A DNA stretch of 64,000 nucleotides from assembly GCA_024231025.1 (NCBI GenBank), contig JAAEQW010000274.1, forward strand, positions 1,615 to 65,614. Reading direction: 5' to 3'. Source of the stretch: Candidatus Omnitrophota bacterium (GTDB lineage: Bacteria > Omnitrophota > Gorgyraeia > Duberdicusellales > 4484-171). The notes under the pieces were generated by a model. It saw only the letters and a program-made list of their open reading frames with translations, was not told the origin of the DNA and ran no database searches. Both the position numbers and the translations under genes were made by a program. Shown here one piece after another: positions 1 to 64,000 of this stretch (positions within the stretch are counted from its first letter, which is position 1; each line of letters begins with the position of its first letter).

Positions 1-2919
1 CCTGATTGGAACACGCACCATAAATAGATTCTTAACCCGTTCAATCTGATCAGAAGAAGCCCTTCTCTTTTCAAGGTACTCCAACATAAAATTCTCAGCC
101 TTACCCGCTACAGTATCTCGCGTCAATTCAAGATCCAACCCTTCGGCCAAAAGAAGAACCGCCAAATACGCACATGCCAACTCAAGAGAAACCCCATGCT
201 TATTGTCTGCCTCCTGATTATCTTGATCATTAATCGGCAACAACTCTATCTTGGGATTTATCTGATCAATGACTCTATCAATTTGCCCAATAATATCTTC
301 CTCATTCTTTCCTGGAATCACACGTCCTTCCATCTCTTCAATCAGAGCAAAGAATATCCCTGCACGGCGAAATACTGCATACTGATCTTCGGTAGCAAAA
401 TGTATTGGCAAACGAGTATAAGGCACTTGTGGTTGCACCTGTCCTAATGGCAGTTTTAGAAACTCTTGAACATTAGCTTTTTTTGGCGACATACCAAAAA
501 AATCCACAATCTCTGCGTGACTATATCTTGGACAACCAAACCCTTCAGCCATTCGACAGGCAATCCTTTCTAAAGGACTAAACAATCCAGAAATCTCCTT
601 AAATCGCTCTAAGCTAAGCGGCATAAACCTTGAATCGTCATCACCTTCACTTTTTGTTGCTCCAATTTTTTCCGCCATAGAATCGAATACCTCTGCTAAA
701 GCTTGAAACCCAAGGTATGTTAAATTAGCTTCAGATAAGGCAAATTCTTTCGTTTTTTTTAATTGCTCTTTGTCCAAAGCTTTAGCGCTCTCTATCAAAC
801 TGGCAAGGGTTACTGCGCTTGAATATATATTAAGTAATTCGGTAGGAGTCGCTGTAGCTACTAACTTGAATAAATCTGGTCCATGAGAAGGATCTACCAA
901 GCTTGTTAAAGATAGAACTGCTCCTAAATCTGGTTCTACTGCTTTGGCCACAACAGTTTCCGTTATTTGTTTAGGACTACTTTTTTTTGATCGCTTAACC
1001 AACCGGGTGAACTCTCGATCCGCTTCACGAAAAATCTGCCGCTGCAGGATTCGTAATAAGTAATGTCGGCCCTGCGCGGTGGTTGAGTCAATAGATTCAA
1101 GATCATACGCCCAGCTTTCGTTCTGTGCCCGCAGCTTAGTGATTGCATAACTTACATCAATGAATTTGGCTTTATCTCCAACTAAAATTATCAATTCTTG
1201 CTTATCGCAATCAAATTGCATACCAAACTTTATTTCTGATCTCCATAAATAGTGCCCAATCTCATGAACCCGGGCAATAATATTTTTTGCGATCCGAATA
1301 TCGTAAGCAAGCAGCTTAGGACTGCAAGAAATAAACCCACGGTGGTTTCCTAAAGACTCATCGGAATCCTCGTAAAAAGATATTGGCACATTAGATGGAA
1401 AAAGATCAATTATTCCCTGAAGCAAGGATTTGTAGTCAGGAGAAGCAGCATCAACCATTTTTTTTCTTTCTTCTTTAGAAAAATTTGATTTAATTCGCCG
1501 CTCAAGAACTTTTAATTTAACTTTCCCCTTCTTAAATTTACTTCCCTTGGCAGGAGTAACTTCGGCAATAATAAAATGCGAATTTGCTTGTTCAAGATTT
1601 ATTTTCTCAAAATCATTACCAATAAAGTCTGAGCTTGCACTACCCTCTGGATGATCAAGTAAAGATAGAGGACCATTGTTTCCCAAAACCCGCAGATCTA
1701 CTTCGATTACGCCTGCCCCGGGTGCACCGTCATAACCGGGCATTGGTTTAGATGGGGTAGGGATCTGGGTAAAAACGGTTCCTCCGGAGAAGTATTTACG
1801 CCTTATGCGTTTGTTTGTAGGTGCGTTGTGGTCTTTTCTGATGTAGTTGTAGACACCTTTTTTGTAAGCCTGAAGATATTGGTTGTAAATCTTTTCTTTT
1901 ATTTTGGGGTCTGTGCCTTCGATCCCTTTGATTTTGTTTTTATCGAAATATACCTGATCCAATACCAATACTTCCGGGGACACGTACCGTTCTCGGCCTT
2001 CGGCCTGCGCTTCCGGTACATGTCCCCGTGTGTCAACTGAGCGCCGCAGGCGGCGCTTAAACCATGTGGCAAGAATTAAAGAATTGTAGATTTGCCGCAA
2101 ACGGGTAAATTGCTCTCCTTTGTTCACCTCTTCTTCAATTACAGGAAGAATGGTTTCTTTTGCGATTTGGGAAGAAACATTATCGGGCACGGCACGCCGT
2201 GCCCCTACGGGTTGGTTTATGGTCTGATTACGTTGCATAGCAACGTAATCTTCTTCCAACATAACTTTCAACGTCGCCTTACCAACAAACGCTTTGTTTT
2301 TATCCGTATAAATTAATACTTCATCTGGGGATATCCAAACTTTATTGAAAGTGTTAATGGGAATATCAGTAGTTTCGTAGAGATCTTGGGTTTTGGTATA
2401 AATTTTTTGCCAGTATTTTTTACCTAGGTCGCTTTCGGGATAAGTTAAAGAAGCGGACAATTGTTTTAGAATGTAGTCTTCGCCAAGGAGATCTCTTCCA
2501 ACGTCAGTTAAACCTAAATCATTAGGAGCAATCCTGTCTTCTTCGTATGGGGAAAGATTAACCCATAAATCCTCAGAAGGAATAGTAAGACCTGCTAAAA
2601 AATATCTGATCAACCTTTGGCTTTCCTCTTTAAATTCACTATCATTCAACTGGCGATCTCCTTCATCAATAATAAATCTGAATTTAAAAGGATCTTCGGG
2701 ATAAAACTCAATGCCTTGGATAGTTATTGGATGAATATGTTGACTGGTATTAATTAATTCGGTTGGCGCCGACATATAGGACAGGACAGAAGCATAGCCA
2801 ACACTAGCCTGATTTACGTAAATTGCTAACCCAGACAAAATCAGGCTACCGGCAAGAAAGACCCCTAAAGCTTTAAAACCAATACTAGCTTTGCGTTTTT
2901 GCAATAATTTTAAGATCAT
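1..2919 (-). CDS. Large membrane-anchored protein, partial (C-terminus runs off the window start). It has an N-terminal TM segment, a domain paralogous to the 59484-60983 protein, and a central HEIGH (HExxH) metallopeptidase-like motif.
   Basis: The minus-strand frame from ATG 2919 was checked codon by codon over 1201-1860, 2761-2919 and about 900-1260, with no stops. The HEIGHYLW motif is encoded at about 1230-1260. The DNA at 1840-1990 is near-identical to 59815-59940. The gene is absent from the ORF track only because it is truncated by the window edge. Confidence 0.5.
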   Translation of the reverse strand, partial: MILKLLQKRKASIGFKALGVFLAGSLILSGLAIYVNQASVGYASVLSYMSAPTELINTSQHIHPITIQGIEFYPEDPFKFRFIIDEGDRQLNDSEFKEESQRLIRYFLAGLTIPSEDLWVNLSPYEEDRIAPNDLGLTDVGRDLLGEDYILKQLSASLTYPESDLGKKYWQKIYTKTQDLYETTDIPINTFNKVWISPDEVLIYTDKNKAFVGKATLKVMLEEDYVAMQRNQTINQPVGARRAVPDNVSSQIAKETILPVIEEEVNKGEQFTRLRQIYNSLILATWFKRRLRRSVDTRGHVPEAQAEGRERYVSPEVLVLDQVYFDKNKIKGIEGTDPKIKEKIYNQYLQAYKKGVYNYIRKDHNAPTNKRIRRKYFSGGTVFTQIPTPSKPMPGYDGAPGAGVIEVDLRVLGNNGPLSLLDHPEGSASSDFIGNDFEKINLEQANSHFIIAEVTPAKGSKFKKGKVKLKVLERRIKSNFSKEERKKMVDAASPDYKSLLQGIIDLFPSNVPISFYEDSDESLGNHRGFISCSPKLLAYDIRIAKNIIARVHEIGHYLWRSEIKFGMQFDCDKQELIILVGDKAKFIDVSYAITKLRAQNESWAYDLESIDSTTAQGRHYLLRILQRQIFREADREFTRLVKRSKKSSPKQITETVVAKAVEPDLGAVLSLTSLVDPSHGPDLFKLVATATPTELLNIYSSAVTLASLIESAKALDKEQLKKTKEFALSEANLTYLGFQALAEVFDSMAEKIGATKSEGDDDSRFMPLSLERFKEISGLFSPLERIACRMAEGFGCPRYSHAEIVDFFGMSPKKANVQEFLKLPLGQVQPQVPYTRLPIHFATEDQYAVFRRAGIFFALIEEMEGRVIPGKNEEDIIGQIDRVIDQINPKIELLPINDQDNQEADNKHGVSLELACAYLAVLLLAEGLDLELTRDTVAGKAENFMLEYLEKRRASSDQIERVKNLFMVRVPIR

Positions 2920-3032
2920 AATATCCAAAAAGACAAAATCCTCCCGTTACTAAACTGCATATTTTAGCCTACCCTTCGACTCACTAATGCTCGCTCAGGG
3001 TTAATTTTTCCAACCTTACGGCTGCAAAAATT

Positions 3033-3075
3033 AAAAAAACATAGACCTTGCCTCCCCAGGCAAACATCTATGTTC
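3033..3075 (-). terminator. Rho-independent terminator downstream of the HD-GYP regulator gene.
   Basis: Minus-strand hairpin AACATAGATGTTTGCCT-GGGG-AGGCAAGGTCTATGTT followed by a run of seven T. Confidence 0.5.
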
Positions 3076-3156
3076 CCTAATATATACCATATAATACGTA
3101 CAGAAACAAGGAAGATTTAGAAGATTAACGAATTAACAAAGCGAGGTTTGACTTTT

Positions 3157-4563
3157 TTACGATATTTGATCGCGTATCTTTTCAAACTCCAAATGATGCT
3201 CCAAGAAAACACGTAAAATACATGGATCAAGCTTTTCGCCCTCTTGCTTAATAATGTCAACTGCTTCCTGATGCCCTAGGGCCTTTCTGTATGAACGCTC
3301 AGAAGTTAGCGCATCATACATATCCGATAAAGCAACTATCCTTGCTGAAAGAGGAATAAGCTCTCCTTTTAGCCCTTCCGGATATCCAGAGCCGTCCCAT
3401 CTCTCATGATGATACAACACAACATCTTCAATTAATTTAAGATATTGATTATCACCCTTATCTCTAAGCAACGGTGTTAGCATTTCTACTCCTAACCTGG
3501 GATGTTGTTTTATTATTTCCCACTCTGCCGGAGTCAATTGATCGGGCTTAAGCAAAATCTCATTTGGTGTTCGCCACTTGCCAACATCATGAAGCATGCT
3601 CGCATAAGATAGATCGCTTATGTACTTGCTATCTATTTCATTCTTAAAAACATCGATTTTACGCAATTGCTCCGCAAGAAAACGAGTATATGCCGCAATT
3701 CTGCGTATATGCCCGGCAGTTTCTACATTTCCCACTGCCTCGGCACGTAGAGCAAAAACCTCCATTATTCCCTGATAAAGCTGCTCTCTTTTTTCCTCTT
3801 CTTCTTTGATTTTAGTAATGTCTAAAAAGGACCCCATTATCCGCACACCGCTACCATCTTCCAGCAATGAAAATAACGCTTGAAGAAAAAAAGTAGTATC
3901 ATCTTTACGCTTACCAACAACCTCACCTAACCAGCTTTTAGACAATTTCAAAGCCTCTAATGTCTTTTTACATTCTTCGGGTTCGTTGAAGAAATTTTGA
4001 ATATTTTTTCCCAAAACCTCTTCTTCGCTATAACCCCAAAATTTTGAGAAAGAAAGGTTACTGTCAATAATAAAGCCTCCTAAGTCAATAATGCAAACTG
4101 CGTTTAGCGATGTTTTGATTGCCATATTTTTGAGAACTTCATCTTTATTTTCGGCAAAGATATTTTCAAGATGCATTTTGTGTTCTAGGGATTCTTTAAT
4201 GGAGTTTTCAATAACATCGGCAGTTAAATCCCCCTTAACTAAGTAATCACTTGCGCCGGCTTTCATCATAAGAACTGCTATCTCTTCATTCCCAGAACCA
4301 GTTACAACGATTATCGGAGCCTTAACCCCTTTTGCCCGTATGTGTTGCAAAATTTCTAAACCTGTAATTTTGCTATGGACACGATAATCTAAAAAAATTA
4401 AATCTATTTCGGAATGTTCATCTAAAAAATCAAGGGAATCCTGCAAGCTCACAACATGATTTACATCAAGTCTGAAATCTTTCATTTTCTCCCCGTAATG
4501 CTTAAAAACCGCAACGAAAAATGGATCGTCTTCAATAGCCAATACTTTAATTGTTTTCTTCAT
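3157..4563 (-). CDS. Response regulator with an N-terminal receiver domain and a C-terminal HD-GYP phosphodiesterase domain.
   Basis: N-terminal REC-like sequence (LAIEDDP...DLIFLDY), then an HD motif (HDVGK) and a YHHERWDGSGYP motif. Confidence 0.8.
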   Translation of the reverse strand: MKKTIKVLAIEDDPFFVAVFKHYGEKMKDFRLDVNHVVSLQDSLDFLDEHSEIDLIFLDYRVHSKITGLEILQHIRAKGVKAPIIVVTGSGNEEIAVLMMKAGASDYLVKGDLTADVIENSIKESLEHKMHLENIFAENKDEVLKNMAIKTSLNAVCIIDLGGFIIDSNLSFSKFWGYSEEEVLGKNIQNFFNEPEECKKTLEALKLSKSWLGEVVGKRKDDTTFFLQALFSLLEDGSGVRIMGSFLDITKIKEEEEKREQLYQGIMEVFALRAEAVGNVETAGHIRRIAAYTRFLAEQLRKIDVFKNEIDSKYISDLSYASMLHDVGKWRTPNEILLKPDQLTPAEWEIIKQHPRLGVEMLTPLLRDKGDNQYLKLIEDVVLYHHERWDGSGYPEGLKGELIPLSARIVALSDMYDALTSERSYRKALGHQEAVDIIKQEGEKLDPCILRVFLEHHLEFEKIRDQIS

Positions 4564-4706
4564 AGTTTGTTTTCCTCCTACTAAAATAATACTACTTATG
4601 CGCTAAATCGTCAACCAGCAGCGCATGTTTATCAATACATTTTGATAACAGAAAATAACATTTGCTTTTCTTTGACAACCGGTTTTAAAAAATATACAAT
4701 AGTTTT

Positions 4707-5267
4707 ATGCAAGCTTGCATAAAAGGAAATCAATTTCTATTAGTTAAAGCTCATATAACAACAGTCTTTGGTAATGATGCTTTTAATAACGTGCTCGAGC
4801 AAATGCCACAGCACTGTGCTGCATCATTTAAAAAAATGATTAACAGCAGCTCATGGGTACCGGAAGAAGCTTTCGTAGAGCTTCTTGCAACAGCTGATAA
4901 AGTGTTGGGTAAGGGCGATTACAAATTATGTGAAGAATTGGGTAGCATTCTAGCAAAAGTAGGAATACCAAAGTTTTATAAAATTTTTATACAGTTCGGT
5001 AACCCCTCTTTTGTAATACAGAGAGCTCCCCGCTTTTGGAAACAACTACACAACACCGGACGCCTAGAAGTAATTGCCACCGCTAAAACATCTGTGATAG
5101 GTCGCTTAGTTGATAAAAGCCACCCCCACAAAGCTTTCTGCGCCAGTTTAATCGGTTACTTTAAGGCTACCCTTGAATTATGCGGAGCAACAAACATTTC
5201 TGTAGAAGAGCTTGAATGCGTTTGTAATGGAAACAGTTGCTGTGAATTCGCAGCTTCTTGGAAATAG
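4707..5267 (+). CDS. Hypothetical protein with a cysteine-rich C-terminus, possibly V4R/DUF2378-like.
   Basis: 186 aa ORF with a C-terminal CxCxGNSCC cluster and a tidy gene boundary. No firm family assignment is possible from sequence alone. Confidence 0.35.
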   Translation: MQACIKGNQFLLVKAHITTVFGNDAFNNVLEQMPQHCAASFKKMINSSSWVPEEAFVELLATADKVLGKGDYKLCEELGSILAKVGIPKFYKIFIQFGNPSFVIQRAPRFWKQLHNTGRLEVIATAKTSVIGRLVDKSHPHKAFCASLIGYFKATLELCGATNISVEELECVCNGNSCCEFAASWK

Positions 5268-5270
5268 TTC

Positions 5271-6080
5271 TTACCTTTGATCTCTTTCTACCTTTTCCGT
5301 ATCGATTATAACACAGACCGAACCAAGACCGGTTTCTAATCCTTCGTAGCGAAGCACCTCGTGAGGACTATTAGTTGTACACCAGAAATAGGTTGGCGGC
5401 ACAAGAGCGCTTGTCACTTTAGTTAAAATTCCAAAATCAGGAATAAGCCTAACCTTAATTGCTTCGATTGCGCCACTAGAATGATCCAAAGTTTCAATGC
5501 CTAAATCTTTTACGTTAATCTTGTATAACTTTGGTTCGCTTGAAACCAGATAGTACCGCAGGTGTTCTTTTTTGTCACGATTAGCAATGACCGCCTTTAA
5601 AAAAGGTCCCATCGTAAGATCGTCAACTGTTTTACCCTTTATAGGAAAAATTTTCTTTTTTATGACTTTGCCGTCTTTATTTGTGGCGCTGTAAAATATC
5701 CGCTTTTTGCGATAATCGTAAATCTTTTCATATTTGATGGCAACCGTTCCATCTTCATTCTTAATTGTTTGTGTGCTAAAATTTGGATACAAAAATCCGC
5801 CCCTTTCCACCACTTCAGCAACTGCGTCCCAAGTTACTTGTTTAAATTTTCCATAATCGCCCTTGCCATGTTGATTAATCTGATATATTGGTTGATTATT
5901 GCCGGGTAATTTTTTTATAGAAAAGGTGCGTTCAGAGCGCAGGTGCCCTGATTTTTTAGTAACGCAAATATCTTTGCCGTATTCAAAATCAAGTATAGAT
6001 GCACTTGACGGCTCCTGCGCATTCCCACTGATGGCTGTAGTCATAAAAAAAAGAGCTAAAAAAATCTTTAAGAAATACAT
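5271..6080 (-). CDS. Secreted hypothetical protein with an N-terminal signal peptide.
   Basis: The N-terminus MYFLKIFLALFFMTTAISGNAQE is signal-peptide-like. The remaining 269 aa are lysine-rich. Confidence 0.4.
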   Translation of the reverse strand: MYFLKIFLALFFMTTAISGNAQEPSSASILDFEYGKDICVTKKSGHLRSERTFSIKKLPGNNQPIYQINQHGKGDYGKFKQVTWDAVAEVVERGGFLYPNFSTQTIKNEDGTVAIKYEKIYDYRKKRIFYSATNKDGKVIKKKIFPIKGKTVDDLTMGPFLKAVIANRDKKEHLRYYLVSSEPKLYKINVKDLGIETLDHSSGAIEAIKVRLIPDFGILTKVTSALVPPTYFWCTTNSPHEVLRYEGLETGLGSVCVIIDTEKVERDQR

Positions 6081-6144
6081 CTTTGCCTCCTATGGCTTAC
6101 GATAAATTAATAAATTTGTTTTAAACCATTAAATTATGCCCGAT

Positions 6145-6222
6145 ATTGTAGGGGCGGGCCCGTGTGTCCGCCCGTTATAATTCATTTTGTCCCGGGTCGA
6201 CACATAGGTCGACCCCTACAAT
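6145..6222. repeat. REP-like palindromic element, copy 1: TTGTAGGGG + hairpin, spacer, hairpin + CCCCTACAAT.
   Basis: GC-rich hairpins GGGGCGGGCC-cgtgt-GTCCGCCCG and CCCGGGTCGAC-acatag-GTCGACCC, flanked by inverted TTGTAGGGG/CCCCTACAA ends. Related copies lie at 41454-41660 and 60149-60251. Confidence 0.7.
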
Positions 6223-6277
6223 GTTTATTATTCCATGGATATGATTTGACATTATTACATAAATATAACCAGAAAGG

Positions 6278-6631
6278 CTACATCTGCCACCAATTGCGAG
6301 TAAACTTCTCGTTAAAGTGTTTCAATATGTACTGGTGTATCTGCTCTTTACCGGAATCGGTATTGGCGGCAAAACAAAAACCGACCTCTTTCATTTCGCC
6401 AACTTCACTCGCCCAAACCACCTTTCCGGTAATTTTAAGATCATCTTCCGGAAGCAGTATCGAGAGCATACCTTCAGCATCAAGGCTCACACTTGAGGAA
6501 GTATCCAACGAAAGTCTGACTCCCCCCATGCTGATATCCTTAATTACACCGGAAAAATCCCCAGAATCTTGACTATTGTACTGCACACAAAAGGGGGCTT
6601 TAAATCGTATAAATTTTCTTTTTTCTTCCAT
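6278..6631 (-). CDS. PilZ domain protein, a c-di-GMP receptor.
   Basis: Contains the RKFIRF (RxxxR) and DISMGGVRL (DxSxGG) motifs. Confidence 0.7.
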   Translation of the reverse strand: MEEKRKFIRFKAPFCVQYNSQDSGDFSGVIKDISMGGVRLSLDTSSSVSLDAEGMLSILLPEDDLKITGKVVWASEVGEMKEVGFCFAANTDSGKEQIHQYILKHFNEKFTRNWWQM

Positions 6632-6737
6632 TTTTTTACCTCACTCATGTTTTTCTGTTATATAAACCTTTTTGGTACTCAAACATAACATATTTCCCAC
6701 TCAAATACAAGGAAAACACTATGTTTTTTGCAGATTT

Positions 6738-7424
6738 CTAGAAAATAGGCAAAATTTGGCGCAAAAACAGACCAATTAAAGAAGCGTAAATGATGTTAAA
6801 AATTAACGAACCAGAATACCCCAGGCGCTTGTTTATTACACGAAAAACAAAAGGAACTGGCAAGAAAATCCATGCAGAAAATAGAACCGACACCGAAAAA
6901 ATAAGCCTTTCGAACATGCCATATTTTATCCGATAAGACTTAAAAAGAACGGGGTTTTTAAAATACGATATCTTAAAAGCCTCCCATAAATACGCTCCTA
7001 GAAATACGGAGACAATCATGCCGGTGCTAAAAATTATCAATGAATCGTTGGCATAAATTTGCGCAATCATCCCCTCAAGCAAAGGGGCCTCATCGGCAAA
7101 TTTAAACAAAAATACCGGCAAAAGGCACGCAACATGAAGGCATTGATCAAGAACGAAAATTACAAAATTCAGTTTTTGATTCAGAAATTTTCTTATTTTC
7201 ATTTCATCCTGAATCAAATGAGTGAGACCGGCAAAAACTAAAACAAACCACATTCCTGGATGCTTAATAAAAGGAAATGAAAACAAAAACAGCGTTGCAA
7301 AGATAATGCATACGTGAATAACCGTCCCCGAAAACCCGCTCTTTTTGATACGATAAACTTCATCGGGTTGCAAAATTGTATCGCCTATGAAATGCGCCAA
7401 TAATAGTCTTAAAAAAAGAAACAT
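6738..7424 (-). CDS. Polytopic membrane protein, DUF3307-like.
   Basis: Multiple hydrophobic segments and an N-terminal LLLAHFIGDTILQ motif. Confidence 0.4.
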   Translation of the reverse strand: MFLFLRLLLAHFIGDTILQPDEVYRIKKSGFSGTVIHVCIIFATLFLFSFPFIKHPGMWFVLVFAGLTHLIQDEMKIRKFLNQKLNFVIFVLDQCLHVACLLPVFLFKFADEAPLLEGMIAQIYANDSLIIFSTGMIVSVFLGAYLWEAFKISYFKNPVLFKSYRIKYGMFERLIFSVSVLFSAWIFLPVPFVFRVINKRLGYSGSLIFNIIYASLIGLFLRQILPIF

Positions 7425-7500
7425 AATTACTTAAAGTATCTCAAACGTAAGCGGCCTTTTATTAATGTTAGCATGTTCACTGCTTAAACACAACCCAATA

Positions 7501-7959
7501 TTATGTAAAAATAATCGCCAAACGAAGAATGATGTTGGCATAAATTCCCGCGATCAGATCATCACCCACAATACCCTTGGCTCCAGGAAATTTTTCAATC
7601 CTATTGGCTGGATAAACCTTAAGCATGTCTAGCATTCTAAAAAGAAAAAATCCAATAATTAAAAATTTGTAGCTATAAGGAATAAACAAAAAGGTAAGCA
7701 ATTGTCCGGCAAAATCATCAACCACTATTTTTTTGCAATCTTTTTCACCCGACAACTCTTCAATCCGCGAAGAAACTAAAAAAGCTAAGGCAATCGTAAC
7801 AACTGTAATCACAAAAAATCCAACATTACTGCGCACAAAATAATAAATAAAAACAGCCACCACACAACCAGCGCTACCCGGCATTAAAGGGGTATAGCCA
7901 ACACCAAAAACCGTTGCTATATAAAAATATATTTTGTCTTTTACGTTAAGTAATTTCAT
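7501..7959 (-). CDS. pgpA: Phosphatidylglycerophosphatase A.
   Basis: Carries VFGVGYTPLMPGSAGC and DDFAGQ PgpA-family motifs. It sits adjacent to pgsA. Confidence 0.8.
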   Translation of the reverse strand: MKLLNVKDKIYFYIATVFGVGYTPLMPGSAGCVVAVFIYYFVRSNVGFFVITVVTIALAFLVSSRIEELSGEKDCKKIVVDDFAGQLLTFLFIPYSYKFLIIGFFLFRMLDMLKVYPANRIEKFPGAKGIVGDDLIAGIYANIILRLAIIFT

Positions 7960-7960
7960 A

Positions 7961-8524
7961 TCAAAATGTCCTTATTGTTTTTCTATTAACCCAAAGATAA
8001 TAAATACCCGAAAAAAGAGTAATCCCCACCACATAAAGCATTATAAACGGAATAACTTTAGAATAAAAAAAATAAACAAGATCGTTATGAAAAATTTCCT
8101 GCAAAATAAGCACAATGAAAATAAAAACAACCGCAACAATTTGAGATACTGTTTTATGTTTACCGCAACGTCTTGCCTCCAAAATTATACCACGATTTAA
8201 ACTATATAAACGTAAACTAGTGATTACAAACTCTCTAAGCATAATAACGCTTACCATCCAGGCATTAATCACCTGCAATTGCAAAAAAGCAAGAAAAACA
8301 CCGATCATAAGAATCTTATCGGCCACTGGATCCAAAAGTTTTCCTAAGTCGCTCACTAAATTCAGTTTACGTGCTAAATATCCATCTAGAAAATCAGTTA
8401 TCGACGCAAGAATAAAAATTAGAAAAGCGATCAAAAAACAAATAAGATTATTTCCTAAGATAAACCCGATGCATATAAAGGAAAGAAAAATCCTCCCTAT
8501 TGTAAGTTTATTAGCAATGTTCAC
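7961..8524 (-). CDS. pgsA: CDP-diacylglycerol--glycerol-3-phosphate 3-phosphatidyltransferase.
   Basis: CDP-alcohol phosphatidyltransferase motif DFLDGYLAR...DPVADK. Confidence 0.85.
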   Translation of the reverse strand: MNIANKLTIGRIFLSFICIGFILGNNLICFLIAFLIFILASITDFLDGYLARKLNLVSDLGKLLDPVADKILMIGVFLAFLQLQVINAWMVSVIMLREFVITSLRLYSLNRGIILEARRCGKHKTVSQIVAVVFIFIVLILQEIFHNDLVYFFYSKVIPFIMLYVVGITLFSGIYYLWVNRKTIRTF

Positions 8525-9771
8525 TCCGTAGGGCCTCCTATTAAATCATAGCCATAAACATCAGTTATCCTTGTTTTATGAAAGGTGCCAATTTTAAGAT
8601 CTTTCATTTTTATAAACACTTCCCCATCCACTTCGTAAGCATCATATTGGGTTCTTCCCACAAAAACATCTTTTTCTTTTTCCTCGATTAAAACATCTAT
8701 TTCTTTACCCAAAAACTGGCTATTAACACTGTCTGCAATATTTTGCTGGCAACGCATAATTTCATTATAACGGCGATTTTTGCGCCTATAGTGCACCTGG
8801 TCAGAAAAACTATAGGCTGCAGTACCTTCTTCGCGTGAATATGCAAACGCCCCAAGCCTCTCAAAACGAACATCCTTAATGAATTCAAGCAATTCTTTGA
8901 ATTCGGCCTCCGTTTCTCCAGGAAAACCAACAATAACCGACGTTCGAAGAAAACAATTCGGAATTTTTCTGCGTATTTTACTGATTAAACGCTTAATTTG
9001 CGCTCTGGCTGTGCGTCGATTCATTAACTTTAAAAGTCTATCATTGATATGCTGAATAGGCAAATCAATATATTTGCATATTCTTTTCTCACTAGCGATC
9101 AATTCAATCAAAGAATCCTGCAAATGTTTTGGGTGAGTATAAAGAAGCCTTATCCACGGCATGTCCGCAGTTTTAATAATTTTTTTGAGCAAATCAGTAA
9201 GACCCGCTTTAGCAGACAAATCCTTTCCCCAACTGGTGATATCCTGGCCAATTAGATTAAGCTCTTTTACGCCCTTACCATTAAGTGTTCTTATTTCGTT
9301 AATAATTTCTTGCTGAGGCCTGCTTTTAAGCGAACCTTTTATTATCGGGATAGCGCAATAGCTACAATTATTACGACAACCTTCCGATATTTTTACAAAC
9401 TCCACATGCGATGGAAACAGCTTAATTCTCTTAGATGCTTTCTTTGTAAAGCCTTGCACTCCCTGCCATTGATCTACTTCGGGAAAGGCATCTTGAAGCT
9501 CTTTTTTGTATCTCTGCACCAGGCAACCGAAAACAATTAATCGTTTTATTTTGCCTTGTTTCTTTAGCTTAACTGCATCCCTTATGGCATGCACCGATTC
9601 CTGTTTAGCCTTGTCGATAAATCCACAAGTATTGATGGCCAGCACACCACAAGAGACTGCGTCCTGCTTTATTGCATAGCCTTCTAATGATAATTTTTTT
9701 GCAACAACTTCAGAATCATAGGTGTTTCGGAAACATCCCAAAGAAACTATAGAAAATGTATTTTTTGCCAT
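8521..9771 (-). CDS. rimO: Ribosomal protein S12 methylthiotransferase RimO (MiaB family).
   Basis: N-terminal MTTase domain, radical SAM CRNNCSYC motif and a C-terminal TRAM-like region. The likely start is the internal M (MAKNTFSIVSLGC); the track ORF extends to 9831. Confidence 0.8.
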   Translation of the reverse strand: MAKNTFSIVSLGCFRNTYDSEVVAKKLSLEGYAIKQDAVSCGVLAINTCGFIDKAKQESVHAIRDAVKLKKQGKIKRLIVFGCLVQRYKKELQDAFPEVDQWQGVQGFTKKASKRIKLFPSHVEFVKISEGCRNNCSYCAIPIIKGSLKSRPQQEIINEIRTLNGKGVKELNLIGQDITSWGKDLSAKAGLTDLLKKIIKTADMPWIRLLYTHPKHLQDSLIELIASEKRICKYIDLPIQHINDRLLKLMNRRTARAQIKRLISKIRRKIPNCFLRTSVIVGFPGETEAEFKELLEFIKDVRFERLGAFAYSREEGTAAYSFSDQVHYRRKNRRYNEIMRCQQNIADSVNSQFLGKEIDVLIEEKEKDVFVGRTQYDAYEVDGEVFIKMKDLKIGTFHKTRITDVYGYDLIGGPTE

Positions 9772-9978
9772 TGTTTTTTGTAACTTGTAACTGTCTCTTA
9801 TCAAAAACCTGCTTAAAATCGCACTAAACAACCCGAACCCGTAAAATCCACGTTTGCTTATATTACCATATCAAAAGAAGTATTCCAGTAAAAATTCCGG
9901 GGAAAAAATTGAAATGTTCCATTTGCAATAATCTTACAACATGGGATAATGATGAATAAAATACGGTAGGAGGTATAA

Positions 9979-10926
9979 ATGAAAGCACTAAGAGATAATT
10001 GGTTAATTCAGATTGAAATTACAAATTCTTGTTTTTTGGAATGCGATAACTGCACCAGGTTCATCGGGCACCATAAAAAACCGTATTTCATGAAATTAGA
10101 AATGATAGAGCAGGCAATTGATTCCTTAGAAGGGTTTAAAGGTGGAATCGGCATTATGGGTGGTGAACCGCTAATGCACCCTGACTTTATTGACATTTGT
10201 AAACTTATACAAAAAAAAGTTCCTCGAGAAAAAAGGTATATTTGGACATCTGGATATAAGTGGAAACATTATCGCTCTATCGTCAGAAAAACTTTTGAAG
10301 AACGAGTATATTACAACGATCATCAGGGCAACGAGCAAAAGCACCAACCAGTGCTTATGGCCATCGAAGACTATTTAAAAGATAGACCTTTCATGAAAGA
10401 ACTAATTGATAAATGCTGGATTCAAGAAAAATGGTCGCCGTCAATTAACCCAAAAGGAGGATTCTTTTGCGAAGTTGCCGCAGCAATGGACATTTTGTTT
10501 GAAGGTCCAGGAGGCTACCCACTAGAAAAAGGATGGTGGGATAAAAGCCCTCAACAATTTCAAGATCAAGTAGAAAGATATTGCTACCGGTGCAGTGCTG
10601 CCTTACCCATGCCCCCAGTTTTTATCAAAAAAGGGATGGATTATGTTTCGTGCAGCAACTACAAACGTCTCAAAGATCTAAAAACGCCAAAATTCGTAAA
10701 AAATCGTGTTGAATGCGTTGAAAGAGAGTACACTAAAGCTCAAATTAATGATTATGCCAAAGATTGGCAGCCATGGTTATATTTGGGAGATGAGCCTCGA
10801 AAGAGTTTTTACGCAATGTACGGTCTTTTTGCGGGTTTTTTGGTAGCTTTTGGCAAAAAAGTTAGAAAAAGGCGAAATAAAATTAAAGAATGCCTTCACC
10901 CATCACAAAAACAATCACGCCCGTGA
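9979..10926 (+). CDS. Radical SAM domain protein.
   Basis: CxxxCxxC motif (CFLECDNC) at residues 18-25, a glycine-rich IGIMGGEP segment and additional C-terminal Cys pairs. Confidence 0.6.
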   Translation: MKALRDNWLIQIEITNSCFLECDNCTRFIGHHKKPYFMKLEMIEQAIDSLEGFKGGIGIMGGEPLMHPDFIDICKLIQKKVPREKRYIWTSGYKWKHYRSIVRKTFEERVYYNDHQGNEQKHQPVLMAIEDYLKDRPFMKELIDKCWIQEKWSPSINPKGGFFCEVAAAMDILFEGPGGYPLEKGWWDKSPQQFQDQVERYCYRCSAALPMPPVFIKKGMDYVSCSNYKRLKDLKTPKFVKNRVECVEREYTKAQINDYAKDWQPWLYLGDEPRKSFYAMYGLFAGFLVAFGKKVRKRRNKIKECLHPSQKQSRP

Positions 10927-11783
10927 AAATAGCCTTAATTTACAATAGAAACCAAAGAGTGAGAATGGGCGAGCGGTGTCAGAAAATATTAAAAAGCTAT
11001 CGACATCAAGAAATTTCACAATTTGATTTAAAGGAAGCCACCCAACTTACAAACGAATTTGACTTATATTTAAGAATTGATGACGGTTCTTACTCTGAAA
11101 GCATCCCCTCTCAATTGCATCCCTATGCTTGGTGGATATCCGATACCCATCTAAAAAAACCATTTAAAAGCATTGTCATCAACAGTCGAAATTGCGATCA
11201 TTTGTTTTGTTGCCAAAAACAAGGTGCTAAAAAATTATCCGCGATTATTAAAAAACAAGTTCACTGGCTTGCGGGAGCAGCTGACGAACTCCCTAATGAT
11301 TTTGAATTTAAATCCGATCGAGATAAAAAATGGGATATATGCTTTATTGGAACAAAAGGAAAATATAGCCTACGAAAAGTTATTTTAGAAAATTTGAAAA
11401 TAAATTATAAAAGCTTTCATATGGGGCGAGCCGAAATTGAAGAGTTAAGTGATTATTACTCTCACGGACGCATTACTGTTAATTATCCCATTAATAATGA
11501 TATTAATTTAAGATTTTTTGAAGCTATGAGCGCAGGCGCTCTAGTGATTACTCATCGAATCATAGATAATGGCTTTGAGGAAATCTTCCGCGACGGTAAG
11601 CATTTAATCGTTGTTGATGATATTTTTCAAGAGTTAAAAGAAAAAATAGATTATTATTTAAAAAATATTGAAGAACGAGAAAAGATTGCTAAAACCGCTT
11701 TTGAGTACATACACAGCCGTCATACTTATCGGCATCGTTTAATAGAAATGTTTAAAATTATGGGTTATAGTTTAGAGCAATGA
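10890..11783 (+). CDS. CgeB-like / DUF3880-type glycosyltransferase family protein.
   Basis: Motifs DICFIGTKG and FFEAMSAGALVIT are typical of CgeB/GT1-like proteins. The gene overlaps the radical SAM gene end by 37 nt. Confidence 0.5.
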   Translation: MPSPITKTITPVKIALIYNRNQRVRMGERCQKILKSYRHQEISQFDLKEATQLTNEFDLYLRIDDGSYSESIPSQLHPYAWWISDTHLKKPFKSIVINSRNCDHLFCCQKQGAKKLSAIIKKQVHWLAGAADELPNDFEFKSDRDKKWDICFIGTKGKYSLRKVILENLKINYKSFHMGRAEIEELSDYYSHGRITVNYPINNDINLRFFEAMSAGALVITHRIIDNGFEEIFRDGKHLIVVDDIFQELKEKIDYYLKNIEEREKIAKTAFEYIHSRHTYRHRLIEMFKIMGYSLEQ

Positions 11784-11938
11784 AAATAAAAATCTACCAC
11801 ATTTCCACTGGATTAGAATCAAAATTCAATCTTTTTTCAAAACCATGGTATTATCGTTCTAAATTTGAAAATTGGTCAATTTTTAGAGTATTTGGGATTT
11901 ATTTCTGGGTTTATCCTCGCCAACACACCCTGCCCTTT

Positions 11939-12682
11939 TTACTTTTCTACTGAAATACCTTTAGGGGTAATCTTGAGGCTTTTTATTGCTCGCCGCATCG
12001 ATGTTAGCGGCGGAATTGGCTTGCCATTAACTTCAACCATTACGGCTGAACCATCACCTATTTTAAATTCTATTTCTTCGGTGCCGCGCCAAGTTTCGAT
12101 AACGCCTTTTCTTAAAACACCTTGGAAAAGAAGTCTTCCGTCTACATTCGCACGTAAAAAACAATCTCTTTTTACGGTTAAAGAAACAACTATTTCTCCT
12201 GAATCAAAATCAGAAACCAATAAAGCTTTTGCTTGCGGTTTCGATTTCTGTGTTGGTATCGAGCTTTGAACCGATTTCTTTTGCGCCGATGAAACAGGTT
12301 TAGGTTTAGACGTAAATATTTTGCCAACACACCCAACCATCCCAATAAAAATACGCAAGACAATCAGTCCCACAACTACATATATAATTACTTTCTTACT
12401 ATAAGAAGGAATAACCGGGCCCTTTAAGCGAAGTTTTTTCTCTGGTGGTGTCTTTTTGGGTGCCGAGAGTTCCTCTAGCGCATTGCCTAAATCAATTCCC
12501 AAAAAACCAGCATATATTTTTATAAAACCTTTTAGATAAGCCGGACATATATTGGAAAAATCACCCGCTTCAATATCCCTAATTACTGAAGGATGCAGTT
12601 TCGTTTTATCAACGATATTTTCAGTACGAAGCCCCAGCGATTTTCTTTTCTCTTTTAATTTTACACATACTTCTTGTATCAT
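11939..12682 (-). CDS. rodZ: RodZ-like cytoskeleton protein: N-terminal XRE-type HTH, a TM segment and a C-terminal DUF4115-like domain.
   Basis: HTH (RKSLGLRTENIVDKTKLHPSVIRDIE), a single TM helix, a basic linker and a beta-rich C-terminal domain. Confidence 0.55.
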   Translation of the reverse strand: MIQEVCVKLKEKRKSLGLRTENIVDKTKLHPSVIRDIEAGDFSNICPAYLKGFIKIYAGFLGIDLGNALEELSAPKKTPPEKKLRLKGPVIPSYSKKVIIYVVVGLIVLRIFIGMVGCVGKIFTSKPKPVSSAQKKSVQSSIPTQKSKPQAKALLVSDFDSGEIVVSLTVKRDCFLRANVDGRLLFQGVLRKGVIETWRGTEEIEFKIGDGSAVMVEVNGKPIPPLTSMRRAIKSLKITPKGISVEK

Positions 12683-12683
12683 T

Positions 12684-14903
12684 TTATTCTATATTTTGTT
12701 CGGCAAAATACTGTTGAGAATCAACCAAAATCTCTCTCGCTTTACTGCCACAAAATTGACCAACGATTCCGGCCTGTTCCATTAAATCTAAGAGTCTCGC
12801 CGCACGAGTATACCCAACCCGCAAGCGACGCTGCAAGATTGATGCGGATGCCTGGTTGGCTGACAAAACAACTTTTACCGCATCATCGAAAAGTTCATCA
12901 CTTCCTACATCAAATTTTCTTCTCTTTTCGACTGTCTCGATTCCTTTTTCATAAACCGGCGCGCCCTGTTCCCTAATAAAAGTCGTCAAATTATCAATAT
13001 CTTCATCATCAATAAAAGCACCCTGGGCTCGAATAAGTTTTGTTGCCCCCGGTTTTAAAAATAAAAGATCTCCCTTGCCAAGAAGTTTCTCTGCACCCAT
13101 TATATCTAATACCGTGCGTGAATCAACCTTAGTTGCCACTTTAAATCCTATTCTTGCCGGAAAATTTGCCTTAATTATGCCAGTAATAACATCTACAGAT
13201 GGACGCTGAGTCGCTAAAACAAGGTGAATCCCAACAGCGCGAGATAGTTGCGCTAGGCGCTGGATTGAAGTTTCAACGCTTTCTCTGGCAACAATCATAA
13301 GATCAGCCAATTCATCAACGACAATAACAATAAAAGACATCCGGTCATTTTTACGACCTTTATTGTAACCGTCAATATTTCTCGCACCAGCTCCAGCTAG
13401 CCTTTTATAACGACGCTCCATTTCTTCTACCGCCCAGCTTAGGGCAACAAAGGCTTTTTTTGCATCTGAAATTATTGGGTGTATCAAGTGTGGAATACCG
13501 CTATAACAAGCAAGTTCAACCATTTTGGGATCAATCATAATAAATTTAACCTCATCGGGACGCGCTTTAAAAAGAATTGATGAAATTAAAGAATTAACAC
13601 ACACTGTTTTCCCTGATCCTGTTGCGCCAGCAATAAGAAGATGCGGCATTTCCTTAAGATTAGCGACAACCGGATTGCCAGACACATCTTTTCCAATTGC
13701 CATTGAAAGTTTTGATTCTGCTTTTTGAAAATTATCCTCTTCTAAAACTTCGCGCATTGAAACAAGGAGTTTCTTATCATTCGGTATTTCGACACCAATT
13801 GTTCCTCTCCCGGCAAGAGGGGCAACAATTCTCACCGAAGCCGCCTTCATTGCCAAGGCAATATCGTCGTGCAATGTAGAAATTTTCTGAATCTTCACCC
13901 CAGCATCAGGCTGCAATTCATACATCGTTACAACCGGACCTTTCTGCACGCTCACCACTTTTGCCTCTACTCCATAATTAGAAAGCGCTTTTTCAAGGTC
14001 TTTAATATTGGCTTCGATATTTTCTTTAGTGCCTTCGGCGTCTTGATGCTCAGGGATTTTTAAAATATCGATTGAAGGAAAACGATAAGTTCTTGGGTCG
14101 AACTGAACTCTATCAGGCTCTTCCAGAGCTTCTATTTTCTTTTTTGCCTCTTCCTGCGTTATAGGCAATGGCGATAGAGCAGCTTTCCTTTTTGTTTTTG
14201 CCAAATCCGGCTTCGAAGGTGTATAAACTTTTATTTCCGGCTTTATCGCTTGTTTTGGTTGTGGCTTTTTGATCTGTATTGGTGATAATGTTTTTTTCTG
14301 TTTAGATTTTACTGGTTTTTCAGATGCCGCTTCTCTTTCTTCTTTCCACTGCTCTATTGTATCCTGCAAATTCGTCCATAAGCGTTGAGTCATATGAAAT
14401 AGATCTACTAAAAACAAACCGAAAAGCAGGAGTGCTGTAATCGCCAAAAGAAAAGTTACAACAATTAAGGAACCGTAAAAATTGAGGTACTTAATAAAAA
14501 GACCGGCAATAAAAAACCCTGCCGCGCCTGATAAATCAAACATTGCGCTAGGTGTTTTTGCAAATATACCGATAAATGCGGAAAGAAATAATAAGAATAA
14601 AAGAAAGGAAATGAAATTAACCAATTTGCTCTTGCCCAGTCCAAAAAAACGAACCACGCCCAGCGCACTCCATCCCAAAAAGAAAAGATAGAATGGTAGA
14701 AAATAAGAGGCATACCCAAATAGAAAGAAAAGCGCAAAGCCAAGATAGGCACCAATCAATCCAATAAAATTATGTAAAACTTTTGGCGAAGGTTGAAAAA
14801 GAAAACTAATATCAGCTGGGGTATAAGAAAACAAACTTAAAAAAATTATCAAAGACAAACCGAAAAACACAGCGGTCTTTAAATAAGAAGATAAGTTTTT
14901 CAT
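12684..14903 (-). CDS. ftsK: DNA translocase FtsK.
   Basis: N-terminal multi-TM region, a proline/lysine-rich linker, a Walker A motif (GATGSGKT) and a C-terminal gamma domain. Confidence 0.9.
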   Translation of the reverse strand: MKNLSSYLKTAVFFGLSLIIFLSLFSYTPADISFLFQPSPKVLHNFIGLIGAYLGFALFFLFGYASYFLPFYLFFLGWSALGVVRFFGLGKSKLVNFISFLLFLLFLSAFIGIFAKTPSAMFDLSGAAGFFIAGLFIKYLNFYGSLIVVTFLLAITALLLFGLFLVDLFHMTQRLWTNLQDTIEQWKEEREAASEKPVKSKQKKTLSPIQIKKPQPKQAIKPEIKVYTPSKPDLAKTKRKAALSPLPITQEEAKKKIEALEEPDRVQFDPRTYRFPSIDILKIPEHQDAEGTKENIEANIKDLEKALSNYGVEAKVVSVQKGPVVTMYELQPDAGVKIQKISTLHDDIALAMKAASVRIVAPLAGRGTIGVEIPNDKKLLVSMREVLEEDNFQKAESKLSMAIGKDVSGNPVVANLKEMPHLLIAGATGSGKTVCVNSLISSILFKARPDEVKFIMIDPKMVELACYSGIPHLIHPIISDAKKAFVALSWAVEEMERRYKRLAGAGARNIDGYNKGRKNDRMSFIVIVVDELADLMIVARESVETSIQRLAQLSRAVGIHLVLATQRPSVDVITGIIKANFPARIGFKVATKVDSRTVLDIMGAEKLLGKGDLLFLKPGATKLIRAQGAFIDDEDIDNLTTFIREQGAPVYEKGIETVEKRRKFDVGSDELFDDAVKVVLSANQASASILQRRLRVGYTRAARLLDLMEQAGIVGQFCGSKAREILVDSQQYFAEQNIE

Positions 14904-14922
14904 AATGAAGGAAGATTGAGGT

Positions 14923-17022
14923 TTATTTCGCTTGCTTGATACTCAGGTTAATTCGTCCCTGATTATCTATTCCGATAACTTTTACAGTTACATCATCGCC
15001 CTCTTTCAGCACTGAGGTAACATCCTTAACATACTCATCAGAAATCTCAGATACATGGACCAATCCGCTCTTGCCAGGAGCAATTTCGCAAAATGCCCCA
15101 AAATTGGCAATTCGAGCAACTTTCGCTTCATAAACGTCTCCCACTTCAATATCTCTAATTAAGGTGAGAATTTGCTTAGTTGCCCGCTCTAGATCTTCAT
15201 CGGTTTGAGCAACCACAAATACTTTTTCAGCTTCATCGTCAATGTCAATGTTAACGTTGTTTTCACTAGATAGCCTGCGAATGTTCTTACCACCCGGTCC
15301 GATAACTGCTCCAATTTTATCCGGATCAATTTTAAAAGACTTTATCTTAGGTGCATATAGAGACAATTTTTCGTTTGGCTTTGAAATAGCCTCGGTCATC
15401 TTGTCTAAAATACTTAACCGCGCCTTTTTGGCACAAGCTAAGGTTTCTTCGATCATTTCATATGTAATACCGTCTATTTTTATATCAAGCTGAACAGCAA
15501 CTATGCCTTGCTTTGTGCCAGCTACTTTAAAATCCATATCACCACAATGATCTTCAACACCAGCAATATCGGTAAGCACCTTGAACTCATCTTTCTGACA
15601 AAAAAGCCCCATTGCAATTCCGGCAACTGGTTCTTTAATCGGCACACCGGCATCCATCAAAGAAAGCGTTGCGGCACATACTGTTGCCATGCTTGAAGAA
15701 CCATTTGATTCCAAAATTTCTGAACAAACTCGTATCGTATAAGGGAACTCTTCTCTGTCAGGCAATACTTTAAAAACTGATTTCTCAGCTAGCGTTCCAT
15801 GGCCAATATCGCGACGCGATGGCCCGCGCATTGGTTTTACCTCGCCCACACTAAAAGGAGGAAAACTGTAGTGCAACATGAAACGTTTTGAGGTTCTTCC
15901 CTCTAAAGACTCAACTGTTTGCGCATCAGATGCCCCACCCAAAGTAACAATGCCAAGAGCTTGAGTCTGGCCCCTTGTGAACACAGCCGACCCATGAGTG
16001 CGCGGCAAAACAGACGTTTCGCAATTAATTTGGCGAATTTCATCTACCCCTCTTCCATCGGGACGCTTGCCGTCTTTGACTATTCGTTCACGGACAAATG
16101 CTTCTTCTATTTCAAAAAAGATACTTTTGATTTCTGATTCAGGTTTTTCTGACTTTATCACTACCGGAGGATTTTCTACCAGCAACAGCCCCTTTAGAAA
16201 ATCTAAATGCTCTTTTGCCTGTGCATCCGCGTCTTCTTTCTTAAAAGATGTTCCATATTTTTCCTTAAGACGAGGTAGTGTTTTTTCCTCTATGAATTTA
16301 ACTAACTCTTCATTTATAATCGGAGCGGCAACTTCCTTTTTAGGCTTTGCGCATTTTTCCTGCAAATCTTTCTGTAGTTTAATTATTTCTTCTATATGCC
16401 CTTTGGCAAATTTTACCGCTTCTAAGACTACGCTCTCTTGAGTTTGGTCGAATCCTCCTTCAAGCATAACGACTCCCTTATCAGAACCAACAACAACCAA
16501 ATCAATTAGGGATTCTTCTCTTTCTTTATATGTTGGGTTTACAACAAAGTCATTGCCACACTTAGCAATTCTAACCGCGGCAATCGGTCCATTAAAAGGG
16601 ATATCCGAAATTAGAAGCGCCGCACTTACCGCATTAATCGCAACTACGTCTGGATCATTTTCTCCATCGCTAGATAGAACAGTTGCCACAACTTGAATTT
16701 CATTTAAAAACCCTTTTGGAAAAAGCGGCCTAATCGGCCGATCAATCAAGCGTGATGTAAGAATTTCGGCATCTTTGGGCCGACCTTCTTTTTTATAAAA
16801 TCCTCCGGGGATCTTACCCATCGCGTAAGTTTTTTCTTGGTAATCTACAAACAAAGGAAAAAATCCAATATCCTTAGGTTCTTTGGACATACAAACAGTA
16901 GCAAGCACCATGCTATCACCTAAAGACATGGTCACACTCCCACTAGCTTGTTTGGCCCAACTACCGCTTGATACAGTTAGCGGGCTCCTTTCTGAATTTG
17001 AAATGGAAAGGGAAACGCTCAT
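14923..17022 (-). CDS. pnp: Polynucleotide phosphorylase.
   Basis: Two RNase PH domains followed by KH and S1 domains, located directly downstream of rpsO (conserved synteny). Confidence 0.95.
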   Translation of the reverse strand: MSVSLSISNSERSPLTVSSGSWAKQASGSVTMSLGDSMVLATVCMSKEPKDIGFFPLFVDYQEKTYAMGKIPGGFYKKEGRPKDAEILTSRLIDRPIRPLFPKGFLNEIQVVATVLSSDGENDPDVVAINAVSAALLISDIPFNGPIAAVRIAKCGNDFVVNPTYKEREESLIDLVVVGSDKGVVMLEGGFDQTQESVVLEAVKFAKGHIEEIIKLQKDLQEKCAKPKKEVAAPIINEELVKFIEEKTLPRLKEKYGTSFKKEDADAQAKEHLDFLKGLLLVENPPVVIKSEKPESEIKSIFFEIEEAFVRERIVKDGKRPDGRGVDEIRQINCETSVLPRTHGSAVFTRGQTQALGIVTLGGASDAQTVESLEGRTSKRFMLHYSFPPFSVGEVKPMRGPSRRDIGHGTLAEKSVFKVLPDREEFPYTIRVCSEILESNGSSSMATVCAATLSLMDAGVPIKEPVAGIAMGLFCQKDEFKVLTDIAGVEDHCGDMDFKVAGTKQGIVAVQLDIKIDGITYEMIEETLACAKKARLSILDKMTEAISKPNEKLSLYAPKIKSFKIDPDKIGAVIGPGGKNIRRLSSENNVNIDIDDEAEKVFVVAQTDEDLERATKQILTLIRDIEVGDVYEAKVARIANFGAFCEIAPGKSGLVHVSEISDEYVKDVTSVLKEGDDVTVKVIGIDNQGRINLSIKQAK

Positions 17023-17023
17023 A

Positions 17024-17290
17024 TTACTTTTTGAGGTTAAGTTCCTTTAAGACCTCGCTGTAGCTTTGCAGATCTTGCTTCTTTAAATAATCAAGCAACC
17101 TACGACGCCTTCCTACAAGCAATAAAAGACCGCGGCGGGTATGAAAATCCTTTTTATGCTTCTTAAGATGCTCGGTTAAATACTTGATCCTCTCCGAAAG
17201 TAAAGCAACCTGAACAGAGGCAGACCCGGTATCTTCCGGATGCTTCTTAAACTTTTCGATGATGTTTTTCTTCCTACTCTTGGCTAACAT
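17024..17290 (-). CDS. rpsO: 30S ribosomal protein S15.
   Basis: 88 aa, with RRGLLLLVGRRRRLLDYLKK typical of S15. Confidence 0.95.
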   Translation of the reverse strand: MLAKSRKKNIIEKFKKHPEDTGSASVQVALLSERIKYLTEHLKKHKKDFHTRRGLLLLVGRRRRLLDYLKKQDLQSYSEVLKELNLKK

Positions 17291-17297
17291 ATCCTAT

Positions 17298-17326
17298 ATA
17301 ATACCTGCTTCACCCCGCTATGTCAA
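17298..17326 (-). promoter_or_regulatory. Sigma-70-like promoter for rpsO. Its -10 element ends only 7 nt before the ATG, suggesting a leaderless or very short-leader transcript.
   Basis: Minus-strand TTGACA (17326-17321), a 17-nt spacer and TATTAT (17303-17298). The ATG is at 17290. Confidence 0.4.
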
Positions 17327-17380
17327 GGGGATATTATTCAGCAAAATAGGTATTTTTTACCTATTTTTGACCAAAAATCC

Positions 17381-17581
17381 TTATTTTTCAAGCTCTTTTA
17401 CGATTTTCTTCACCTGAAGCTCGGTTTTACTAATTTTATCTTGGCATATTTTAATAAGCTCCGCCGCCCTCTTAACCTTGCAAGAGACCTGATCGACATC
17501 TATTTTCTCAGATTCCAGATCTTCCAAAATAAGATTGAGCTCATCCATTGCTTCATTATACTTTAAAATTTTTTTGCTCAT
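17381..17581 (-). CDS. xseB: Exodeoxyribonuclease VII small subunit.
   Basis: 66 aa coiled-coil protein encoded immediately downstream of xseA. Confidence 0.8.
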   Translation of the reverse strand: MSKKILKYNEAMDELNLILEDLESEKIDVDQVSCKVKRAAELIKICQDKISKTELQVKKIVKELEK

Positions 17582-17584
17582 AAA

Positions 17585-18901
17585 CTACTCCTTCTCTTTG
17601 ACTTGCGAAATTAAACTACCGTCACACAACACAATCTTGATCTTATCTCCTCTATTGGCATCATCAATGCTTTTTATTATCTTTTCGTTTTTATAAACGA
17701 TAGAGTACCCCCTTTTTAAGATATTTTTTGGATTAAGCAGCTCTACCCTTTTTTTGATATAATTTAAGTTGTTTTGAGCAAATAATAGCATCTTTTTTAC
17801 ATTTGGCAATAAACTTTTCTCGATGCGTTGCAGATTAACTGCGTAACTCTCTAATTTTTGCAAAAAACTTACTATGACATGTTTTTTCTTTAGAAGGTCT
17901 TCGCGGTGCAGACGAAAATATTCAGGTAACTTAGCATTCATTTCTAAAGCTTTCTCTTTTAGATCGCGCCGACTGTTTTCTAAAAAAGAACCGGCTTGTT
18001 CTTCTATCTGCTGAGTAACATACTCGAGTTGATAGACGCACTCTTTAACTTTTTCCACAAAAAAATCTGCCGCCTTAGTTGGTGTTTTCACAGAAACATT
18101 CGCAACCATATCGGTAATTGTGGTATTTATTTGATGCCCTAAGGCACTGACTAGGGCAAAAGGAAAAAGAGCAACCGCTTCTGCGATTATTTTGTTATCA
18201 AAAAAACTCAAATCACTGGTTGATCCGCCTCCTCTTGTAATAACAACACTATCGAGATCTTCTTTTTTAAGAATATTTAATGCCGAGATGATATCGCCCT
18301 CAACGCAAGCACCCTGCATATGCGAATCACACAACAGCACTTTGAATCCGAAACCGCTCATCTTTAGTTCATTAATAAAATCATGGCAAGCAGCAGATGA
18401 AGCAGAAGTTATTAACCCGATCTTTAAGGGAAGCCTGGGTATTGTTAGAAGTTTATTATTTTCAAAAATTCCTTTTGCCTTTAATTCATTTATTATTCGC
18501 TGACGATTTTGGGCTATTTTTCCTAAAGTATAAACCGGGTCAATGTCGCTAACTATTAATCGGCATTGACCCGATTTACTATAAAAATCAACCCGACAAA
18601 GAAATTTAACCTCAATATCTTCGCGTAGCTTAAAATCTGTTTTACTTTTTTTTATTGTAGCTGCAATTCTGCTCTTTGTATTTTCAAAAATTACCGCCCC
18701 CATCTGCGCCAAAATAGCATCGGAATCGGGATCTTTTTGAACAAGATTAAAAAATATATGTTTTCTGTTTTTCTTGGTTTCATAATCTTGGATCTCACCA
18801 CAAACCCAAACATAGGACGCAAACTCTCCTCTGATTGCTTCCTTAATCGCCTCGTTCATCTGTAAAATTGTGTAAATTTTTTGCATCTGCACGCGCTTCA
18901 A
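17585..18901 (-). CDS. xseA: Exodeoxyribonuclease VII large subunit.
   Basis: N-terminal OB fold followed by the catalytic domain, at a typical XseA length. Confidence 0.85.
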   Translation of the reverse strand: MKRVQMQKIYTILQMNEAIKEAIRGEFASYVWVCGEIQDYETKKNRKHIFFNLVQKDPDSDAILAQMGAVIFENTKSRIAATIKKSKTDFKLREDIEVKFLCRVDFYSKSGQCRLIVSDIDPVYTLGKIAQNRQRIINELKAKGIFENNKLLTIPRLPLKIGLITSASSAACHDFINELKMSGFGFKVLLCDSHMQGACVEGDIISALNILKKEDLDSVVITRGGGSTSDLSFFDNKIIAEAVALFPFALVSALGHQINTTITDMVANVSVKTPTKAADFFVEKVKECVYQLEYVTQQIEEQAGSFLENSRRDLKEKALEMNAKLPEYFRLHREDLLKKKHVIVSFLQKLESYAVNLQRIEKSLLPNVKKMLLFAQNNLNYIKKRVELLNPKNILKRGYSIVYKNEKIIKSIDDANRGDKIKIVLCDGSLISQVKEKE

Positions 18902-18967
18902 TGGTTTACCAAATAAATAGATTTTGTTGTTAGGGTAATTTCTGCGGATGAATATTCTTTGTAGTGC

Positions 18968-19318
18968 TTACAAAGAATCAATGATTTCCATAAGTTCGCC
19001 TAAAATTATTGGCTTTAGAAGATACCTTTCAGCACCTAGTTCTGCTGCGCGTTGTTGAAAATGCTTATTATCATTGCCGGTGATAAAAATTACCCTTGCT
19101 TCTTCATCAATTTTTTTTAACTGTTCAAAAACATCAAGGCCATTTAAATCGGGTAATTTAATGTCGAGAAAAACCGCATCCAGTGAGGCCTCTTTAAAGA
19201 TTTTTATTGCTTGCGCTCCTGTAGCCGCTTTATGCACTTCAACACCTCTTCTTTCTAGGGCACTACTTAAATCTTCTCTCATTGAACTTGCGTCGTCTAC
19301 TAACAATATTCTTTTCAT
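18968..19318 (-). CDS. Single-domain response regulator (CheY-like receiver).
   Basis: LLVDD...D54-equivalent (FLDIKLPDLNG)...K motif pattern. Confidence 0.8.
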   Translation of the reverse strand: MKRILLVDDASSMREDLSSALERRGVEVHKAATGAQAIKIFKEASLDAVFLDIKLPDLNGLDVFEQLKKIDEEARVIFITGNDNKHFQQRAAELGAERYLLKPIILGELMEIIDSL

Positions 19319-19370
19319 TCTTTCCTCCTGGTATAATCTTTAATTTTGTCAAAAATTACAATATACAATA

Positions 19371-19487
19371 CACAAATAACAAACAAATCACAATTCCAAA
19401 TGATCAAACCATCAAACAAAATAAAATAATATTGTTTTGTTCATTGGATTTTTGGTAATTGGACATTGTTTGTGATTTGTAATTTGT
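19371..19487. repeat. Long imperfect palindrome (about 55-nt arms), AT-rich, intergenic.
   Basis: The left arm CACAAATAACAAACAAATCACAATTCCAAATGATCAAACC... is approximately the reverse complement of the right arm ...GGACATTGTTTGTGATTTGTAATTTGT. A similar element occurs at 39859-39982. Confidence 0.5.
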
Positions 19488-19514
19488 AATTTAATATTTA
19501 GTGTTAAAACGTCT

Positions 19515-20204
19515 CTAAACATTAAATCTTATTTCGATAATATCGCCGTCCTTAATTATATAGTCTTTACCAACAAGGGCAACCAATCCCTTAGTTTTTG
19601 CCGCCTGCATATTGTGCTCGCCAATAAAATTATCAAAACTTACAATATCGGCTTTAATAAACCCTCTAGCTAAATCGGAATGAATCTTTCCTGCACAACT
19701 AACAATATCGGAGCCTTTATCAACCGGCCACGCTCTAACTTCCTTTTCTCCGGCAGTATAGAAGAAAACTGTTTCTGCTTTTTGAAGTAACTTCTCAACT
19801 ATATCACTTGCTTCTGGTTCATTTTCTTCTATTATTGTTGGTTTTAAGCTGTAAGGGGCGATCATCTTTATGATCGCGCTTTCTTCGGGGGTAAAAACAA
19901 CATCGCAAAGCGGAACTTCTTCTTCTAACTTAGCCATACATTTCTTTATCAGCTCTTTTTCTTGTGCGCTTTCCGTTCTTTGAGAGCGCGTATCAAGCTT
20001 ATCCATATCAAGAATGAATAAATCCAAGGTTTTCTCGCGAGATAAAACTATGCCGTCACTTTTTTCGAAATCCCCTTTGATAAATTCAACAAAAAAAGGC
20101 GTAACTTTTTTAGGCGAAAATTTATCAGCCAAAGCCTTCAATCTCTCATCGTTGTACTTAACTTTTCCCTCTAATAAATCAAACCCTAAAAAACTTATTT
20201 TCAT
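19515..20204 (-). CDS. YchF-like protein that retains the helical and TGS C-terminal domains but lacks GTPase motifs.
   Basis: The C-terminus AGEKEVRAWPV...AGKIHSDLARGFIKADIVSFDNFI...GKDYIIKDGDIIEIRFNV matches the YchF TGS region. The N-terminus GFDLLEGKV replaces the P-loop GLPNVGKST. Confidence 0.6.
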   Translation of the reverse strand: MKISFLGFDLLEGKVKYNDERLKALADKFSPKKVTPFFVEFIKGDFEKSDGIVLSREKTLDLFILDMDKLDTRSQRTESAQEKELIKKCMAKLEEEVPLCDVVFTPEESAIIKMIAPYSLKPTIIEENEPEASDIVEKLLQKAETVFFYTAGEKEVRAWPVDKGSDIVSCAGKIHSDLARGFIKADIVSFDNFIGEHNMQAAKTKGLVALVGKDYIIKDGDIIEIRFNV

Positions 20205-20252
20205 TAGAAACTAGCCTTTCTGTTTATCGCACTTATTGTGCTAATTGTAATG

Positions 20253-20936
20253 TTATCCCGCATCTTGCTTCTTTTTGCTAAATTTCCCTTTCATAATAAA
20301 AACCACAATACAAGCAAAAACAGTATATAAAAAATACCAGGTAAAGACAAGCGGATTATTTAAAAAATACTCTGTCATTTTTTCTATAGATAGCGACTTT
20401 ACCGATGCCAGCGGGTATTGAATCCAGAAAATTCTCGGCGGTGAGGCCAAAAGAACTATCAGAAAATATTTTCTAAATCGCACCTTGCTTAAACCAAAAC
20501 TAAGGTCCAAAACTCTATAGGGGATAAAAGGAATGGCGCGAAGCAAAAACATCCAACCAAAACTGAAATCCTCCAGCTTCTCATAAAACCCTTTAAACCG
20601 ACCTCTTAATGATTTTTCTACAAAATCCTTGCCTAAAAATTTGCTTACATTAAAAAATAGATAAGCATTAATAATTTCCGCAACATAAATAAGCGCAGTG
20701 CTAAGAAAAGCACCAAACACTATTGCGCCCACAACTTTTAATGGATCCTTTAAATACCAGATCAAAAAAGTACCAACAACATAAATAAAAATAAAAGCAA
20801 GACATGCCCAACCAATCGGCACCTTATCAAGGAAATCATCAATTTTCGCGGCGTCAATAGAAAAGTACTTCCCCAATCCAAAGAGAACGGCTAACAGTCC
20901 AATAAATATGATAAATCGAAATTGTGGTTTTTTCAT
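20253..20936 (-). CDS. TVP38/TMEM64 (DedA-like) family membrane protein.
   Basis: Multi-TM protein with a conserved core resembling the SNARE-associated/DedA family. Confidence 0.55.
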   Translation of the reverse strand: MKKPQFRFIIFIGLLAVLFGLGKYFSIDAAKIDDFLDKVPIGWACLAFIFIYVVGTFLIWYLKDPLKVVGAIVFGAFLSTALIYVAEIINAYLFFNVSKFLGKDFVEKSLRGRFKGFYEKLEDFSFGWMFLLRAIPFIPYRVLDLSFGLSKVRFRKYFLIVLLASPPRIFWIQYPLASVKSLSIEKMTEYFLNNPLVFTWYFLYTVFACIVVFIMKGKFSKKKQDAG

Positions 20937-20942
20937 TTTGCC

Positions 20943-21980
20943 CTAACGAAAAGACACCGGTAGCGTCCCTCTACTTAGTTGACCGCAGGCGGCTTTGATG
21001 TCCCGGCCCTTAGGCTTTCTTACTGTAAAGAAAACTCCCTGCTTTTTTAGTTCTTCACTGAAAGAAAAGACTTCCTTTTCCGTTGGAGGCCTTAAATCCG
21101 CACCGCACTCGTTATATGGAATTAAATTGACTTTACACTTTATTCCTCGCAATAATCTGGCAAGCTTTAAAGCATGTCCTCTTGCGGTATTTAGGCCTGC
21201 GATTAATACATACTCAAAGGTAATTTCTTGTTTTTGGTTTTGTTGAAAACGGTTCAGTGAATTGAACAATACTCTTAAAGGGTACCTTTTATTAATCGGC
21301 ATAATTTTGCTACGGGTAATATCATCGGCTGCATGCAAAGATACAGAAAGCTTAATGCCCAAATCTAATTTAGCTAGCCTTTCTATTTCGCGAGTGAGTC
21401 CGCAGGTAGAAATAGAAATTCTTCTTTTGGAAAATCCAAATCCTTTAGGATTAATTAAAAGTCGAATTGCCTTAATAGTGTTTATAAAATTGTCTAGCGG
21501 CTCTCCAACGCCCATAAACACAATATTTGTAATTTTACTTGCCCCGGCCAAATCCACTACTGCCAAATATTGATTGATAATCTCTGCGCAAGATAAATTG
21601 CGCTTGAAACCACCTTTGCCGCTAAAGCAAAATTTACAGCCAAATTTGCAACCAACCTGACTCGATACGCAAAAAGTTAAACGCCTACCTTCAGGAATTA
21701 ATGCCGCCTCAACAAAATTATTATCGGCTAAAGCAAACAATAATTTTTCCGTTCCGTCTTTAGATACCTCTCTTTTTTTTAGTTCAATCTTTGAAAGGAA
21801 AAAGTTTTTCGCCAAAATCTGGCGAGTTTTTTTTGCTAAATTGCTCATTTGATCAAACTCTTCAACCCTTTTTTGATATAACCAAGAAAATATCTGAGAT
21901 CCACAATAGGAGGGAAGGTTGTTTTCTTTTAAAAAACCTTCAAACTTTTTGAGAGTGTAATTTTTGATATCTTGCTTCAT
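20943..21980 (-). CDS. rlmN: 23S rRNA (adenine2503-C2)-methyltransferase RlmN (radical SAM).
   Basis: CxxxCxxC motif (GCKFGCKFC) and N-terminal sequence typical of RlmN. Confidence 0.85.
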   Translation of the reverse strand: MKQDIKNYTLKKFEGFLKENNLPSYCGSQIFSWLYQKRVEEFDQMSNLAKKTRQILAKNFFLSKIELKKREVSKDGTEKLLFALADNNFVEAALIPEGRRLTFCVSSQVGCKFGCKFCFSGKGGFKRNLSCAEIINQYLAVVDLAGASKITNIVFMGVGEPLDNFINTIKAIRLLINPKGFGFSKRRISISTCGLTREIERLAKLDLGIKLSVSLHAADDITRSKIMPINKRYPLRVLFNSLNRFQQNQKQEITFEYVLIAGLNTARGHALKLARLLRGIKCKVNLIPYNECGADLRPPTEKEVFSFSEELKKQGVFFTVRKPKGRDIKAACGQLSRGTLPVSFR

Positions 21981-22088
21981 TGCACTAACATTATAGTCGC
22001 CTGTCTCCTTTTAAACAAGAAAAAATGACTACAGGCGCTGCGTTTCAAAATCCTTTTATTTTCCTCTGATTTATACTATAATCTACTG

Positions 22089-22865
22089 ATGCCTGAATAT
22101 AACTACCAAATACATTCCAACATTAAAAACATTGCCCCCATTTTGAATGAGCTTGAGGCTAAGTGGAAAGGCTTTGGGATAGATGAAAAAATTATATTTC
22201 AGCTGCGCTTGTCGACTGAGGAATTGATCGTCAATGCCATAAAGCACGGCAACAAGTCTTGCGAAGAGTTATTGATAAAAATAGTTTGTCGTATTTTCGC
22301 TGATAAAATTGAATTAGAAATTGTCGACAAAGGCAGTGGCTTTGACCATGCAAGCTTGCCTAATCCGACTGCAAAAGAAAATTTAGAAAAAAGAAGTGGG
22401 CGAGGCGTTTTTCTTGTAAAACAATTTATGGATAAAATAGAGTTTCTTGAAGGTGGCCGACGAATAAAAATAATTAAAATCACAGACATCCGCGATATTA
22501 GCAATACCGCTGAAATGCCAAAGGAGGGAAAAATGATTATATCGAAAGAAGTTACAGGCAACATCACTATATGTAAAATTGACGGTGAAATAAATATTGA
22601 TAATTCTTACGAACTACGCAAAACCTTTGAGGATCTAACAAAAGAAGGAAGCAGAAAAGTAATTGTTAACTTCTCCGCTTTAAACTACATTGACAGCTCC
22701 GGCCTTGCAACATTAATTGAAATGTTTCAACGTCTTAAAAAGATCGATGGCGCTCTTCGAATATGTTCACTAAATGACAAGGTGAAAAGCGTATTCGAAA
22801 TAACTAAACTAAATACTCTTTTCCCGGTTTATGATAGTTTAGAAAGTGCTCAGGAGGGCTTTTAA
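22089..22865 (+). CDS. Fusion protein: RsbW/SpoIIAB-type serine kinase (GHKL ATPase) fused to a STAS (anti-sigma-antagonist, MlaB-like) domain.
   Basis: N-box EELIVNAIKHGN and G-boxes DKGSGF/GRGVFLV. The C-terminal STAS domain carries the phosphorylatable-serine motif YIDSSGLATL. The stop codon overlaps the mlaE ATG. Confidence 0.75.
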   Translation: MPEYNYQIHSNIKNIAPILNELEAKWKGFGIDEKIIFQLRLSTEELIVNAIKHGNKSCEELLIKIVCRIFADKIELEIVDKGSGFDHASLPNPTAKENLEKRSGRGVFLVKQFMDKIEFLEGGRRIKIIKITDIRDISNTAEMPKEGKMIISKEVTGNITICKIDGEINIDNSYELRKTFEDLTKEGSRKVIVNFSALNYIDSSGLATLIEMFQRLKKIDGALRICSLNDKVKSVFEITKLNTLFPVYDSLESAQEGF

Positions 22866-23653
22866 TGGTCTCTGGAATTGGCGCTTTTACAATTTCCTGC
22901 CTTAAAGAAACAGCGCAGGTACTAAAGCTTCTTCGAGAAATCCTCTACTGGATATTTATTGCTCCTTTTAAAGGTAAACCGCTAAAGATAAAATTAATCT
23001 TTGATCAAATGATTTTTTCTGGTTGGCATTCTACGCTCATCGTTTTTTTCGTAACTATGTTTACCGGTATAGTTCTTGCGATGCAAGCTGCTTACCAACT
23101 AGAAAAAATGGGTGCTTTAATGTATGTTGCTTCTCTTGTCGCTGTATCGCTATGCCGCGAGTTGAGCCCAGTTTTAACCGCGCTTGTTGTTGGAGGGCGT
23201 GTTGGTTCTGCAATCGCAGCTGAACTGGGCACAATGAAAGTAAGTGAGCAAATTGAGGCCTTAGAAACGATGGCGATAAACCCGGTAAAATTTTTGGCAG
23301 TTCCGCGCTTTATTGCGCTATTTTTTATGCTTCCGGTATTAACAATTTTTGGAGACGCAGCCGGAATCTTTGGCGGATATTTAATGGGTGTTCACAGTTT
23401 AAAAATTAACCCTGCCCTATACACACAAATCACTTTCAAATTCTTATTGCTGAAAGATATCTACACTGGACTTGCAAAATCATTCGTATTCGCAATGATT
23501 ATCGCTTTAATCGGTTGTCGACAAGGGCTTAATACCCGAGGCGGCGCAGAAGGTGTTGGAAAAGCCACCACCAATAGTGTAGTATTAAGTTTTATCTTCA
23601 TTATTCTGGCAGATTGCATAATTACAGGCATTTTTTATTTCTCAAACATGTAA
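22865..23653 (+). CDS. mlaE: Phospholipid ABC transporter permease MlaE.
   Basis: Residues VGGRVGSAIAAELGTMKVSEQIEALETMAINP are typical of MlaE. Confidence 0.85.
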   Translation: MVSGIGAFTISCLKETAQVLKLLREILYWIFIAPFKGKPLKIKLIFDQMIFSGWHSTLIVFFVTMFTGIVLAMQAAYQLEKMGALMYVASLVAVSLCRELSPVLTALVVGGRVGSAIAAELGTMKVSEQIEALETMAINPVKFLAVPRFIALFFMLPVLTIFGDAAGIFGGYLMGVHSLKINPALYTQITFKFLLLKDIYTGLAKSFVFAMIIALIGCRQGLNTRGGAEGVGKATTNSVVLSFIFIILADCIITGIFYFSNM

Positions 23654-24439
23654 ATGGAAAAAGATATTATAATTTCATTAAACGGAATAAACAAAACTTT
23701 TGGCAATCGTCATATCCTAAAAAATATCTCTTTAGATATTTATAAAGGTGAGACTTTCGTAATCATGGGGTGTTCCGGATCAGGAAAAAGCACGCTTTTG
23801 CGCACCATAACCGGCGCAATAAAACCCGATACCGGCAAACTACATATCAAAAATAAAAACATTTTGGAATTAAATAACCACGAGTTTGACAAAATTCGCC
23901 GCGATTTTGGAATGCTTTTTCAATATTCTGCACTATTAGATTCACTAACGATTGAGGAGAATGTTGCATTGCCAATCAGAGAGCACACTAAATTGGCTGA
24001 TGAAATTATTAAAATCATAGTAAAACTTAAACTATCTTTAACTGGATTAAAAAATTTTGAGCATCACCATCCTTCTGAAATATCCGGAGGAATGCGCAAA
24101 AGAGTAGGCCTTGCCCGTGCGATCGCTCTTGATCCGGATATAGTTTTTTATGATGAACCAACTTCTGGACTTGATCCGATAGTAGCAGCGGTTATTGACA
24201 AGCTGATTAAAGATCTCAGTAAAAAATTACTGATTACTTCGGTAGTTGTAACCCATGACATGCAAAGTGTATTTAAAATAGCTGACCGAATAGCTATGAT
24301 CCATCAGGGTGAAGTAATTGCAATTGGAACACCGAGTGAAATACAAAAGTCAAATAACGCGCTGGTTCAACAATTCATCAACGGTCAAGTTCAAGGTCCA
24401 ATAGATTTTTTCAAAAACACAGAACTATTTAAAATATAG
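23654..24439 (+). CDS. mlaF: Phospholipid ABC transporter ATP-binding protein MlaF.
   Basis: Walker A motif GCSGSGKST, signature SGGMRKR and Walker B motif VFYDEP. Confidence 0.85.
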   Translation: MEKDIIISLNGINKTFGNRHILKNISLDIYKGETFVIMGCSGSGKSTLLRTITGAIKPDTGKLHIKNKNILELNNHEFDKIRRDFGMLFQYSALLDSLTIEENVALPIREHTKLADEIIKIIVKLKLSLTGLKNFEHHHPSEISGGMRKRVGLARAIALDPDIVFYDEPTSGLDPIVAAVIDKLIKDLSKKLLITSVVVTHDMQSVFKIADRIAMIHQGEVIAIGTPSEIQKSNNALVQQFINGQVQGPIDFFKNTELFKI

Positions 24440-24458
24440 TGCAGGGAGGTTAAATAAA

Positions 24459-25109
24459 ATGAAGAAATATGGCAACGAATTTAAAATTGGAATTATTGTT
24501 TGTGTCGCCTTGCTGGTGCTCGGCTACATGACGATAAAAGCCGGAGATTTTTCTTTTAAAACGGAGGGCTATCATGTTTATGTGTCTTTTGATGATGTCG
24601 CAGGATTAGAAAAAAATGCCCCAGTGCGATTGCGAGGAGTTGAAGTAGGAAACGTAGAGGACATTGGATTAAACTACGACAATCATTGCACAAAAATCTT
24701 ATTAACGCTTTGGATTGATGCAAAATTCAAAATAAGAGGCGCGCCAATCGCATATATTCGCTCCTTGGGATTAATGGGAGAAAAATATATTCAGCTTATA
24801 GACGAAAAAAATAGCGACACTTTCTTAAAACCCGCCACAATTGTGAGCGGAAAAACACCAGGAGATTTCGAAAAACTTATGGATTCCGCTGAAGTAATCG
24901 CAAAAAATACCAATGAATTAATTTTAGAAGCAAGATCTGTTGCTCAAAATATAAACCTCTTATTAACGAATAATGAAAAGACCATCACCAAAACAGTACA
25001 GCACCTCGAAAGTGCTTCCTGCAACTTTAATGAATTCAGCGAAGATTTAAGGCGTAACCCCTGGAAATTGCTTTTTAAAGCCAAAGAAAAGAAAAAAAAT
25101 GAAAAATAA
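24459..25109 (+). CDS. mlaD: MCE-domain protein MlaD.
   Basis: N-terminal TM anchor followed by an MCE domain. Confidence 0.8.
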   Translation: MKKYGNEFKIGIIVCVALLVLGYMTIKAGDFSFKTEGYHVYVSFDDVAGLEKNAPVRLRGVEVGNVEDIGLNYDNHCTKILLTLWIDAKFKIRGAPIAYIRSLGLMGEKYIQLIDEKNSDTFLKPATIVSGKTPGDFEKLMDSAEVIAKNTNELILEARSVAQNINLLLTNNEKTITKTVQHLESASCNFNEFSEDLRRNPWKLLFKAKEKKKNEK

Positions 25110-26367
25110 ACATAATCTATCTCCAACTTTCATAGATGCCTCTTCTTTACTGGTATCCACCTTGGACGCTAAAGAAATTCTCCCTAGAGCAATGGAGATA
25201 ATCAAGGATCTTCTTGGTTGCGAAACCGCAAGTATAATGCTGGTTAATCAAAGAGAAAAAAAATTAACCTTTGAAGTTGCCTTAGGAGAAAAAGGTGAGG
25301 CAATCAAGCAAATCAGCCTTCCCCTTGGAAAAGGCATTGCCGGTAAGGTCGCATTATCCCAAAAACCAAAACTAGTTAAAAATGTTGAAAAATGTGCCGA
25401 GTTTGATAAAAGCTTTGATGAGAAAAGCGGCTTCCAGACCAAAAGCATTCTTTGTGTGCCAATAATATTTAAGGGTATAACTATCGGTGTTGCCCAAGCT
25501 ATAAACCCGTGTAAAAAAAATACCTTTGACGAGAATGACCTATATCTTCTCTCGTTATTTTGCAACCAAGTTGCTCTCGCAATTGAAAGTGCACGCCTTC
25601 ACGAGCGTATTCTTACTCAACGCCACCTTGAAGACGAATTAAATTTCGCCCGAACAATCCAACAAAGCTTTCTACCTCAAGATTTTCCTGAGACTAAGCA
25701 ATTCGCCTTCTACGGGATGAACGCGCCAGCGCGTAAGGTTGGCGGTGATTTCTATGATTTTTTCGTTCTAGATGAAGATCGAATCGGATTTACTATCGGA
25801 GACGTATCCGGTAAAGGAATACCGGCCGCTTTATTTATGGCAAAAATTTTAAGCCAGATTAAAATTATTTCTCAGAAAAAAAATAATTTGTTAAATCCGG
25901 CTATGGTTTTAGAAGAGCTTAACTCGTCTCTTCTAGAACGCCATTCTGATAACATGTTCGTTACTTTAATTTATGGCATATTCTCGCCAAAGAAAAAAAC
26001 AATAACTTTAGCCAGCGCTGCGCATCCCTATCCATTTCTTTACAGCAACAAGCAGAGCAAATGGGAAAACCTGCATATCAACAATGGCCTACCGCTAGGA
26101 GTAGTTAATGACACGCGATACACCTCGCAAGAAATAAAATTAGCCGATGAAGATATTTTGGTATTTTTTACTGACGGGATACTGGAAGCAGACAACGCCC
26201 AGGGAAACCCTTTTATCCCTTATATATTTTCCCAAATATCTGCACAAGGCTGCATTCGAACACTTGCCAAAACTATACTGACGGAATTAAAGGATTTTGT
26301 AACTTCTTCACATTCATTTGATGATGTAACTCTTCTTATAATCAAGTGCAAAGGCCAAAGCAGTTAA
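25099..26367 (+). CDS. GAF-domain PP2C-type serine phosphatase (RsbU/SpoIIE family).
   Basis: N-terminal GAF domain and C-terminal PP2C motifs GDFYDF, DVSGKGIPAALFMA and FTDGILEA. The gene overlaps the mlaD end by 11 nt. Confidence 0.8.
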   Translation: MKNKHNLSPTFIDASSLLVSTLDAKEILPRAMEIIKDLLGCETASIMLVNQREKKLTFEVALGEKGEAIKQISLPLGKGIAGKVALSQKPKLVKNVEKCAEFDKSFDEKSGFQTKSILCVPIIFKGITIGVAQAINPCKKNTFDENDLYLLSLFCNQVALAIESARLHERILTQRHLEDELNFARTIQQSFLPQDFPETKQFAFYGMNAPARKVGGDFYDFFVLDEDRIGFTIGDVSGKGIPAALFMAKILSQIKIISQKKNNLLNPAMVLEELNSSLLERHSDNMFVTLIYGIFSPKKKTITLASAAHPYPFLYSNKQSKWENLHINNGLPLGVVNDTRYTSQEIKLADEDILVFFTDGILEADNAQGNPFIPYIFSQISAQGCIRTLAKTILTELKDFVTSSHSFDDVTLLIIKCKGQSS

Positions 26368-26891
26368 ACATTCTGCCCAGACTTAACAGAAAAGATTACA
26401 TCTTTAAGGAAAGCTTTCTCAGCTAAAGCTAGCTTGTAATGATGATCTAACAAAAGAGTTAGGTTGCGGGGTGATCTTTTTAGCTCTTCTTTTTTTTCTA
26501 TCAACCATTCTTTTACTTTTTCTAAAAAACGTAGACGCAAACGCAAAAGAGGCATAATTTCTTTTTTATCTAAAAAGGGTAAAAAATATAACGCTATGTC
26601 CAGCTCAATAAATGGCCGCCGCTGAGAAAGAAAAGCCTGCTTGCAAAGACTTAAGAAGATTTTTTCTCCTTTTGGCGTAATCGAATAAAGATATTTTTTT
26701 ATATGCTTGGAACTTTTTGGCTCCTTCTTTTTGATTAACCCTTCTTTTTCCATCTTTCGCAACGGATAATATATAGATTGGGTTTCTGGTTTAGAAAAAA
26801 TACCCAGCTCTTGACTGATAAATTTCTTAATATCGTACCCGGAAGAGGGGTTCTTCTTTAAAAGACCTAGGATTATGAGATTTTGAATCAT
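26364..26891 (-). CDS. PadR family transcriptional regulator.
   Basis: SGYDIKKFI...YYPLRKMEKEGLI winged-helix motif. Confidence 0.6.
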   Translation of the reverse strand: MIQNLIILGLLKKNPSSGYDIKKFISQELGIFSKPETQSIYYPLRKMEKEGLIKKKEPKSSKHIKKYLYSITPKGEKIFLSLCKQAFLSQRRPFIELDIALYFLPFLDKKEIMPLLRLRLRFLEKVKEWLIEKKEELKRSPRNLTLLLDHHYKLALAEKAFLKDVIFSVKSGQNV

Positions 26892-27841
26892 TCTTGGAAA
26901 ACGCCCATTTTTCTAAATTTTTCATACCGCTGAGTGAGCATGTCTTCTGTGGATAACGATGAAACTTCATCTAAACTTTTAATTAAAGCTTTTTTCAAAT
27001 TATCAGCAGTTAATTCATAGTCACGATGAGCACCGCCTTGTGGTTCAGACACAACGCCATCAATAATGCCGAGTTTTAACAAATCAGAACCGGTAAGTTT
27101 TAGAACTTTTGCAGCTTCCTCTCTCATGGACGCATCTTTCCAAAGAATGGCCGCACACCCTTCCGGTGAAATAACTGAATAATACGCATACTCCATAAGC
27201 ATAACCCGATCACCTACGCCAATACCCAAAGCACCACCAGAACCCCCTTCGCCAATTATTGTAACAATTATCGGCGATTTTAAGGCAAACATATCTCTTA
27301 TGTTTTCGGCAATCGCCTGAGCCTGGCCTCTTTCTTCAGCGCCAATTCCAGGATATGCGCCAGGAGTATCAACCAAGCAAATGATCGGCATACCAAAACG
27401 CTCTCCCAACTGCATAATCCTCATTGCCTTACGATATCCCTCTGGATGGGCACAGCCAAAATTTCTTTCAATATTCTCTTTAGTGTCTCTACCCTTTTGA
27501 TGGCCAATAACAACAACTTTTCTACCATCAAGCTTGGCAAAACCACAGATAATGGCCTTATCATCGCCATAAAGTCTATCTCCATGCAAAAACACAAAAT
27601 CATCAGTGATTATATCTATATAGTCCTGTGTTGTTGGGCGCTTAGGATGACGAGAAATCTGAATTCTTTGCCAAGGAGTCAGCTTGGAATACACTTCTTT
27701 TTTTAGAATACTTAGCTTCTTATCTAAATTTTTTATTTCCGCAGAAAGATTAACACCTTTATCGCTAGAAAATTTTTTTAATTCTTCTATCTTATCTTCT
27801 AGCTCCACAACTGGTTTTTCAAAATCCCAACCTTGCATCAT
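26888..27841 (-). CDS. accA: Acetyl-CoA carboxylase carboxyltransferase alpha subunit.
   Basis: Full-length match to the AccA pattern (FEKPVVELE...GGSGGALGIGVGDRV). Confidence 0.9.
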   Translation of the reverse strand: MMQGWDFEKPVVELEDKIEELKKFSSDKGVNLSAEIKNLDKKLSILKKEVYSKLTPWQRIQISRHPKRPTTQDYIDIITDDFVFLHGDRLYGDDKAIICGFAKLDGRKVVVIGHQKGRDTKENIERNFGCAHPEGYRKAMRIMQLGERFGMPIICLVDTPGAYPGIGAEERGQAQAIAENIRDMFALKSPIIVTIIGEGGSGGALGIGVGDRVMLMEYAYYSVISPEGCAAILWKDASMREEAAKVLKLTGSDLLKLGIIDGVVSEPQGGAHRDYELTADNLKKALIKSLDEVSSLSTEDMLTQRYEKFRKMGVFQE

Positions 27842-27843
27842 AG

Positions 27844-28644
27844 TTAATCCACTACCGTTGCTTCTGTCCCTATTGGAACAATGTCATATAATTCTTCTAC
27901 TTCATCGTTGCGCATCCGCACACACCCCAAGGTAACTTGCTGCCCCAACATTTCTGGCTCTGTTGTGCCATGTATTCCATAACCTTTAATATCAAACCCG
28001 AGCCAACGCGAACCTAAAATATTTTCCGGACTATCCGGAGGAATAACCGCACCCGTTTTAAACCAAGTCGGACGAGAAAGTTTATTAACAATCTTGAAAG
28101 TTCCTATCGGGGTGCTATTGTTTTTTCCAGTTGATATAATATATGTTTTTATTACCTCTCCATCGCGTTTAAGAAAAAGTAAATTTTGCGACTTATCCAC
28201 CGCAACAGAAAAAGTTGAAGTTATCACTTTTAGTTTTTGTCCCGGTTTAATTATGTCGGATTCTAAGTGGTTTACTCTTTTGATCAACCCCACAGTTGTT
28301 CCATATTTTCTGGCAATTTTCGACAAGGCATCGTTAGGCCTAACAACATATTCTGTGCTTGCTTCGCCAACATTAGCCGAAAAAAGAAGCTGCATATTGA
28401 TTTCTTCTATTTTATTCTGCGCGTCTTTAAACTTTTTCGGATCGTTGATTTTTTCCAAAGCATTTTTATACATATCTTTTGCATCTGTGAGATTCCCCTC
28501 GGCAAGTTGATCGTCTGCTTTTTTTAATGAAAAACTCTTACGCACCGATGCTGACTTTTCGGTTTTTGACCCTCTAGACAATAAAACAACTACACCGACT
28601 AAAACCACAACTCCAATAATAATAAATATCTGTTGTTTTTTCAT
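27844..28644 (-). CDS. LysM-domain L,D-transpeptidase (YkuD family).
   Basis: Signal/TM segment, a LysM domain (YVVRPNDALSKIARKYG) and a catalytic HG...GCVRM motif. Confidence 0.8.
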   Translation of the reverse strand: MKKQQIFIIIGVVVLVGVVVLLSRGSKTEKSASVRKSFSLKKADDQLAEGNLTDAKDMYKNALEKINDPKKFKDAQNKIEEINMQLLFSANVGEASTEYVVRPNDALSKIARKYGTTVGLIKRVNHLESDIIKPGQKLKVITSTFSVAVDKSQNLLFLKRDGEVIKTYIISTGKNNSTPIGTFKIVNKLSRPTWFKTGAVIPPDSPENILGSRWLGFDIKGYGIHGTTEPEMLGQQVTLGCVRMRNDEVEELYDIVPIGTEATVVD

Positions 28645-28690
28645 GACAGCTCCTTGTTTACTCTGTTAAAGCCTAACGGTCTAACGGAGT

Positions 28691-29146
28691 TTATCTATAA
28701 AACATCATCGGAATGATTACTCCAATCAAAGCTCCAACAAAAACCTCAACGGGAGTATGCCCCACAAGCTCTTTGAGCTTGGTATCTTCGATTGCCCGAC
28801 CTTCCTGAATATCATCCATTATTCTATTAAGAATTTTTGCCTGCACTCCTATGGAACGACGCCAAGTTTGCGCATCAAACATAGTTACTAGAGCAAAAAT
28901 GCAAGCTAAAGCAAAAAATGGCGAAGAAAATCCAAGTTCTGCACCAAGACAAACAGCTAAGGCCGTTACAGCCGAACTATGAGAAGAGGGCATCCCTCCT
29001 GTGCCTAAAAGCCAAGAAAAATTAAACCTTTTTTCTTTAATGACCCCTCGAACAATCTTAGCACCTTGAGCAATCACCCAACTCAAAAATGAAACCCAAA
29101 TAACCTTATTTTTAAATATTTCCGACCAAAAATCACTCATATTCAC
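28691..29146 (-). CDS. Divergent PAP2 (DUF212) family membrane protein.
   Basis: GGMPSSHSSAVTAL motif. Confidence 0.55.
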   Translation of the reverse strand: MNMSDFWSEIFKNKVIWVSFLSWVIAQGAKIVRGVIKEKRFNFSWLLGTGGMPSSHSSAVTALAVCLGAELGFSSPFFALACIFALVTMFDAQTWRRSIGVQAKILNRIMDDIQEGRAIEDTKLKELVGHTPVEVFVGALIGVIIPMMFYR

Positions 29147-29341
29147 CTATTATTTCGAATAAACGGGATAATTAGCTACCATTATAAGGAAAAAAGGTAG
29201 TTTGGCAATAAAATACTTTACCCCCTGTTGCAAAATGATCCCAGCACCTGATTCCAATCACTGTGATCTTTCCCTAATCCCCGTAATCAGGGACTGTTGT
29301 ATTTTACAACAGTCCCTGTGTTATCACAAACAAAAAAAATG

Positions 29342-29800
29342 TTAATTGCTGAATACAAAATCAACCGCGTCTCCTACCTTAAGCCCTATTTTTTCAACAG
29401 TTTTTGCGTTTACTTCCAGCACATATTTAGCTAAAACGTCGGGATTTATTTGAGGGCAAATCCCCTCTTGGCAAGGACGCGCGTTTTCTTTAATAGCCAC
29501 AACAGTTTTTTCACTATTAAGCCAGATTATATCAAGCGGAATCAGCGTATTTTTCATCCAAAAGGAGCGCGATGCTTGATCATCATACAAAAAAAGCATT
29601 CCTCTATTTTCCTCGAGCTGGGATCTAAACATAAGCCCTCGACGCTGGGCCGCTTGCGTTTTTGCAAGTTCAACATAGAAACAATTATCCCCAAAGCAAA
29701 CTTTCGATTCTTGAGCAAAAAGCGATTGAAAAGAAACTGTCGCTGTTGACAGAAGAATTATTCCGTATACCAAATAATGTAGTCTTTGCAAGCCAAACAT
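29342..29800 (-). CDS. DUF192-domain secreted protein.
   Basis: Signal peptide and RRGLMFRS...MLFLY...PLDIIWL motifs. Confidence 0.55.
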   Translation of the reverse strand: MFGLQRLHYLVYGIILLSTATVSFQSLFAQESKVCFGDNCFYVELAKTQAAQRRGLMFRSQLEENRGMLFLYDDQASRSFWMKNTLIPLDIIWLNSEKTVVAIKENARPCQEGICPQINPDVLAKYVLEVNAKTVEKIGLKVGDAVDFVFSN

Positions 29801-29845
29801 ACTATATATCGTGTATAAATTATTTTATGTTAACTTTTTTATGGT

Positions 29846-32578
29846 TTAATCCAGCATATCCCGCAACTTATGCGCTAAGGTTTCTTCGGTAAAAGGCTTC
29901 TGCAAAAAGGCTTTTCCGCCCTTGAGAATATCCGGGCTAAGGGCAATGTCATCGGTGTATCCAGAAACAAACAAGATCTTTGTTTCTGGATACAAATTAG
30001 CAAACTCATCAGCCAATATTTTTCCACTCATTTGCGGCATAACAACATCGGTTAATAGTAGATCTATTTTTTTATTTGCTTCTTGGGCCACTAGCAATGC
30101 TTCTTTTCCTTCGCTTGCTTCCATAACAGAGTATCCCAATCGATTCAAAATCCTAACGATTACCTTACGAACCAAAGGTTCATCTTCCACAACAAAGATC
30201 AATTCGTTTCCCCGTGGCAGATTGATTGCATCTTCACGATAAGCCACTTCTAATTCGCGTTCTGAGGTGCGCGGTAAAAACACCTTGACCGTGGTTCCTT
30301 TGTTTTCTTCACTAATAATTTCCACCGCGCCTTGGTGCTGCTTTATAATTCCATAAACCGTAGAAAGCCCCAGGCCCGTGCCTTTGCCAAATTCTTTGGT
30401 AGTGAAAAATGGCTCAAAAAGATGCTGTTTCACCTCTTCATTCATGCCAAACCCCGTATCTTTTACCGAAAGCATAACAAAATCTCCCGCATTCATACTA
30501 GAATGAGGCAATATTTGCTGATTATCAAAAGTAACGTTTGCCGTTTCAATGATAAGCTTGCCGCCAGTGGGCATGGCATCTTTTGCATTTACAACCAGAT
30601 TGACTAGAGCCTGCTCCAATTGACCGATATCCGCTTTGACTACGCCAATATTTGAATCAAAAATTGCGACAAACTCTATATCTTCTCGAATAAGCCTGCG
30701 AAGCATTTTTTCCACGTTCAGTATAAACTCATTAAGATTAATCGCCTGAGGAGAAATGAACTGACGCCTTGAAAAAGAAAGAAGTTGACGGGTAAGGTTG
30801 GTTGCGCGTTTTGCGACTTTAATAATTTGCGTTATATCTTCTTTGCCGGATTCGTCTAAAGATGCGTTACCCTTAGCTAAAGTAGCATAGTTCGTGATCG
30901 CTGTTAATAAATTATTGAAATCATGCGCAACGCCACCAGCAAGACGGCCAATCGTTTCCATTTTTTGAGATTGCAAAAGCTGCGCTTCTACACTTTTGCG
31001 TTGCGTAATATCCACAAAGGAGACCATTATTTTTATCGGTTTTTTAGTACTATCTGCAACTATGCTTGCTGAAACCTGAACATCAAAAAGAGTATTATCT
31101 TTTTTCTTGGCAACAGTCTCACCTAAAAAATCACCGCTTAAGCTTACGGTCTTTATGATTTCTGAGGCTTCCTCCTCCTTGCTGAAAAAATTAGCAATGC
31201 TTATCCCTAAAATTTCCTCATCGGAATCGTATTGCCACAGGCTTGTAAACGCTTGGTTGACATACTCAATCACTCCATCTAAATTCAAAATTGTAATCGC
31301 ATTAATTGAAGAGGCAATGGCGCTTTCTTTAATTTGGAGCTCTTCTTCGACCCTTTTAAGGCCCGTAATGTCCTCTACAAAAATTAACACTTTACGTTTG
31401 CCTTCTTCTTCCACCGGCATGCCATACAGGTTTCCTAACACAACTTTTTGAGATTGTGCAGATGGAAATCTAACATTACTAAAGAAAAATGAATCGCCCT
31501 TTTCTAGAACACGTTTTACTTCTTCCGCAAGCCCTAATTCTTTGTAAATTGCAGATTCAAACAAATTCAATTCACTAATTTGCTCATAAGTATTGCCAGA
31601 AATATCCACCATTGCCGGGTTAATATAGTCGACTCCTCCTACCTCGTTAACGATATAAATACCAAAGGGAGATTTCTTCAAAATATTTTGCGTTGTTCGA
31701 TACGCCTTTTGCAAATTATCTTGCGCTTGTTTATATTGAGTGATATCTTTACCGGAGCTGAACATCCCTGTAATCTTTCCCAAGTCGTTCTTTAGGAGAA
31801 TGCTGTGCCACGATATTATTCTAACCTCACCGGCGGCAGTAGTTATCGAGAGTTCCGCATGCTCTAGGCACTCTCTCTGCCCAAGCATAACCTCATCAAA
31901 CTGATATTTTAACTCGTACCTATCCGGTTCAGGAAAGGCAATCTTAAACCAATCCTCATTAATGATGTCTTTTGCTTTTCGCCCTATAATTTCTTCGCCT
32001 CTTTTATTGATAAATTCCACATTACCTTCGACGCTTAAAGACAGTGACACAACATCTGTAACATCAAAATATTTCTGCAGCTCTTCTCTTTGTCGCCTAA
32101 GTTCTATTTCCGCGTTCTTAAGCTCGGTTATGTCTCGAATGATACCACTCGCTCCAAGAAGCACCTTATCTTTGCTTTTAATGTCATCGCTCCAACGACC
32201 AAACGAGTGTATCTGAACATAAACATATTGCGCATCGGAAGTATTTGAATTTTTAAGTAGGATCCTGACTTGGAGATTTTTTGTCATTCGCATGCCAGTT
32301 CTTCTTTCATCAAAAAGCTTTACCGCATCATCGGTGCCCATCTTTTTTCCTTTACGCTGCGGTAAAGTTAGTGTTTGGCTTACGGCAACAAAATCGTCAG
32401 GATGGACCAACACTTTAAAGTGTTTTCCCAGTAAATCTTCTGGTTGATAACCAAACTGAGTTATGGCTTTATTAAGAAAGGCGAACTTCCCAGATGAATC
32501 AAGTTCATAAACAACATCCGGTATTTGCCCAATGAGTTCTTTGTACCAGATGTCACTATTCTGTTTACGATTAAACAT
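29846..32578 (-). CDS. Hybrid sensor histidine kinase with multiple PAS domains, HisKA, HATPase and a C-terminal receiver.
   Basis: H-box HDFNNLL, N/G boxes (NLVVNAKDAM, DTGFGM, GTGLGLS) and a receiver D (LLLTDVVMP). Confidence 0.85.
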   Translation of the reverse strand: MFNRKQNSDIWYKELIGQIPDVVYELDSSGKFAFLNKAITQFGYQPEDLLGKHFKVLVHPDDFVAVSQTLTLPQRKGKKMGTDDAVKLFDERRTGMRMTKNLQVRILLKNSNTSDAQYVYVQIHSFGRWSDDIKSKDKVLLGASGIIRDITELKNAEIELRRQREELQKYFDVTDVVSLSLSVEGNVEFINKRGEEIIGRKAKDIINEDWFKIAFPEPDRYELKYQFDEVMLGQRECLEHAELSITTAAGEVRIISWHSILLKNDLGKITGMFSSGKDITQYKQAQDNLQKAYRTTQNILKKSPFGIYIVNEVGGVDYINPAMVDISGNTYEQISELNLFESAIYKELGLAEEVKRVLEKGDSFFFSNVRFPSAQSQKVVLGNLYGMPVEEEGKRKVLIFVEDITGLKRVEEELQIKESAIASSINAITILNLDGVIEYVNQAFTSLWQYDSDEEILGISIANFFSKEEEASEIIKTVSLSGDFLGETVAKKKDNTLFDVQVSASIVADSTKKPIKIMVSFVDITQRKSVEAQLLQSQKMETIGRLAGGVAHDFNNLLTAITNYATLAKGNASLDESGKEDITQIIKVAKRATNLTRQLLSFSRRQFISPQAINLNEFILNVEKMLRRLIREDIEFVAIFDSNIGVVKADIGQLEQALVNLVVNAKDAMPTGGKLIIETANVTFDNQQILPHSSMNAGDFVMLSVKDTGFGMNEEVKQHLFEPFFTTKEFGKGTGLGLSTVYGIIKQHQGAVEIISEENKGTTVKVFLPRTSERELEVAYREDAINLPRGNELIFVVEDEPLVRKVIVRILNRLGYSVMEASEGKEALLVAQEANKKIDLLLTDVVMPQMSGKILADEFANLYPETKILFVSGYTDDIALSPDILKGGKAFLQKPFTEETLAHKLRDMLD

Positions 32579-32579
32579 A

Positions 32580-32852
32580 TTAACTAAATTTGTAATGTTT
32601 TTTTACTTTTTTCTTTACAATCCATTTGCAGCTCAAACCCTGTGGAAATGAAACAAAGTCTCCTTTGCAAATTTTTACAGATTCGTTGTCGGTTTGGACA
32701 ACTACTTCACCTTCCAAAAAAAGACACTCTTCTTTTTGGTCGTAATGCCAATCAAACGTGCTTTCTTCTTTTTGCCAAATTGGCCAATTGTTTATTCCTA
32801 ACTGAGCAACTTCCTCATCCGTTAATTTTTTAATTTCAATTTTTTCACTCAT
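32580..32852 (-). CDS. Small cupin-domain protein.
   Basis: 90 aa beta-rich protein with a cupin-like pattern. Confidence 0.45.
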   Translation of the reverse strand: MSEKIEIKKLTDEEVAQLGINNWPIWQKEESTFDWHYDQKEECLFLEGEVVVQTDNESVKICKGDFVSFPQGLSCKWIVKKKVKKHYKFS

Positions 32853-33610
32853 TAGACCCTCCCTTTTAAATATTGTAGTCTCAATTTTTCAGGAAATTTT
32901 TCAATCGCATACCGTAACATAACTCTTGGCATAGTTTTGTAATGCCGCTTAAGAAATTCCTCTTCCTTAAGCTTATCTCTTTTGCCCACTTCACGCAACA
33001 TCCATCCGCATGCTTTATGAATTAAATCATGTTTATCCGATAGTAGTATTTTAGCAATTTTTAACGTATCTTCAAATTTATTATTTCTAATAAAAGAAAG
33101 AGTTGCGACAATCGAAACCCTTCTTTGCCATAAGCTCTTTGATCTAGCCAACTTATAGAGTGTTCTTTTATCTTTATCTTTTAAAAAATCACCAACAATA
33201 TTAGGCGCACTTAAATCAACTAGGTCCCAATTGTTTATAAACTTAGTGTTATTTAGATATACTTTGAATATTTTTTCTCTTTGAGAAATATTTCCCTTAT
33301 TATACTTCATAATGAAGATCAAAAGAGCCAACAAACGTTCTTCGTGAATGGGTGATTTTAAAATCTCAAGTGTTTCGCTTAAGCTTAAATCTTGATTGCG
33401 CTTGGCAACACTGCGAGTTTGCGGAACCTTAACCCCTAAAAAAATATCACCTTCTCCATATTGACCCGGACCGGTTTTAAAGAAGTTTTGTAGAATTTTG
33501 GCCTTTTGCTTGCTAGAGTGTCTTTTTAACTCTCTTTTAACTTTTGCTGCCTTAACCGACAACGCCTCATCTTGCTTCGTCGATAATTTTAGGCTTTTGG
33601 AAGAACTCAT
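32852..33610 (-). CDS. DNA alkylation repair protein (AlkC/AlkD-like HEAT-repeat glycosylase family).
   Basis: Motifs FFKTGPGQYGEGDIFLGVKVP, NNWDLVD and ACGWMLRE. Confidence 0.7.
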   Translation of the reverse strand: MSSSKSLKLSTKQDEALSVKAAKVKRELKRHSSKQKAKILQNFFKTGPGQYGEGDIFLGVKVPQTRSVAKRNQDLSLSETLEILKSPIHEERLLALLIFIMKYNKGNISQREKIFKVYLNNTKFINNWDLVDLSAPNIVGDFLKDKDKRTLYKLARSKSLWQRRVSIVATLSFIRNNKFEDTLKIAKILLSDKHDLIHKACGWMLREVGKRDKLKEEEFLKRHYKTMPRVMLRYAIEKFPEKLRLQYLKGRV

Positions 33611-33887
33611 CTTTGTGTTTTACCCCCTTACAGGCATAGAAAAAAATAATTGCCGCCTCTCTGTACAATTGCCCACAATAACTCAAGCTTTGTAATACAG
33701 CTTGTTTAACGTGACTGGTATAACTTTTAATTTTTGTTTCTTGAAAACAGAGGAAAATAATGAAAACTATCAAAAAAATAAATCGCATCGACACACGACG
33801 GAAAACTTTTGTTCTCTTTTTTTGATAACACTGTTGACAAAGATGACCTTTGGCAACTTCCTTAAAACATTCAACACAATGTCTCAT
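33567..33887 (-). CDS. Hypothetical small protein with an N-terminal zinc ribbon (CxxC...CxxC) and a TM helix. It may be spurious.
   Basis: The ORF overlaps the AlkD-like start by 44 nt. It has no family assignment. Confidence 0.25.
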   Translation of the reverse strand: MRHCVECFKEVAKGHLCQQCYQKKRTKVFRRVSMRFIFLIVFIIFLCFQETKIKSYTSHVKQAVLQSLSYCGQLYREAAIIFFYACKGVKHKDEFFQKPKIIDEAR

Positions 33888-33943
33888 ATTAAGCGATGTT
33901 TAAAGAAATAAATAGCGCGACTCGATTGAACTGATAATGCTCT

Positions 33944-34155
33944 AATGCTCTATTTTTCGCTCAAAGAGCGAAAAATGGCGGCGAATGCTCAATGAGGCAA
34001 CGGTTTTCAAGTCGCAGACGCTGAAAACTGTGTAGCCGAATTAATCCCGATAAGCGAGTCACACGAGCTGTATCGGGAGACTTGTTGAGCTCCTCAATAT
34101 TACCTATAAAGCGAAATCCGCCTCTGGCGGGAACCACCGACAAAACGGGTATGAG
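33944..34155 (-). repeat. Partial duplicate of tRNA-Met(CAT). It shares 41 nt (the acceptor 3' strand plus the downstream hairpin) and 25 nt (anticodon loop to T-stem) with the intact tRNA, split by a 146-nt unrelated insert. It is a putative att-site remnant.
   Basis: Positions 33944-33984 equal 37360-37400 exactly. Positions 34131-34155 equal 37409-37433 exactly. The 8 nt GTGGACTT of the tRNA are replaced by 146 nt, and no cloverleaf can be folded. Confidence 0.6.
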
Positions 34156-34240
34156 GCTCGTACCTCGCCCATCCAAATAACTATTATTACACAAAAAACC
34201 CATATTGTAGATTAATTTTCCGTTACGCCTTCACCTTCTT

Positions 34241-34861
34241 TTAAATTATCTTGTCCTTGCTCGCACGTATTCTAATAACATTTTCGGATACTTTAAATTT
34301 ATCTGGCAATAAAAATCTGAATATGACTTTTTTAATCCCATCAGAATTATCGTCATACTTAAACTCACATATATCTTCTGCTTCTTTAATCGCCTTATAA
34401 AACTCTTTTTTAAAAACTTTCCGAGGAACTAACACCAAACCAGCAAAGTTGTCAGCTTGTCGTTCAAGCATATCTCTTTTTTCTACTGACATATCTTGAA
34501 TCAATTTTTTCCACTCGTCTCTACTTTCAAACGTAAACTCCTGATACATATAAGAGTGCAAAAACATATGCCCTATTTCATGTGCTAAACTAAAACGTAA
34601 TCTGTTTGGGCGTTGATGATAAATAAACTCATCAACGGAAATGCTACTAAAATCATTAGCAATAAAAGCATCTATATCCAACCCCGCCCTCGAAAATGAA
34701 TTTTTCAAATCAGGAAGTGGAATAATATCTATTTTTAATTTATTGTCTAAAATTTCCTCTATATCAACAAAGATAGAGAAATCTGGGCTGTAACTTGCTA
34801 AAAAACTTTCAGCAACAGCATTTATTTCATCGTAGGTTTTGAAGATGGGTTCGAATTGCAT
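34241..34861 (-). CDS. ImmA/IrrE family metallopeptidase (DUF955).
   Basis: HEIGHMFLH motif. Its stop is 5 nt from the upstream XRE gene, giving the classic XRE-ImmA pair. Confidence 0.8.
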   Translation of the reverse strand: MQFEPIFKTYDEINAVAESFLASYSPDFSIFVDIEEILDNKLKIDIIPLPDLKNSFSRAGLDIDAFIANDFSSISVDEFIYHQRPNRLRFSLAHEIGHMFLHSYMYQEFTFESRDEWKKLIQDMSVEKRDMLERQADNFAGLVLVPRKVFKKEFYKAIKEAEDICEFKYDDNSDGIKKVIFRFLLPDKFKVSENVIRIRASKDKII

Positions 34862-34866
34862 TCAGT

Positions 34867-35232
34867 CTAAGATTCTTTTATCCTATCAATCAGCTCATCA
34901 AGCTCTTTCTCGGATAACTTTTTATCTTTTAATGTTCTGAAAAATACTGGCAGGCGAGACATTAGCTCCTCTTCCTTTTGTACATCAGTAGGAATTTTCC
35001 CCGCATCAACTGACGCAAAATCCATGAATGCTTGCCAATCATCGCTACCTTTTTTGATTTCTAAAAAAGTAGCTAATTCTTCAAGCCTTTCTTCAGACTG
35101 CGGCGGAGACATTTTCCCCCGTTCAATCTTGCTTATATTCCCAGCATCCAATTCATGTTCCAAGCAAAATTGACGCAATGTCTTCCCTAAAGATATCCTT
35201 TTTTCTTTAAAAAATTCTCCGAAACTACCCAT
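34867..35232 (-). CDS. XRE-family HTH transcriptional regulator.
   Basis: The residues KRISLGKTLRQFCLEHELDAGNISKIERGK form an HTH. Confidence 0.8.
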   Translation of the reverse strand: MGSFGEFFKEKRISLGKTLRQFCLEHELDAGNISKIERGKMSPPQSEERLEELATFLEIKKGSDDWQAFMDFASVDAGKIPTDVQKEEELMSRLPVFFRTLKDKKLSEKELDELIDRIKES

Positions 35233-35539
35233 ATTAAACCTCCCCCACTAAGGTTTATGTGTTGTAATATACTTACAACTCCCAATTAGAGTGTACCATA
35301 ATTGTAAAAAAAATACAACCTTGTTCAAGTCCATTCCATATACATTATTACTTCTATATCTCTCATAATATCAATGTGTTACAGCAAAAATATAATTTAA
35401 TTTCCAACAATATCTTAATGCCACTCTAAATTCACTCAAAATAAACAAATAAACGACCGTTTTTAGTTTCCTAATTCTTACCATAATATCGCCCATTTTG
35501 CTTGCCTAAGAGCCTGCGGAAACTAAGGACTTGTCGAAA

Positions 35540-35663
35540 AAGCTGGAATAGATTACAAATACTACCAAAGGATAGAAGGTAAAAACCCTCCGAACTTAAA
35601 ACTAGAAGCTATCGAATCTCTCTGCAAAGCTTTTAAGATCAAACCTACGAAAATACTTGAATA
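35540..35663 (+). pseudogene. Relic of an XRE-family HTH gene: a C-terminal fragment with no start codon and an in-frame stop immediately upstream.
   Basis: Translates to ...LSKKAGIDYKYYQRIEGKNPPNLKLEAIESLCKAFKIKPTKILE*, with TAA directly 5' of the fragment. Confidence 0.45.
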
Positions 35664-35759
35664 AAAACTCGCCAAAGGCTTTAAAACAAAACTATCTAAG
35701 CTTTTAGATATTAAATAATAAGATTCTTTAGCGGCATTTAAGCGATCTGAATATATTAA

Positions 35760-36782
35760 CTAAGGCAATAATCTTCTATTTACAGCTATTAGCTTGCTTA
35801 CTTCCTTTGAATCAACATCAAAATGATGACCTGATTTTATTGGAATCAATACCCCATTAAAATTATTACAAAATTTCACTAAATATGTCTTGAGATTAAA
35901 GATGCTCACCCTGCTAATTAAGCTTGTGCCTTTCCATCCCAAAATAATAAGGTGACCATTTGTAACTTTTATATTTTGACTTTGCAGTTTTCTATCAATA
36001 TCAAGAATAGGTGGTTCGTTGACACCGAAATACTCTTTGCTATCTCCTTCACCAAATCTTATAAATTTCCTAATTCCGTCAAATTCTTCTCTCAAAGCGA
36101 ATTTTTTCCCGACTATGCATGCTAAATAATTAAAAGCTATCTTGCATATCCCTCTATATACCACAGAATCAATTTTTATAATACCTTCGACTAATGTTTG
36201 ATTCCTCTTTTTAACTTCCTCTGGCCACTCTAAATCTTCTTCGGGTTTAATATTCATCCCTTTATCGCTAAACACTCTTAATAGACTTTGCATTTCATTA
36301 TCGTCTTTTGCTATTAAAGGAATTTTCTTATCTTTAATCTCGTACCCTTTACTTGTTAATTCTTTCGCATGGGGTATATCATTCGGCTCAAAATAATCAT
36401 ATTCTTGTGTTTGCTTATTGAAAAACCCTGCTTGTAATACAGGGTCTATATCATTTTCTCCTTGCACTCCAGAGTACCTTGGTATAACTATCATCCCTTT
36501 CAACTCTCCACAAGGTATCTTAAATTTCAATCTCTTATGCTTCTTCGGATTTTCTCTTGGTTTAATGCCATGGATATATCTAACAACTCCCTCGATGGTG
36601 TCCCTGCCTAAGTATAGCTCTATATTATTTCCAAAAAACTGGTTACACTCATCACAGACGCTTTTATAAAGTAAAAGATTACCGGGAGTAAATTTACCGA
36701 AGCATTGAGGAATAACATGCTCTCGCTTGCTAAATTCTTCTTCTGCCTTATCTTTAGAGCAATAAATACACTTTTCCTTCAT
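35760..36782 (-). CDS. HNH (His-Me finger) nuclease-domain protein with a 290-aa C-terminal domain of unknown function. A candidate defence/abortive-infection effector.
   Basis: N-terminal CIYC...EHVIPQCFG...CDECN, the HNH_5-type pattern. The rest has no recognisable motifs. The gene lies inside a tRNA-flanked island next to XRE/ImmA. Confidence 0.6.
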   Translation of the reverse strand: MKEKCIYCSKDKAEEEFSKREHVIPQCFGKFTPGNLLLYKSVCDECNQFFGNNIELYLGRDTIEGVVRYIHGIKPRENPKKHKRLKFKIPCGELKGMIVIPRYSGVQGENDIDPVLQAGFFNKQTQEYDYFEPNDIPHAKELTSKGYEIKDKKIPLIAKDDNEMQSLLRVFSDKGMNIKPEEDLEWPEEVKKRNQTLVEGIIKIDSVVYRGICKIAFNYLACIVGKKFALREEFDGIRKFIRFGEGDSKEYFGVNEPPILDIDRKLQSQNIKVTNGHLIILGWKGTSLISRVSIFNLKTYLVKFCNNFNGVLIPIKSGHHFDVDSKEVSKLIAVNRRLLP

Positions 36783-36924
36783 AATATCCTTATTATAGCT
36801 CTGGAATAGACTTTTCGTATTAAATATTCAACGAATGCCTCTCAACCGCATTTTTTAGCTGTTTGTCCTTACAACCTAAGTAGCATCTGGTTTGAAGAAA
36901 AGAGTCTAGTGCGAGGTTATTTAC

Positions 36925-37281
36925 TTACTGTTTCTTATTGATCAAACCGGAGAGCATTTTGCAAATAGTTTCTAGGTTTTGCAAAAGAGTCTGGCAAACT
37001 GCCGCATCAACTAAATTTTCCCGTTTGCAGATTTCTAAAATAGGTACGCATTCAAAGGCGGAGCCGCGAGCAATCCGAAAGAATGATTGCCTTTCTTTAA
37101 GGTGATATCTGCCATTGCCTTCGGCAATGTTTAAAGAAACAGAAAGAGCGGCGCGGTTGAATTGATCGATGATATGATAGTTACCTTTGGGGAAGCTCTT
37201 CGTAAGCTTAGATACTTGACAATAAAAGTCTATGGCTTTATTGTAAACGTCTAATTTTTCAAGCATGAAAGCCATAATCAC
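36925..37281 (-). CDS. Four-helix-bundle protein (23S rRNA intervening-sequence protein family, TIGR02436-like).
   Basis: NIAEGNGRY and ARGSAFE signature motifs, in a 118 aa protein. Confidence 0.7.
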   Translation of the reverse strand: MIMAFMLEKLDVYNKAIDFYCQVSKLTKSFPKGNYHIIDQFNRAALSVSLNIAEGNGRYHLKERQSFFRIARGSAFECVPILEICKRENLVDAAVCQTLLQNLETICKMLSGLINKKQ

Positions 37282-37289
37282 CAGACATT

Positions 37290-37350
37290 GAACATTTGAT
37301 CATTGGAACATTTGACCACATTGTCGCATTCCTCTAATGTTCAAATGCTC
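37290..37350. promoter_or_regulatory. Repeated GAACATTTGA motifs (two direct and one inverted) immediately upstream of the four-helix-bundle gene. A putative operator or arm-type binding site.
   Basis: attGAACATTTGAtcattgGAACATTTGAcc...ctaATGTTCAAATGctc. Confidence 0.35.
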
Positions 37351-37391
37351 GAATGCTCCAATGCTCTATTTTTCGCTCAAAGAGCGAAAAA

Positions 37392-37465
37392 TGGCGGCGA
37401 GTGGACTTGAACCACCGACAAAACGGGTATGAGCCGTTTGCTCTACCAGCCTGAGCTACGCCGCC
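37392..37465 (-). tRNA. tRNA-Met (anticodon CAT, elongator or Ile-lysidine type), 74 nt with no encoded CCA.
   Basis: Manual cloverleaf: acceptor GGCGGCG/CGCCGCC, D arm GCTC-AGGCTGGTA-GAGC, anticodon arm AACGG-CTCATAC-CCGTT and T arm GGTGG-TTCAAGT-CCACT, with discriminator A followed by a hairpin. Confidence 0.85.
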
Positions 37466-37539
37466 AAGATAGAATATCACCCAACAAACATAAAGGCTTG
37501 ATTATTATATTTCAAAGGCGAGTTGTTATAAAGACAACA

Positions 37540-37848
37540 TTAAAAATGAAAATCCTTAACAATCACCCATAAAAGCGCAACGATAACCCCTGAACAAATA
37601 ACATAAAAATCATAAAAATAGAAAAACTCTCTTAAGCGTTCCCGATTGTGATGCTTTCCGGCAGGAAGATTATATTTTTTTTTAATATCTTCTTTCATCT
37701 TGAGAATATCTTTTCTTTTGAAACGAAGATATTCTCCTGCCATTTTAAAATGCGGCAAAAGATCGCTATTCGCTAAATCAATTACATCCTTTTCGGGTAT
37801 TCCCAATATCCGGGAAACTTCACGCGTAGTAAGAAGTTTTTCTTCCAT
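37540..37848 (-). CDS. Excisionase-type HTH DNA-binding protein with a C-terminal TM helix.
   Basis: N-terminal LTTREVSRILGIPEKDVIDLANSDLLPHF (HTH_17-like) and C-terminal FYVICSGVIVALLWVIV. Confidence 0.5.
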   Translation of the reverse strand: MEEKLLTTREVSRILGIPEKDVIDLANSDLLPHFKMAGEYLRFKRKDILKMKEDIKKKYNLPAGKHHNRERLREFFYFYDFYVICSGVIVALLWVIVKDFHF

Positions 37849-37862
37849 GACAATTTACTCGT

Positions 37863-38375
37863 TTAACTATTTTGGCTAAGCCAGGTTTCTACTTCCTTGT
37901 GATCAAATAAAAGATTTGAGCCCGACTTTTCTGCCGGAATCGCTCCAGTTCCGACCCACTCCATAATTTTACTCTCGCCTACCGAAAGATAGTCAGATAG
38001 CTCTTCTATTGACATTTTTACTTGAGCCATTCTGCAATTTCCGTTTAGCACTGCCCCTTTATCAACGGCAAGCCGGGGAGTTTCAATGTTTCCAACTACC
38101 TCAGCTGTTGACCCTAGTTCAACTAAACGACTAGCTTTAATGTCGCCTTTTACTATACCGGCAATGGCTATGTTTTCGCCGATAATATCTGCTGTTACGG
38201 TAGCGTTTTTACCGATAATCAAATTCCCTTTTGTTGTTAAATCTCCATCAAACTTTCCACTTATGCGTAAATTTACAGGGTCAGAAAAAACTAAGCTTCC
38301 CCTCATTGCTGCAGTAACGTCAAGAAACTTCACTTCATCACTTTTTTTGTCTTCCCTTTTCTTCATCACAACCAC
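37863..38375 (-). CDS. Bactofilin-domain protein fused to a C-terminal excisionase-type HTH DNA-binding domain.
   Basis: Bactofilin beta-helix repeats (ISGKFDGDLTTKGNLIIGKNATVTADIIGENIAIAGIVKGDI...) followed by MSIEELSDYLSVGESKIMEWVGTGAIPAEK. Confidence 0.6.
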   Translation of the reverse strand: MVVMKKREDKKSDEVKFLDVTAAMRGSLVFSDPVNLRISGKFDGDLTTKGNLIIGKNATVTADIIGENIAIAGIVKGDIKASRLVELGSTAEVVGNIETPRLAVDKGAVLNGNCRMAQVKMSIEELSDYLSVGESKIMEWVGTGAIPAEKSGSNLLFDHKEVETWLSQNS

Positions 38376-38420
38376 CCCCTGTTACAAATGCACCAAACGG
38401 TGCGCCATTATATAAATACA

Positions 38421-38858
38421 TTAGTTACTTTTATTATGTGCTTTTTCTTCGGCACGTTTTACATACGAAAGAGTAACGTAGGCAATGATTGTTGCAAATA
38501 AAGCGCCACTTATATACCCGCAACCAGCAGCCAAACCGATTGCCGCGTTTATCCAAACGCTTCCAGCTGTGGTTAACCCTCTAATTCCTTGAGGGTTCCT
38601 TATAATCGTACCTGCGCCTAAAAATCCAATACCCGTTACAACCCCCGCAGCAATCCTGCCAGGATCAATTTGTGCTATATCTTGATAAGCTTGGAAAACA
38701 TATATTGACACCAGCATTATAAGAGCCGAGCCAACGCAAACTAAAATATGCGTACGAAGCCCAGGGTGTTTTCCTCTTTTTTCCCGTTCTAATCCAATTA
38801 CCCCACCAAAAACAAAAGCCAGCGATAATCGCACTATCGTATCAAACAAACTTAACAT
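38421..38858 (-). CDS. MgtC/SapB family membrane protein.
   Basis: FVFGGVIGLEREKRGKHPGLRTHILV motif. Confidence 0.75.
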   Translation of the reverse strand: MLSLFDTIVRLSLAFVFGGVIGLEREKRGKHPGLRTHILVCVGSALIMLVSIYVFQAYQDIAQIDPGRIAAGVVTGIGFLGAGTIIRNPQGIRGLTTAGSVWINAAIGLAAGCGYISGALFATIIAYVTLSYVKRAEEKAHNKSN

Positions 38859-39844
38859 TAACTTGCCTCCGCTTTTAAACTCAGGTTACTTTTTATCCCC
38901 TTATTATACAAATAAAATCCTATTCCTGCAACCATTGCGGCATTATCAGTAGAATAGGTCAAAGGAGCGGCAAAAAGCCTTATTTTACGCTCTTTTTGCG
39001 CGCTTAATCGCGCTCGCAAAAAGCTATTTGCAATAACCCCGCCACCGCAAACCACTCGGTTTATACCAGTCTTAATTGACGCATCAACTACAGTTTGAAC
39101 AATTGCTTCAACCACTGTAGCTTGAAAAGCAGAAATCAGACCAATTTTGCTTTTTCTATCAAGTAACTTTTTCTTTTCAAGCTCGATCTGTTTATAAATA
39201 ACTGCTGTTTTTATTCCACTAAAACTTAAATCAAGACCAATCTTACCACATTTAAATTTAAATTCATCTTTTCGCTTGGCATCAAATAATTTATCAATTA
39301 TCGGCCCGCCAGGATAACCCAACCCCAAACTTCTTCCAATTTTATCAAAAACTTCTCCGCAAGCATCATCTCGAGTTTGCCCTATAATTTTCATTTTATT
39401 AAAATCATCTACACGATAAATTTCAGTATGCCCACCAGACACAACCAATCCCAAAAAGGGAAACTTAATTTTAGCAGGATAATTCAAGAAAGGTGCAAAA
39501 AGGTGTGCGTGCAAATGATTCACTCCAATAAGCGGTTTGCCCAACGCTAAAGATAATGCCTTAGCAAAATTGATTCCAACAACTAACGATCCGATTAATC
39601 CGGGCTTATGCGTTACGGCAATTACACTTATCCTATGCAATGAGATTTTTGCCTCGCTTAAAGCTGCGTTAAAAACCTTATCGATATTCTTAAGATGCGC
39701 GCGAGTGGCAATTTCCGGAATAATTCCTCCATATTTCTTATGCTGGCGCAAAGAAGATATAGTTACATTGCTTAAGACTTTATAATTTTTCAAAACAGCG
39801 CAAGACGTTTCGTCGCAAGATGTTTCTATTCCTAAAGTATACAT
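38858..39844 (-). CDS. tsaD: tRNA N6-adenosine threonylcarbamoyltransferase TsaD (Kae1/Gcp).
   Basis: MYTLGIETSCDETSCAV N-terminus and HxxAH metal motifs. The start was chosen at the internal M; the track ORF extends to 39904. Confidence 0.85.
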   Translation of the reverse strand: MYTLGIETSCDETSCAVLKNYKVLSNVTISSLRQHKKYGGIIPEIATRAHLKNIDKVFNAALSEAKISLHRISVIAVTHKPGLIGSLVVGINFAKALSLALGKPLIGVNHLHAHLFAPFLNYPAKIKFPFLGLVVSGGHTEIYRVDDFNKMKIIGQTRDDACGEVFDKIGRSLGLGYPGGPIIDKLFDAKRKDEFKFKCGKIGLDLSFSGIKTAVIYKQIELEKKKLLDRKSKIGLISAFQATVVEAIVQTVVDASIKTGINRVVCGGGVIANSFLRARLSAQKERKIRLFAAPLTYSTDNAAMVAGIGFYLYNKGIKSNLSLKAEAS

Positions 39845-39858
39845 CTTAAAATTCAAAA

Positions 39859-39982
39859 CAACCAAGAAACAAGATACAATAACCAAATAAGCTCCAATCA
39901 TCAAATCCCAATAACCAGATTTTTTGATTATTGAATATTGGAAATTGGTTATTATTTGTATCTTGCATCTTGGTTATTGGTT
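39859..39982. repeat. Second long imperfect AT-rich palindrome (TTGGTTATT/AATAACCAA arms), intergenic between tsaD and ctp.
   Basis: The left arm ...CAACCAAGAAACAAGATACAATAACC is approximately the reverse complement of the right arm GGTTATTATTTGTATCTTGCATCTTGGTT. Confidence 0.45.
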
Positions 39983-39989
39983 ATTTAGT

Positions 39990-41246
39990 TTACCTGTTGC
40001 TACCCAAAACAACTAAGCCTTTAATTAAGTCGACTGCCCTTGTTATTTGATAATCTTTTTTGTAATCAAATTCTTTCTTAGGTTCTTCGCCAGATTCCTG
40101 ATTTTCTACTTTTTCAAAAACGTCTTTTTCTTTTTTTTCAATTTCTTTTTCCTCAATAATTTTAAGCTCTACTTCAACATCAGGATCAATTCCCTTTTCA
40201 TGAATGCTTGTTCCATTTGGCGTATAGTATTTTGAGGTTGTAAGCCGAAGTGCGGAGCCATCAGAAAGCGGCAATATTGTTTGAACCGAACCTTTACCAA
40301 AAGTTGTTTCTCCTAAAAGAATACCTCTTTTATTTTCACGAAGTGCAGCGGCAAGAATTTCACTACCCGAAGCGCTCCCCTTGTTAATTAGAATAACTAT
40401 TGGAATATCTAAATATTTTTCTTTGATTGGTGAGGTTTTATACACCTTTTCTTTTTGTTCTCTTGTCTTAGTTGATACAACGGTTTTACCATTTTCCAAA
40501 AATCTGCTGGTTACTTCAATCGCTGAATAAAGTAAGCCGCCGGGATTATTTCTAACGTCAATTATCAACCCCTTAAGGCCTTCTGCCTTAAGCTTGCGCA
40601 ATGCTTTATCTAAATCGTTTGTTGTGGTTTCTCTAAACTCAGCTATTCTTAAATAACCGATGCCATCTTCTAGGATCATCGCTCGCTTGATATCCTTTAT
40701 TTTTATTATACCCCTAGTAACAGTCACTTCTTCTAGGCTCTTAGTTTTATCTTTTAGAAGCACTAAATCAACATTCGTTTCAGGCTCACCGCGCAACTTC
40801 TTTACTGCTTCGTTTAAGGTAATGCCTTTTGTTAGCTCACCGTCAATCTTAACAATAATATCACCCGCTTCTAATCCGGCCCGCCAAGCAGGAGTGTCCT
40901 CGATCGGAGTAACTATCGTTAAAAATCGTTCCTTTATTGTTATCTCTATTCCTAATCCGCCAAATTGACCTTCTGTTTCAACAAGTAAATCCTTGTAATC
41001 TTCAGGCGTAAGAAATTGACTATATGAATCAAGCGATGAAAGTAAACCCTCCATCGCGCCATAAATCAGATCTTGTGCAGTTTTATCTTCAACGTGTTTT
41101 TTCTCGATTACTGATAATCCTTCGGCAAAAAGATCAAGTTCCTTATAAAACTCTTCTCTTTCATTGCCCAAAGAATACCCCACCCAATAAGAAGAAAACG
41201 AAGTTAATACAAGGATTATAACAATCGCGGTGATTTTCTTTTTCAT
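39990..41246 (-). CDS. ctp: Carboxyl-terminal processing protease (S41 family, PDZ domain).
   Basis: PDZ domain (GDIIVKIDG), catalytic GSASGSEI and an N-terminal signal anchor. Confidence 0.85.
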   Translation of the reverse strand: MKKKITAIVIILVLTSFSSYWVGYSLGNEREEFYKELDLFAEGLSVIEKKHVEDKTAQDLIYGAMEGLLSSLDSYSQFLTPEDYKDLLVETEGQFGGLGIEITIKERFLTIVTPIEDTPAWRAGLEAGDIIVKIDGELTKGITLNEAVKKLRGEPETNVDLVLLKDKTKSLEEVTVTRGIIKIKDIKRAMILEDGIGYLRIAEFRETTTNDLDKALRKLKAEGLKGLIIDVRNNPGGLLYSAIEVTSRFLENGKTVVSTKTREQKEKVYKTSPIKEKYLDIPIVILINKGSASGSEILAAALRENKRGILLGETTFGKGSVQTILPLSDGSALRLTTSKYYTPNGTSIHEKGIDPDVEVELKIIEEKEIEKKEKDVFEKVENQESGEEPKKEFDYKKDYQITRAVDLIKGLVVLGSNR

Positions 41247-41453
41247 CTTTACCTCCTATACTTGTGCTTGATAAATATCATATTTTTAAAGGCTATTCCA
41301 AGCGCCATAATCATTCCCTTATTTTAATTGATCTTCTCTTTTTGTAAAGGAATTTCCTAAATAGGCGTTTTCCACGAAATACATTGCAAACAACCCTGGA
41401 AACTGGGAGAATGATGAAGAAAATATGTTTGGTGAATATAAAAATGTAAATGT

Positions 41454-41660
41454 CGTAGGGGCGGGCCTTGTGTCCGCCCGTGATAATATAAAATTGTCAA
41501 TAATCGGTAAATAATTGACGATCGGTTGTAATACCTAGCCATATCCATGACATAGTAAATATTGTAGGGGCGGGGTCTCCCCGCCCGGATAAAATGTCAT
41601 TGAATATCGACAATCAAAATAATTATGACAACGGGCACGGAAAACGTGCCCCTACAATTG
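41454..41660. repeat. Cluster of three REP-like hairpins upstream of the TA/RAYT locus (a BIME-like array).
   Basis: Hairpins GGGGCGGGCC-ttgt-GTCCGCCCG, TTGTAGGGGCGGGG-tct-CCCCGCCC and GGGCACG-gaaaa-CGTGCCCCTACAATTG. The stem sequences differ but pairing is preserved. Confidence 0.7.
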
Positions 41661-41693
41661 GGAATTGGTCGAAAATAATATTAAAAATTACTT

Positions 41694-41728
41694 TGACATC
41701 ACGTACGAAATATGGTACGATTTATATG
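41694..41728 (+). promoter_or_regulatory. Promoter and operator of the yefM-yoeB operon.
   Basis: TTGACA, a 17-nt spacer and TACGAT. A direct repeat GTACGA-N6-GTACGA overlaps the spacer, and a GGAGGTG RBS lies upstream of the ATG at 41742. Confidence 0.55.
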
Positions 41729-41741
41729 GAGGTGAGTTAGT

Positions 41742-41984
41742 ATGACAACATTAACGGCCAGTGAGGCGCGAGCAAAGCTGTATAAGCTATTGGACAAAGC
41801 GGCTCTATCGCATGAGCCCATACAAATTACCGGTAAAAGGCATAATGCCGTATTAATCTCAGAAGATGACTGGCGTGCAATAAACGAAACGCTATATTTG
41901 CTTTCTGTTCCGAAAATGAGGGAATCTATCCGAGAAGGCCTGAAAACCCCTATCAAAAAGTGCAATAAAAGATTGAAGTGGTAG
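41742..41984 (+). CDS. yefM: Antitoxin, Phd/YefM family.
   Basis: MTTLTASEARAKLYKLLD...PIQITGKRHNAVLISEDDWRAINETLYLL. Confidence 0.8.
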   Translation: MTTLTASEARAKLYKLLDKAALSHEPIQITGKRHNAVLISEDDWRAINETLYLLSVPKMRESIREGLKTPIKKCNKRLKW

Positions 41985-42244
41985 ACTGGAAACTAGTTTA
42001 TACAAAACAAGCCCAAAAGGATGCGAAAAAACTATCATCTGCTGGTTTACGCCTAAAAGCAGAGACCCTTCTCAAAGTCGTAAGAAAAAACCCTTTCCAG
42101 GCCCCTCCTCCATTCGAAAAGCTAATTGGCGACCTAGAAGGCGCATATTCTCGCAGAATAAATATCAAGCATCGTCTTGTGTATCAAGTGCTAAAAAAGT
42201 ATAAAACAGTAAAAATTATTCGAATGTGGACGCATTACGAATAA
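41978..42244 (+). CDS. yoeB: Toxin YoeB (Txe family mRNA interferase).
   Basis: W..VYTKQAQKDAKKL...IKHRLVYQV...IIRMWTHYE, overlapping the yefM stop. Confidence 0.85.
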   Translation: MVDWKLVYTKQAQKDAKKLSSAGLRLKAETLLKVVRKNPFQAPPPFEKLIGDLEGAYSRRINIKHRLVYQVLKKYKTVKIIRMWTHYE

Positions 42245-42317
42245 CTAAAATACACACCGACGCAGTTCGGCTGCGCCCAGGGCAGCTGAGTTTGGGTGTT
42301 ATGTTGAATGAATAAAA

Positions 42318-42872
42318 ATGACATACACATTTAAATCCCGTAAAACAATAAGGCTGAAGAACCACGACTATTCAAAGCAAGGGTATTACCATGTTACAAT
42401 CTGCACATATAACCATCTAGAAACCTTTGGTATAATCGAGAATAATAAAATGGCGTTAAACCAATGCGGCGAGATTGTGAAAAATGCCTGGTTAGACCTA
42501 CCTAATCACCATAAAAATATTGAATTAGATGAATTTATCGTTATGCCTAATCATATACATGGAATAATCAACGTCGTTGCAGGGGCCGGGCCTGCCCGGC
42601 CCTCTAATAAAAATACGAAAAATAATAATTTGTCCATTATAATTGGATCATATAAATCCACGGTCACAAAACAAATCAATAAATTAAATAATAATTCATT
42701 CAAATGGCAGCGTTCTTTCCACGATGAGGTTATCCGTACCAGCAATCGCTCTCTATATAATTCACGTCATTATATTGTAAATAATCCTGCAACATGGGAT
42801 AATGATGAAAATAATATTAAAAATTATTCTGTAAAGGGCGAGGCAGGCCTCGCCCCTGCAACTACGTTTTGA
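42318..42872 (+). mobile_element. REP-associated tyrosine transposase (RAYT, IS200/IS605-like TnpA_REP).
   Basis: HxH motif (MPNHIHGII) and a C-terminal Y-containing region. The gene is flanked by REP hairpins upstream (41454-41660) and downstream (42838-42925). REP-like GC hairpins are even embedded in its own coding sequence (42582-42608). Confidence 0.8.
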
Positions 42873-42905
42873 TAAAATATATAGGGGCCTAACAAAAACC
42901 ATCCC

Positions 42906-43610
42906 CTACGATTTTGAAACTACGCCCACTAACACTTCTTCGTCTGCTAAATACATTACTAGATTCAAAAAATCTTGTTTCGTGGAAAATTTTACATTTT
43001 CATATATCGCCTGCAAAGGTCTTTTACCGTTAAAATACCCTAATAGATAGGTAATTTGTTTTTTGTCGTAGCTCAGCCCCATCAAAGAAACTCTTTTCTC
43101 TTTACAAGAGGTAACATCTTTAAATACTAGTTCGGTTGCGTTTTTTGTCTTTAGCGTTTTCCTTAACTCCAGATATGGATTAAACAAAAAAATCGCCGAA
43201 AACGGAAGCGCTCCATTAAAAAAACATTGCTGAGCGCTATCGTCTACCGTCTCATCAAGCGAACAAACTGGTTCTAATTTATAGCCGCTATCGCACATAA
43301 AATTTCTACAAACTATCGGACGCGTATTATAAATTGTGCAGCGGTTTTCGTCATCGAGATAGGTGCATGATCCGTTCTTTTTTTTCTTCAGGCGATACGC
43401 TCGATTAAAACAATGCTCACTCGTTTTAAGGCAAATCTTCTTATCGCGAGAACAAAAACTTTCAGATTTGTATATTTTTTGCTTGTGTTCTTGCGCGGCA
43501 AGATTTATATCCCATCCTTTACAACACATTGCCCCACAAATAGATAGATCGCATCCTTTGTTTTGAAAATATACTTTGTGCTGTGTGGGATCAAGCTTGA
43601 TAGGGTTCAT
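42906..43610 (-). CDS. YkgJ-family cysteine-cluster (CxxCxxCC) protein with an extra C-terminal domain.
   Basis: N-terminal CDLSICGAMCCKGW and further Cys pairs. Confidence 0.5.
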   Translation of the reverse strand: MNPIKLDPTQHKVYFQNKGCDLSICGAMCCKGWDINLAAQEHKQKIYKSESFCSRDKKICLKTSEHCFNRAYRLKKKKNGSCTYLDDENRCTIYNTRPIVCRNFMCDSGYKLEPVCSLDETVDDSAQQCFFNGALPFSAIFLFNPYLELRKTLKTKNATELVFKDVTSCKEKRVSLMGLSYDKKQITYLLGYFNGKRPLQAIYENVKFSTKQDFLNLVMYLADEEVLVGVVSKS

Positions 43611-43622
43611 GGCGCTGCTTAA

Positions 43623-45038
43623 CTATTGGCACAAGGCTTTCTGGAGCATTTCCTTAACTACTTTGGGATTGGCCTTGCCCTTGGTTTTTTTCATAACACA
43701 TCCAACTAAAAACATTATTGCCTGTTGCTTACCGCCTTTATACTCGCTAACGGCTTTCGGATTGCCATCAATCGCTTCTTTAATAAATGCGAATAATTCA
43801 TCTTCCCCAGACACCTGAACTAAGCCACGGCTAGCGATAAGCTCATCAATGTCTTTATCGGTTGCAATGGCACTGCTTAAAACTTTTTTGGCACTTAAAT
43901 TATTTATTTTTCCTTGGGCAAAATATCGTACAATTTTTGCAAAATTACCGGGAGAAATCTTTATCGCTTCAATTGTGCCCAGCAAATTTATCTGCTCTAA
44001 AAATGGGCCTAAAAAGAAACCGGTCATTTTTTTAATATCATCATATTCATTACAGGAGCTTTCAAAAAAATCAGCTAAAACACGATTCGATATAATAATA
44101 TCTATTTCCTTTTCGGGTAATTTATAGTCTTTTAAAAATCTTTCTTTTTTAACAAGAGGCAATTCACACACATTCTTCTTTTCTTTTTCAATGCGTTCTT
44201 TAGATATGCAGAAATCTAAAAGATCTGGTTCCGGAAAATAACGGTAATCGCAGGCCTCCTCTTTCGTGCGCATCACAACTGTAATGCACTTATTCTCATC
44301 CCAGAGCCTAGTTTCTTGAGCAATTTTTTGCCCTTGCTCTAATACTTTTTTCTGCCGTTTAACCTCGTGCATCAACCCATCGCGCACCCCTTTAAACGAA
44401 TTCATATTTTTTAACTCTACCCTTGTTCCGAGTTTTGTTTCTCCTTTTCTTTTTAATGAAATATTCGCATCACAACGCAAAAAACCTTTTTCCATATCAC
44501 AATCAGAAGCATCGATATATTGCAAAATAAGTTTAAGTTGTGTTAGATAATCAAAAGCTTCTTGGGGATTAGATATATCAGGTTCAGATACAATTTCAAG
44601 CAAAGGTGTTCCGGTACGATTTAAATCCACTAAAGAATAATCTTGTTTGTGGATAGATTTCCCCGCATCTTCTTCTAGGTGAACTCTGGTAATGCCAATC
44701 TTTTTGCCAGAGTTAAGCAATAAATTTCCTTCTTCACCTAATGGTCTCTTATACTGTGATATTTGATATCCTTTTGGCAAATCAGGATAAAAATAGTTTT
44801 TGCGTTCAAAATATATTCGATTATTTATTTTACAATTTAAGGCAAGGCCAACTCTAGTGCCCAAATCGAGCGCTTTTTCATTAAAAACAGGTAATACCCC
44901 CGGGTAACCGCAACAAACCGGGCAAATGTTGGTATTGACAGGACTATTAAACTCAGTTGGACAGCAGCAAAATATCTTTGATCTTGTTTTTAATTGAACG
45001 TGCACTTCCAAACCAATAACAACATCAAATTCAAACAT
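43623..45038 (-). CDS. gatB: Asp-tRNA(Asn)/Glu-tRNA(Gln) amidotransferase subunit B.
   Basis: MFEFDVVIGLEVHVQL N-terminus (the internal M was chosen as start). Conserved gatCAB order. Confidence 0.9.
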   Translation of the reverse strand: MFEFDVVIGLEVHVQLKTRSKIFCCCPTEFNSPVNTNICPVCCGYPGVLPVFNEKALDLGTRVGLALNCKINNRIYFERKNYFYPDLPKGYQISQYKRPLGEEGNLLLNSGKKIGITRVHLEEDAGKSIHKQDYSLVDLNRTGTPLLEIVSEPDISNPQEAFDYLTQLKLILQYIDASDCDMEKGFLRCDANISLKRKGETKLGTRVELKNMNSFKGVRDGLMHEVKRQKKVLEQGQKIAQETRLWDENKCITVVMRTKEEACDYRYFPEPDLLDFCISKERIEKEKKNVCELPLVKKERFLKDYKLPEKEIDIIISNRVLADFFESSCNEYDDIKKMTGFFLGPFLEQINLLGTIEAIKISPGNFAKIVRYFAQGKINNLSAKKVLSSAIATDKDIDELIASRGLVQVSGEDELFAFIKEAIDGNPKAVSEYKGGKQQAIMFLVGCVMKKTKGKANPKVVKEMLQKALCQ

Positions 45039-46452
45039 TGGGAATCCTTTTGTGAAAATTGGTCTCCTGCTGATATGTAAAAGACGCACTTACTAAAGAT
45101 GATTCATCAAAAGCCTTGGCAATAAACTGCACGCCGATTGGTAAGTTATCCTTTGTAAACCCACAAGGAAGTGATACTGCCGGCAACCCTGCCAAATTAG
45201 CCGATATCGTATAGACATCTGATAAGTACATGCTTATTGGATCTTCAGATTTTTCACCAATATTAAAGGCCGCTGTCGGAGAAGTGGGTGTAAGGATTAT
45301 GTCAACTTCATTAAAAACTTTGTCAAAATCTTCTTTTATTAAACGCCTTACTTTTAATGCTCGTAAAAAATAGGCGTCATAATATCCGCTAGAAAGACTA
45401 TGCGCACCAAGAAAAATTCTTCGTTTCGCCTCGGCTCCAAAACCTTCTTTTCTTGTGTCAGAATACATGTCAATTAAGTTAGGTCTTTTTTCTCGAAGAC
45501 CATATCTTACTCCATCAAAACGTTGCAGATTTGCGCTTGCTTCAGACGACGCAATTATATAGTAAGTAGCTACTGCATATTCGGTATGGGGCAGACTTAT
45601 TTCAACAATACAGGCACCCTTCTTTTTTAATACGCTTATTACTCCCTCAACCGCGTTTTTTACTTCGCTGTTTAATCCTTTGGCGAAATATTCTTTTGCT
45701 ATACCAACTTTTGTTCCTTTCTTGATTGTCGCCAAAGCCTTAGTGAAATCATCTGTTTCTACCTTAGCCGAAGTAGAATCTTTCGAATCATAACCGCAAA
45801 TAACATTAAGAAGATGCGCGCAATCGATAATGTTGGTTGAAAACGGCCCTATTTGATCAAGGCTTGAACCAAAAGCAATTAACCCATACCGCGAAACGCG
45901 GCCATAGGTAGGCTTAAAACCAACAACCCCGCATAACGATGCCGGCTGTCGAATAGAGCCCCCTGTATCTGAACCAAGCGCTAAAGGAACTTGCCGACAC
46001 CCAACTGATGCTGCGCTTCCTCCGGATGAACCACCCGCAACTTTATCTTTATTCCACGGGTTTCTTACAACGCCATAACAAGACGTCTCTGTCGATGATC
46101 CAAAAGCAAACTCATCCATGTTGGCTGTTCCGGCAATATTAAGACCGGCTTCTTTTAGCTTAGTTATAACTGTTGCATCGTAAACAGCAATATGATTGGA
46201 AAGTATTTTTGAAGCGCAGGTAATTTTTTTACCCTTAATGCAGATATTGTCTTTCACTGCTATTGGAACGCCTTTTAATGAAGATGTTGCACAAGATTTA
46301 AGCGGTTGATCATAGACATCAACAAAACTATTTAATTTTTTGTTTTTATCCTTAATATTTTGGTTAAACGCGCTAAAAACTTCGTCTTCGGCTATCTCTC
46401 CTTTTTTAATGCTTTGGGCTATTTCTAAGCCAGTTAAAGACAGTGCTTTCAT
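45031..46452 (-). CDS. gatA: Glutamyl-tRNA(Gln) amidotransferase subunit A (amidase).
   Basis: Amidase signature GGSSGGSAA. Confidence 0.9.
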   Translation of the reverse strand: MKALSLTGLEIAQSIKKGEIAEDEVFSAFNQNIKDKNKKLNSFVDVYDQPLKSCATSSLKGVPIAVKDNICIKGKKITCASKILSNHIAVYDATVITKLKEAGLNIAGTANMDEFAFGSSTETSCYGVVRNPWNKDKVAGGSSGGSAASVGCRQVPLALGSDTGGSIRQPASLCGVVGFKPTYGRVSRYGLIAFGSSLDQIGPFSTNIIDCAHLLNVICGYDSKDSTSAKVETDDFTKALATIKKGTKVGIAKEYFAKGLNSEVKNAVEGVISVLKKKGACIVEISLPHTEYAVATYYIIASSEASANLQRFDGVRYGLREKRPNLIDMYSDTRKEGFGAEAKRRIFLGAHSLSSGYYDAYFLRALKVRRLIKEDFDKVFNEVDIILTPTSPTAAFNIGEKSEDPISMYLSDVYTISANLAGLPAVSLPCGFTKDNLPIGVQFIAKAFDESSLVSASFTYQQETNFHKRIPNV

Positions 46453-46453
46453 A

Positions 46454-46738
46454 TTATTCGATTATTTTAGGAACCTTAAAATAGTCTCCCTCTCTTTGCG
46501 GGGCATTGTTTAGTATGTCATCTTTGAGCATCGAGAGTTTTGGTTGATCAGGGCGAAAAACATCTCTTTGTAAAGTTGCTGTGCGCATTGGCTCAACGTT
46601 TTCTACATCTAATTCGTTTAGTTTTTCGATATAACCAATAATTTTAGAAAGTTGACGATTAAGAGAATCTATTTGGTGAGGGGAAACATTGATCCTGGTT
46701 AACTTTGAAATATATTCTACTATTGATTTTTCTGTCAT
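46454..46738 (-). CDS. gatC: Glutamyl-tRNA(Gln) amidotransferase subunit C.
   Basis: 94 aa, located directly upstream of gatA. Confidence 0.8.
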   Translation of the reverse strand: MTEKSIVEYISKLTRINVSPHQIDSLNRQLSKIIGYIEKLNELDVENVEPMRTATLQRDVFRPDQPKLSMLKDDILNNAPQREGDYFKVPKIIE

Positions 46739-46767
46739 AGAATTACAAATACAATTAAACGTTTATT

Positions 46768-48315
46768 TTACGGAGAACGATACTTACCCTTAAACAACGT
46801 AAGCTCTAAAAAGGCCTGCAGCCTTCGCGAACGACTAGGATGTCTGAGCTTTTTAAGAGCTTTTGCTTCAATTTGGCGAATGCGCTCTCTGGTAACACGA
46901 AAAATAGTTCCTACCTCTTCCAATGTTTTTGGCGTTCCGTCTTCAAGTCCAAATCTAAGAGTAAGAATCCTTTTTTCTCTTAGGGTAAGACTTTCCATTA
47001 CTTGGGTGAGTTCTTCCTTTAGCATAGAAAAGACTGTGGCATTAGCCGGAGAAATTGCTTTTTTATCTTCAAGAAAATCACCAAAATAAGTATCGCCATC
47101 ATCTCCAATTGGAGTATGAATCGAAATTGGCTGTTGGGAAACTTTGAGAATATCTTTTATCTTCGTAACCGGAAGTTTCAATTCTTTTGAAAGTTCCTCG
47201 GTTGTAGGCTCTCTCCCTTTTTCCTGAATAAAAAGACGAGAAATCCGTATAATTTTATTTATAGTTTCGGTCATATGCACAGGGATTCTAATTGTTCTTG
47301 CCTGGTCAGCGATTGCTCTGGTAATGGCTTGACGTATCCACCAAGTTGCATAGGTTGAAAACTTATATCCTCTTTTATACTCAAACTTCTCTACCGCTTT
47401 GATTAGGCCAATATTACCTTCTTGAATTAAATCAAGAAAAGAAAGCCCTCGATTCACATATTTTTTAGCAATGCTAACCACTAAGCGAAGATTAGCCTCG
47501 ACGAGAGTCTTTTTTGCTTGGTTATAAAGCTTCTCTTTATTAAGAATTAGCTTGCTGCGCTCTTTAACATTGTCGGGAACAAACCCCAATTGTTTTGTAA
47601 TAACCGTGCGCTGGCGCTTAAGAGCGCGTCTTTCATTTTCTTTCGCTTTAGCGCGCCCCTTTGTTCGATTAATTTTTCTGCTTATCTTATCGATTTCGCG
47701 AACGCGATCGCTCATCACTAAAATTATCTTCTCGATAATATTAATCGTAAAATTATATTTTTTTAAAAGTTCTTTTTGATATTCTATTCTTTTCGTGCGC
47801 ACTAATTTTGAATAAAGTTTTTTTATTCTTTTTACTTCCCGTTCTTTATTTTTAATTTCTCCTTTTACGAAGTCATCAGGGTTTACATCATCCTTTGCTA
47901 TTCTTTGAGAAATATTTAAAAATATTTTTTTTGCTAGTTCTAAAGAAAAAACATCTTCGCGCAAAACCTCTTCTCTTGCCTCAATTTTTTTGGCTAGAGT
48001 TATTTCTTCTTCACGCGTAAGCAAGGGGATCCGCCCCATTTGCTTAAGGTACATCTTGACTGGATCATCAACCGGAGCAGTTGTTTTTGTGGCAGGCTTT
48101 TTCTCCTTTTCTTTGTTCATCGCCTCAACTTCTTTCGCCTCCAAAACAATAACTTTTTGACTGTCCAATTGCTCAAAAATATGATCAAAATCAGCAGCCG
48201 CATTAATTTCTATGGAAAGAAAGTGATTAATCTCATCATATGTGAGATACCCCTTTTTCTTCCCTAACGTTACTAACTGCTCGATGCTTCTTTCTAAAAT
48301 TTTCTTTTTAACCAT
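46768..48315 (-). CDS. rpoD: RNA polymerase sigma-70 factor RpoD.
   Basis: Regions 1.2-4 present ([35 protein letters not shown]), located downstream of dnaG. Confidence 0.9.
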
Positions 48316-50050
48316 TTCTTACCTCGCTATTTATTTTGTCATATTTATTAACCAACACTTTTAATTTATCTCTATTTCCTTCGGCTTCTGCATTTTTAAT
48401 TTCATTCTTTAATTGTTCTCTTGCCACTTTAGCTCGATTTTTACGTAATTTTAAAATACTACTTTTAAAAAACTCTTTTTCCATTGGAATATCATCGTCC
48501 ATTAATATCTTTGCTATAAAACCACTAGTTTGCTTATCATCAAGGGTATTTATTATATTTGAACAAGAAAAACTTTCCTCATCCGAATAAGTATTGAAAA
48601 AATGAGTTACTACCCTCTTGGCTAAATTTGAGTCAAAATCTTCTTCTCTTACGCTCTTTTTTAGCAACGGTATTGATTTTTTATTAGTGAGCATATATTT
48701 AAGAAGAATTTTTTCAGTTATAGATAACGGCTCATTGACCTTCGCTTTAAATAAACTTGGCTGCCTACTTGGCGTGGGCGCGCCCACCTTGTTAAACTCA
48801 GCAAGAAGAACCTCTTCCTTAACGTTTATTGCACTAGCTAATTTTCTGATATATTCATACTTTCGCACCTCGCTATTTAGCTTGGCAATTGTGGTCAACA
48901 TTCCTTTTGCGATATTCGCTTTTCCTTCGATGGTGTTAACGTCGGTCGTTACTTTTAACACATCCAATTTGTAATTAAAGAAATCTTGACACTCATCAAG
49001 CAGCGCACAAAAAGCTTTTTTGCCTTTTTCTCTTATCAAAGAATCCGGATCCATGCCTTCAGGAAGTCTAACAACTCTTACCTGCAGGTCATTCTCAAGA
49101 AGTAAATCCAAGGCGCGCAAAACTGCCATTTGCCCTGCCTTATCGGAATCAAAAACTAAAGTAATATTTGTCGTATATCTGCGAATTACTCTAATTTGCT
49201 CAACAGTAAGAGCCGTCCCAAGAGAAGCAACTATGTTCTTTACGCCATGGATAAACGGCACAATCATGTCAAGATAGCCTTCGGTGACAATTACGCTATC
49301 CTTTTTGCTGATTTCATCTTTAGAAAGATTGAGTCCATACAAATGCTCTCTTTTGCTATAGAGCGGATTTTCTAAAGAGTTTATATACTTAGGCGCTTTG
49401 TCATTACGGCCATAAATTCTCGCACCGAACCCTACTACACGACTGCGCACATCACAAATCGGAAACATAATCCTATCCCTAAAAAGATCTCGATAGCTGT
49501 CGTTTCTAAAAATTGCCAAAGAAGCTTTCGAAAGCGCATCAAGGGTAAAGTTCTTTTGGCGCATATGGCTTATAAGACTATTGCGCCCACCACTGAATCC
49601 TAGACGAAATTGCTTAATAACCTCCGGACCAATGCCTCTTTCGCTTAAATAATCGCACACCACCTTTGCATGCGGCAATATAAGATTACTAGCAAAAAAT
49701 AACGCCGCTTCATCAACTACCTTATAGAGAAGGCCTTTTAAATTTCCGCGTTCTCCAGACTGTTGAGGAGTTTTTAGACCTAACCGATCGGCTAAAATTT
49801 CAATCGCTTCAACAAATGTTGATTTTTCATAGAGCATAATAAACTGAATAACTCCCCCACCCTCACCGCAACCAAAACAATGAAAAATTTGTTTCTGAGG
49901 GCTCACCATAAAAGATGGAGTTTTTTCACCATGAAAAGGACAAGCAGCCTTAAAATTTCTGCCTGCTTTTTTCATTGGGATATAGCTTGATATAATCTCT
50001 ACTATATCCGTGCGGTTCTGCACTTCATCAATAAAACCTTGTGGTATCAT
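48308..50050 (-). CDS. dnaG: DNA primase.
   Basis: Zinc ribbon [11 protein letters not shown]...CFGCGEGG followed by a TOPRIM domain. Confidence 0.9.
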
Positions 50051-51006
50051 TTGCTCCTTTTAATTCTTCTGAAACCTGAGCACTCGTGCACTTTAATCTT
50101 CTCTTTGCCAATTATGCTATCTAATATCAGGTTAATACCCAAATTATCTGAAGCAATATGTGAAGCAAAAATTACATTTATATTTGCTTGCTTGCATTTT
50201 TTGTAGTGCTCCTCGGATTGATGCATTGCGACAATTGTGTCAATACCAGATGCAGCAAACTTTTCGTATATTCCCTGCGGCCCTTCGGTTCCTCCAGTAA
50301 ACTCAAAAAGAATATTACTTGCTTTTGAGTTTTCACTTCCGATAGCAATTTTTGGAGCATTGTTGTTTTTTGCAGCATCGACGTACTCTCCGATGCTATA
50401 AAAAAGATTCATAATTGCGCCAATTGTTTTTGGCTTGCTTTTTTCTACCAATTTTGTCATATGCTGATAAGCACAATTATCAGCGGGAGTGTGCAGACAC
50501 ATGTAATTAATTTTTAGGAGCTTTGCGATGTCTACTCCTCTTTGATGATTCGCCGCGTGCACACGTCTGGCTACCTGCTCTTTGCGCGCTCCTAATAGGT
50601 TTTCGGCAGCGCTAATGCTGATGCCATACTTAACGAAGGCATCCACTTGCAAATCCATAACATTATGAAATCCTGCAAAAGCCTTACCTTCAGGGTGATG
50701 AGCAACAGCCAAATCAATGCTTACCCCTTTATCCTTTAGTCTATCTACCGCTAAAAGTTCGGGACCTTCAACATCAACGCCAACAATAATTGACTTAATG
50801 TCAACATCGGGATCGCCATTAAGAATGCGTGTATCTGCAAAAGGATTAAATAAAGAATCCTCATCAAAGAACCGTTTATCTTTTTCGTTAAGCTTGTTGT
50901 ATGCCTTTTTTTTCTCTTTTAGAAGGCTTTCGATATCTGTCTTACTGCGAATATCCGCCTCAACACCTTTTTGTATCGCTTTCTGATAAAAAGTCTTTAA
51001 CTTCAT
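50047..51006 (-). CDS. Nif3-family (YqfO/YbgI-like) dinuclear-metal protein.
   Basis: AHHP motif. Sits in the conserved nif3-dnaG-rpoD operon arrangement. Confidence 0.65.
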   Translation of the reverse strand: MKLKTFYQKAIQKGVEADIRSKTDIESLLKEKKKAYNKLNEKDKRFFDEDSLFNPFADTRILNGDPDVDIKSIIVGVDVEGPELLAVDRLKDKGVSIDLAVAHHPEGKAFAGFHNVMDLQVDAFVKYGISISAAENLLGARKEQVARRVHAANHQRGVDIAKLLKINYMCLHTPADNCAYQHMTKLVEKSKPKTIGAIMNLFYSIGEYVDAAKNNNAPKIAIGSENSKASNILFEFTGGTEGPQGIYEKFAASGIDTIVAMHQSEEHYKKCKQANINVIFASHIASDNLGINLILDSIIGKEKIKVHECSGFRRIKRSK

Positions 51007-51309
51007 ACTTTTATCTCTCCTCCTTTCTAAAAAAACTGCATAAATAAAAGAATGCTTTTATACAACCTATTACGCCTCAGTGGATTATACGGAAATACTC
51101 TTTGCGAATTCTTTTGGAACTATTCTTCATAGCCAATATTAATTAGATATAACATATTAAACAGCAAATGTCAAGAAAGCGCTTACATTTTATTAAATAC
51201 GCTGCATCAATGAGTTATAGCGGTTAAAAACGTGTGTTTTTGTTGATTTTGGGCCTTCTTTATGATAACTTAATTACACAAGCACTTTTACCTATTATAT
51301 ATAAAGACT

Positions 51310-52434
51310 ATGAGTTTTAAATTCACTACCGCCCTCAGTTTAAAAAGCGGCGAACAAGCTGCTAAAGAGATCTCTCTCAAAATAAAATCTGTTTTCCCTA
51401 AGGAAGCAAAATATGTAATTATCTTAGCTACCCCGCATTACCAGCCTCTCACCACCTTAAAGATATTAGATTTCACTCTCAAGCCAAAAAAATTAATGGG
51501 CCTACAGGCCCCTCTTTTGATTTTTGAAAGCGCAATTGTCAAAAAAGGCATGATCGGTTTATGCTTTGATCAAGAAGACGCAATCGTTAAGGATCTTCTC
51601 ACGCAAGATGTTTCAAGCCAAAGCATCGAATCGCTACTACGCTTAAAATCTAAGGATCTTAACGGGCCGCATCAATTTCTTTTTTCTTGTCTGCCGCCAG
51701 AAGTAAATTATTCGGACTACTTAAGGGGTGTTGAGCTTTCCTTAGGTAAAGCGTATAACGTATTCGGTGCCGGATTTATGAAAAAATATGCTTCTCGTCA
51801 ATTTCATATCACTAATGGCTCTGTTGACCAGGGGCTCTTTAACATAGCTGGAACCGATATTAAAATAGACACTCTAAACATTGGCGGCTATCTTCCGTTG
51901 GGAAGGCCTTTTGTAATTACTAAAGTCGTAAGCGATAAAGGGCTGATTATGGAGATAAATAATCGTCCCGCGATGGACATATATAAAAAATACTTTGAAG
52001 AAAAATTTGATGATTTAAAAAATCGAAACTTCTTTCCACTTTATCCTTTAGGCGTAAAAGAAAACGGAAATTATCGCATGATCAGCATTCTTAATTATCT
52101 CGAAGACGGCTCATTAATATGCCTCGGTGACGTAAAAGAAAATACACAAGCTCATTTTATGCTCTTGCATCAGCCCACACTATTTGAAACGATAGGCGAT
52201 GCGCTCAAACCAATAAGAAAAAATGGTGAGGGTCTAATATTTATGATAAACTCTATGTTGAGAAAGAAAATCCTTATGGATGGCGCAAGCGAAGAAGTGT
52301 ATCAGGTGAAACATCATTTAGGTGAAAAATTCAAAATAATCGGAATGTTTGCTGATTATATCATCTTTCCAAACAGAGAAAAAAGGGAAATTGGCATGGA
52401 TACCGGTAGTCTTTTAGTAACTTCCTGGAGGTAA
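51310..52434 (+). CDS. FIST-domain sensory protein.
   Basis: About 370 aa with FIST-N/FIST-C-like architecture, immediately upstream of a histidine kinase. Confidence 0.45.
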   Translation: MSFKFTTALSLKSGEQAAKEISLKIKSVFPKEAKYVIILATPHYQPLTTLKILDFTLKPKKLMGLQAPLLIFESAIVKKGMIGLCFDQEDAIVKDLLTQDVSSQSIESLLRLKSKDLNGPHQFLFSCLPPEVNYSDYLRGVELSLGKAYNVFGAGFMKKYASRQFHITNGSVDQGLFNIAGTDIKIDTLNIGGYLPLGRPFVITKVVSDKGLIMEINNRPAMDIYKKYFEEKFDDLKNRNFFPLYPLGVKENGNYRMISILNYLEDGSLICLGDVKENTQAHFMLLHQPTLFETIGDALKPIRKNGEGLIFMINSMLRKKILMDGASEEVYQVKHHLGEKFKIIGMFADYIIFPNREKREIGMDTGSLLVTSWR

Positions 52435-52442
52435 CTTAGTTT

Positions 52443-53900
52443 ATGGCTGGCGCAAACCCATTAGTTGCGGTTTTGTTCTTTTTTGTTGCAGTTATCGTTG
52501 TGCTTGTGTTTTACCTCTTTAGCAAGCTACAAACACTTTCAATACTGAAAAATACGATTACTCACTTAGAAAAAACCGTCACCGAGCTGGATCATCAAGC
52601 AAAATTAATCATCAAGGGCGATATGGAATTAAAGGTTTACCAGGAAGAGGTAGAAGACAAGATAGAAAAGCTAACCTTCCTTAAAAACCTGATTTTGTCT
52701 TCGGTACACATTCTTGACCGAGAGGACCTTTTCTGCCAGATTAATGACAAAATCATAAGCGACCTCGGATTTAAAAAAGGTATTCTTTTTGATTTTAGTA
52801 GCCTGGAACAAAAGGTCAATGTTGACTGCAGCAGTGAAGAAGTAAATACAATCAAAGATTTTCTTTTGCGCAAAAAACAAGCAATTACAACAAACCACCT
52901 TCTTTCTCGCGATTCAGAAATCTGCACAAAATTAGTATATGAATTAGGTTATGACGATTTTCTTATTGCCTCAATAAAGGCGCGCGAAAATGTTCACGCA
53001 ATATTCTTTCTAGCTAATACTGTTTTACCAGGAAATATTCGTATCGCCGAAAAAGAAATATTCTCAATTCTCTGCATGTATCTCGGCCAATGCTTAGACA
53101 ACATAACTCTTTTTGAGGATTTATATTTGGCTAAAGATGATCTTGAGAAAAAAATTCGCAGACGCACAGGCGAACTAGTTAAAAGCTTAAATGAAATTGA
53201 AATAATAAGTAAAACTAAATCTGATTTTATATCCAGCGTTTCACACGAATTGCGCACACCACTAACTTCGGTTAAAGGTTTTTCTTCTCTGTTAATAGCA
53301 GAAAAATTTGGAAAGCTCCCCGCAGAAGCTAAAACCCGCCTGGAAAAAATAGACATAAACGTAAATAAGCTCGTTGATATGGTAAATATGCTCTTGGATA
53401 TATCTCGCATAGAGTCAGGAAAAACGGAAGTAAAAATTGCCCCAGCAGATATTGTAAAATTAATCAAAGATATTTGTGATTTTCTATCTCCGCAAATACA
53501 GGCTAAAGAAATTACTCTTTCAACGGATACTCCAGAAAATTTAAGTGTATATATGGATAAAGGATTAATCGAACGCGTCTTGATTAATCTAATAAATAAT
53601 GCTTTAAAGTTTACACCTCAGGGAGGAAAAATTATAATTAGCTGTAAAAAAGAGGCAAAACAAGCAACGGTGTCGATTATTGATAACGGCTGCGGTATTC
53701 CAAAAAATGATATTGAAAAAATATTTGGAGAATTTTATAGGACCCAATTAACCAAAAACATTCAAGGAACAGGTCTTGGACTTTCTTTAGTAAAACGCAT
53801 TATTGACACACACAAAGAAAAAATATGGGTAGAATCTGAAATAGACAAAGGGGCCTCTTTTAATTTTACACTGAAACTGGAAGAGGCTAAGAATGTATAG
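52443..53900 (+). CDS. Membrane-anchored sensor histidine kinase.
   Basis: N-terminal TM helix, coiled coil, HisKA (SHELRTPLTSV) and HATPase (NALKFTPQGG, DNGCGIP, GTGLGLSLV). Confidence 0.8.
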   Translation: MAGANPLVAVLFFFVAVIVVLVFYLFSKLQTLSILKNTITHLEKTVTELDHQAKLIIKGDMELKVYQEEVEDKIEKLTFLKNLILSSVHILDREDLFCQINDKIISDLGFKKGILFDFSSLEQKVNVDCSSEEVNTIKDFLLRKKQAITTNHLLSRDSEICTKLVYELGYDDFLIASIKARENVHAIFFLANTVLPGNIRIAEKEIFSILCMYLGQCLDNITLFEDLYLAKDDLEKKIRRRTGELVKSLNEIEIISKTKSDFISSVSHELRTPLTSVKGFSSLLIAEKFGKLPAEAKTRLEKIDINVNKLVDMVNMLLDISRIESGKTEVKIAPADIVKLIKDICDFLSPQIQAKEITLSTDTPENLSVYMDKGLIERVLINLINNALKFTPQGGKIIISCKKEAKQATVSIIDNGCGIPKNDIEKIFGEFYRTQLTKNIQGTGLGLSLVKRIIDTHKEKIWVESEIDKGASFNFTLKLEEAKNV

Positions 53901-54822
53901 TTTAAAAATTTTAAGCGTTGATGACGACCCCGACATTTTAGATGTTATTTTAGCCACACTGGAAGGAGACTACCAGGTAGTGCAAGCATTAAACGGCAAA
54001 GACGCGATAGAAACCGCGAAAAAAGAATCTCCCGACCTATTAATTTTAGATTACAATCTTCCTGACATGCAAGGACCGGATATTTGCGCAATTTTAAGAA
54101 AAGATCCTCTTTTTCTAAACACCCCAATTTTAATGTTAACCGGTAAAGGTGAGATAGAAGACAAAGTAAAAGGGTTAGAAGCCGGCGTTGATGATTATAT
54201 GGTAAAACCTTTCGAACCGCAAGAATTGGTAGCTCGAGTGCGCATGCTAATCCGCCGCTCAACTATAAATTTAGATGCAAACCCATTAACTAGGCTGCCA
54301 GGAAACGTTTCAATCACCCGAGAGCTGGAAGATAAAATAAAGAATGAACGCGCATTTGCCGTTTTATACAATGACCTAGATAACTTCAAAGCCTTAAATG
54401 ATTACTATGGGTTTGATGCCGGCGATCACATTATTAAGGAAACTGCCCGAATTTTAGTTGCCGCAACCCAAGAAAAAGGCACCGTAAAAGACTTTGTTGG
54501 CCACATCGGCGGAGATGATTTTGTGATTATAACAAAGCCAGAAAATGCTGAAGGGCTTGCCAAGAAAATTATTGCTGATTTTGACAAACTTGCCCCAAAT
54601 CTTTTTGACGAAAAAGACAGAGTAAAAGGTTTTATCGAAACTAAGGGCCGCGATGGGTTAATTCATAAATTTGGCTTTCCCACAATTTCGATTGGGATCA
54701 TTACCACCGATACCCGTGAATTTACTCATGTGGCTGAAGTTAGTTCGGTTGGAGCCGAACTTAAAAAGCTCGCCAAAAAATTTGAAGAAAGCAAATATGT
54801 AGTTGACCGCCGAAATATCTGA
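53893..54822 (+). CDS. Response regulator with a receiver and a GGDEF domain bearing a degenerate GGDDF active-site motif.
   Basis: REC motifs (ILSVDDDP, DLLILDYNLPD), GGDEF-domain HIGGDDFVII and no RxxD I-site. Confidence 0.75.
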   Translation: MYSLKILSVDDDPDILDVILATLEGDYQVVQALNGKDAIETAKKESPDLLILDYNLPDMQGPDICAILRKDPLFLNTPILMLTGKGEIEDKVKGLEAGVDDYMVKPFEPQELVARVRMLIRRSTINLDANPLTRLPGNVSITRELEDKIKNERAFAVLYNDLDNFKALNDYYGFDAGDHIIKETARILVAATQEKGTVKDFVGHIGGDDFVIITKPENAEGLAKKIIADFDKLAPNLFDEKDRVKGFIETKGRDGLIHKFGFPTISIGIITTDTREFTHVAEVSSVGAELKKLAKKFEESKYVVDRRNI

Positions 54823-54838
54823 ATAAACCAAAGATAAT

Positions 54839-54900
54839 AGACCAAAGACTATAGACCATAGACCAAAGACTATAGACCATAGACCAAAGACCAGAGACTC
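54839..54900. repeat. Tandem repeat of about 2.9 copies of the 21-nt unit AGACCAAAGACTATAGACCAT, between convergent genes.
   Basis: Direct reading of the sequence at 54839-54900. Confidence 0.7.
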
Positions 54901-54970
54901 CCGCCAGAGACGGGACAGGCACCGATCAAAGGCCAAGAGATTGGTAGTCTTTTCCGCAAAGTTTTGCGTT

Positions 54971-57900
54971 TTAGTACGGTTTACTTTTGCGGCGGATGCG
55001 TGTGATTTCAAGACGAAAGCCAGTGATCGCAGCAGGATCAATATCAATGAATTCCTGCGCAACAACGGGGACATGTACCGCCTGCCTGCCGGACGGGCAG
55101 GGAAGCCCCGACAAAGTCGGGGATCGGTGCGCGTCCCCGGAAGACACAAAAGAACCGGAGCGTTCTTCATCTATTTCAATCATTTCAGAATTAAGATCAA
55201 TGCCGCCAGAAATGATAGTTTTAGATGAGGCACCGGCATTTTGATTTCTGGCGACTCGTGCCGATACAGCTGAAGACAATTCTTCTTTTACATGAGAATA
55301 GAACATCTCCTCGTATCTACCCCATTCATTCTTTTTGTGATTTTCATATTCATCAACTATTTCTAAAAGTTGCTCAACACTCATCTGCTCAATCACCCAT
55401 GCATGATACAGGGTAAGCTGCGTTTCATTTTGGCTGAAATATTTTTTCTGACGCTGGGCCGCAACATGATGGGGTTGCCCCTCGATGCGTTCGGTGTATT
55501 CATGATCAATTACCTCACCCAAAGCAAAGAATGTAAAATTGTCTTGATTAATATAATTTGAATTAAGAATTATTGATAAAGTGCCGTCGATTTCTTTTCT
55601 GCCGGCAGCGTCCATAGTCTCAGGTAGATGATCGGATAAATACACATTGATCTTTTGCTTATCAAGCTTATCGGCATCTTCCATTCCTACCAAAGGGGAT
55701 TTTAGAAATTTAACAAGCTCATTCTTATCAAATGACAATTCTCGCTCAGGATTAATCAAAGCATTAAATTGATCATCGGTAAATTTTGGTTTGGCTACAT
55801 CACCAACCCTGCGGCTAGGGCGTTTAAGGGCAACCGGAAAATTCTTTACTTTGCCTTCATCTTCTAACTTGACGACATCGATAACCGGCACATTAAGATG
55901 AAAAATATCACTTTTTTTAATACCTTCTGAAGGCTGCTCACCCAAGGGGATCGGCTGTGCCCGACCTCTTTGTTTTTTCCGTTTTTTGTTCCGATGTTTA
56001 TTTTTTTCTTGCGATCTCTTTCTTTTGGTGTTATTAGCTCCTTCTTTCACCCCTATTTCTTGTTTAAGTCTTTTATACCGTTTGGAATTTACCGGTAAAA
56101 ATATTATGACATCTTCATATCTAACAACACCCTTAACTTCCTCTACCGCCCGAACATCCTCAAGCGTAAGTTCTTTATTGCCGGAACTAGCAACTTTTTT
56201 CTTCACCACCAATGAAAATGCCTTTTCAAAAATTGTAATATAGGAAAAAGAATCTCTACTGGAAGTTACAACTATAGTAGGAAAATCTTTAATGCTTCCT
56301 TCTTCTAAAGCGTCAAAAAGATAATTTACTAATTTAACAGCGAAGTTCGCTGAATAACAAGCTCCGATAATTATTACTAAGTCTGATAAAGTGCCGACTT
56401 TAGCTGCCCGCTTCATCAAAGCCTCACCGTACTCTTGATAGCTAATTGCCCAAGGGTGCTCCATTTTGTCACTTACTTCTCTTCCTAGCTTCCCACCTCT
56501 CAACCACAAATGCTCTGGGCCGCCATGCTTATGATGCCAAAGTACGTTATTTTTATCATTAATAGGTATGTTAGGCACTGTCTTCTCAAGAAATTTAATT
56601 TTATCTTCGACGCCTTCAAACCGATTTTCTTGATCAATGGTAACGCCTAAAGGCTTTACTATATCTTCTAACTGCTCGCCAGTAAAATCTTTATCAACAT
56701 GAGTATACGCATACACCGAAGATCCTTTCTGAATAAGCGCTCTTCGTTTGTTCGCTTCATCAAAAGTCTCAACTATAAAAAATAGTGCTTTCTCAATCGC
56801 TATCGCTTGTCGCAAATTGTAATTATCCTCTGTGGAAAGTTGGATATCAAAACGTTCCAAAAGAAGCACAACTGACTTAGCCAAAGAAAACTGATTGGCA
56901 TATTTTTTACTAAATGCTAAAGGGAGCGTTTTCGCAATAAAAGCACTATTAAGATATACTGCCCTTACTTCATCAATTGAAAAATTACCTCTACCAATTT
57001 CTGATGATCGCCAAAAAATATTCTGCCAAAAAGGATCAAGAGTACTCGTAACCTCTTCCATTTGCTCATAATTTAACTTCATCGCAATTACATATAAAAC
57101 TCTACTCGCAGCCTCACGAAGTTCCTTATTCTCAGACTCTAGTGCCCTAAAAAGCTTCTCAAACAAAGTATCACCAATTAAGCGAAATCCACTTGATATG
57201 TTTCCATGGTTGGTTTTTCCTTGCAAAGATTTTAGAAAAGGAGGCACAAGAACATCCCTAAGATATTCAATATCACGTAAATGCGCACCGGACATAACTT
57301 CTATTACTAATTTTGCTGTTTTTTGATTCAACTCCTTATTTTCTGAAGCTAAAGTTTCAATAAAAATCTTAAAAACTTCAACAGTCAATATTGATCCCAT
57401 TTCAGTTAACCTCATTCGGGATCGATCCCTATTTTTCTTCTTGTTATCCTCTAGGCTATCAATAAGTGCTAATGCGGCTTTTTGACGCATGGATTTAAAA
57501 GTTGTGCTATCTGTAACTGGTTTTTTAAACATATTACCTAAACCCTCAATAGCCATAAATCGCATTTTGCTATCATTATGCTTTAAGGTCTTCATAGCAC
57601 TAGAGAAAACGTCTTCTGCTATCGTGGTGGATAAATCCTCGTAAATATCAGCGAATATATGTCCTAGACCAATTGTGGCAAACGAATTGCCTTGATTAAT
57701 TGCTGTAATTAACATTGGAATAAGTTTTTGCTCAATAACCCTAGCTTTTACTTGCGTAGAACACAGCCCTTCCATAGCCATCGCAGCAACATCTCTTACA
57801 TATTCTTCTTTAGCCAGCAGACCATGCAGCCCTATAGCAACAACAATTTCGGTTCTACGGTTTTTGTTTTTTTCCCCTTTAAGAACTTTTGCGATTTTCG

Positions 57901-59527
57901 ATAGCTCTTTGGATAATCTTGAAAGAACATCAAAATCTTGATCATTACGCAACAGTTGTAAAAAGTCGTCGAGAAATCCTTTTGCAGCAGGATTAATCCA
58001 AACTGATGCAGAGATTGCCGCGCTACGAACTTCGCCATCTTGCGAAGAATCTTTCGCTATTCTAAGCAATTCTTTGGTTAATTTTTTCTTTAAAGTAAAA
58101 CCAACATTCTTTGCTAAAAGACCTAAATTATCTATAACCACCTGGCGAAAACCCGCCGGCTCAGAAGTGCTATTTGCTATGGCTCTCAAACCCTCAATGA
58201 GATTAGTCATTTCTTTTAATATTTTTTTTGCCTCAAGGCTATTCTTATTAGATTCGCTTTGATAAGCCTGAATCATTATTTTTTTTGCCATATAAAGCGC
58301 TCTAAGGCGAATTTTTGGATTTTGAATTGGTTCTTGGGCGATATCACCTAAAGACTGCGCAACTTCTTTCAACGCACCCCAAGATTCTCCATCAATAATC
58401 TCTCGTAATAATTTCGCAACCATTTCACGAAAAGCAACTTCCTGAGAATCGCTAGATAACTCTTGCATAATTGAAAGAAATACATCAATCACTTCTAACT
58501 TACGCGATAAGGAAAACCTATAAACATCTTTAAGAAATGTTTTATCAAAAATAATTGCTGCAATTTCACGAATAACAGGATCTAAAGACGAATCGTTAAG
58601 CAAAGGCAGCAAATCTAAAATTGCTTTTTCTTTTCTTGAACGTTTTTGATTCTTGATCAATTCACCCCAAGAAGCTAAGGCCTCGGCACGAATAACTGGC
58701 TTTGCGCCTTCGTCACAGACAACATTATAAAGTACAGAAATAAGTTCTTGTCTGCGCTTGAAACCAATTTTGCTTTTTAGAGAAGAAAAAGTTATTCGCA
58801 AAGCAAGAACACCAAACGCCTCAACAGATGAACTTTGCAATTGCCCTTTTACTACCTCAATAAGATCGTTGAAAACATTCTGCTGTGCGTCTAGCTCCAT
58901 ATCTTTCAGTATTTTCTCTAGTGTTGGTCCAAAGAAATCAGCAATGGACCAAAAAGCAGAATTACGCTTTAATTCAACTATAAAAAAGGAAACTAGTCTT
59001 TCTTTAAATTCATTTGAAAATTTATCGACCCCTGAATCCAAAATATCAAGCAATGCCGCGCTGATATCCCTTCTTATAATTTGAATCGACGTAGAAATGC
59101 CCGGATTTTTTAGCGACTCCTCTAGCGAACCTAAAAGAACAATGGCTATCCGCTCTCTAGTAGCTAAATCTACTTTTGCTCGTAAAATCATTAAAGAATC
59201 TGTAGCCGCCGTGATAAGAACTTGAGATTGAGGATAGTCTTTTATTATGCTAAGAAAAAGATCAACGATCTCCTTTGACGGTGAAATAACAATCTCGCTC
59301 AAAAGCTTCATGGCTTTTACCCGTTGATCCAAACTTGAAAAAATATCATCTTTTACTATTCCGATAAGAACTGGAGTAATTTCTTTGGCAAGATCTTCAT
59401 CAACTTGGGCAGGATTAAGATCTAACACATCCTCTCTTAAGGTAACTTCTTCTTCAGGCGCAAAACGCTCAACGGCTTGCGAATTAGAGAGTTCTTTCAA
59501 GCTTGAGGCGCAACCAAACACCATCAC
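54971..59527 (-). CDS. Giant (1518 aa) HEAT/ARM-repeat protein with a KR-rich linker and a C-terminal degenerate HExxH-like domain (DHEYTE).
   Basis: Long alpha-helical repeat region with no stops. The C-terminal segment aligns with the HEIGH region of the 1-2919 protein but reads IDHEYTERIEG. The 3' end of the ORF (about 55040-55150) runs through GC-rich REP-like hairpins. Confidence 0.5.
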   Translation of the reverse strand: MMVFGCASSLKELSNSQAVERFAPEEEVTLREDVLDLNPAQVDEDLAKEITPVLIGIVKDDIFSSLDQRVKAMKLLSEIVISPSKEIVDLFLSIIKDYPQSQVLITAATDSLMILRAKVDLATRERIAIVLLGSLEESLKNPGISTSIQIIRRDISAALLDILDSGVDKFSNEFKERLVSFFIVELKRNSAFWSIADFFGPTLEKILKDMELDAQQNVFNDLIEVVKGQLQSSSVEAFGVLALRITFSSLKSKIGFKRRQELISVLYNVVCDEGAKPVIRAEALASWGELIKNQKRSRKEKAILDLLPLLNDSSLDPVIREIAAIIFDKTFLKDVYRFSLSRKLEVIDVFLSIMQELSSDSQEVAFREMVAKLLREIIDGESWGALKEVAQSLGDIAQEPIQNPKIRLRALYMAKKIMIQAYQSESNKNSLEAKKILKEMTNLIEGLRAIANSTSEPAGFRQVVIDNLGLLAKNVGFTLKKKLTKELLRIAKDSSQDGEVRSAAISASVWINPAAKGFLDDFLQLLRNDQDFDVLSRLSKELSKIAKVLKGEKNKNRRTEIVVAIGLHGLLAKEEYVRDVAAMAMEGLCSTQVKARVIEQKLIPMLITAINQGNSFATIGLGHIFADIYEDLSTTIAEDVFSSAMKTLKHNDSKMRFMAIEGLGNMFKKPVTDSTTFKSMRQKAALALIDSLEDNKKKNRDRSRMRLTEMGSILTVEVFKIFIETLASENKELNQKTAKLVIEVMSGAHLRDIEYLRDVLVPPFLKSLQGKTNHGNISSGFRLIGDTLFEKLFRALESENKELREAASRVLYVIAMKLNYEQMEEVTSTLDPFWQNIFWRSSEIGRGNFSIDEVRAVYLNSAFIAKTLPLAFSKKYANQFSLAKSVVLLLERFDIQLSTEDNYNLRQAIAIEKALFFIVETFDEANKRRALIQKGSSVYAYTHVDKDFTGEQLEDIVKPLGVTIDQENRFEGVEDKIKFLEKTVPNIPINDKNNVLWHHKHGGPEHLWLRGGKLGREVSDKMEHPWAISYQEYGEALMKRAAKVGTLSDLVIIIGACYSANFAVKLVNYLFDALEEGSIKDFPTIVVTSSRDSFSYITIFEKAFSLVVKKKVASSGNKELTLEDVRAVEEVKGVVRYEDVIIFLPVNSKRYKRLKQEIGVKEGANNTKRKRSQEKNKHRNKKRKKQRGRAQPIPLGEQPSEGIKKSDIFHLNVPVIDVVKLEDEGKVKNFPVALKRPSRRVGDVAKPKFTDDQFNALINPERELSFDKNELVKFLKSPLVGMEDADKLDKQKINVYLSDHLPETMDAAGRKEIDGTLSIILNSNYINQDNFTFFALGEVIDHEYTERIEGQPHHVAAQRQKKYFSQNETQLTLYHAWVIEQMSVEQLLEIVDEYENHKKNEWGRYEEMFYSHVKEELSSAVSARVARNQNAGASSKTIISGGIDLNSEMIEIDEERSGSFVSSGDAHRSPTLSGLPCPSGRQAVHVPVVAQEFIDIDPAAITGFRLEITRIRRKSKPY

Positions 59528-60983
59528 AGCTACAGCAAAATAAAAAAATTCCGGCGTTACGTAGCGATTTTTTCTTATCGTGTTTAGGCTCCTCCTTTAA
59601 CCCGCTGTCCACCGCATAAGTATCGGCAGGTTTACTTTGGCGAAGAAACTCACCGTTTGCATCAATGCCTGAAATCGGTCCGTTAGCTTTAGTGGAAATA
59701 ACCGAATTGATTGGTTCTTCAACTTCTTGCAGGCATTGTTCGTTTTCTCTTGCGTCAAAACCACCGGAATAATAACGCCGGTTAATTTTGCGATTTAATT
59801 TTTCGTCAAAATCAGGTCGAATATAATTATAAACGCCCTTTTTGTAGGCCTCGACATATTGATTGTAGATCTTTTCTTTTATTTGGGGATCCGTGCCTTC
59901 GATCCCTTTGATTTTGTTTTTATCGAAATATATCTTGTCTAATATATTTTTGTTTTTATCCCGGGAGGACACAAGGCCCTCCCCTACTGAGCGGCGAAGC
60001 CGTTTTTTAAACCATGTAGCAAGGATTAAGGCATTATAAATTTGGCGCAGGCGCGCAAATTGCTGGCCCTTGTTGATTTCTTCTTCAATCACCGGCAAAA
60101 TCATTTCCTTTGCAATCTGGGCGGATAATTTGTTGATATTATGATCATTTGTAGGGGCGGACCTATGTGTCCGCCCGTTATGATTAATTATATGATTATC
60201 GTATAATTCATTATTTTGACCCGGGTCGACACATAGGTCGACCCCTACAATATTTTGTTTTTGGGCAACATAGTCACTCTCCATCATCACCTTGAAACTG
60301 CTTTCTTTAACGAAAGCGCGATTGCCTTCAACTGAAACAACTGCTTTATCGGGGATAATCCAAATTTTGTTAAAGGTATCAATCGCAATGTTGGTTGTGC
60401 CGTAAAGCTCATTAGCGCGAGCGTAAATTTTCTTCCAGAATTTTTTGCCTAAAGGGCTTTCTGGATAAGTCAAAGAAGCGGTCAATTGTTTTAAAATATA
60501 ATCCTCACCCAAAAGATCGCGCCCCATGTCAGTTAACCCTAATTCGTGAGGAGTTACTCTATCTTTCTCATAGGGAGAAAGATTCACCCATAAGTCTTGT
60601 GCTGGAGTAGTTAATGAAGCTAAAAAATATTTAATCAATCGATGTGCTTCAATCTTAAATTCCTGATCATCTACGGCAGTATCGCCCTCATCAAGAGTAA
60701 AACGAAAAGCGAAAGGATCGTTGGGAAAAAATTCTAAACCACGCAATAATATTGGATTAAAATGCGAACTAGTCTCAATAATTTTTGTTGGAGCCGACAT
60801 ATAGGGCAAGGCAGAGGCATAGCTTGTATTTGTCTTAACAAAATAGGCAGCAACCGTCGAAAACAAAATGGCTAAAATCACAAAGCCAACGATTGCCTTA
60901 AAAGAGATTGATCCTTTTTTCCGCTGTATAAAAATTCCCATAATGATATACCTGTAACTTAGACTATCATTTAAATGTAACAT
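59484..60983 (-). CDS. Membrane-anchored protein paralogous to the N-terminal 500 aa of the 1-2919 gene. It may be the frameshifted 5' part of a single gene with 54971-59527.
   Basis: DNA at 59815-59940 is near-identical to 1840-1990. The protein motifs YMSAPT, VNLSPYE, GLTD(V/M)GRDLLGEDYILKQL and KNKIKGIEGTDP(K/Q)IKEKIYNQY are shared. It overlaps the next ORF by 44 nt. Confidence 0.5.
   Translation of the reverse strand: MLHLNDSLSYRYIIMGIFIQRKKGSISFKAIVGFVILAILFSTVAAYFVKTNTSYASALPYMSAPTKIIETSSHFNPILLRGLEFFPNDPFAFRFTLDEGDTAVDDQEFKIEAHRLIKYFLASLTTPAQDLWVNLSPYEKDRVTPHELGLTDMGRDLLGEDYILKQLTASLTYPESPLGKKFWKKIYARANELYGTTNIAIDTFNKIWIIPDKAVVSVEGNRAFVKESSFKVMMESDYVAQKQNIVGVDLCVDPGQNNELYDNHIINHNGRTHRSAPTNDHNINKLSAQIAKEMILPVIEEEINKGQQFARLRQIYNALILATWFKKRLRRSVGEGLVSSRDKNKNILDKIYFDKNKIKGIEGTDPQIKEKIYNQYVEAYKKGVYNYIRPDFDEKLNRKINRRYYSGGFDARENEQCLQEVEEPINSVISTKANGPISGIDANGEFLRQSKPADTYAVDSGLKEEPKHDKKKSLRNAGIFLFCCSCDGVWLRLKLERTL
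60149..60251. repeat. REP-like element inserted in-frame within the 59484-60983 coding sequence.
   Basis: TTGTAGGGGCGGACC-tatgt-GTCCGCCCG ... CCCGGGTCGAC-acatag-GTCGACCCCTACAAT. The ORF stays open and the element is translated as ...NHNGRTHRSAPTNDH... Confidence 0.65.
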
Positions 60984-61154
60984 TTATAGGTAAGAGAAAA
61001 CCACCCAAAACGCCTAATTTTAAAGGTTTTTTGTAAACGCTTACCCATAATGCAATCTACGGTTACAGAATTAGGGAAGGGTTGACAAGGAATCGAAAAT
61101 ATGTTACTATTTTGGTGATTAGATTCCCTAAAATACAGCTTAATAGGTGACATT

Positions 61155-62276
61155 ATGCACAAAATTATAACTCGCCAAATTCAGGAAAATATCGAAAAAC
61201 ACCTTTTCAAGGGAAAAGCAATCATTCTTTACGGTGCAAGACAAACCGGAAAAACAACACTCGTTTCAATGATAAAGGAGAAACACAAAAATTCTTTATA
61301 CCTTAATTGTGACGAAATAGATATTCGAGAAAAATTAACCAAAAAAACCTCTACTGAACTTGCAACGCTAATTGGCAATAAAAAACTAGTAGTAATTGAT
61401 GAAGCCCAGCGCGTTGTTGACATTGGCTTAACAATAAAAATACTTGTTGATACAATGAAAGACACCCAAATAATCGCAACTGGCTCATCTTCCTTTGAGT
61501 TATCAGATAAAATTAAGGAGCCACTAACCGGACGCGTTTATGAATTCCATCTTTATCCTTTCAGTTTTAACGAACTAAACAGCCTCTATCAAAAACATGA
61601 ACTCGAACGCATCGTCGAGCAACGCATGGTTTACGGAATGTATCCGGAAGTTGTGCTGTCTCAGGAAAAAGAAATCCTTCTGCAACTAGCTGATAGTTAC
61701 CTGTATAAGGATATTCTTGCTTACCAAAACATCAAAAGCCATGACATACTGATTAAATTGCTTCAAGCAATTTCTTTACAAATCGGCAACGAAGTGTCTT
61801 ATAACGAGTTATCTTCAACGGTGGGTATCGATAAAAAAACTGTTGAAAACTACATAAATATTTTAGAAAAAGCGTTTATTGTTTTTCGGTTAAATCCTTT
61901 TAGCAGAAACCTGCGCAATGAGCTCAAAAAACTGCGAAAAATCTATTTCTACGATCTTGGTATAAGAAACGCACTAATAAATAATTTTAATCCTCTGGGC
62001 ATCCGTCAAGATACCGGCGCTTTATTTGAAAATTTTGTTATTGCTGAAAGAATAAAACGTAATAGCAACTTACGTCTAAGAAAGAACTTTTATTTTTGGA
62101 GAACGCATCAACAGAAAGAAATAGATTACATAGAAGAAGAAGCTGGGATATTAAAAGGTTACGAAATAAAATTTTCAAAAACTAAATTCAAGGCGCCTCA
62201 AGAATTCCTAAAAGCATACAAGGACAGTTCCGTTGAACTGGTAAACAAAAGTAATTGCTTAGAATTCATTACATAG
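61155..62276 (+). CDS. AAA+ ATPase with a DUF4143 domain.
   Basis: Walker A motif GARQTGKTT and Walker B motif VVIDEAQ. Confidence 0.7.
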   Translation: MHKIITRQIQENIEKHLFKGKAIILYGARQTGKTTLVSMIKEKHKNSLYLNCDEIDIREKLTKKTSTELATLIGNKKLVVIDEAQRVVDIGLTIKILVDTMKDTQIIATGSSSFELSDKIKEPLTGRVYEFHLYPFSFNELNSLYQKHELERIVEQRMVYGMYPEVVLSQEKEILLQLADSYLYKDILAYQNIKSHDILIKLLQAISLQIGNEVSYNELSSTVGIDKKTVENYINILEKAFIVFRLNPFSRNLRNELKKLRKIYFYDLGIRNALINNFNPLGIRQDTGALFENFVIAERIKRNSNLRLRKNFYFWRTHQQKEIDYIEEEAGILKGYEIKFSKTKFKAPQEFLKAYKDSSVELVNKSNCLEFIT

Positions 62277-62384
62277 ATCTCTAAGCTGTTTATTTATTGT
62301 GTTTGGATCTCTTATGTGATATAACGGGATAGATATGGCACAACAAAAATCAGCAATCTGATTGATAATTAGATAGTACATAGC

Positions 62385-62468
62385 GCGAGGGTGGCGGAAT
62401 TGGCAGACGCACTAGCTTGAGGGGCTAGCGGTAGCGATATCGTAGGGGTTCAACTCCCCTCTCTCGCA
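62385..62468 (+). tRNA. tRNA-Leu (anticodon GAG), 84 nt with a long variable arm.
   Basis: Acceptor GCGAGGG/CTCTCGC, anticodon arm CTAGC-TTGAGGG-GCTAG and T arm GGGG-TTCAACT-CCCC, with discriminator A. Confidence 0.8.
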
Positions 62469-62746
62469 TTTCTTTTTGCTAACAAACAAGGTTAACAGCG
62501 AAACAAAGCAGAACATCAATCCGGAAGGCTCTTTCGTTGGATATAATAAACCCTTCGGGCGCTCCGCTACCGCGGAGATTATACACAACTCCTCTCTCGC
62601 ATTTTTAGCCACTTTGACCAACTAAAAGCGAAAAACGAAGAGTGTAAAACCATAGCGTAAAATTCAAAAATAGATACACTCTTTATTCCGAAAAATAATT
62701 TTTAATTTTGAATTATGGCTTTTCATTTTTAGCTTTGCGTTTTTAG

Positions 62747-63388
62747 TTAACTAAGGAGTTCTTTTGATATGCCAATATCAACAATGAAGATTTTTCCACA
62801 TAGCAGTTTTCCTTCTTGTGTCGAAAAAGCTTTCTTTGGGGCGAGAAAACTTATTGTCACGTCAGCTTTTATTGCTGCGCCGCATATCCTACCATCATCC
62901 GGAGAAAGCCCTGATGGAATATCACATGCTACTATTTTTTTACCCGATTGATTTATCGTATTAATTACCTCTTCCAAGAACGACGGCACCTCCCCCCTAA
63001 TACCTATTCCGAGCAGTCCCTCCAAAACAAAATCTGCTTCATTTAAAAAACTAATCAGTTCTTTTGAATCCGTTGAAACAGGGATGCTAAGCTGCTCTAA
63101 AATTTGCTTCTGAAAAAACGCCTCGCTTGCCAATTCTTTTTCGGCAATAATAAGCACTTGCACCTGATACCCGCGACTTATAAGTTTACGCCCGCAAGCT
63201 AAAACATCGGCACCGTTGTTTCCTCTTCCGGAAACAACTAACACTTTTTTACCAAAATTTAATTCATCGATTATAGAAAAAAGATTACTGGAAGCATTTT
63301 CGATAAGTATGCGTTCTGACAAGCCCAGGGAAACGGCTTTTTTATCGAGGAAACGAAATTCATCTACAGATAGGCTATTTTGATCCAA
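62747..63388 (-). CDS. NAD(P)H-hydrate epimerase (YjeF N-terminal domain).
   Basis: VLVVSGRGNNGADVLACGRKL motif. Confidence 0.75.
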   Translation of the reverse strand: MDQNSLSVDEFRFLDKKAVSLGLSERILIENASSNLFSIIDELNFGKKVLVVSGRGNNGADVLACGRKLISRGYQVQVLIIAEKELASEAFFQKQILEQLSIPVSTDSKELISFLNEADFVLEGLLGIGIRGEVPSFLEEVINTINQSGKKIVACDIPSGLSPDDGRICGAAIKADVTISFLAPKKAFSTQEGKLLCGKIFIVDIGISKELLS

Positions 63389-63390
63389 AA

Positions 63391-63963
63391 TTACTGAGTT
63401 TCTTCTTTTGTATCTTTTCTTTTAAAAAGATCCAAAAACCGGTCTTCATATTCCTTATAAACATTCCAACGATCAAGCTCTGCTTTAAGTTTATTGGCAT
63501 CGGTGATATCTCTTTGCGCATCTTGAAAAGATTTTTCGATTTTTTCTCTTGCTGATTGCGGTAATTTTGTGTACGCAGCTAAATCGTTTTTTATTTTGGC
63601 AATATCTTCTTCGCTTAAAGGAGAATTCCCTGAAGGAGGCTCTTCCTCGCCTTTAAGATAATTAATAAGCTTCTCTATTTCTTCCTCAATGAATTTGCTA
63701 CGCTCAATTAACGGCGAAAGGTTTAAATTGCATTTTAAAAATTTATTCACAACTCTTAAAATGTTGGTTGTAGCTTTTGGATTCTCGATTTGCACTGTAT
63801 AGAAAGGTATTTCTCCCAATAAGCAAGCGCCCTTCATTCTTTTTCTCTTTCCTACACCTAAAATTATTCCATTAAGCCCGCTGATCTGGCCTTCTTTAAG
63901 AACCTTTAATTTAATATTCTCAAAGTCTTTAAAAACCTCTTTGTGGGTTGCAACGATCCACAC
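63391..63963 (-). CDS. Hypothetical protein, possibly PAC2-like, with a coiled-coil C-terminus. The N-terminus may extend beyond the window.
   Basis: ORF at the window edge with weak family resemblance only. Confidence 0.3.
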   Translation of the reverse strand: MWIVATHKEVFKDFENIKLKVLKEGQISGLNGIILGVGKRKRMKGACLLGEIPFYTVQIENPKATTNILRVVNKFLKCNLNLSPLIERSKFIEEEIEKLINYLKGEEEPPSGNSPLSEEDIAKIKNDLAAYTKLPQSAREKIEKSFQDAQRDITDANKLKAELDRWNVYKEYEDRFLDLFKRKDTKEETQ

Positions 63964-64000
63964 TGCAGGCTCTATTTTGTGATCGATCGGTTCAGGTTTG

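Follow-up and report, generated by a model that had tools for sequence, protein, structure and literature searches.

A Candidatus Omnitrophota RAYT gene with two inverted REP hairpins in its reading frame and decayed RAYT copies upstream

Results

The locus encodes a Y1 HUH nuclease of the RAYT type

The features described here (Table 1) lie in a 64-kb stretch of Candidatus Omnitrophota DNA, all of which was analyzed and which we call the window. Its base composition is 37.5% GC, close to the ~36% given in an earlier note on this DNA. That note had reported a 184-aa ORF containing MPNHIHGII, a REP-associated tyrosine transposase (RAYT), and this ORF is indeed present.

Table 1 Features of the RAYT locus and REP-type hairpins elsewhere in the window
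Feature	Position	Strand	Description
Single REP gtagGGGCACGGCgtGCCGTGCCC	2185-2208	-	9-bp stem, 2-nt loop
REPIN-like doublet	6146-6224		Intergenic; units 6148-6173 (+) and 6194-6219 (-)
RAYT relic fragment A	41371-41478	+	Y-motif and C-terminal part (KYIANNPGNWENDEENMFGEYKNVNVVGAGLVSA, ~residues 149-181)
REP unit gtagGGGCGGGCcttgtGTCCGCCC	41455-41479	+	8-bp stem, one mismatch, 5-nt loop
RAYT relic fragment B	41525-41665	+	Degenerate HUH motif, then loop with REP doublet (VVIPSHIHDIVNIVGAGSPRP...GHGKRAPT)
REPIN-like doublet TTGTAGGGGCGGGGtctCCCCGCCC ... GGGCACGgaaaaCGTGCCCCTACAA	41562-41658		Units 41564-41586 (+) and 41633-41655 (-)
RAYT relic fragment C, PYNWELVENNIKNY	41650-41694	+	~RAYT residues 157-170
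yefM/phd antitoxin, 80 aa	41742-41984	+	Pfam PF02604, E 3.8e-19, 68.7 bits (cutoff 29.8)
yoeB/txe toxin, 88 aa	41978-42244	+	TIGR02116, E 7.6e-27, 93.3 bits (cutoff 51.8)
Imperfect palindrome	42254-42300	+	Just before RAYT start codon; weak fold, z -0.96
Intact RAYT/TnpAREP-like Y1 HUH nuclease, 184 aa	42318-42872	+	Motifs, alignment, model
In-gene REP hp1, gcagGGGCCGGGCctGCCCGGCCC	42579-42602	+	Perfect 9-bp stem
In-gene REP hp2, GGGCGAGGCagGCCTCGCCCctgc	42836-42859	-	Perfect 9-bp stem; 3' end of CDS
Degenerate REP-like relic aTAGGGGCC...CCCCTAC	42880-42909		4-6-bp pairing; weak fold, z -1.45
Single REP	59963-59987	-	In-frame in 499-aa ORF 59484-60983; peptide VGEGLVSSR
REPIN-like doublet	60149-60250		In-frame within 499-aa ORF 59484-60983 (-)

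The 184-aa ORF encodes a Y1 HUH nuclease. Its key residues, H79, H81, W130-Q131 and Y152, lie within the motifs NHIH, WQ and YIVNNP, and 1757 homologs were found for the protein. Alignment A1 has no variation at H79 or Y152 and hardly any at H81. The MPNHIHGII segment carries H79-I80-H81 and aligns with LPEHMHCIW of the E. coli TnpAREP structure (PDB 4ER8), and Y152 aligns with the catalytic Y115 of that enzyme, in DYIYINP (profile E 9.7e-4); the catalytic tyrosine on which the earlier identification hung is therefore in place. In an AF2 model (pLDDT 77) residues 79-86 form the HUH strand and helix 143-162 bears Y152. The protein has an HUH motif on a beta strand, a single catalytic tyrosine on a C-terminal helix and the overall fold of the HUH/Y1 superfamily. 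A Foldseek search of the PDB (E<=1e-3) gave 30 matches, every one of them ISDra2, IS608, IS200, Sulfolobus TnpA or TnpAREP (best E 1.4e-6). The best E-values went to IS200/IS605 insertion-sequence transposases and the best query TM-score, 0.50, to 4ER8. NCBIfam NF047646 (REP_Tyr_transpos) matched at E 2.8e-12 with 46.7 bits, under its curated cutoff of 80, and membership by sequence profile is thus sub-threshold. Pfam PF01797 (Y1_Tnp) gave no match to the window protein at E<=0.01; some homologs have precomputed PF01797 matches, which are called "faint" wherever their strength is given.

Classification of the protein used Table 1 of Quentin et al. 2018 (BMC Genomics 19:475, PMC6006769), where the motifs of TnpA_Y1 subclass 2.4 are NH[IFV]H, WQ and YIxNNP. 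The window protein has this set, as N78-H-I-H81, W130-Q131 and Y152-I-V-N-N-P157, and its length also fits. Subclass 2.4 equals RAYT Group 4 (Bertels et al. 2017, PMC5581495), and relatives of the protein were found in Microcystis, Planktothrix, Bacteroidota and Actinobacillus, in agreement with the stated host range of the subclass.

GTAG-tagged hairpins are in large excess and dispersed over the window

The window contains nine units consisting of GTAG and a GC-rich hairpin, against 0.11 expected by chance (100 order-2 Markov simulations; mean 0.11, maximum 1), and two further hairpins, tagged GCAG, both lie within the 184-aa ORF. The hairpins are real. Features shared by the units are the GTAG/CTAC foot and the GGG...CCC base of the stem; T-tracts are lacking. 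The claim that all end in CCCCTACAA applies to part of them only, in that both orientations (TTGTAGGGG... and ...CCCCTACAA) occur and the in-gene units are tagged GCAG/CTGC. Over the 64 kb covered, the GTAG hairpins are spread over six separate places as three doublets and three singles, and the copies at 2185, 6148/6194, 59963 and 60151/60223 are distant from the RAYT locus. The hairpins are hence not confined to that locus, and neither of the two observations that the earlier note had named as refuting its reading was made. Each doublet consists of two inverted REPs with a short spacer, as in a REPIN, and within the 64-kb scope the RAYT gene is associated with dispersed palindromes of the GT[AG]G-tagged kind.

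Six of the 11 hairpin units are in-frame within ORFs. In the 499-aa ORF the doublet encodes the peptide VGVDLCVDP...GRTHRSAPT, and REP 59963-59987 is an insertion relative to 11 of 12 aligned homologs, the twelfth of which (P0128) has an insertion of its own there. REP 2185-2208, identical in geometry to the in-gene pair of the RAYT, is in-frame in a long paralogous ORF that runs past the window start. The stem GGGTCGAC/GTCGACCC, which had been assigned to the RAYT locus (41454-42925), is absent there and is located at 6194-6219 and 60223-60248. Several window REPs (8-bp stem, 5-6-nt loop) are nearer to the in-gene REPs of L048 and L078, which belong to a different Omnitrophota RAYT subfamily, than to hp1 and hp2 (9-bp stem, 2-nt loop).

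Decayed RAYT copies hold the upstream hairpins

Three GTAG hairpins, which the earlier note had also seen, lie 660-860 nt upstream of the RAYT gene: 41455-41479 and the doublet units 41564-41586 (gtagGGGCGGGGtctCCCCGCCC) and 41633-41655 (GGGCACGgaaaaCGTGCCCctac). They are REPs left in decayed pieces of other RAYT copies. Fragment A was found by tblastn of family proteins against 41200-41760 (51-57% identity, E ~2e-8 in this small search) and was also picked up by a YIxxNP motif scan. Fragment B was found by tblastn with residues 73-117 of homolog P0090 (56% identity, E 9e-14), and fragment C had 80% identity over 15 aa (E ~3e-7). REP 41455-41479 is at the junction between fragments A and B, its 25-mer recurs unchanged as the REP within L078, another Omnitrophota RAYT, and the same REP-NIKLDEF junction is seen in L081. 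Fragment C directly abuts the foot of REP 41633-41655. As the upstream REPs differ from the in-gene pair in stem and loop geometry and one is identical to the L078 in-gene REP, we consider them only putative cognates.

Between these relics and the intact RAYT gene lies a YefM/YoeB type II toxin-antitoxin pair (41742-42244), two adjacent small genes that overlap by 7 nt and match curated models above cutoff. TIGR01552 also matches the antitoxin and PF06769 the toxin, and there is a promoter-like site at yefM (41693-41721). We considered the module as a possible part of the REPtron and rejected this, because no such pair adjoined the RAYT in the seven relatives' loci examined; yefM-yoeB is a locus-specific neighbor. 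Both the pair and the placement of the upstream hairpins in RAYT pseudogene fragments had been overlooked in the earlier note. Its picture of a RAYT flanked by REP arrays is right as to the Y1/HUH RAYT and the REPs, but what lies upstream is yefM-yoeB and RAYT relics.

Palindromes related to that before the start codon (TCTAACAAA..CCAGCGG..CCGCTGAT..TGTTAGA) adjoin the RAYT in L100, where the upstream copy has z -4.6, and in L101 and L097. No such palindrome was found beside the RAYT in L105 and L107, and in L106 it is vestigial at most. Two hairpins had been claimed downstream, of which one is a sound unit, hp2, but forms the 3' end of the CDS, and the other is the degenerate relic 42880-42909. 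The minus-strand GTAG foot of this relic is the TAG stop codon of the neighboring gene 42906-43610, and stop codons supplied by GTAG feet have been described (PMC3733652). An Rfam scan of 40900-43300 gave no match at E<=1, and the hairpins thus belong to no curated RNA family.

Two inverted hairpins in the RAYT reading frame have evolved by compensation

The hairpins noted earlier within the CDS were both recovered. Together with the preceding codon V87, hp1 encodes VAGAGPARP (residues 87-95), which lies in the loop directly after the HUH strand, between strand 79-86 and helix 104-122, and falls in a low-pLDDT loop of the model (residues 89-101). This is the variable insertion between beta3 and alphaC holding in-frame REP sequence that characterizes subclass 2.4. 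The inverted partner, hp2, encodes G174-A181 of the disordered C-terminal tail (pLDDT <50). The model has no long low-confidence segments other than those in which these two peptides fall, and both sites, a variable surface loop and a disordered tail, can tolerate REP units. The hairpin starts are 257 nt apart, with a spacer of ~233 nt that is far longer than those of the doublets, and the tags are GCAG/CTGC, not GTAG/CTAC or the canonical GT[AG]G. Long-range pairing of hp1 with hp2 is seen in the fold of 42565-42875 (z -5.06).

The positions of both hairpins are kept, with compensatory stem changes, in 12-14 relatives. The covariation sets comprise only these 12-14 distinct sequences because the metagenome scan gave only 19 loci, many of them redundant. 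Among the relatives (~55-86% protein identity) the starts are 245-281 nt apart, and 257 nt in the closest. The orthologous hairpins are 96-97% paired, five of nine pairs in one and four of nine in the other have changed on both sides, and the observed covariation score was reached by none of 500 shuffles; the stem covariation proposed from the letters of one locus is thereby measured in orthologs.

Of 80 related genes, which come from many phyla, 57 contain an in-gene GTAG hairpin and ~29% have no detectable one. The usual site is 33-120 nt past the HUH codons, REPs immediately outside the gene often have the identical sequence, and "double-foot" REPs were observed among the relatives. In five relatives (L100, L101, L102, L081 and L090) no extragenic tagged hairpin with a GGG...CCC stem was found within ~4-6 kb; the sole extragenic match, in L100, was a single GTAG hairpin with another sequence, and the in-gene pairs are intact. 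In the closest clade both tetranucleotides have been switched: GTAG has become GCAG at one site and CTAC has become CTGC at the other. We rejected this coupling as evidence of long-range pairing since it is broken in L108 (GTAG with CTGC) and is probably a single clade event. A 101-nt deletion in L091, L093 and L095 was likewise rejected as REP-directed: its junction, 13 nt from the REP, has short direct-repeat microhomology (AAnCAA), and slippage fits better.

Discussion

This Candidatus Omnitrophota locus is very probably a REPtron of TnpA_Y1 subclass 2.4/RAYT Group 4. We infer its catalytic mechanism and the mobilization of REPs from the literature. If it works as E. coli TnpAREP and IS608 TnpA do, the 184-aa single-domain HUH/Y1 nuclease would bind GC-rich REP hairpins in single-stranded DNA, recognize the GTAG tetranucleotide at their foot, and cut and rejoin the strand via a covalent 5'-phosphotyrosine link at Y152, with a metal ion held by H79 and H81. 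Through such cutting and rejoining, REPs and their doublets (REPINs) would be spread and rearranged. The gene itself has two inverted REP units in-frame, one in the loop that joins the HUH strand to the following helix and one as the C-terminal tail, and REP feet sit at the breakpoints between RAYT relic fragments. REPs at such junctions, of which only three were seen, would be consistent with REP-directed cutting and rejoining in the cell.

One rival reading, in which the hairpins would be intrinsic terminators of the ordinary kind or GC-rich palindromes arisen by chance, in either case unconnected with the transposase, is already effectively refuted. Although some units stand at gene ends (e.g., 42880-42909) and a generic scan yields three terminator-like calls for the locus, none of these coincides with a REP unit and T-tracts are absent. 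The shared foot and stem base, the inverted doublets, the in-frame units, the chance expectation for the window and the tracking of RAYT genes by the motif across phyla all argue against this reading. Another question is whether selection keeps the in-gene inverted pair as a cis element or whether the pair is a tolerated insertion or neutral passenger. It might serve the RAYT as an autoregulatory or self-recognition site in single-stranded DNA or mRNA, be an attenuator of transcription or translation, or be a resident "seed" REPIN that gives rise to the dispersed copies. The orthologous positions, the compensatory changes across relatives of ~55-86% identity, and the intact pairs in five relatives having no similar extragenic REP nearby make a cis function possible, and the ability of the hairpin arms to pair at long range and the tetranucleotide change at both sites in the closest clade point the same way. 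However, persistence may simply follow from all REPs evolving together with the enzyme, or from repeated gene conversion by REPs at other sites of each genome. Moreover, over a quarter of the family genes have no detectable in-gene hairpin, and the tag coupling, set aside above, is probably a single event. The same REPs are in-frame in unrelated genes, so plain tolerated insertion does occur, and PMC6006769 reads such hairpins as peripheral-loop insertions. We therefore regard selection for a cis function as unlikely.

RAYT/TnpAREP genes are typically inherited vertically, with one intact copy per genome, and the window has one intact copy plus relics. The gene might instead be a still-mobile, compact, one-gene IS200-like insertion sequence rather than a domesticated immobile RAYT, which we think quite improbable. 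Close relatives (62-86% identity) do occur in seven unrelated neighborhoods, some wedged into operons (xseA/xseB in L107, upstream of gidA in L106), and DNA homology to the window ends ~2-36 nt from the start codon and ~9 nt past the stop. Relic and truncated copies exist, L002 has two copies in 12 kb, and palindromes flank the gene in L100 and L101. Yet the homology boundaries carry no conserved left-end or right-end hairpins, the flanking palindrome is absent or vestigial in three loci as described above, and identical multi-copy insertions were not seen. The compared genomes are those of different species, and rearrangement or old horizontal transfer could explain the differing contexts.

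Our preferred reading, a subclass 2.4 REPtron, is a modest discovery, as earlier publications already cover the class, the mechanism by analogy, REPs within the RAYT gene and REPs in-frame in other genes. In-gene REPs have already been described for subclass 2.4 (Quentin et al.), and the locus is hence an Omnitrophota case of a described arrangement. Its value lies in extending the arrangement of REPs within their own transposase gene to Candidatus Omnitrophota, and in a clean comparative set in which orthologous in-gene hairpins change by compensation while the encoded peptide drifts. This set could be used to ask whether RAYT and REP co-evolve and whether the in-gene copy is functional.

With subclass 2.4 REPtrons the locus shares the three motifs, a protein length of ~190 aa, the lack of a C-terminal extension domain, the variable insertion between beta3 (HUH) and alphaC, and a family scattered across many phyla. 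The host phylum differs, Omnitrophota having 0 occurrences in PMC6006769, as do the GCAG/CTGC in-gene tags, the RAYT relics and the toxin-antitoxin module. Moreover, in the Omnitrophota subfamily the partner REP is the C-terminal tail instead of lying together with the other in the loop, and the inverted pair thus brackets the Y-motif half of the gene. The E. coli TnpAREP/REP-BIME system (PDB 4ER8; Messing et al. 2012, PMC3479197), which is subclass 2.2/Group 2, resembles ours in the HUH/Y1 fold, the aligned HUH and tyrosine residues and GTAG-tagged hairpins in inverted pairs. However, sequence similarity to the E. coli protein is marginal, its motifs are DHLH, WE and YIHYNP and it has a C-terminal extension, and the E. 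coli REPs are longer, bulged and strictly extragenic. Di Nocera et al. (2013, PMC3733652) described intragenic GTAG/CGTC REPs and Rickettsia palindromic elements, which are also in-frame singles or dimers in coding genes, encode short extra peptide segments and provide TAG stops for neighboring ORFs from GTAG feet. Their host genes are mostly those of replication and repair, whereas here the hosts are an Omnitrophota-specific hypothetical-protein family and the RAYT itself. Finally, IS200/IS605 elements (IS608, ISDra2) have the same Y1 HUH transposase fold and recognize single-strand DNA hairpins, but the gene described here has neither bounding subterminal left-end and right-end hairpins nor tnpB, and its hairpins are dispersed GTAG-tagged REPs in both orientations.

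Inventory of the RAYT locus

The locus lies in a window of 37.5% G+C, the best protein matches of which came from Candidatus Omnitrophota (Omnitrophica). The GC-rich hairpins that an earlier note had reported around the REP-associated tyrosine transposase (RAYT) gene are real, but their layout had been partly mis-described and the yefM and yoeB genes overlooked. The stem GGGTCGAC/GTCGACCC claimed for 41454-42925 is absent there and belongs to doublets at 6146-6224 and 60149-60250. The upstream "array" consists, by motif scan and tblastn, of three RAYT relic fragments (A, B, and C). Downstream, the minus-strand GTAG foot of a degenerate REP-like relic forms the TAG stop (42906-42909) of a convergent CxxCxxCC-domain gene (42906-43610, minus strand). 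The public annotation of the RAYT, hypothetical protein GY858_06615 (100% identity over 140 aa), apparently starts 44 codons too late (window 42318-42450); R8, R12, Y18, G22, and C29, conserved among homologs, lie upstream of the annotated start.

Features of the RAYT locus (window positions unless another locus is named)
Feature	Position	Sequence or detail
Relic fragment A	41371-41478	KYIANNPGNWENDEEN..VVGAGLVSA, ~residues 149-181
GC-rich hairpin	41455-41479	gtagGGGCGGGCcttgtGTCCGCCC
Relic fragment B	41525-41665	VVIPSHIHDIVNIVGAGSPRP..GHGKRAPT; 56% identity to residues 73-117 of homolog P0090, E 9e-14
Inverted REP doublet	41562-41658	TTGTAGGGGCGGGGtctCCCCGCCC ... GGGCACGgaaaaCGTGCCCCTACAA
Relic fragment C	41650-41694	PYNWELVENNIKNY
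yefM antitoxin gene	41742-41984	score > curated cutoff
yoeB toxin gene	41978-42244	score > curated cutoff
RAYT ORF, 184 aa	42318-42872	
hp1, in RAYT ORF	42579-42602	gcagGGGCCGGGCctGCCCGGCCC; perfect hairpin, 9-bp stem + 2-nt loop
hp2, in RAYT ORF	42836-42859	GGGCGAGGCagGCCTCGCCCctgc; perfect hairpin, 9-bp stem + 2-nt loop
Degenerate REP-like relic	42880-42909	
Second palindrome kind	window 42254-42300; locus L100 5934-5985 and 6580-6640; L101 ~110-185; L097 ~4300	TCTAACAAA..ATCCAGCGG - loop - CCGCTGAT..TGTTAGA

The RAYT is predicted to be an HUH/Y1 enzyme

The window protein gave no Pfam Y1_Tnp match at E<=0.01, and its match to NCBIfam REP_Tyr_transpos (NF047646; E 2.8e-12) scored 46.7 bits, below the cutoff of 80. 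When a 30-member family profile was searched against PDB sequences, the sole match was E. coli TnpAREP (4ER8, E 9.7e-4). The HUH strand was matched and "reYiinnp" was aligned onto "DYIYINP", hence the invariant Y152 falls on catalytic Y115 of 4ER8, in keeping with the proposed identity of a RAYT having the catalytic tyrosine. An AlphaFold2 model (pLDDT 77, pTM 0.71) placed the strands and helices in the expected order, and all 30 Foldseek matches at E<=1e-3 were ISDra2, IS608, IS200, Sulfolobus TnpA, or TnpAREP, the highest query TM-score (0.50) being that of TnpAREP. The alignment and the model show the HUH/Y1 active-site residues and predicted fold to be present. The only low-confidence model segments of more than three residues (89-101 and 172-184) are the stretches encoded by hp1 (residues 87-95) and hp2 (174-181), the first in-frame hairpin lying in a loop and the second in the tail.

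The in-gene hairpins are conserved as structures

Among 12-14 distinct genes of ~55-86% protein identity to the window RAYT, the positions of hp1 and hp2 were kept, their starts being 245-281 nt apart (257 nt in the closest relatives). The stems showed compensatory evolution. For hp1, 97.2% of cells were paired and both sides had changed in five of nine pairs, with a covariation score of 0.466 versus 0.167 in shuffles, a value reached by 0/500 shuffles (kinship ignored); slid registers scored at most 0.146. The hp2 values were 96.0% paired cells, double changes in 4/9 pairs, and a score of 0.369 versus 0.154, again reached by none of 500 shuffles (kinship ignored). The encoded peptides vary accordingly (e.g., VAGAGPARP, VGDGHAHP, VGTGHALS, VGNRPACS). 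Selection on structure rather than sequence, proposed earlier from repeats within the locus, is therefore borne out on orthologous copies and not only on paralogous repeats.

REPs are dispersed across the window and the family

The search was for a GTAG with a GC-rich hairpin no more than 1 nt after it; stems had to be perfect and at least 6 bp long, one mismatch being permitted if the stem was at least 8 bp. Nine such units were found, versus 0.11 on average and never more than 1 in 100 order-2 Markov simulations; hp1 and hp2 were detected once GCAG was accepted as a tag. As the GTAG units occupy six separate places (2185, 6148/6194, 41455, 41564/41633, 59963, and 60151/60223), they are dispersed beyond the RAYT locus.

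Six of the 11 units are in frame inside ORFs: two in the RAYT, three in a 499-aa ORF (59484-60983), and one in a paralog of that ORF which runs past the window start. The unit at 59963 encodes VGEGLVSSR.., an insertion relative to 11 of 12 aligned homologs; P0128, the exception, has an insertion of its own there. The paralogs (59484-60983 and 1-~2950, both minus strand) belong to a hypothetical-protein family that is large (1305 matches at E<=1e-10) and apparently specific to Omnitrophota. Its members share a conserved N-terminal region of ~400 aa and vary widely in length; the 499-aa protein had no match in Pfam and NCBIfam scans. Both paralogs carry palindromic insertions, at two sites common to them, the second holding a REP in one and a different long palindrome, GGGGACACGTACCG...CCGGTACATGTCCCC (~1975-2030), in the other.

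Scanning species-representative genomes gave 80 related loci, their hosts including Omnitrophota, Patescibacteria, Bacteroidota, Chloroflexota, Cyanobacteria, Nitrosomonas, and Leptospiraceae. A GTAG hairpin was present inside the RAYT-like ORF at 57 of these, usually 33-120 nt past the first HUH-motif base; these hairpins were single units, doublets, or double-foot palindromes. At many loci (e.g., L007, L011, L012, L021, L040, L063, L075) a copy identical to the in-gene hairpin is found immediately beyond the gene; hence the in-gene REP is of that genome's own REP type. In one Omnitrophota contig (L002), 7.4 kb separates two RAYT copies that are nearly identical (1690-2118 and 9123-9524); each of them has its own, slightly different in-gene hairpin pair.

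Relics, genomic context, and proposed mechanism

REPs are found at relic junctions: 41455-41479 at A/B and 41633-41655 at B/C. REP 41455 exactly matches the in-gene REP of L078, which belongs to a different Omnitrophota RAYT subfamily. In metagenomic loci L081-L086, a similar REP joins a 5'-truncated RAYT, once more at "NIKLDEF", and the resulting 157-aa chimeric ORF is intact. Another decayed variant (L091/L093/L095) has a 101-nt deletion, with the HUH motif lost and the frame shifted; such decayed variants (L091/L092/L093/L095; L081-L086) recur across several metagenome samples.

The neighborhoods of seven relatives' loci were unrelated to one another (glycosyltransferase, radical-SAM, or type II secretion genes, downstream of recG, upstream of gidA, or in the xseA-xseB gap, for example), and a toxin-antitoxin pair adjoined the RAYT in 0/7. 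DNA similarity of the window to relatives ends at ~42280-42316 (left) and 42879-42881 (right). The in-gene pair was intact in all five of L100, L101, L102, L081, and L090, where no extragenic tagged hairpin with a GGG...CCC stem was found in ~4-6 kb on each side; the one extragenic GTAG hairpin, in L100, differs in sequence. Two less likely readings would fit these observations: the in-gene pair might act in cis, or the RAYT gene might still be mobile as a compact unit. Close homologs are single genes in tight arrays (L107 4994-5577, xseA/xseB; L106 1160-1740, just upstream of gidA; L105 4967-5589, a type II secretion cluster) with gaps of only 6-34 nt where the RAYT abuts its neighbors, contexts that look like insertion of a compact unit. 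The second kind of palindrome directly adjoins RAYT genes of the subfamily, was seen neither elsewhere in the window nor in other loci, and might serve the gene unit as an end-like or a regulatory element.

The favored interpretation, put forward in the earlier note, of a Y1 RAYT with REPs whose stems are under structural selection is supported by the fold, the active-site residues, and the covariation. By analogy with TnpAREP and IS608 biochemistry (PMC3479197, PMC6006769), the enzyme would bind REP hairpins in single-stranded DNA, read the tetranucleotide at the hairpin foot, and cleave and rejoin the strand via a phosphotyrosine intermediate, thereby spreading REPs and REPINs (inverted REP doublets). 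The REP feet at the rearrangement junctions, of which there are only three, would fit REP-directed cutting and rejoining.

Comparison with described RAYTs

TnpA_Y1 proteins were split into subclasses by Quentin et al. 2018 (PMC6006769). The defining features of subclass 2.4 are ~194 aa in length, NH[IFV]H, WQ, and YIxNNP motifs, a variable beta3-alphaC insert, and no C-terminal extension (PMC6006769); it equals RAYT Group 4 in Bertels et al. 2017 (PMC5581495). The window RAYT agrees in every sequence feature, having NHIH, WQ, and YIVNNP. The same work describes "double-foot" REPs with GT[AG]G on both strands and calls REPs inserted within tnpAREP genes the "remarkable and unique feature" of the subclass (PMC6006769). 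GTAG feet providing TAG stop codons, as well as GTAG-tagged REPs lying in unrelated genes, had been described by Di Nocera et al. 2013 (PMC3733652). The in-gene REPs, the most striking feature for the earlier note, were thus already published. The remaining interest of the locus is its conserved in-gene inverted pair and its RAYT relics, at the junctions of which REPs are found, and it adds an Omnitrophota representative to the already described REP-in-RAYT arrangement.

What the first reader, a model, noticed from the sequence alone, without database searches (positions are those of the whole stretch)
54971..60983. Paralogous giant proteins: one compact with an intact HExxH, one split and expanded by a HEAT-repeat block of about 1100 aa with a degenerate metal site
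The gene at 1-2919 encodes a TM anchor plus a conserved N-domain, directly followed by a HEIGH metallopeptidase-like domain. At 59484-60983 plus 54971-59527, the same N-domain (near-identical DNA at 59815-59940 versus 1840-1990) is followed by a 44-nt overlap, then a 1518-aa ORF. That ORF is mostly HEAT/ARM repeats, has a KR-rich linker, and has a C-terminal segment aligning to the HEIGH region but reading DHEYTE. The pattern suggests neofunctionalisation of a surface or envelope peptidase into a non-catalytic scaffold, with possible programmed or accidental frameshifting between the two ORFs.
Basis: partly seen in the sequence, partly recalled or inferred. Interest (0 to 1): 0.55.

Follow-up and report, generated by a model that had tools for sequence, protein, structure and literature searches.

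The report
Frameshift-split modular Omnitrophota envelope protein
The two adjacent genes are almost certainly one roughly 2,000-residue gene broken by a one-base slip, and it belongs to a very large, unnamed Omnitrophota protein family that places a conserved head and a conserved tail around interchangeable middle parts, so it is not a decayed metalloprotease.

Summary
The shared N-domain is real: 56% identity over 401 aa, E=2e-157. The interpretation mostly fails.

- **Family.** The N-domain is the head of a huge Omnitrophota family (more than 4,000 hits, no Pfam or NCBIfam model). Members have a signal peptide, an N-cap, variable cargo and a ~65-aa C-cap (GGIDLNP…).
- **One gene.** In other genomes, 62 of 69 complete members carry both caps in one ORF. 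Here ORF1 has the N-cap and ORF2 the C-cap. Both frames are open across an A6 and a T7 run, and removing one base gives a 2,003-aa ORF. The cause is a single-base indel, either an assembly error or a recent mutation.
- **HEIGH.** This is not a conserved zincin motif; its domain reads HExx[E/H], with E in 18 of 23 copies.
- **DHEYTE.** This is the intact consensus of a different domain. That domain sits in the same slot but shows no significant similarity to the HEIGH domain (hhalign E≈0.1).
- **Protease.** ORF2 also holds a caspase-fold domain with its His/Cys dyad intact, so it is not shown to be non-catalytic.
- **geneA.** It runs off the window, so "compact" is unproven.

The parts
1..2919 (-). 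geneA: 5' part (973 codons, no stop in the window) of a paralog of the N-cap/C-cap family. Order: signal peptide, N-cap, HExx[E/H] domain, then unannotated sequence.
   Evidence: Translation. BLASTP to ORF1 56% over 401 aa, E=2e-157. More than 4169 homologs of the N-domain. No Pfam, NCBIfam, PDB, PADLOC or PHROGs match.
1774..2772 (-). geneA N-cap domain (aa ~50-382). It follows a Sec-type signal peptide (aa ~17-45, ...GYA|S).
   Evidence: The signal peptide is inferred by eye from the sequence and from AxA sites in homologs.
955..1635 (-). geneA HExx[E/H] domain (aa 429-655). HEIGH lies at aa 552-556 (window 1252-1266) and the downstream conserved HYLLRxLQRQxF…D…T motif follows.
   Evidence: HMM built from homolog segments hits geneA 433-649 at E=1e-21. 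Of 23 copies, 18 read HExxE and 5 read HExxH.
59484..60983 (-). ORF1 (GenBank MCP4653049.1 / GY858_06675, annotated from Met15 at 60941). It holds the signal peptide, the N-cap (aa ~63-408, window 59760-60797) and a linker. Its last ~20 codons are out-of-frame read-through.
   Evidence: AlphaFold2 model of aa 15-420: pLDDT 82, pTM 0.79. No significant structural match in the PDB; best E=0.35.
59487..59596 (-). Junction where the ORF1 and ORF2 frames are both open. It contains an A6 run (59568-59573) and a T7 run (59542-59548) on the coding strand. Deleting one base in either run joins the ORFs.
   Evidence: Sequence and three-frame translation. The T7 deletion gives a 2003-aa ORF with no internal stop. 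The A6 alternative was read from the sequence by hand and was not computed.
59510..59548 (-). Hydrophobic segment with a lipobox (…IFYFAVAVMVFG|C…). In the fused protein it is an internal signal-peptide-like or transmembrane segment. No ATG, GTG or TTG lies upstream of it in the ORF2 frame.
   Evidence: The same feature occurs in single-ORF homologs: lipobox pattern 0.245 versus 0.015 per 1000 aa, about 16-fold enriched after the N-cap.
54971..59527 (-). ORF2 (GenBank MCP4653048.1 / GY858_06670, annotated from the TTG at codon 10). It is the cargo plus C-cap part of the same gene.
56891..59440 (-). HEAT/ARM-like helical repeat region (aa ~30-879). Only aa ~302-815 is supported by Pfam.
   Evidence: HEAT_2 at 447-537, E=1.7e-9. 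HEAT at 789-815, E=8.5e-5. HEAT_EZ and Vac14_Fab1_bd are weak. The outer boundaries are inferred.
56018..56890 (-). Caspase-fold (clan CD-like) cysteine peptidase domain, aa 880-1170. Putative dyad: His1001 (56525-56527) and Cys1057 (56357-56359).
   Evidence: More than 120 homologs. In the 131-row profile consensus H, G, C and S are conserved (...gHGg … iiiDaCyS). In the separate 24-sequence alignment Cys is invariant and His-Gly at least 90% conserved. The model is confident, and Foldseek hits caspase-11, -9, -7, -6, -3, MALT1 and Raptor at E down to 1.6e-4, probability 1.0, TM (target) ~0.5. Pfam Peptidase_C13 matches two homologs only below threshold.
55913..56080 (-). Lys/Arg-rich linker (aa ~1150-1205), predicted disordered.
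   Evidence: Sequence. pLDDT below 50 for model residues 308-365.
55253..55846 (-). Domain Y (aa ~1228-1425), carrying D-H-E-Y-T-E (aa 1341-1346, window 55490-55507), the downstream His in '…GQPHH…AAQRQKKYF' and 'LYH.W'.
   Evidence: Homologs P0122 (52% identity), P0125, P0127, P0151, P0243 and P0254. Invariant residues E, D, H, E, E, H, R, F, L, H, Y, E are all kept in ORF2. The predicted structure is confident: three strands, then the motif helix, then further helices. No PDB or BFVD match could be obtained.
54974..55210 (-). C-cap domain (aa ~1440-1518; GGIDLNS…ITGFRLEITRI), interrupted by a 25-aa insert.
   Evidence: An HMM from 71 homolog C-termini hits this single place in the six-frame window. 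It scores 20.1 bits, or 26.5 bits without the insert; the best of 200 shuffles scores 7.6 bits.
55066..55139 (.). GC-rich palindromic element inserted in frame in the C-cap. Its arms, CGGGGACATGTACCG, are shared with the element in geneA at 1975-2028.
   Evidence: 4 arm matches against 0.18 expected by chance.
60151..60248 (.). Palindromic element (26-nt arms, AT-rich loop) inserted in frame in the variable loop of ORF1's N-cap. A related arm lies at 6148-6173.
   Evidence: It lies in the low-confidence loop (model residues 234-263) of the N-cap model.

Best explanation
ORF1 and ORF2 are the two halves of one gene of about 2,003 codons. The gene belongs to a very large, uncharacterised protein family of Candidatus Omnitrophota.

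Family members have four parts: a Sec-type signal peptide; a conserved N-terminal domain of about 330 aa ("N-cap", ending R-K-Y-F-S-G-G); a freely exchangeable middle part; and a conserved C-terminal domain of about 65 aa ("C-cap", GGIDLNP…GF.PVI..I.P). In this member the middle part reads, in order: an internal lipobox-type hydrophobic segment, about 850 aa of HEAT-like repeats, a caspase-fold cysteine peptidase domain with His1001 and Cys1057, a Lys/Arg-rich disordered linker, and a small H-E-x-x-E…H domain (domain Y).

The reading frame is broken by a single-base length change in an A6 or T7 run between the N-cap and the hydrophobic segment. This is either a sequencing or assembly error in the MAG or a recent inactivating mutation; the two cannot be told apart without reads.

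geneA at the window edge is simply another paralog with different cargo. Its HEIGH is a minority variant of an HExx[E/H] domain that recurs next to the caps in this family.

What is shown: the family architecture, the paralogy, the frame geometry, the caspase fold and dyad, and the conservation of the domain Y motif.

What is inferred:
- The protein is exported and associated with the envelope.
- The HEAT array acts as a binding platform for the caspase-like protease, in a separase/Raptor/TPR-CHAT-like arrangement.
- The HExx[E/H] modules bind a metal.
- The caps serve sorting, anchoring or assembly.
For: - The N-cap HMM and BLAST find exactly two copies in the window, ORF1 and geneA.
- The C-cap HMM finds exactly one, the end of ORF2: 20-26 bits against at most 7.6 bits for 200 shuffles.
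- In 79 loci from other genomes, 62 of the 69 N-cap ORFs that end inside the locus carry the C-cap in the same ORF. Four of the seven exceptions were examined: one G7 frameshift (L064), two in-frame stops (L034, L056) and one assembly gap (L012).
- Of seven paralogs from the same MAG, six show the GG[IV]D[FL] C-terminal motif in one ORF.
- Single-ORF relatives show the same order. P0140 has N-cap, weak HEAT hits, caspase-like domain, HExxE domain, C-cap. P0100, P0209 and P0218 have the same order without HEAT hits. P0177 adds a lipobox after the N-cap. P0122 is 57% identical to ORF1's N-cap and 52% to ORF2's domain Y plus C-cap.
- ORF2's frame is open upstream to a TAA and encodes the first half of the hydrophobic segment, but has no start codon there. 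Deleting one T gives an uninterrupted 2,003-aa ORF.
- Caspase fold: Foldseek E=1.6e-4, probability 1.0, with conserved HG and ACyS.
- Domain Y keeps all of its family's invariant residues.
Against: - No reads and no second assembly of this organism are available, so the indel cannot be confirmed. ORF2 has no close relative in 15 billion proteins other than itself and P0122.
- An AAGGAGG lies 9-12 nt upstream of ACG/ATA codons in the ORF2 frame, so independent translation from a non-canonical start is conceivable.
- About 6% of family members in other genomes are also split, which could mean that split forms are tolerated.
- The export topology is inferred, not predicted with a dedicated tool. 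An internal signal-peptide-like segment after an exported N-cap is topologically awkward.
- No function of either cap is known. The N-cap has no structural relative in the PDB.
Confidence: 0.8

Rival explanations
1. One reading: a surface metallopeptidase (geneA type, intact HExxH) was duplicated. One copy was expanded by insertion of a HEAT block, lost its metal site (DHEYTE) and became a non-catalytic scaffold.
For: - The N-domain is shared.
- Both proteins carry an H-E-x-x-[E/H] motif in a helix.
- The DHEYTE domain sits where HEIGH-type domains sit in relatives.
- A weak common pattern, H..A.RQ..F…LT, is aligned by hhalign.
Against: - The HEIGH-type domain reads HExxE in 18 of 23 copies, so HExxH is not its defining motif.
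- No peptidase model in Pfam or NCBIfam matches it.
- DHEYTE equals the invariant consensus of its own family rather than a decayed copy.
- There is no significant similarity between the two domains: the HMM gives no hit and hhalign gives E≈0.1.
- The N-cap is fused to hundreds of unrelated cargoes, so different cargo does not imply insertion into a geneA-like ancestor.
- ORF2 retains a caspase-fold domain with its dyad.
Confidence: 0.06
2. ORF1 and ORF2 are two genuine, separately translated genes in an overlapping operon pair: an N-cap-only protein, and a HEAT-caspase lipoprotein or cytoplasmic protein that starts at a non-canonical codon or at the GTG/ATG at 59527/59524.
For: - GenBank annotates them separately.
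- An AAGGAGG motif lies upstream in the ORF2 frame.
- The lipobox segment would suit an N-terminal signal peptide.
- L056 in another genome has an in-frame stop followed directly by ATG.
Against: - No ATG, GTG or TTG lies upstream of the hydrophobic core. Starting at GTG or ATG leaves only M(M)VFGC, too short for a signal peptide.
- The AAGGAGG also simply encodes K-E-E in the ORF1 frame.
- ORF1's last ~20 residues (IFLFCCSCDGVWLRLKLERTL) look like out-of-frame read-through.
- 90% of family members are single ORFs.
- Identical lipobox segments occur internally in single-ORF relatives.
Confidence: 0.1
3. The break is functional. Programmed +1 ribosomal frameshifting, transcriptional slippage or phase variation at the U7/A6 tract controls production of the full-length protein.
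For: - The frames switch inside a stretch holding two homopolymers.
- U UUU UUA is a classic slippery heptamer in ORF1's phase.
- Another family member (L064) is split at a G7 run.
- Large paralogous families of surface proteins are typical contingency loci (general knowledge).
Against: - The heptamer would shift to the −1 frame, which is full of stops. ORF2 is in the +1 frame.
- No stimulatory stop or rare codon follows.
- No relative shares the junction, so there is no conservation.
- Runs of 7 or more are common here (83 in 64 kb) and are not enriched after the N-cap across the family: 0.41 per kb against 0.36-0.47 per kb elsewhere.
Confidence: 0.05

Closest known systems
Large and giant multidomain membrane-associated proteins of Omnitrophota ('Archaeovorin'-type; bioRxiv 10.1101/2023.11.21.568195 and 10.64898/2026.06.07.730766; PMC10066038)
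   Same: - Same phylum.
- N-terminal signal peptide or transmembrane segment, plus further internal hydrophobic segments.
- Long unannotated stretches.
- The same unusual repertoire of cytoplasm-type domains behind an export signal (HEAT_2, radical SAM, methyltransferase, GNAT, receiver, PPDK_N, starch synthase). Compare.
   Different: - Those papers treat proteins of 10,000 aa and more. In the passages I searched they do not describe a conserved N-cap or C-cap.
- The present family is mostly 600-1,700 aa, though P0122 reaches 4,029 aa.
- Whether the giants carry these caps was not tested here.
Clan CD cysteine peptidases joined to helical-repeat arrays (separase C50; Raptor's caspase-like domain; TPR-CHAT proteases)
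   Same: - Caspase/hemoglobinase fold by Foldseek, including a Raptor hit.
- β-strand followed by His-Gly and β-strand followed by Ala-Cys.
- Placed next to a long α-solenoid.
   Different: - No Pfam family (C13, C14, CHAT, C50) reaches threshold, and there is no sequence hit to PDB chains.
- It sits in an exported or envelope context with N- and C-caps.
- Specificity and activity are unknown.
Zincin-type metallopeptidases (HExxH; gluzincins, metzincins)
   Same: - An H-E-x-x-[H/E] motif on a helix that follows a small β-sheet, with a further conserved His downstream.
- Domain Y reads HE[WY][TS]E..x.G..H, which resembles the metzincin HExxHxxGxxH. This resemblance is recalled from memory and read by eye, not tested.
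   Different: - The second His is usually Glu.
- No peptidase model or solved structure matches by sequence.
- The fold of the geneA domain was not predicted. The fold of domain Y could not be searched separately from the rest of the model.
Modular 'conserved ends, variable middle or tip' protein families (polymorphic toxins, autotransporters, T9SS C-terminal-domain cargo)
   Same: - A conserved terminal module or modules combined with highly diverse cargo.
- Many paralogs per genome, often in tandem.
   Different: - Both ends are conserved here.
- The cargo is mostly housekeeping-type enzymes and repeat arrays rather than toxins.
- No immunity genes, β-barrel or known sorting motif were found.
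- There is no match in PADLOC or PHROGs.
Rickettsia palindromic elements (in-frame selfish repeats inside genes)
   Same: GC-rich palindromic elements inserted in frame in surface loops of proteins, with copies elsewhere in the genome.
   Different: A different sequence family and a different phylum. Only a few copies were seen in this window. The comparison rests on recalled literature.

Membership tests
Omnitrophota N-cap/C-cap modular family (unnamed; defined here) | N-terminal conserved domain of about 330 aa ending R-[KR]-Y-[FY]-S-G-G, preceded by a signal peptide | tested here: met
   ORF1 and geneA are 41-57% identical to 73 homologs, with 34 invariant columns. The signal peptide was judged by eye only.
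Omnitrophota N-cap/C-cap modular family (unnamed; defined here) | C-terminal conserved domain of about 65 aa (GGIDLNP…GF.PVI..I.P) within 50-125 aa of the stop | tested here: met
   The ORF2 tail scores 20.1 bits, or 26.5 without the palindromic insert, against at most 7.6 for 200 shuffles. It is the only hit in the six-frame window. For geneA this is not testable because its end is outside the window.
Omnitrophota N-cap/C-cap modular family (unnamed; defined here) | Both caps in one open reading frame | tested here: not met
   They are split over two frames with a 44-nt overlap. 62 of 69 relatives have both in one ORF. The ORF is restored by a 1-nt deletion.
Zincin metallopeptidases (HExxH) | Conserved HExxH zinc-binding motif across the domain family | tested here: not met
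   geneA-type domain: HExxE in 18 copies and HExxH in 5 of 23. Domain Y: invariant HExxE.
Zincin metallopeptidases (HExxH) | Match to a curated peptidase model or to a solved zincin by sequence | tested here: not met
   There were no Pfam or NCBIfam hits at E≤1. There were no meaningful PDB sequence hits at E≤10; the only matches to the domain Y profile, at E≈1, are to unrelated chains.
Zincin metallopeptidases (HExxH) | Zincin fold (β-sheet, active-site helix, helix bearing the third ligand) | tested here: inconclusive
   The domain Y model is confident and shows three strands followed by the motif helix. Foldseek output for the multi-domain model was filled by caspase hits, and BFVD gave nothing.
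HEAT/ARM repeat proteins | Pfam HEAT-type model above its curated cut-off | tested here: met
   HEAT_2 scores 38.3 bits against a cut-off of 27.7, E=1.7e-9, at aa 447-537. Other HEAT-type hits fall below their cut-offs.
Clan CD cysteine peptidases (caspase fold) | Caspase/hemoglobinase fold | tested here: met
   Foldseek against the PDB hits caspase-11, -9, -7, -6, -3 and MALT1 at E=1.6e-4 to 1e-2, probability 0.9-1.0, TM (target) 0.43-0.56. Domain pLDDT is about 90.
Clan CD cysteine peptidases (caspase fold) | Catalytic His (His-Gly) and Cys (Ala-Cys), each after a β-strand, conserved in the family and present in ORF2 | tested here: met
   In the 24-sequence alignment Cys is invariant and His and Gly are at least 90% conserved. 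H, G, C and S are conserved in the 131-row profile consensus. ORF2 has His1001-Gly1002 and Ala1056-Cys1057. Spatial juxtaposition was not inspected.
Clan CD cysteine peptidases (caspase fold) | Membership of a named family (C13, C14, CHAT, C50…) by curated model | tested here: not met
   ORF2 has no such Pfam hit. Two homologs hit Peptidase_C13 below the cut-off, at 16-19 bits against 22.8.
Bacterial lipoproteins (signal peptidase II substrates) | Lipobox after a hydrophobic core, at the N-terminus of a translated product | tested here: inconclusive
   The PROSITE-type lipobox pattern fits (MVFG|C). However, no start codon precedes the hydrophobic core in ORF2's frame, and in relatives the segment is internal.
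Programmed ribosomal frameshift sites | A slippery site that leads into the downstream frame, with a stimulator and conservation | tested here: not met
   U UUU UUA would give a −1 shift into a closed frame; ORF2 is +1. No related junction exists. Homopolymers are not enriched there.

The most novel reading that the evidence does not exclude
The N-cap and C-cap define an undescribed, Omnitrophota-wide system for exporting, anchoring or delivering cargo. Its features:
- A conserved exported head with no matched fold. The only, non-significant, Foldseek neighbours are ClyA-type pore formers.
- A conserved tail.
- Between them, interchangeable cargo, often cytoplasm-type enzymes that still carry their own internal Sec, lipoprotein or Tat-like signal peptides.
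- Flanking HExx[E/H] and caspase-like modules that could process the cargo. One candidate cleavage site is the Lys/Arg-rich linker.

Such a system could be the building principle behind the phylum's giant proteins and its proposed host-dependent lifestyle. The in-frame palindromic inserts and occasional homopolymer breaks would then be part of how the family diversifies.
Probability: 0.25. Interest if true: 0.75.

Novelty: new variant of a known kind. Interest (0 to 1): 0.45.

Why it matters
For this locus, the practical result is an annotation correction. GY858_06675 and GY858_06670 should be treated as one frameshifted gene. Neither the "intact" nor the "degenerate" HExxH label is justified.

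The wider result is the family itself:
- It has thousands of members, and at least nine paralogs were seen for this MAG.
- No Pfam or NCBIfam model covers either cap.
- The N-cap model is confident but has no structural relative in the PDB.
- Cytoplasm-type enzymes and repeat arrays are routinely sandwiched between the two caps, sometimes with intact-looking internal signal peptides.

Omnitrophota are uncultured ultrasmall bacteria suspected of predatory or parasitic lifestyles, and their large proteins are an open problem. A defined N-cap/C-cap architecture gives a concrete handle for classifying those proteins and for testing how they are exported and processed.

Tried and rejected
- **Direct comparison of geneA with ORF2.** BLASTP gave only a marginal hit (E=0.011, geneA 836-909 versus ORF2 892-1002). 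The caspase-domain profile does not hit geneA, so I treat that hit as chance.
- **HEIGH/DHEYTE homology.** I tested it with an HMM and twice with hhalign, and none was significant.
- **Word-based homolog search.** ORF2 found only itself, and its C-terminal 639 aa found nothing. The exhaustive HMMER search was needed.
- **PDB sequence searches.** geneA, the ORF2 C-terminal part and the profiles of domain X, domain Y and the N-cap gave nothing meaningful.
- **PADLOC and PHROGs.** Nothing was found.
- **Foldseek.** The N-cap gave no significant hit, and the ClyA-family neighbours at E≥0.35 are treated as noise. BFVD with the ORF2 model, tried in the hope of a domain Y match, gave nothing.
- **Looking for a second assembly.** The genome-contig scan with ORF2 and the exact-sequence contig lookup both found nothing. 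I skipped a metagenome scan because the closest relative among 15 billion proteins is only 52% identical.
- **A short N-cap homolog (P0034).** I checked it as a possible natural split form, but its contig looks like a mirror-image misassembly and was uninformative.
- **Phase-variation idea.** I tested it through homopolymer density and found no enrichment.
- **Search for a hairpin with GTAGGGGC and GCCCCTAC ends 14 nt apart.** The pattern had no matches in the window.

Full report
**1. What is in the sequence**

Three minus-strand ORFs match the finding.
- geneA lies at 1-2919. It has 973 codons and no stop, so it continues beyond the window.
- ORF1 lies at 59484-60983 (499 aa).
- ORF2 lies at 54971-59527 (1518 aa, GTG start).
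- ORF1 and ORF2 overlap by 44 nt.

ORF2 is GenBank MCP4653048.1 (GY858_06670, annotated from a TTG at codon 10). ORF1, from Met15, is MCP4653049.1 (GY858_06675). Both are "hypothetical protein" in a Candidatus Omnitrophica MAG, on a 102,827-bp contig.

The two N-terminal regions are clearly paralogous: 56% identity over 401 aa, E=2e-157. The DNA is only about 70% identical. The best block, 59821-59935 versus 1841-1955, is 86% identical with one 40-nt exact run. "Near-identical DNA" is therefore overstated.

HEAT repeats, the KR-rich linker, HEIGH (geneA aa 552) and DHEYTE (ORF2 aa 1341-1346) are all present.

**2. The N-domain is the head of a very large family**

The search with geneA returned more than 4,169 significant proteins among the 8,000 candidates scored. 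Nearly all named ones come from Omnitrophota, and none has a Pfam model covering the shared region. NCBIfam, PADLOC, PHROGs and PDB sequence searches were also empty.

The homologs share only the first ~350-400 residues. Behind that, the precomputed Pfam annotations include radical SAM, phosphofructokinase, protein kinase, methyltransferases, GNAT, transketolase, PGK, DnaJ/FHA, receiver, M48, TPR and HEAT.

Inspection of 120 homologs showed a second conserved element. A GG[IV]D[FL] motif lies 48-125 aa before the C-terminus in 71 of them; most of the rest appear to be fragments on short contigs. I call these two elements the N-cap and the C-cap.

The N-termini look like Sec signal peptides with AxA sites (sequences). 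This was judged by eye, not with a predictor.

**3. ORF1 and ORF2 are one family member**

- In the six-frame translation of the whole window, the N-cap occurs twice (ORF1 and geneA). The C-cap HMM, built from 71 homologs, hits once, at the end of ORF2.
- The ORF2 tail scores 20.1 bits, and 26.5 bits after removing a 25-aa insert. The best of 200 shuffles scores 7.6 bits.
- In 79 loci from other species-representative genomes, all labelled Omnitrophota or mislabelled "Planctomycetales", 69 N-cap ORFs end inside the locus and 62 of them carry the C-cap in the same ORF.
- I examined four of the seven exceptions: a frameshift at a G7 run (L064), two in-frame stops (L034, L056) and an assembly gap (L012).
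- Of seven paralogs from the same MAG, six show the C-terminal motif in a single ORF.
- The closest relative of ORF2's C-terminal part, P0122 (4,029 aa), starts with an N-cap 57% identical to ORF1's. It ends with a domain Y plus C-cap 52% identical to ORF2's.
- P0140 has N-cap, weak HEAT hits, caspase-like domain, HExxE domain and C-cap in one ORF. P0177 adds a lipobox segment after the N-cap.

**4. The junction**

The ORF2 frame is open upstream to a TAA at 59597-59599. It reads …IRKNRYVTPEFFYFAVAVMVFGCASS, which is a hydrophobic core plus a lipobox. No ATG, GTG or TTG precedes that core.

The ORF1 frame reads …KHDKKKSLRNAGIFLFCCSCDGVWLRLKLERTL*. The stretch where both frames are open (59487-59596) contains an A6 run (59568-59573) and a T7 run (59542-59548).

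Deleting one T gives a 2,003-aa ORF that reads …KKKSLRNAGIFYFAVAVMVFGCASSLKE…. Read by hand, deleting one A from the A6 run would also join the frames.

Signal-peptide-like segments at exactly this position occur in about 20 single-ORF homologs. They include lipobox, Sec AxA and Tat-like SRRxFLK types. The lipobox pattern is about 16-fold enriched in the 160 aa after the N-cap.

The U UUU UUA heptamer is in phase for a −1 shift, but the −1 frame is closed and ORF2 is in the +1 frame. Runs of 7 or more are common in this window (83 in 64 kb). Across the family they are not enriched after the N-cap.

I conclude that the break is a plain single-base indel, either an assembly error or a recent mutation. 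I cannot tell which without reads, and no second assembly exists in the collections I could search.

**5. The HEIGH and DHEYTE claims**

An HMM of the domain around HEIGH, built from homolog segments, hits geneA aa 433-649 at 1e-21. In 23 copies the motif is HExxE 18 times and HExxH 5 times. A second conserved block, HYLLRALQRQxF…D…LT, follows. No peptidase model matches. HEIGH is therefore a minority variant, not a conserved zincin signature.

The exhaustive HMMER search with ORF2 aa 880-1518 separated two domains. Domain Y (aa ~1228-1425) has relatives in P0122 (two copies), P0125, P0127, P0151, P0243 and P0254. Its invariant pattern is E..DHE..E…H…R…F…L…H…YE, and ORF2 keeps every invariant residue. 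DHEYTE is therefore the consensus of its own family, not a decayed HExxH.

Sequence tests for homology between the two domain types fail. The HMM gives no hit, and hhalign gives E≈0.1 and probability 0.6%.

Domain Y sits in the slot, between the caspase-like domain and the C-cap or directly after the N-cap, that HExx[E/H] domains fill in relatives such as P0100, P0140, P0209, P0218, P0134, P0176 and P0010. The two may be analogous or very distant relatives. This needs structures.

**6.

ORF2 aa 880-1170 has more than 120 homologs. The 131-row profile consensus conserves H, G, C and S (…gHGg… and …iiiDaCyS). In a separate 24-sequence alignment the Cys is invariant and His-Gly is at least 90% conserved.

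The AlphaFold2 model of aa 880-1518 is confident for this domain and for domain Y; the linker and C-cap are disordered. Foldseek against the PDB returns caspase-11, -9, -7, -6, -3, MALT1 and Raptor's caspase-like domain at E down to 1.6e-4 and probability 1.0.

ORF2 has His1001 and Cys1057. Pfam family membership is not reached; Peptidase_C13 matches two homologs only below threshold. HEAT arrays followed by this domain recur in P0123, P0128 and P0140. The "non-catalytic scaffold" reading is therefore not supported.

**7. The N-cap fold**

The model of ORF1 aa 15-420 is good (pLDDT 82, pTM 0.79). It has no significant match in the PDB; the best hit is E=0.35, and several ClyA-family pore-forming toxins recur among the insignificant hits. 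I treat this as no match.

**8. Literature**

The papers I could search describe Omnitrophota giant proteins. These have many transmembrane segments, long unannotated N-terminal regions and the same odd set of enzyme and repeat domains. I found no description of the N-cap/C-cap family. This is a limited search, not proof of absence.

**9. Verdict**

- Right: paralogy and a frameshift-split gene.
- Wrong: an intact versus a degenerate HExxH, neofunctionalisation into a scaffold, and programmed frameshifting.

The locus itself is an ordinary broken copy. The family it belongs to is uncharacterised and unusual. How the caps work remains inference.

Noticed in passing
window 60151-60248 (ORF1), 2180-2205 and 1975-2028 (geneA), 55066-55139 (ORF2), 6148-6273 (intergenic): GC-rich palindromic elements sit in frame inside coding sequence of a 37% GC genome. 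One (26-nt arms, AT-rich loop) lies in the disordered loop of ORF1's N-cap, with a related arm in an intergenic region. Two share the arms CGGGGACATGTACCG, and one of these splits ORF2's C-cap. The 'VGARRAVP' hairpin occurs at the same loop in P0070 from another genome. This behaviour resembles the Rickettsia palindromic elements.
   Followed up: partly
homologs P0018, P0019, P0007, P0060, P0059, P0177, P0198, L070 (lipobox); P0040, P0042 (Tat-like SRRxFLK); P0021, P0058, P0094, P0104, P0110 (Sec AxA): Single-ORF family members carry intact-looking internal signal peptides 20-100 aa after the N-cap. The lipobox pattern is about 16-fold enriched there. This looks as if secreted proteins were captured whole behind the N-cap. 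The resulting topology is unexplained.
   Followed up: partly
loci L002-L080 (e.g. L054, L055, L019, L064, L058): Family genes often lie in tandem: there are 97 N-cap ORFs in 79 loci. About 6% are broken: L064 by a frameshift at a G7 run, and L056 and L034 by in-frame stops.
   Followed up: yes
window 1-2919 (geneA): Its neighbours on the contig have GenBank proteins, but no protein identical to geneA appeared in the homolog search. geneA may therefore be annotated as a pseudogene or left unannotated, and its 3' end lies outside the window.
   Followed up: no
geneA 1913-1952 versus ORF1 59893-59932: The two paralogs share a 40-nt exact run although they are only about 70% identical in DNA overall. 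This could be strong constraint on the KIKGIEGTDP…KEKIYNQY segment or a small gene-conversion tract.
   Followed up: no
window 51310-54822 and 3157-4563: Both family genes sit next to signalling genes. Near ORF2 there is a FIST protein, a histidine kinase and a receiver-GGDEF. Near geneA there is a receiver-PAS-HD_5 (HD-GYP-like) protein. A DUF4143 AAA ATPase lies upstream of ORF1 (61155-62276).
   Followed up: no
P0122 (4029 aa), P0010 (1336 aa): HExx[E/H]-type or Y-type domains occur twice in some members, once right after the N-cap and once right before the C-cap. They bracket the cargo, which suggests a processing or assembly role for these modules.
   Followed up: partly
L001 (ENA contig ctg35418, 101,820 bp): The gene order is mirrored around the N-cap gene (PALP, sigma-70, VWA … VWA, sigma-70, PALP). 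This is most likely a palindromic misassembly.
   Followed up: no
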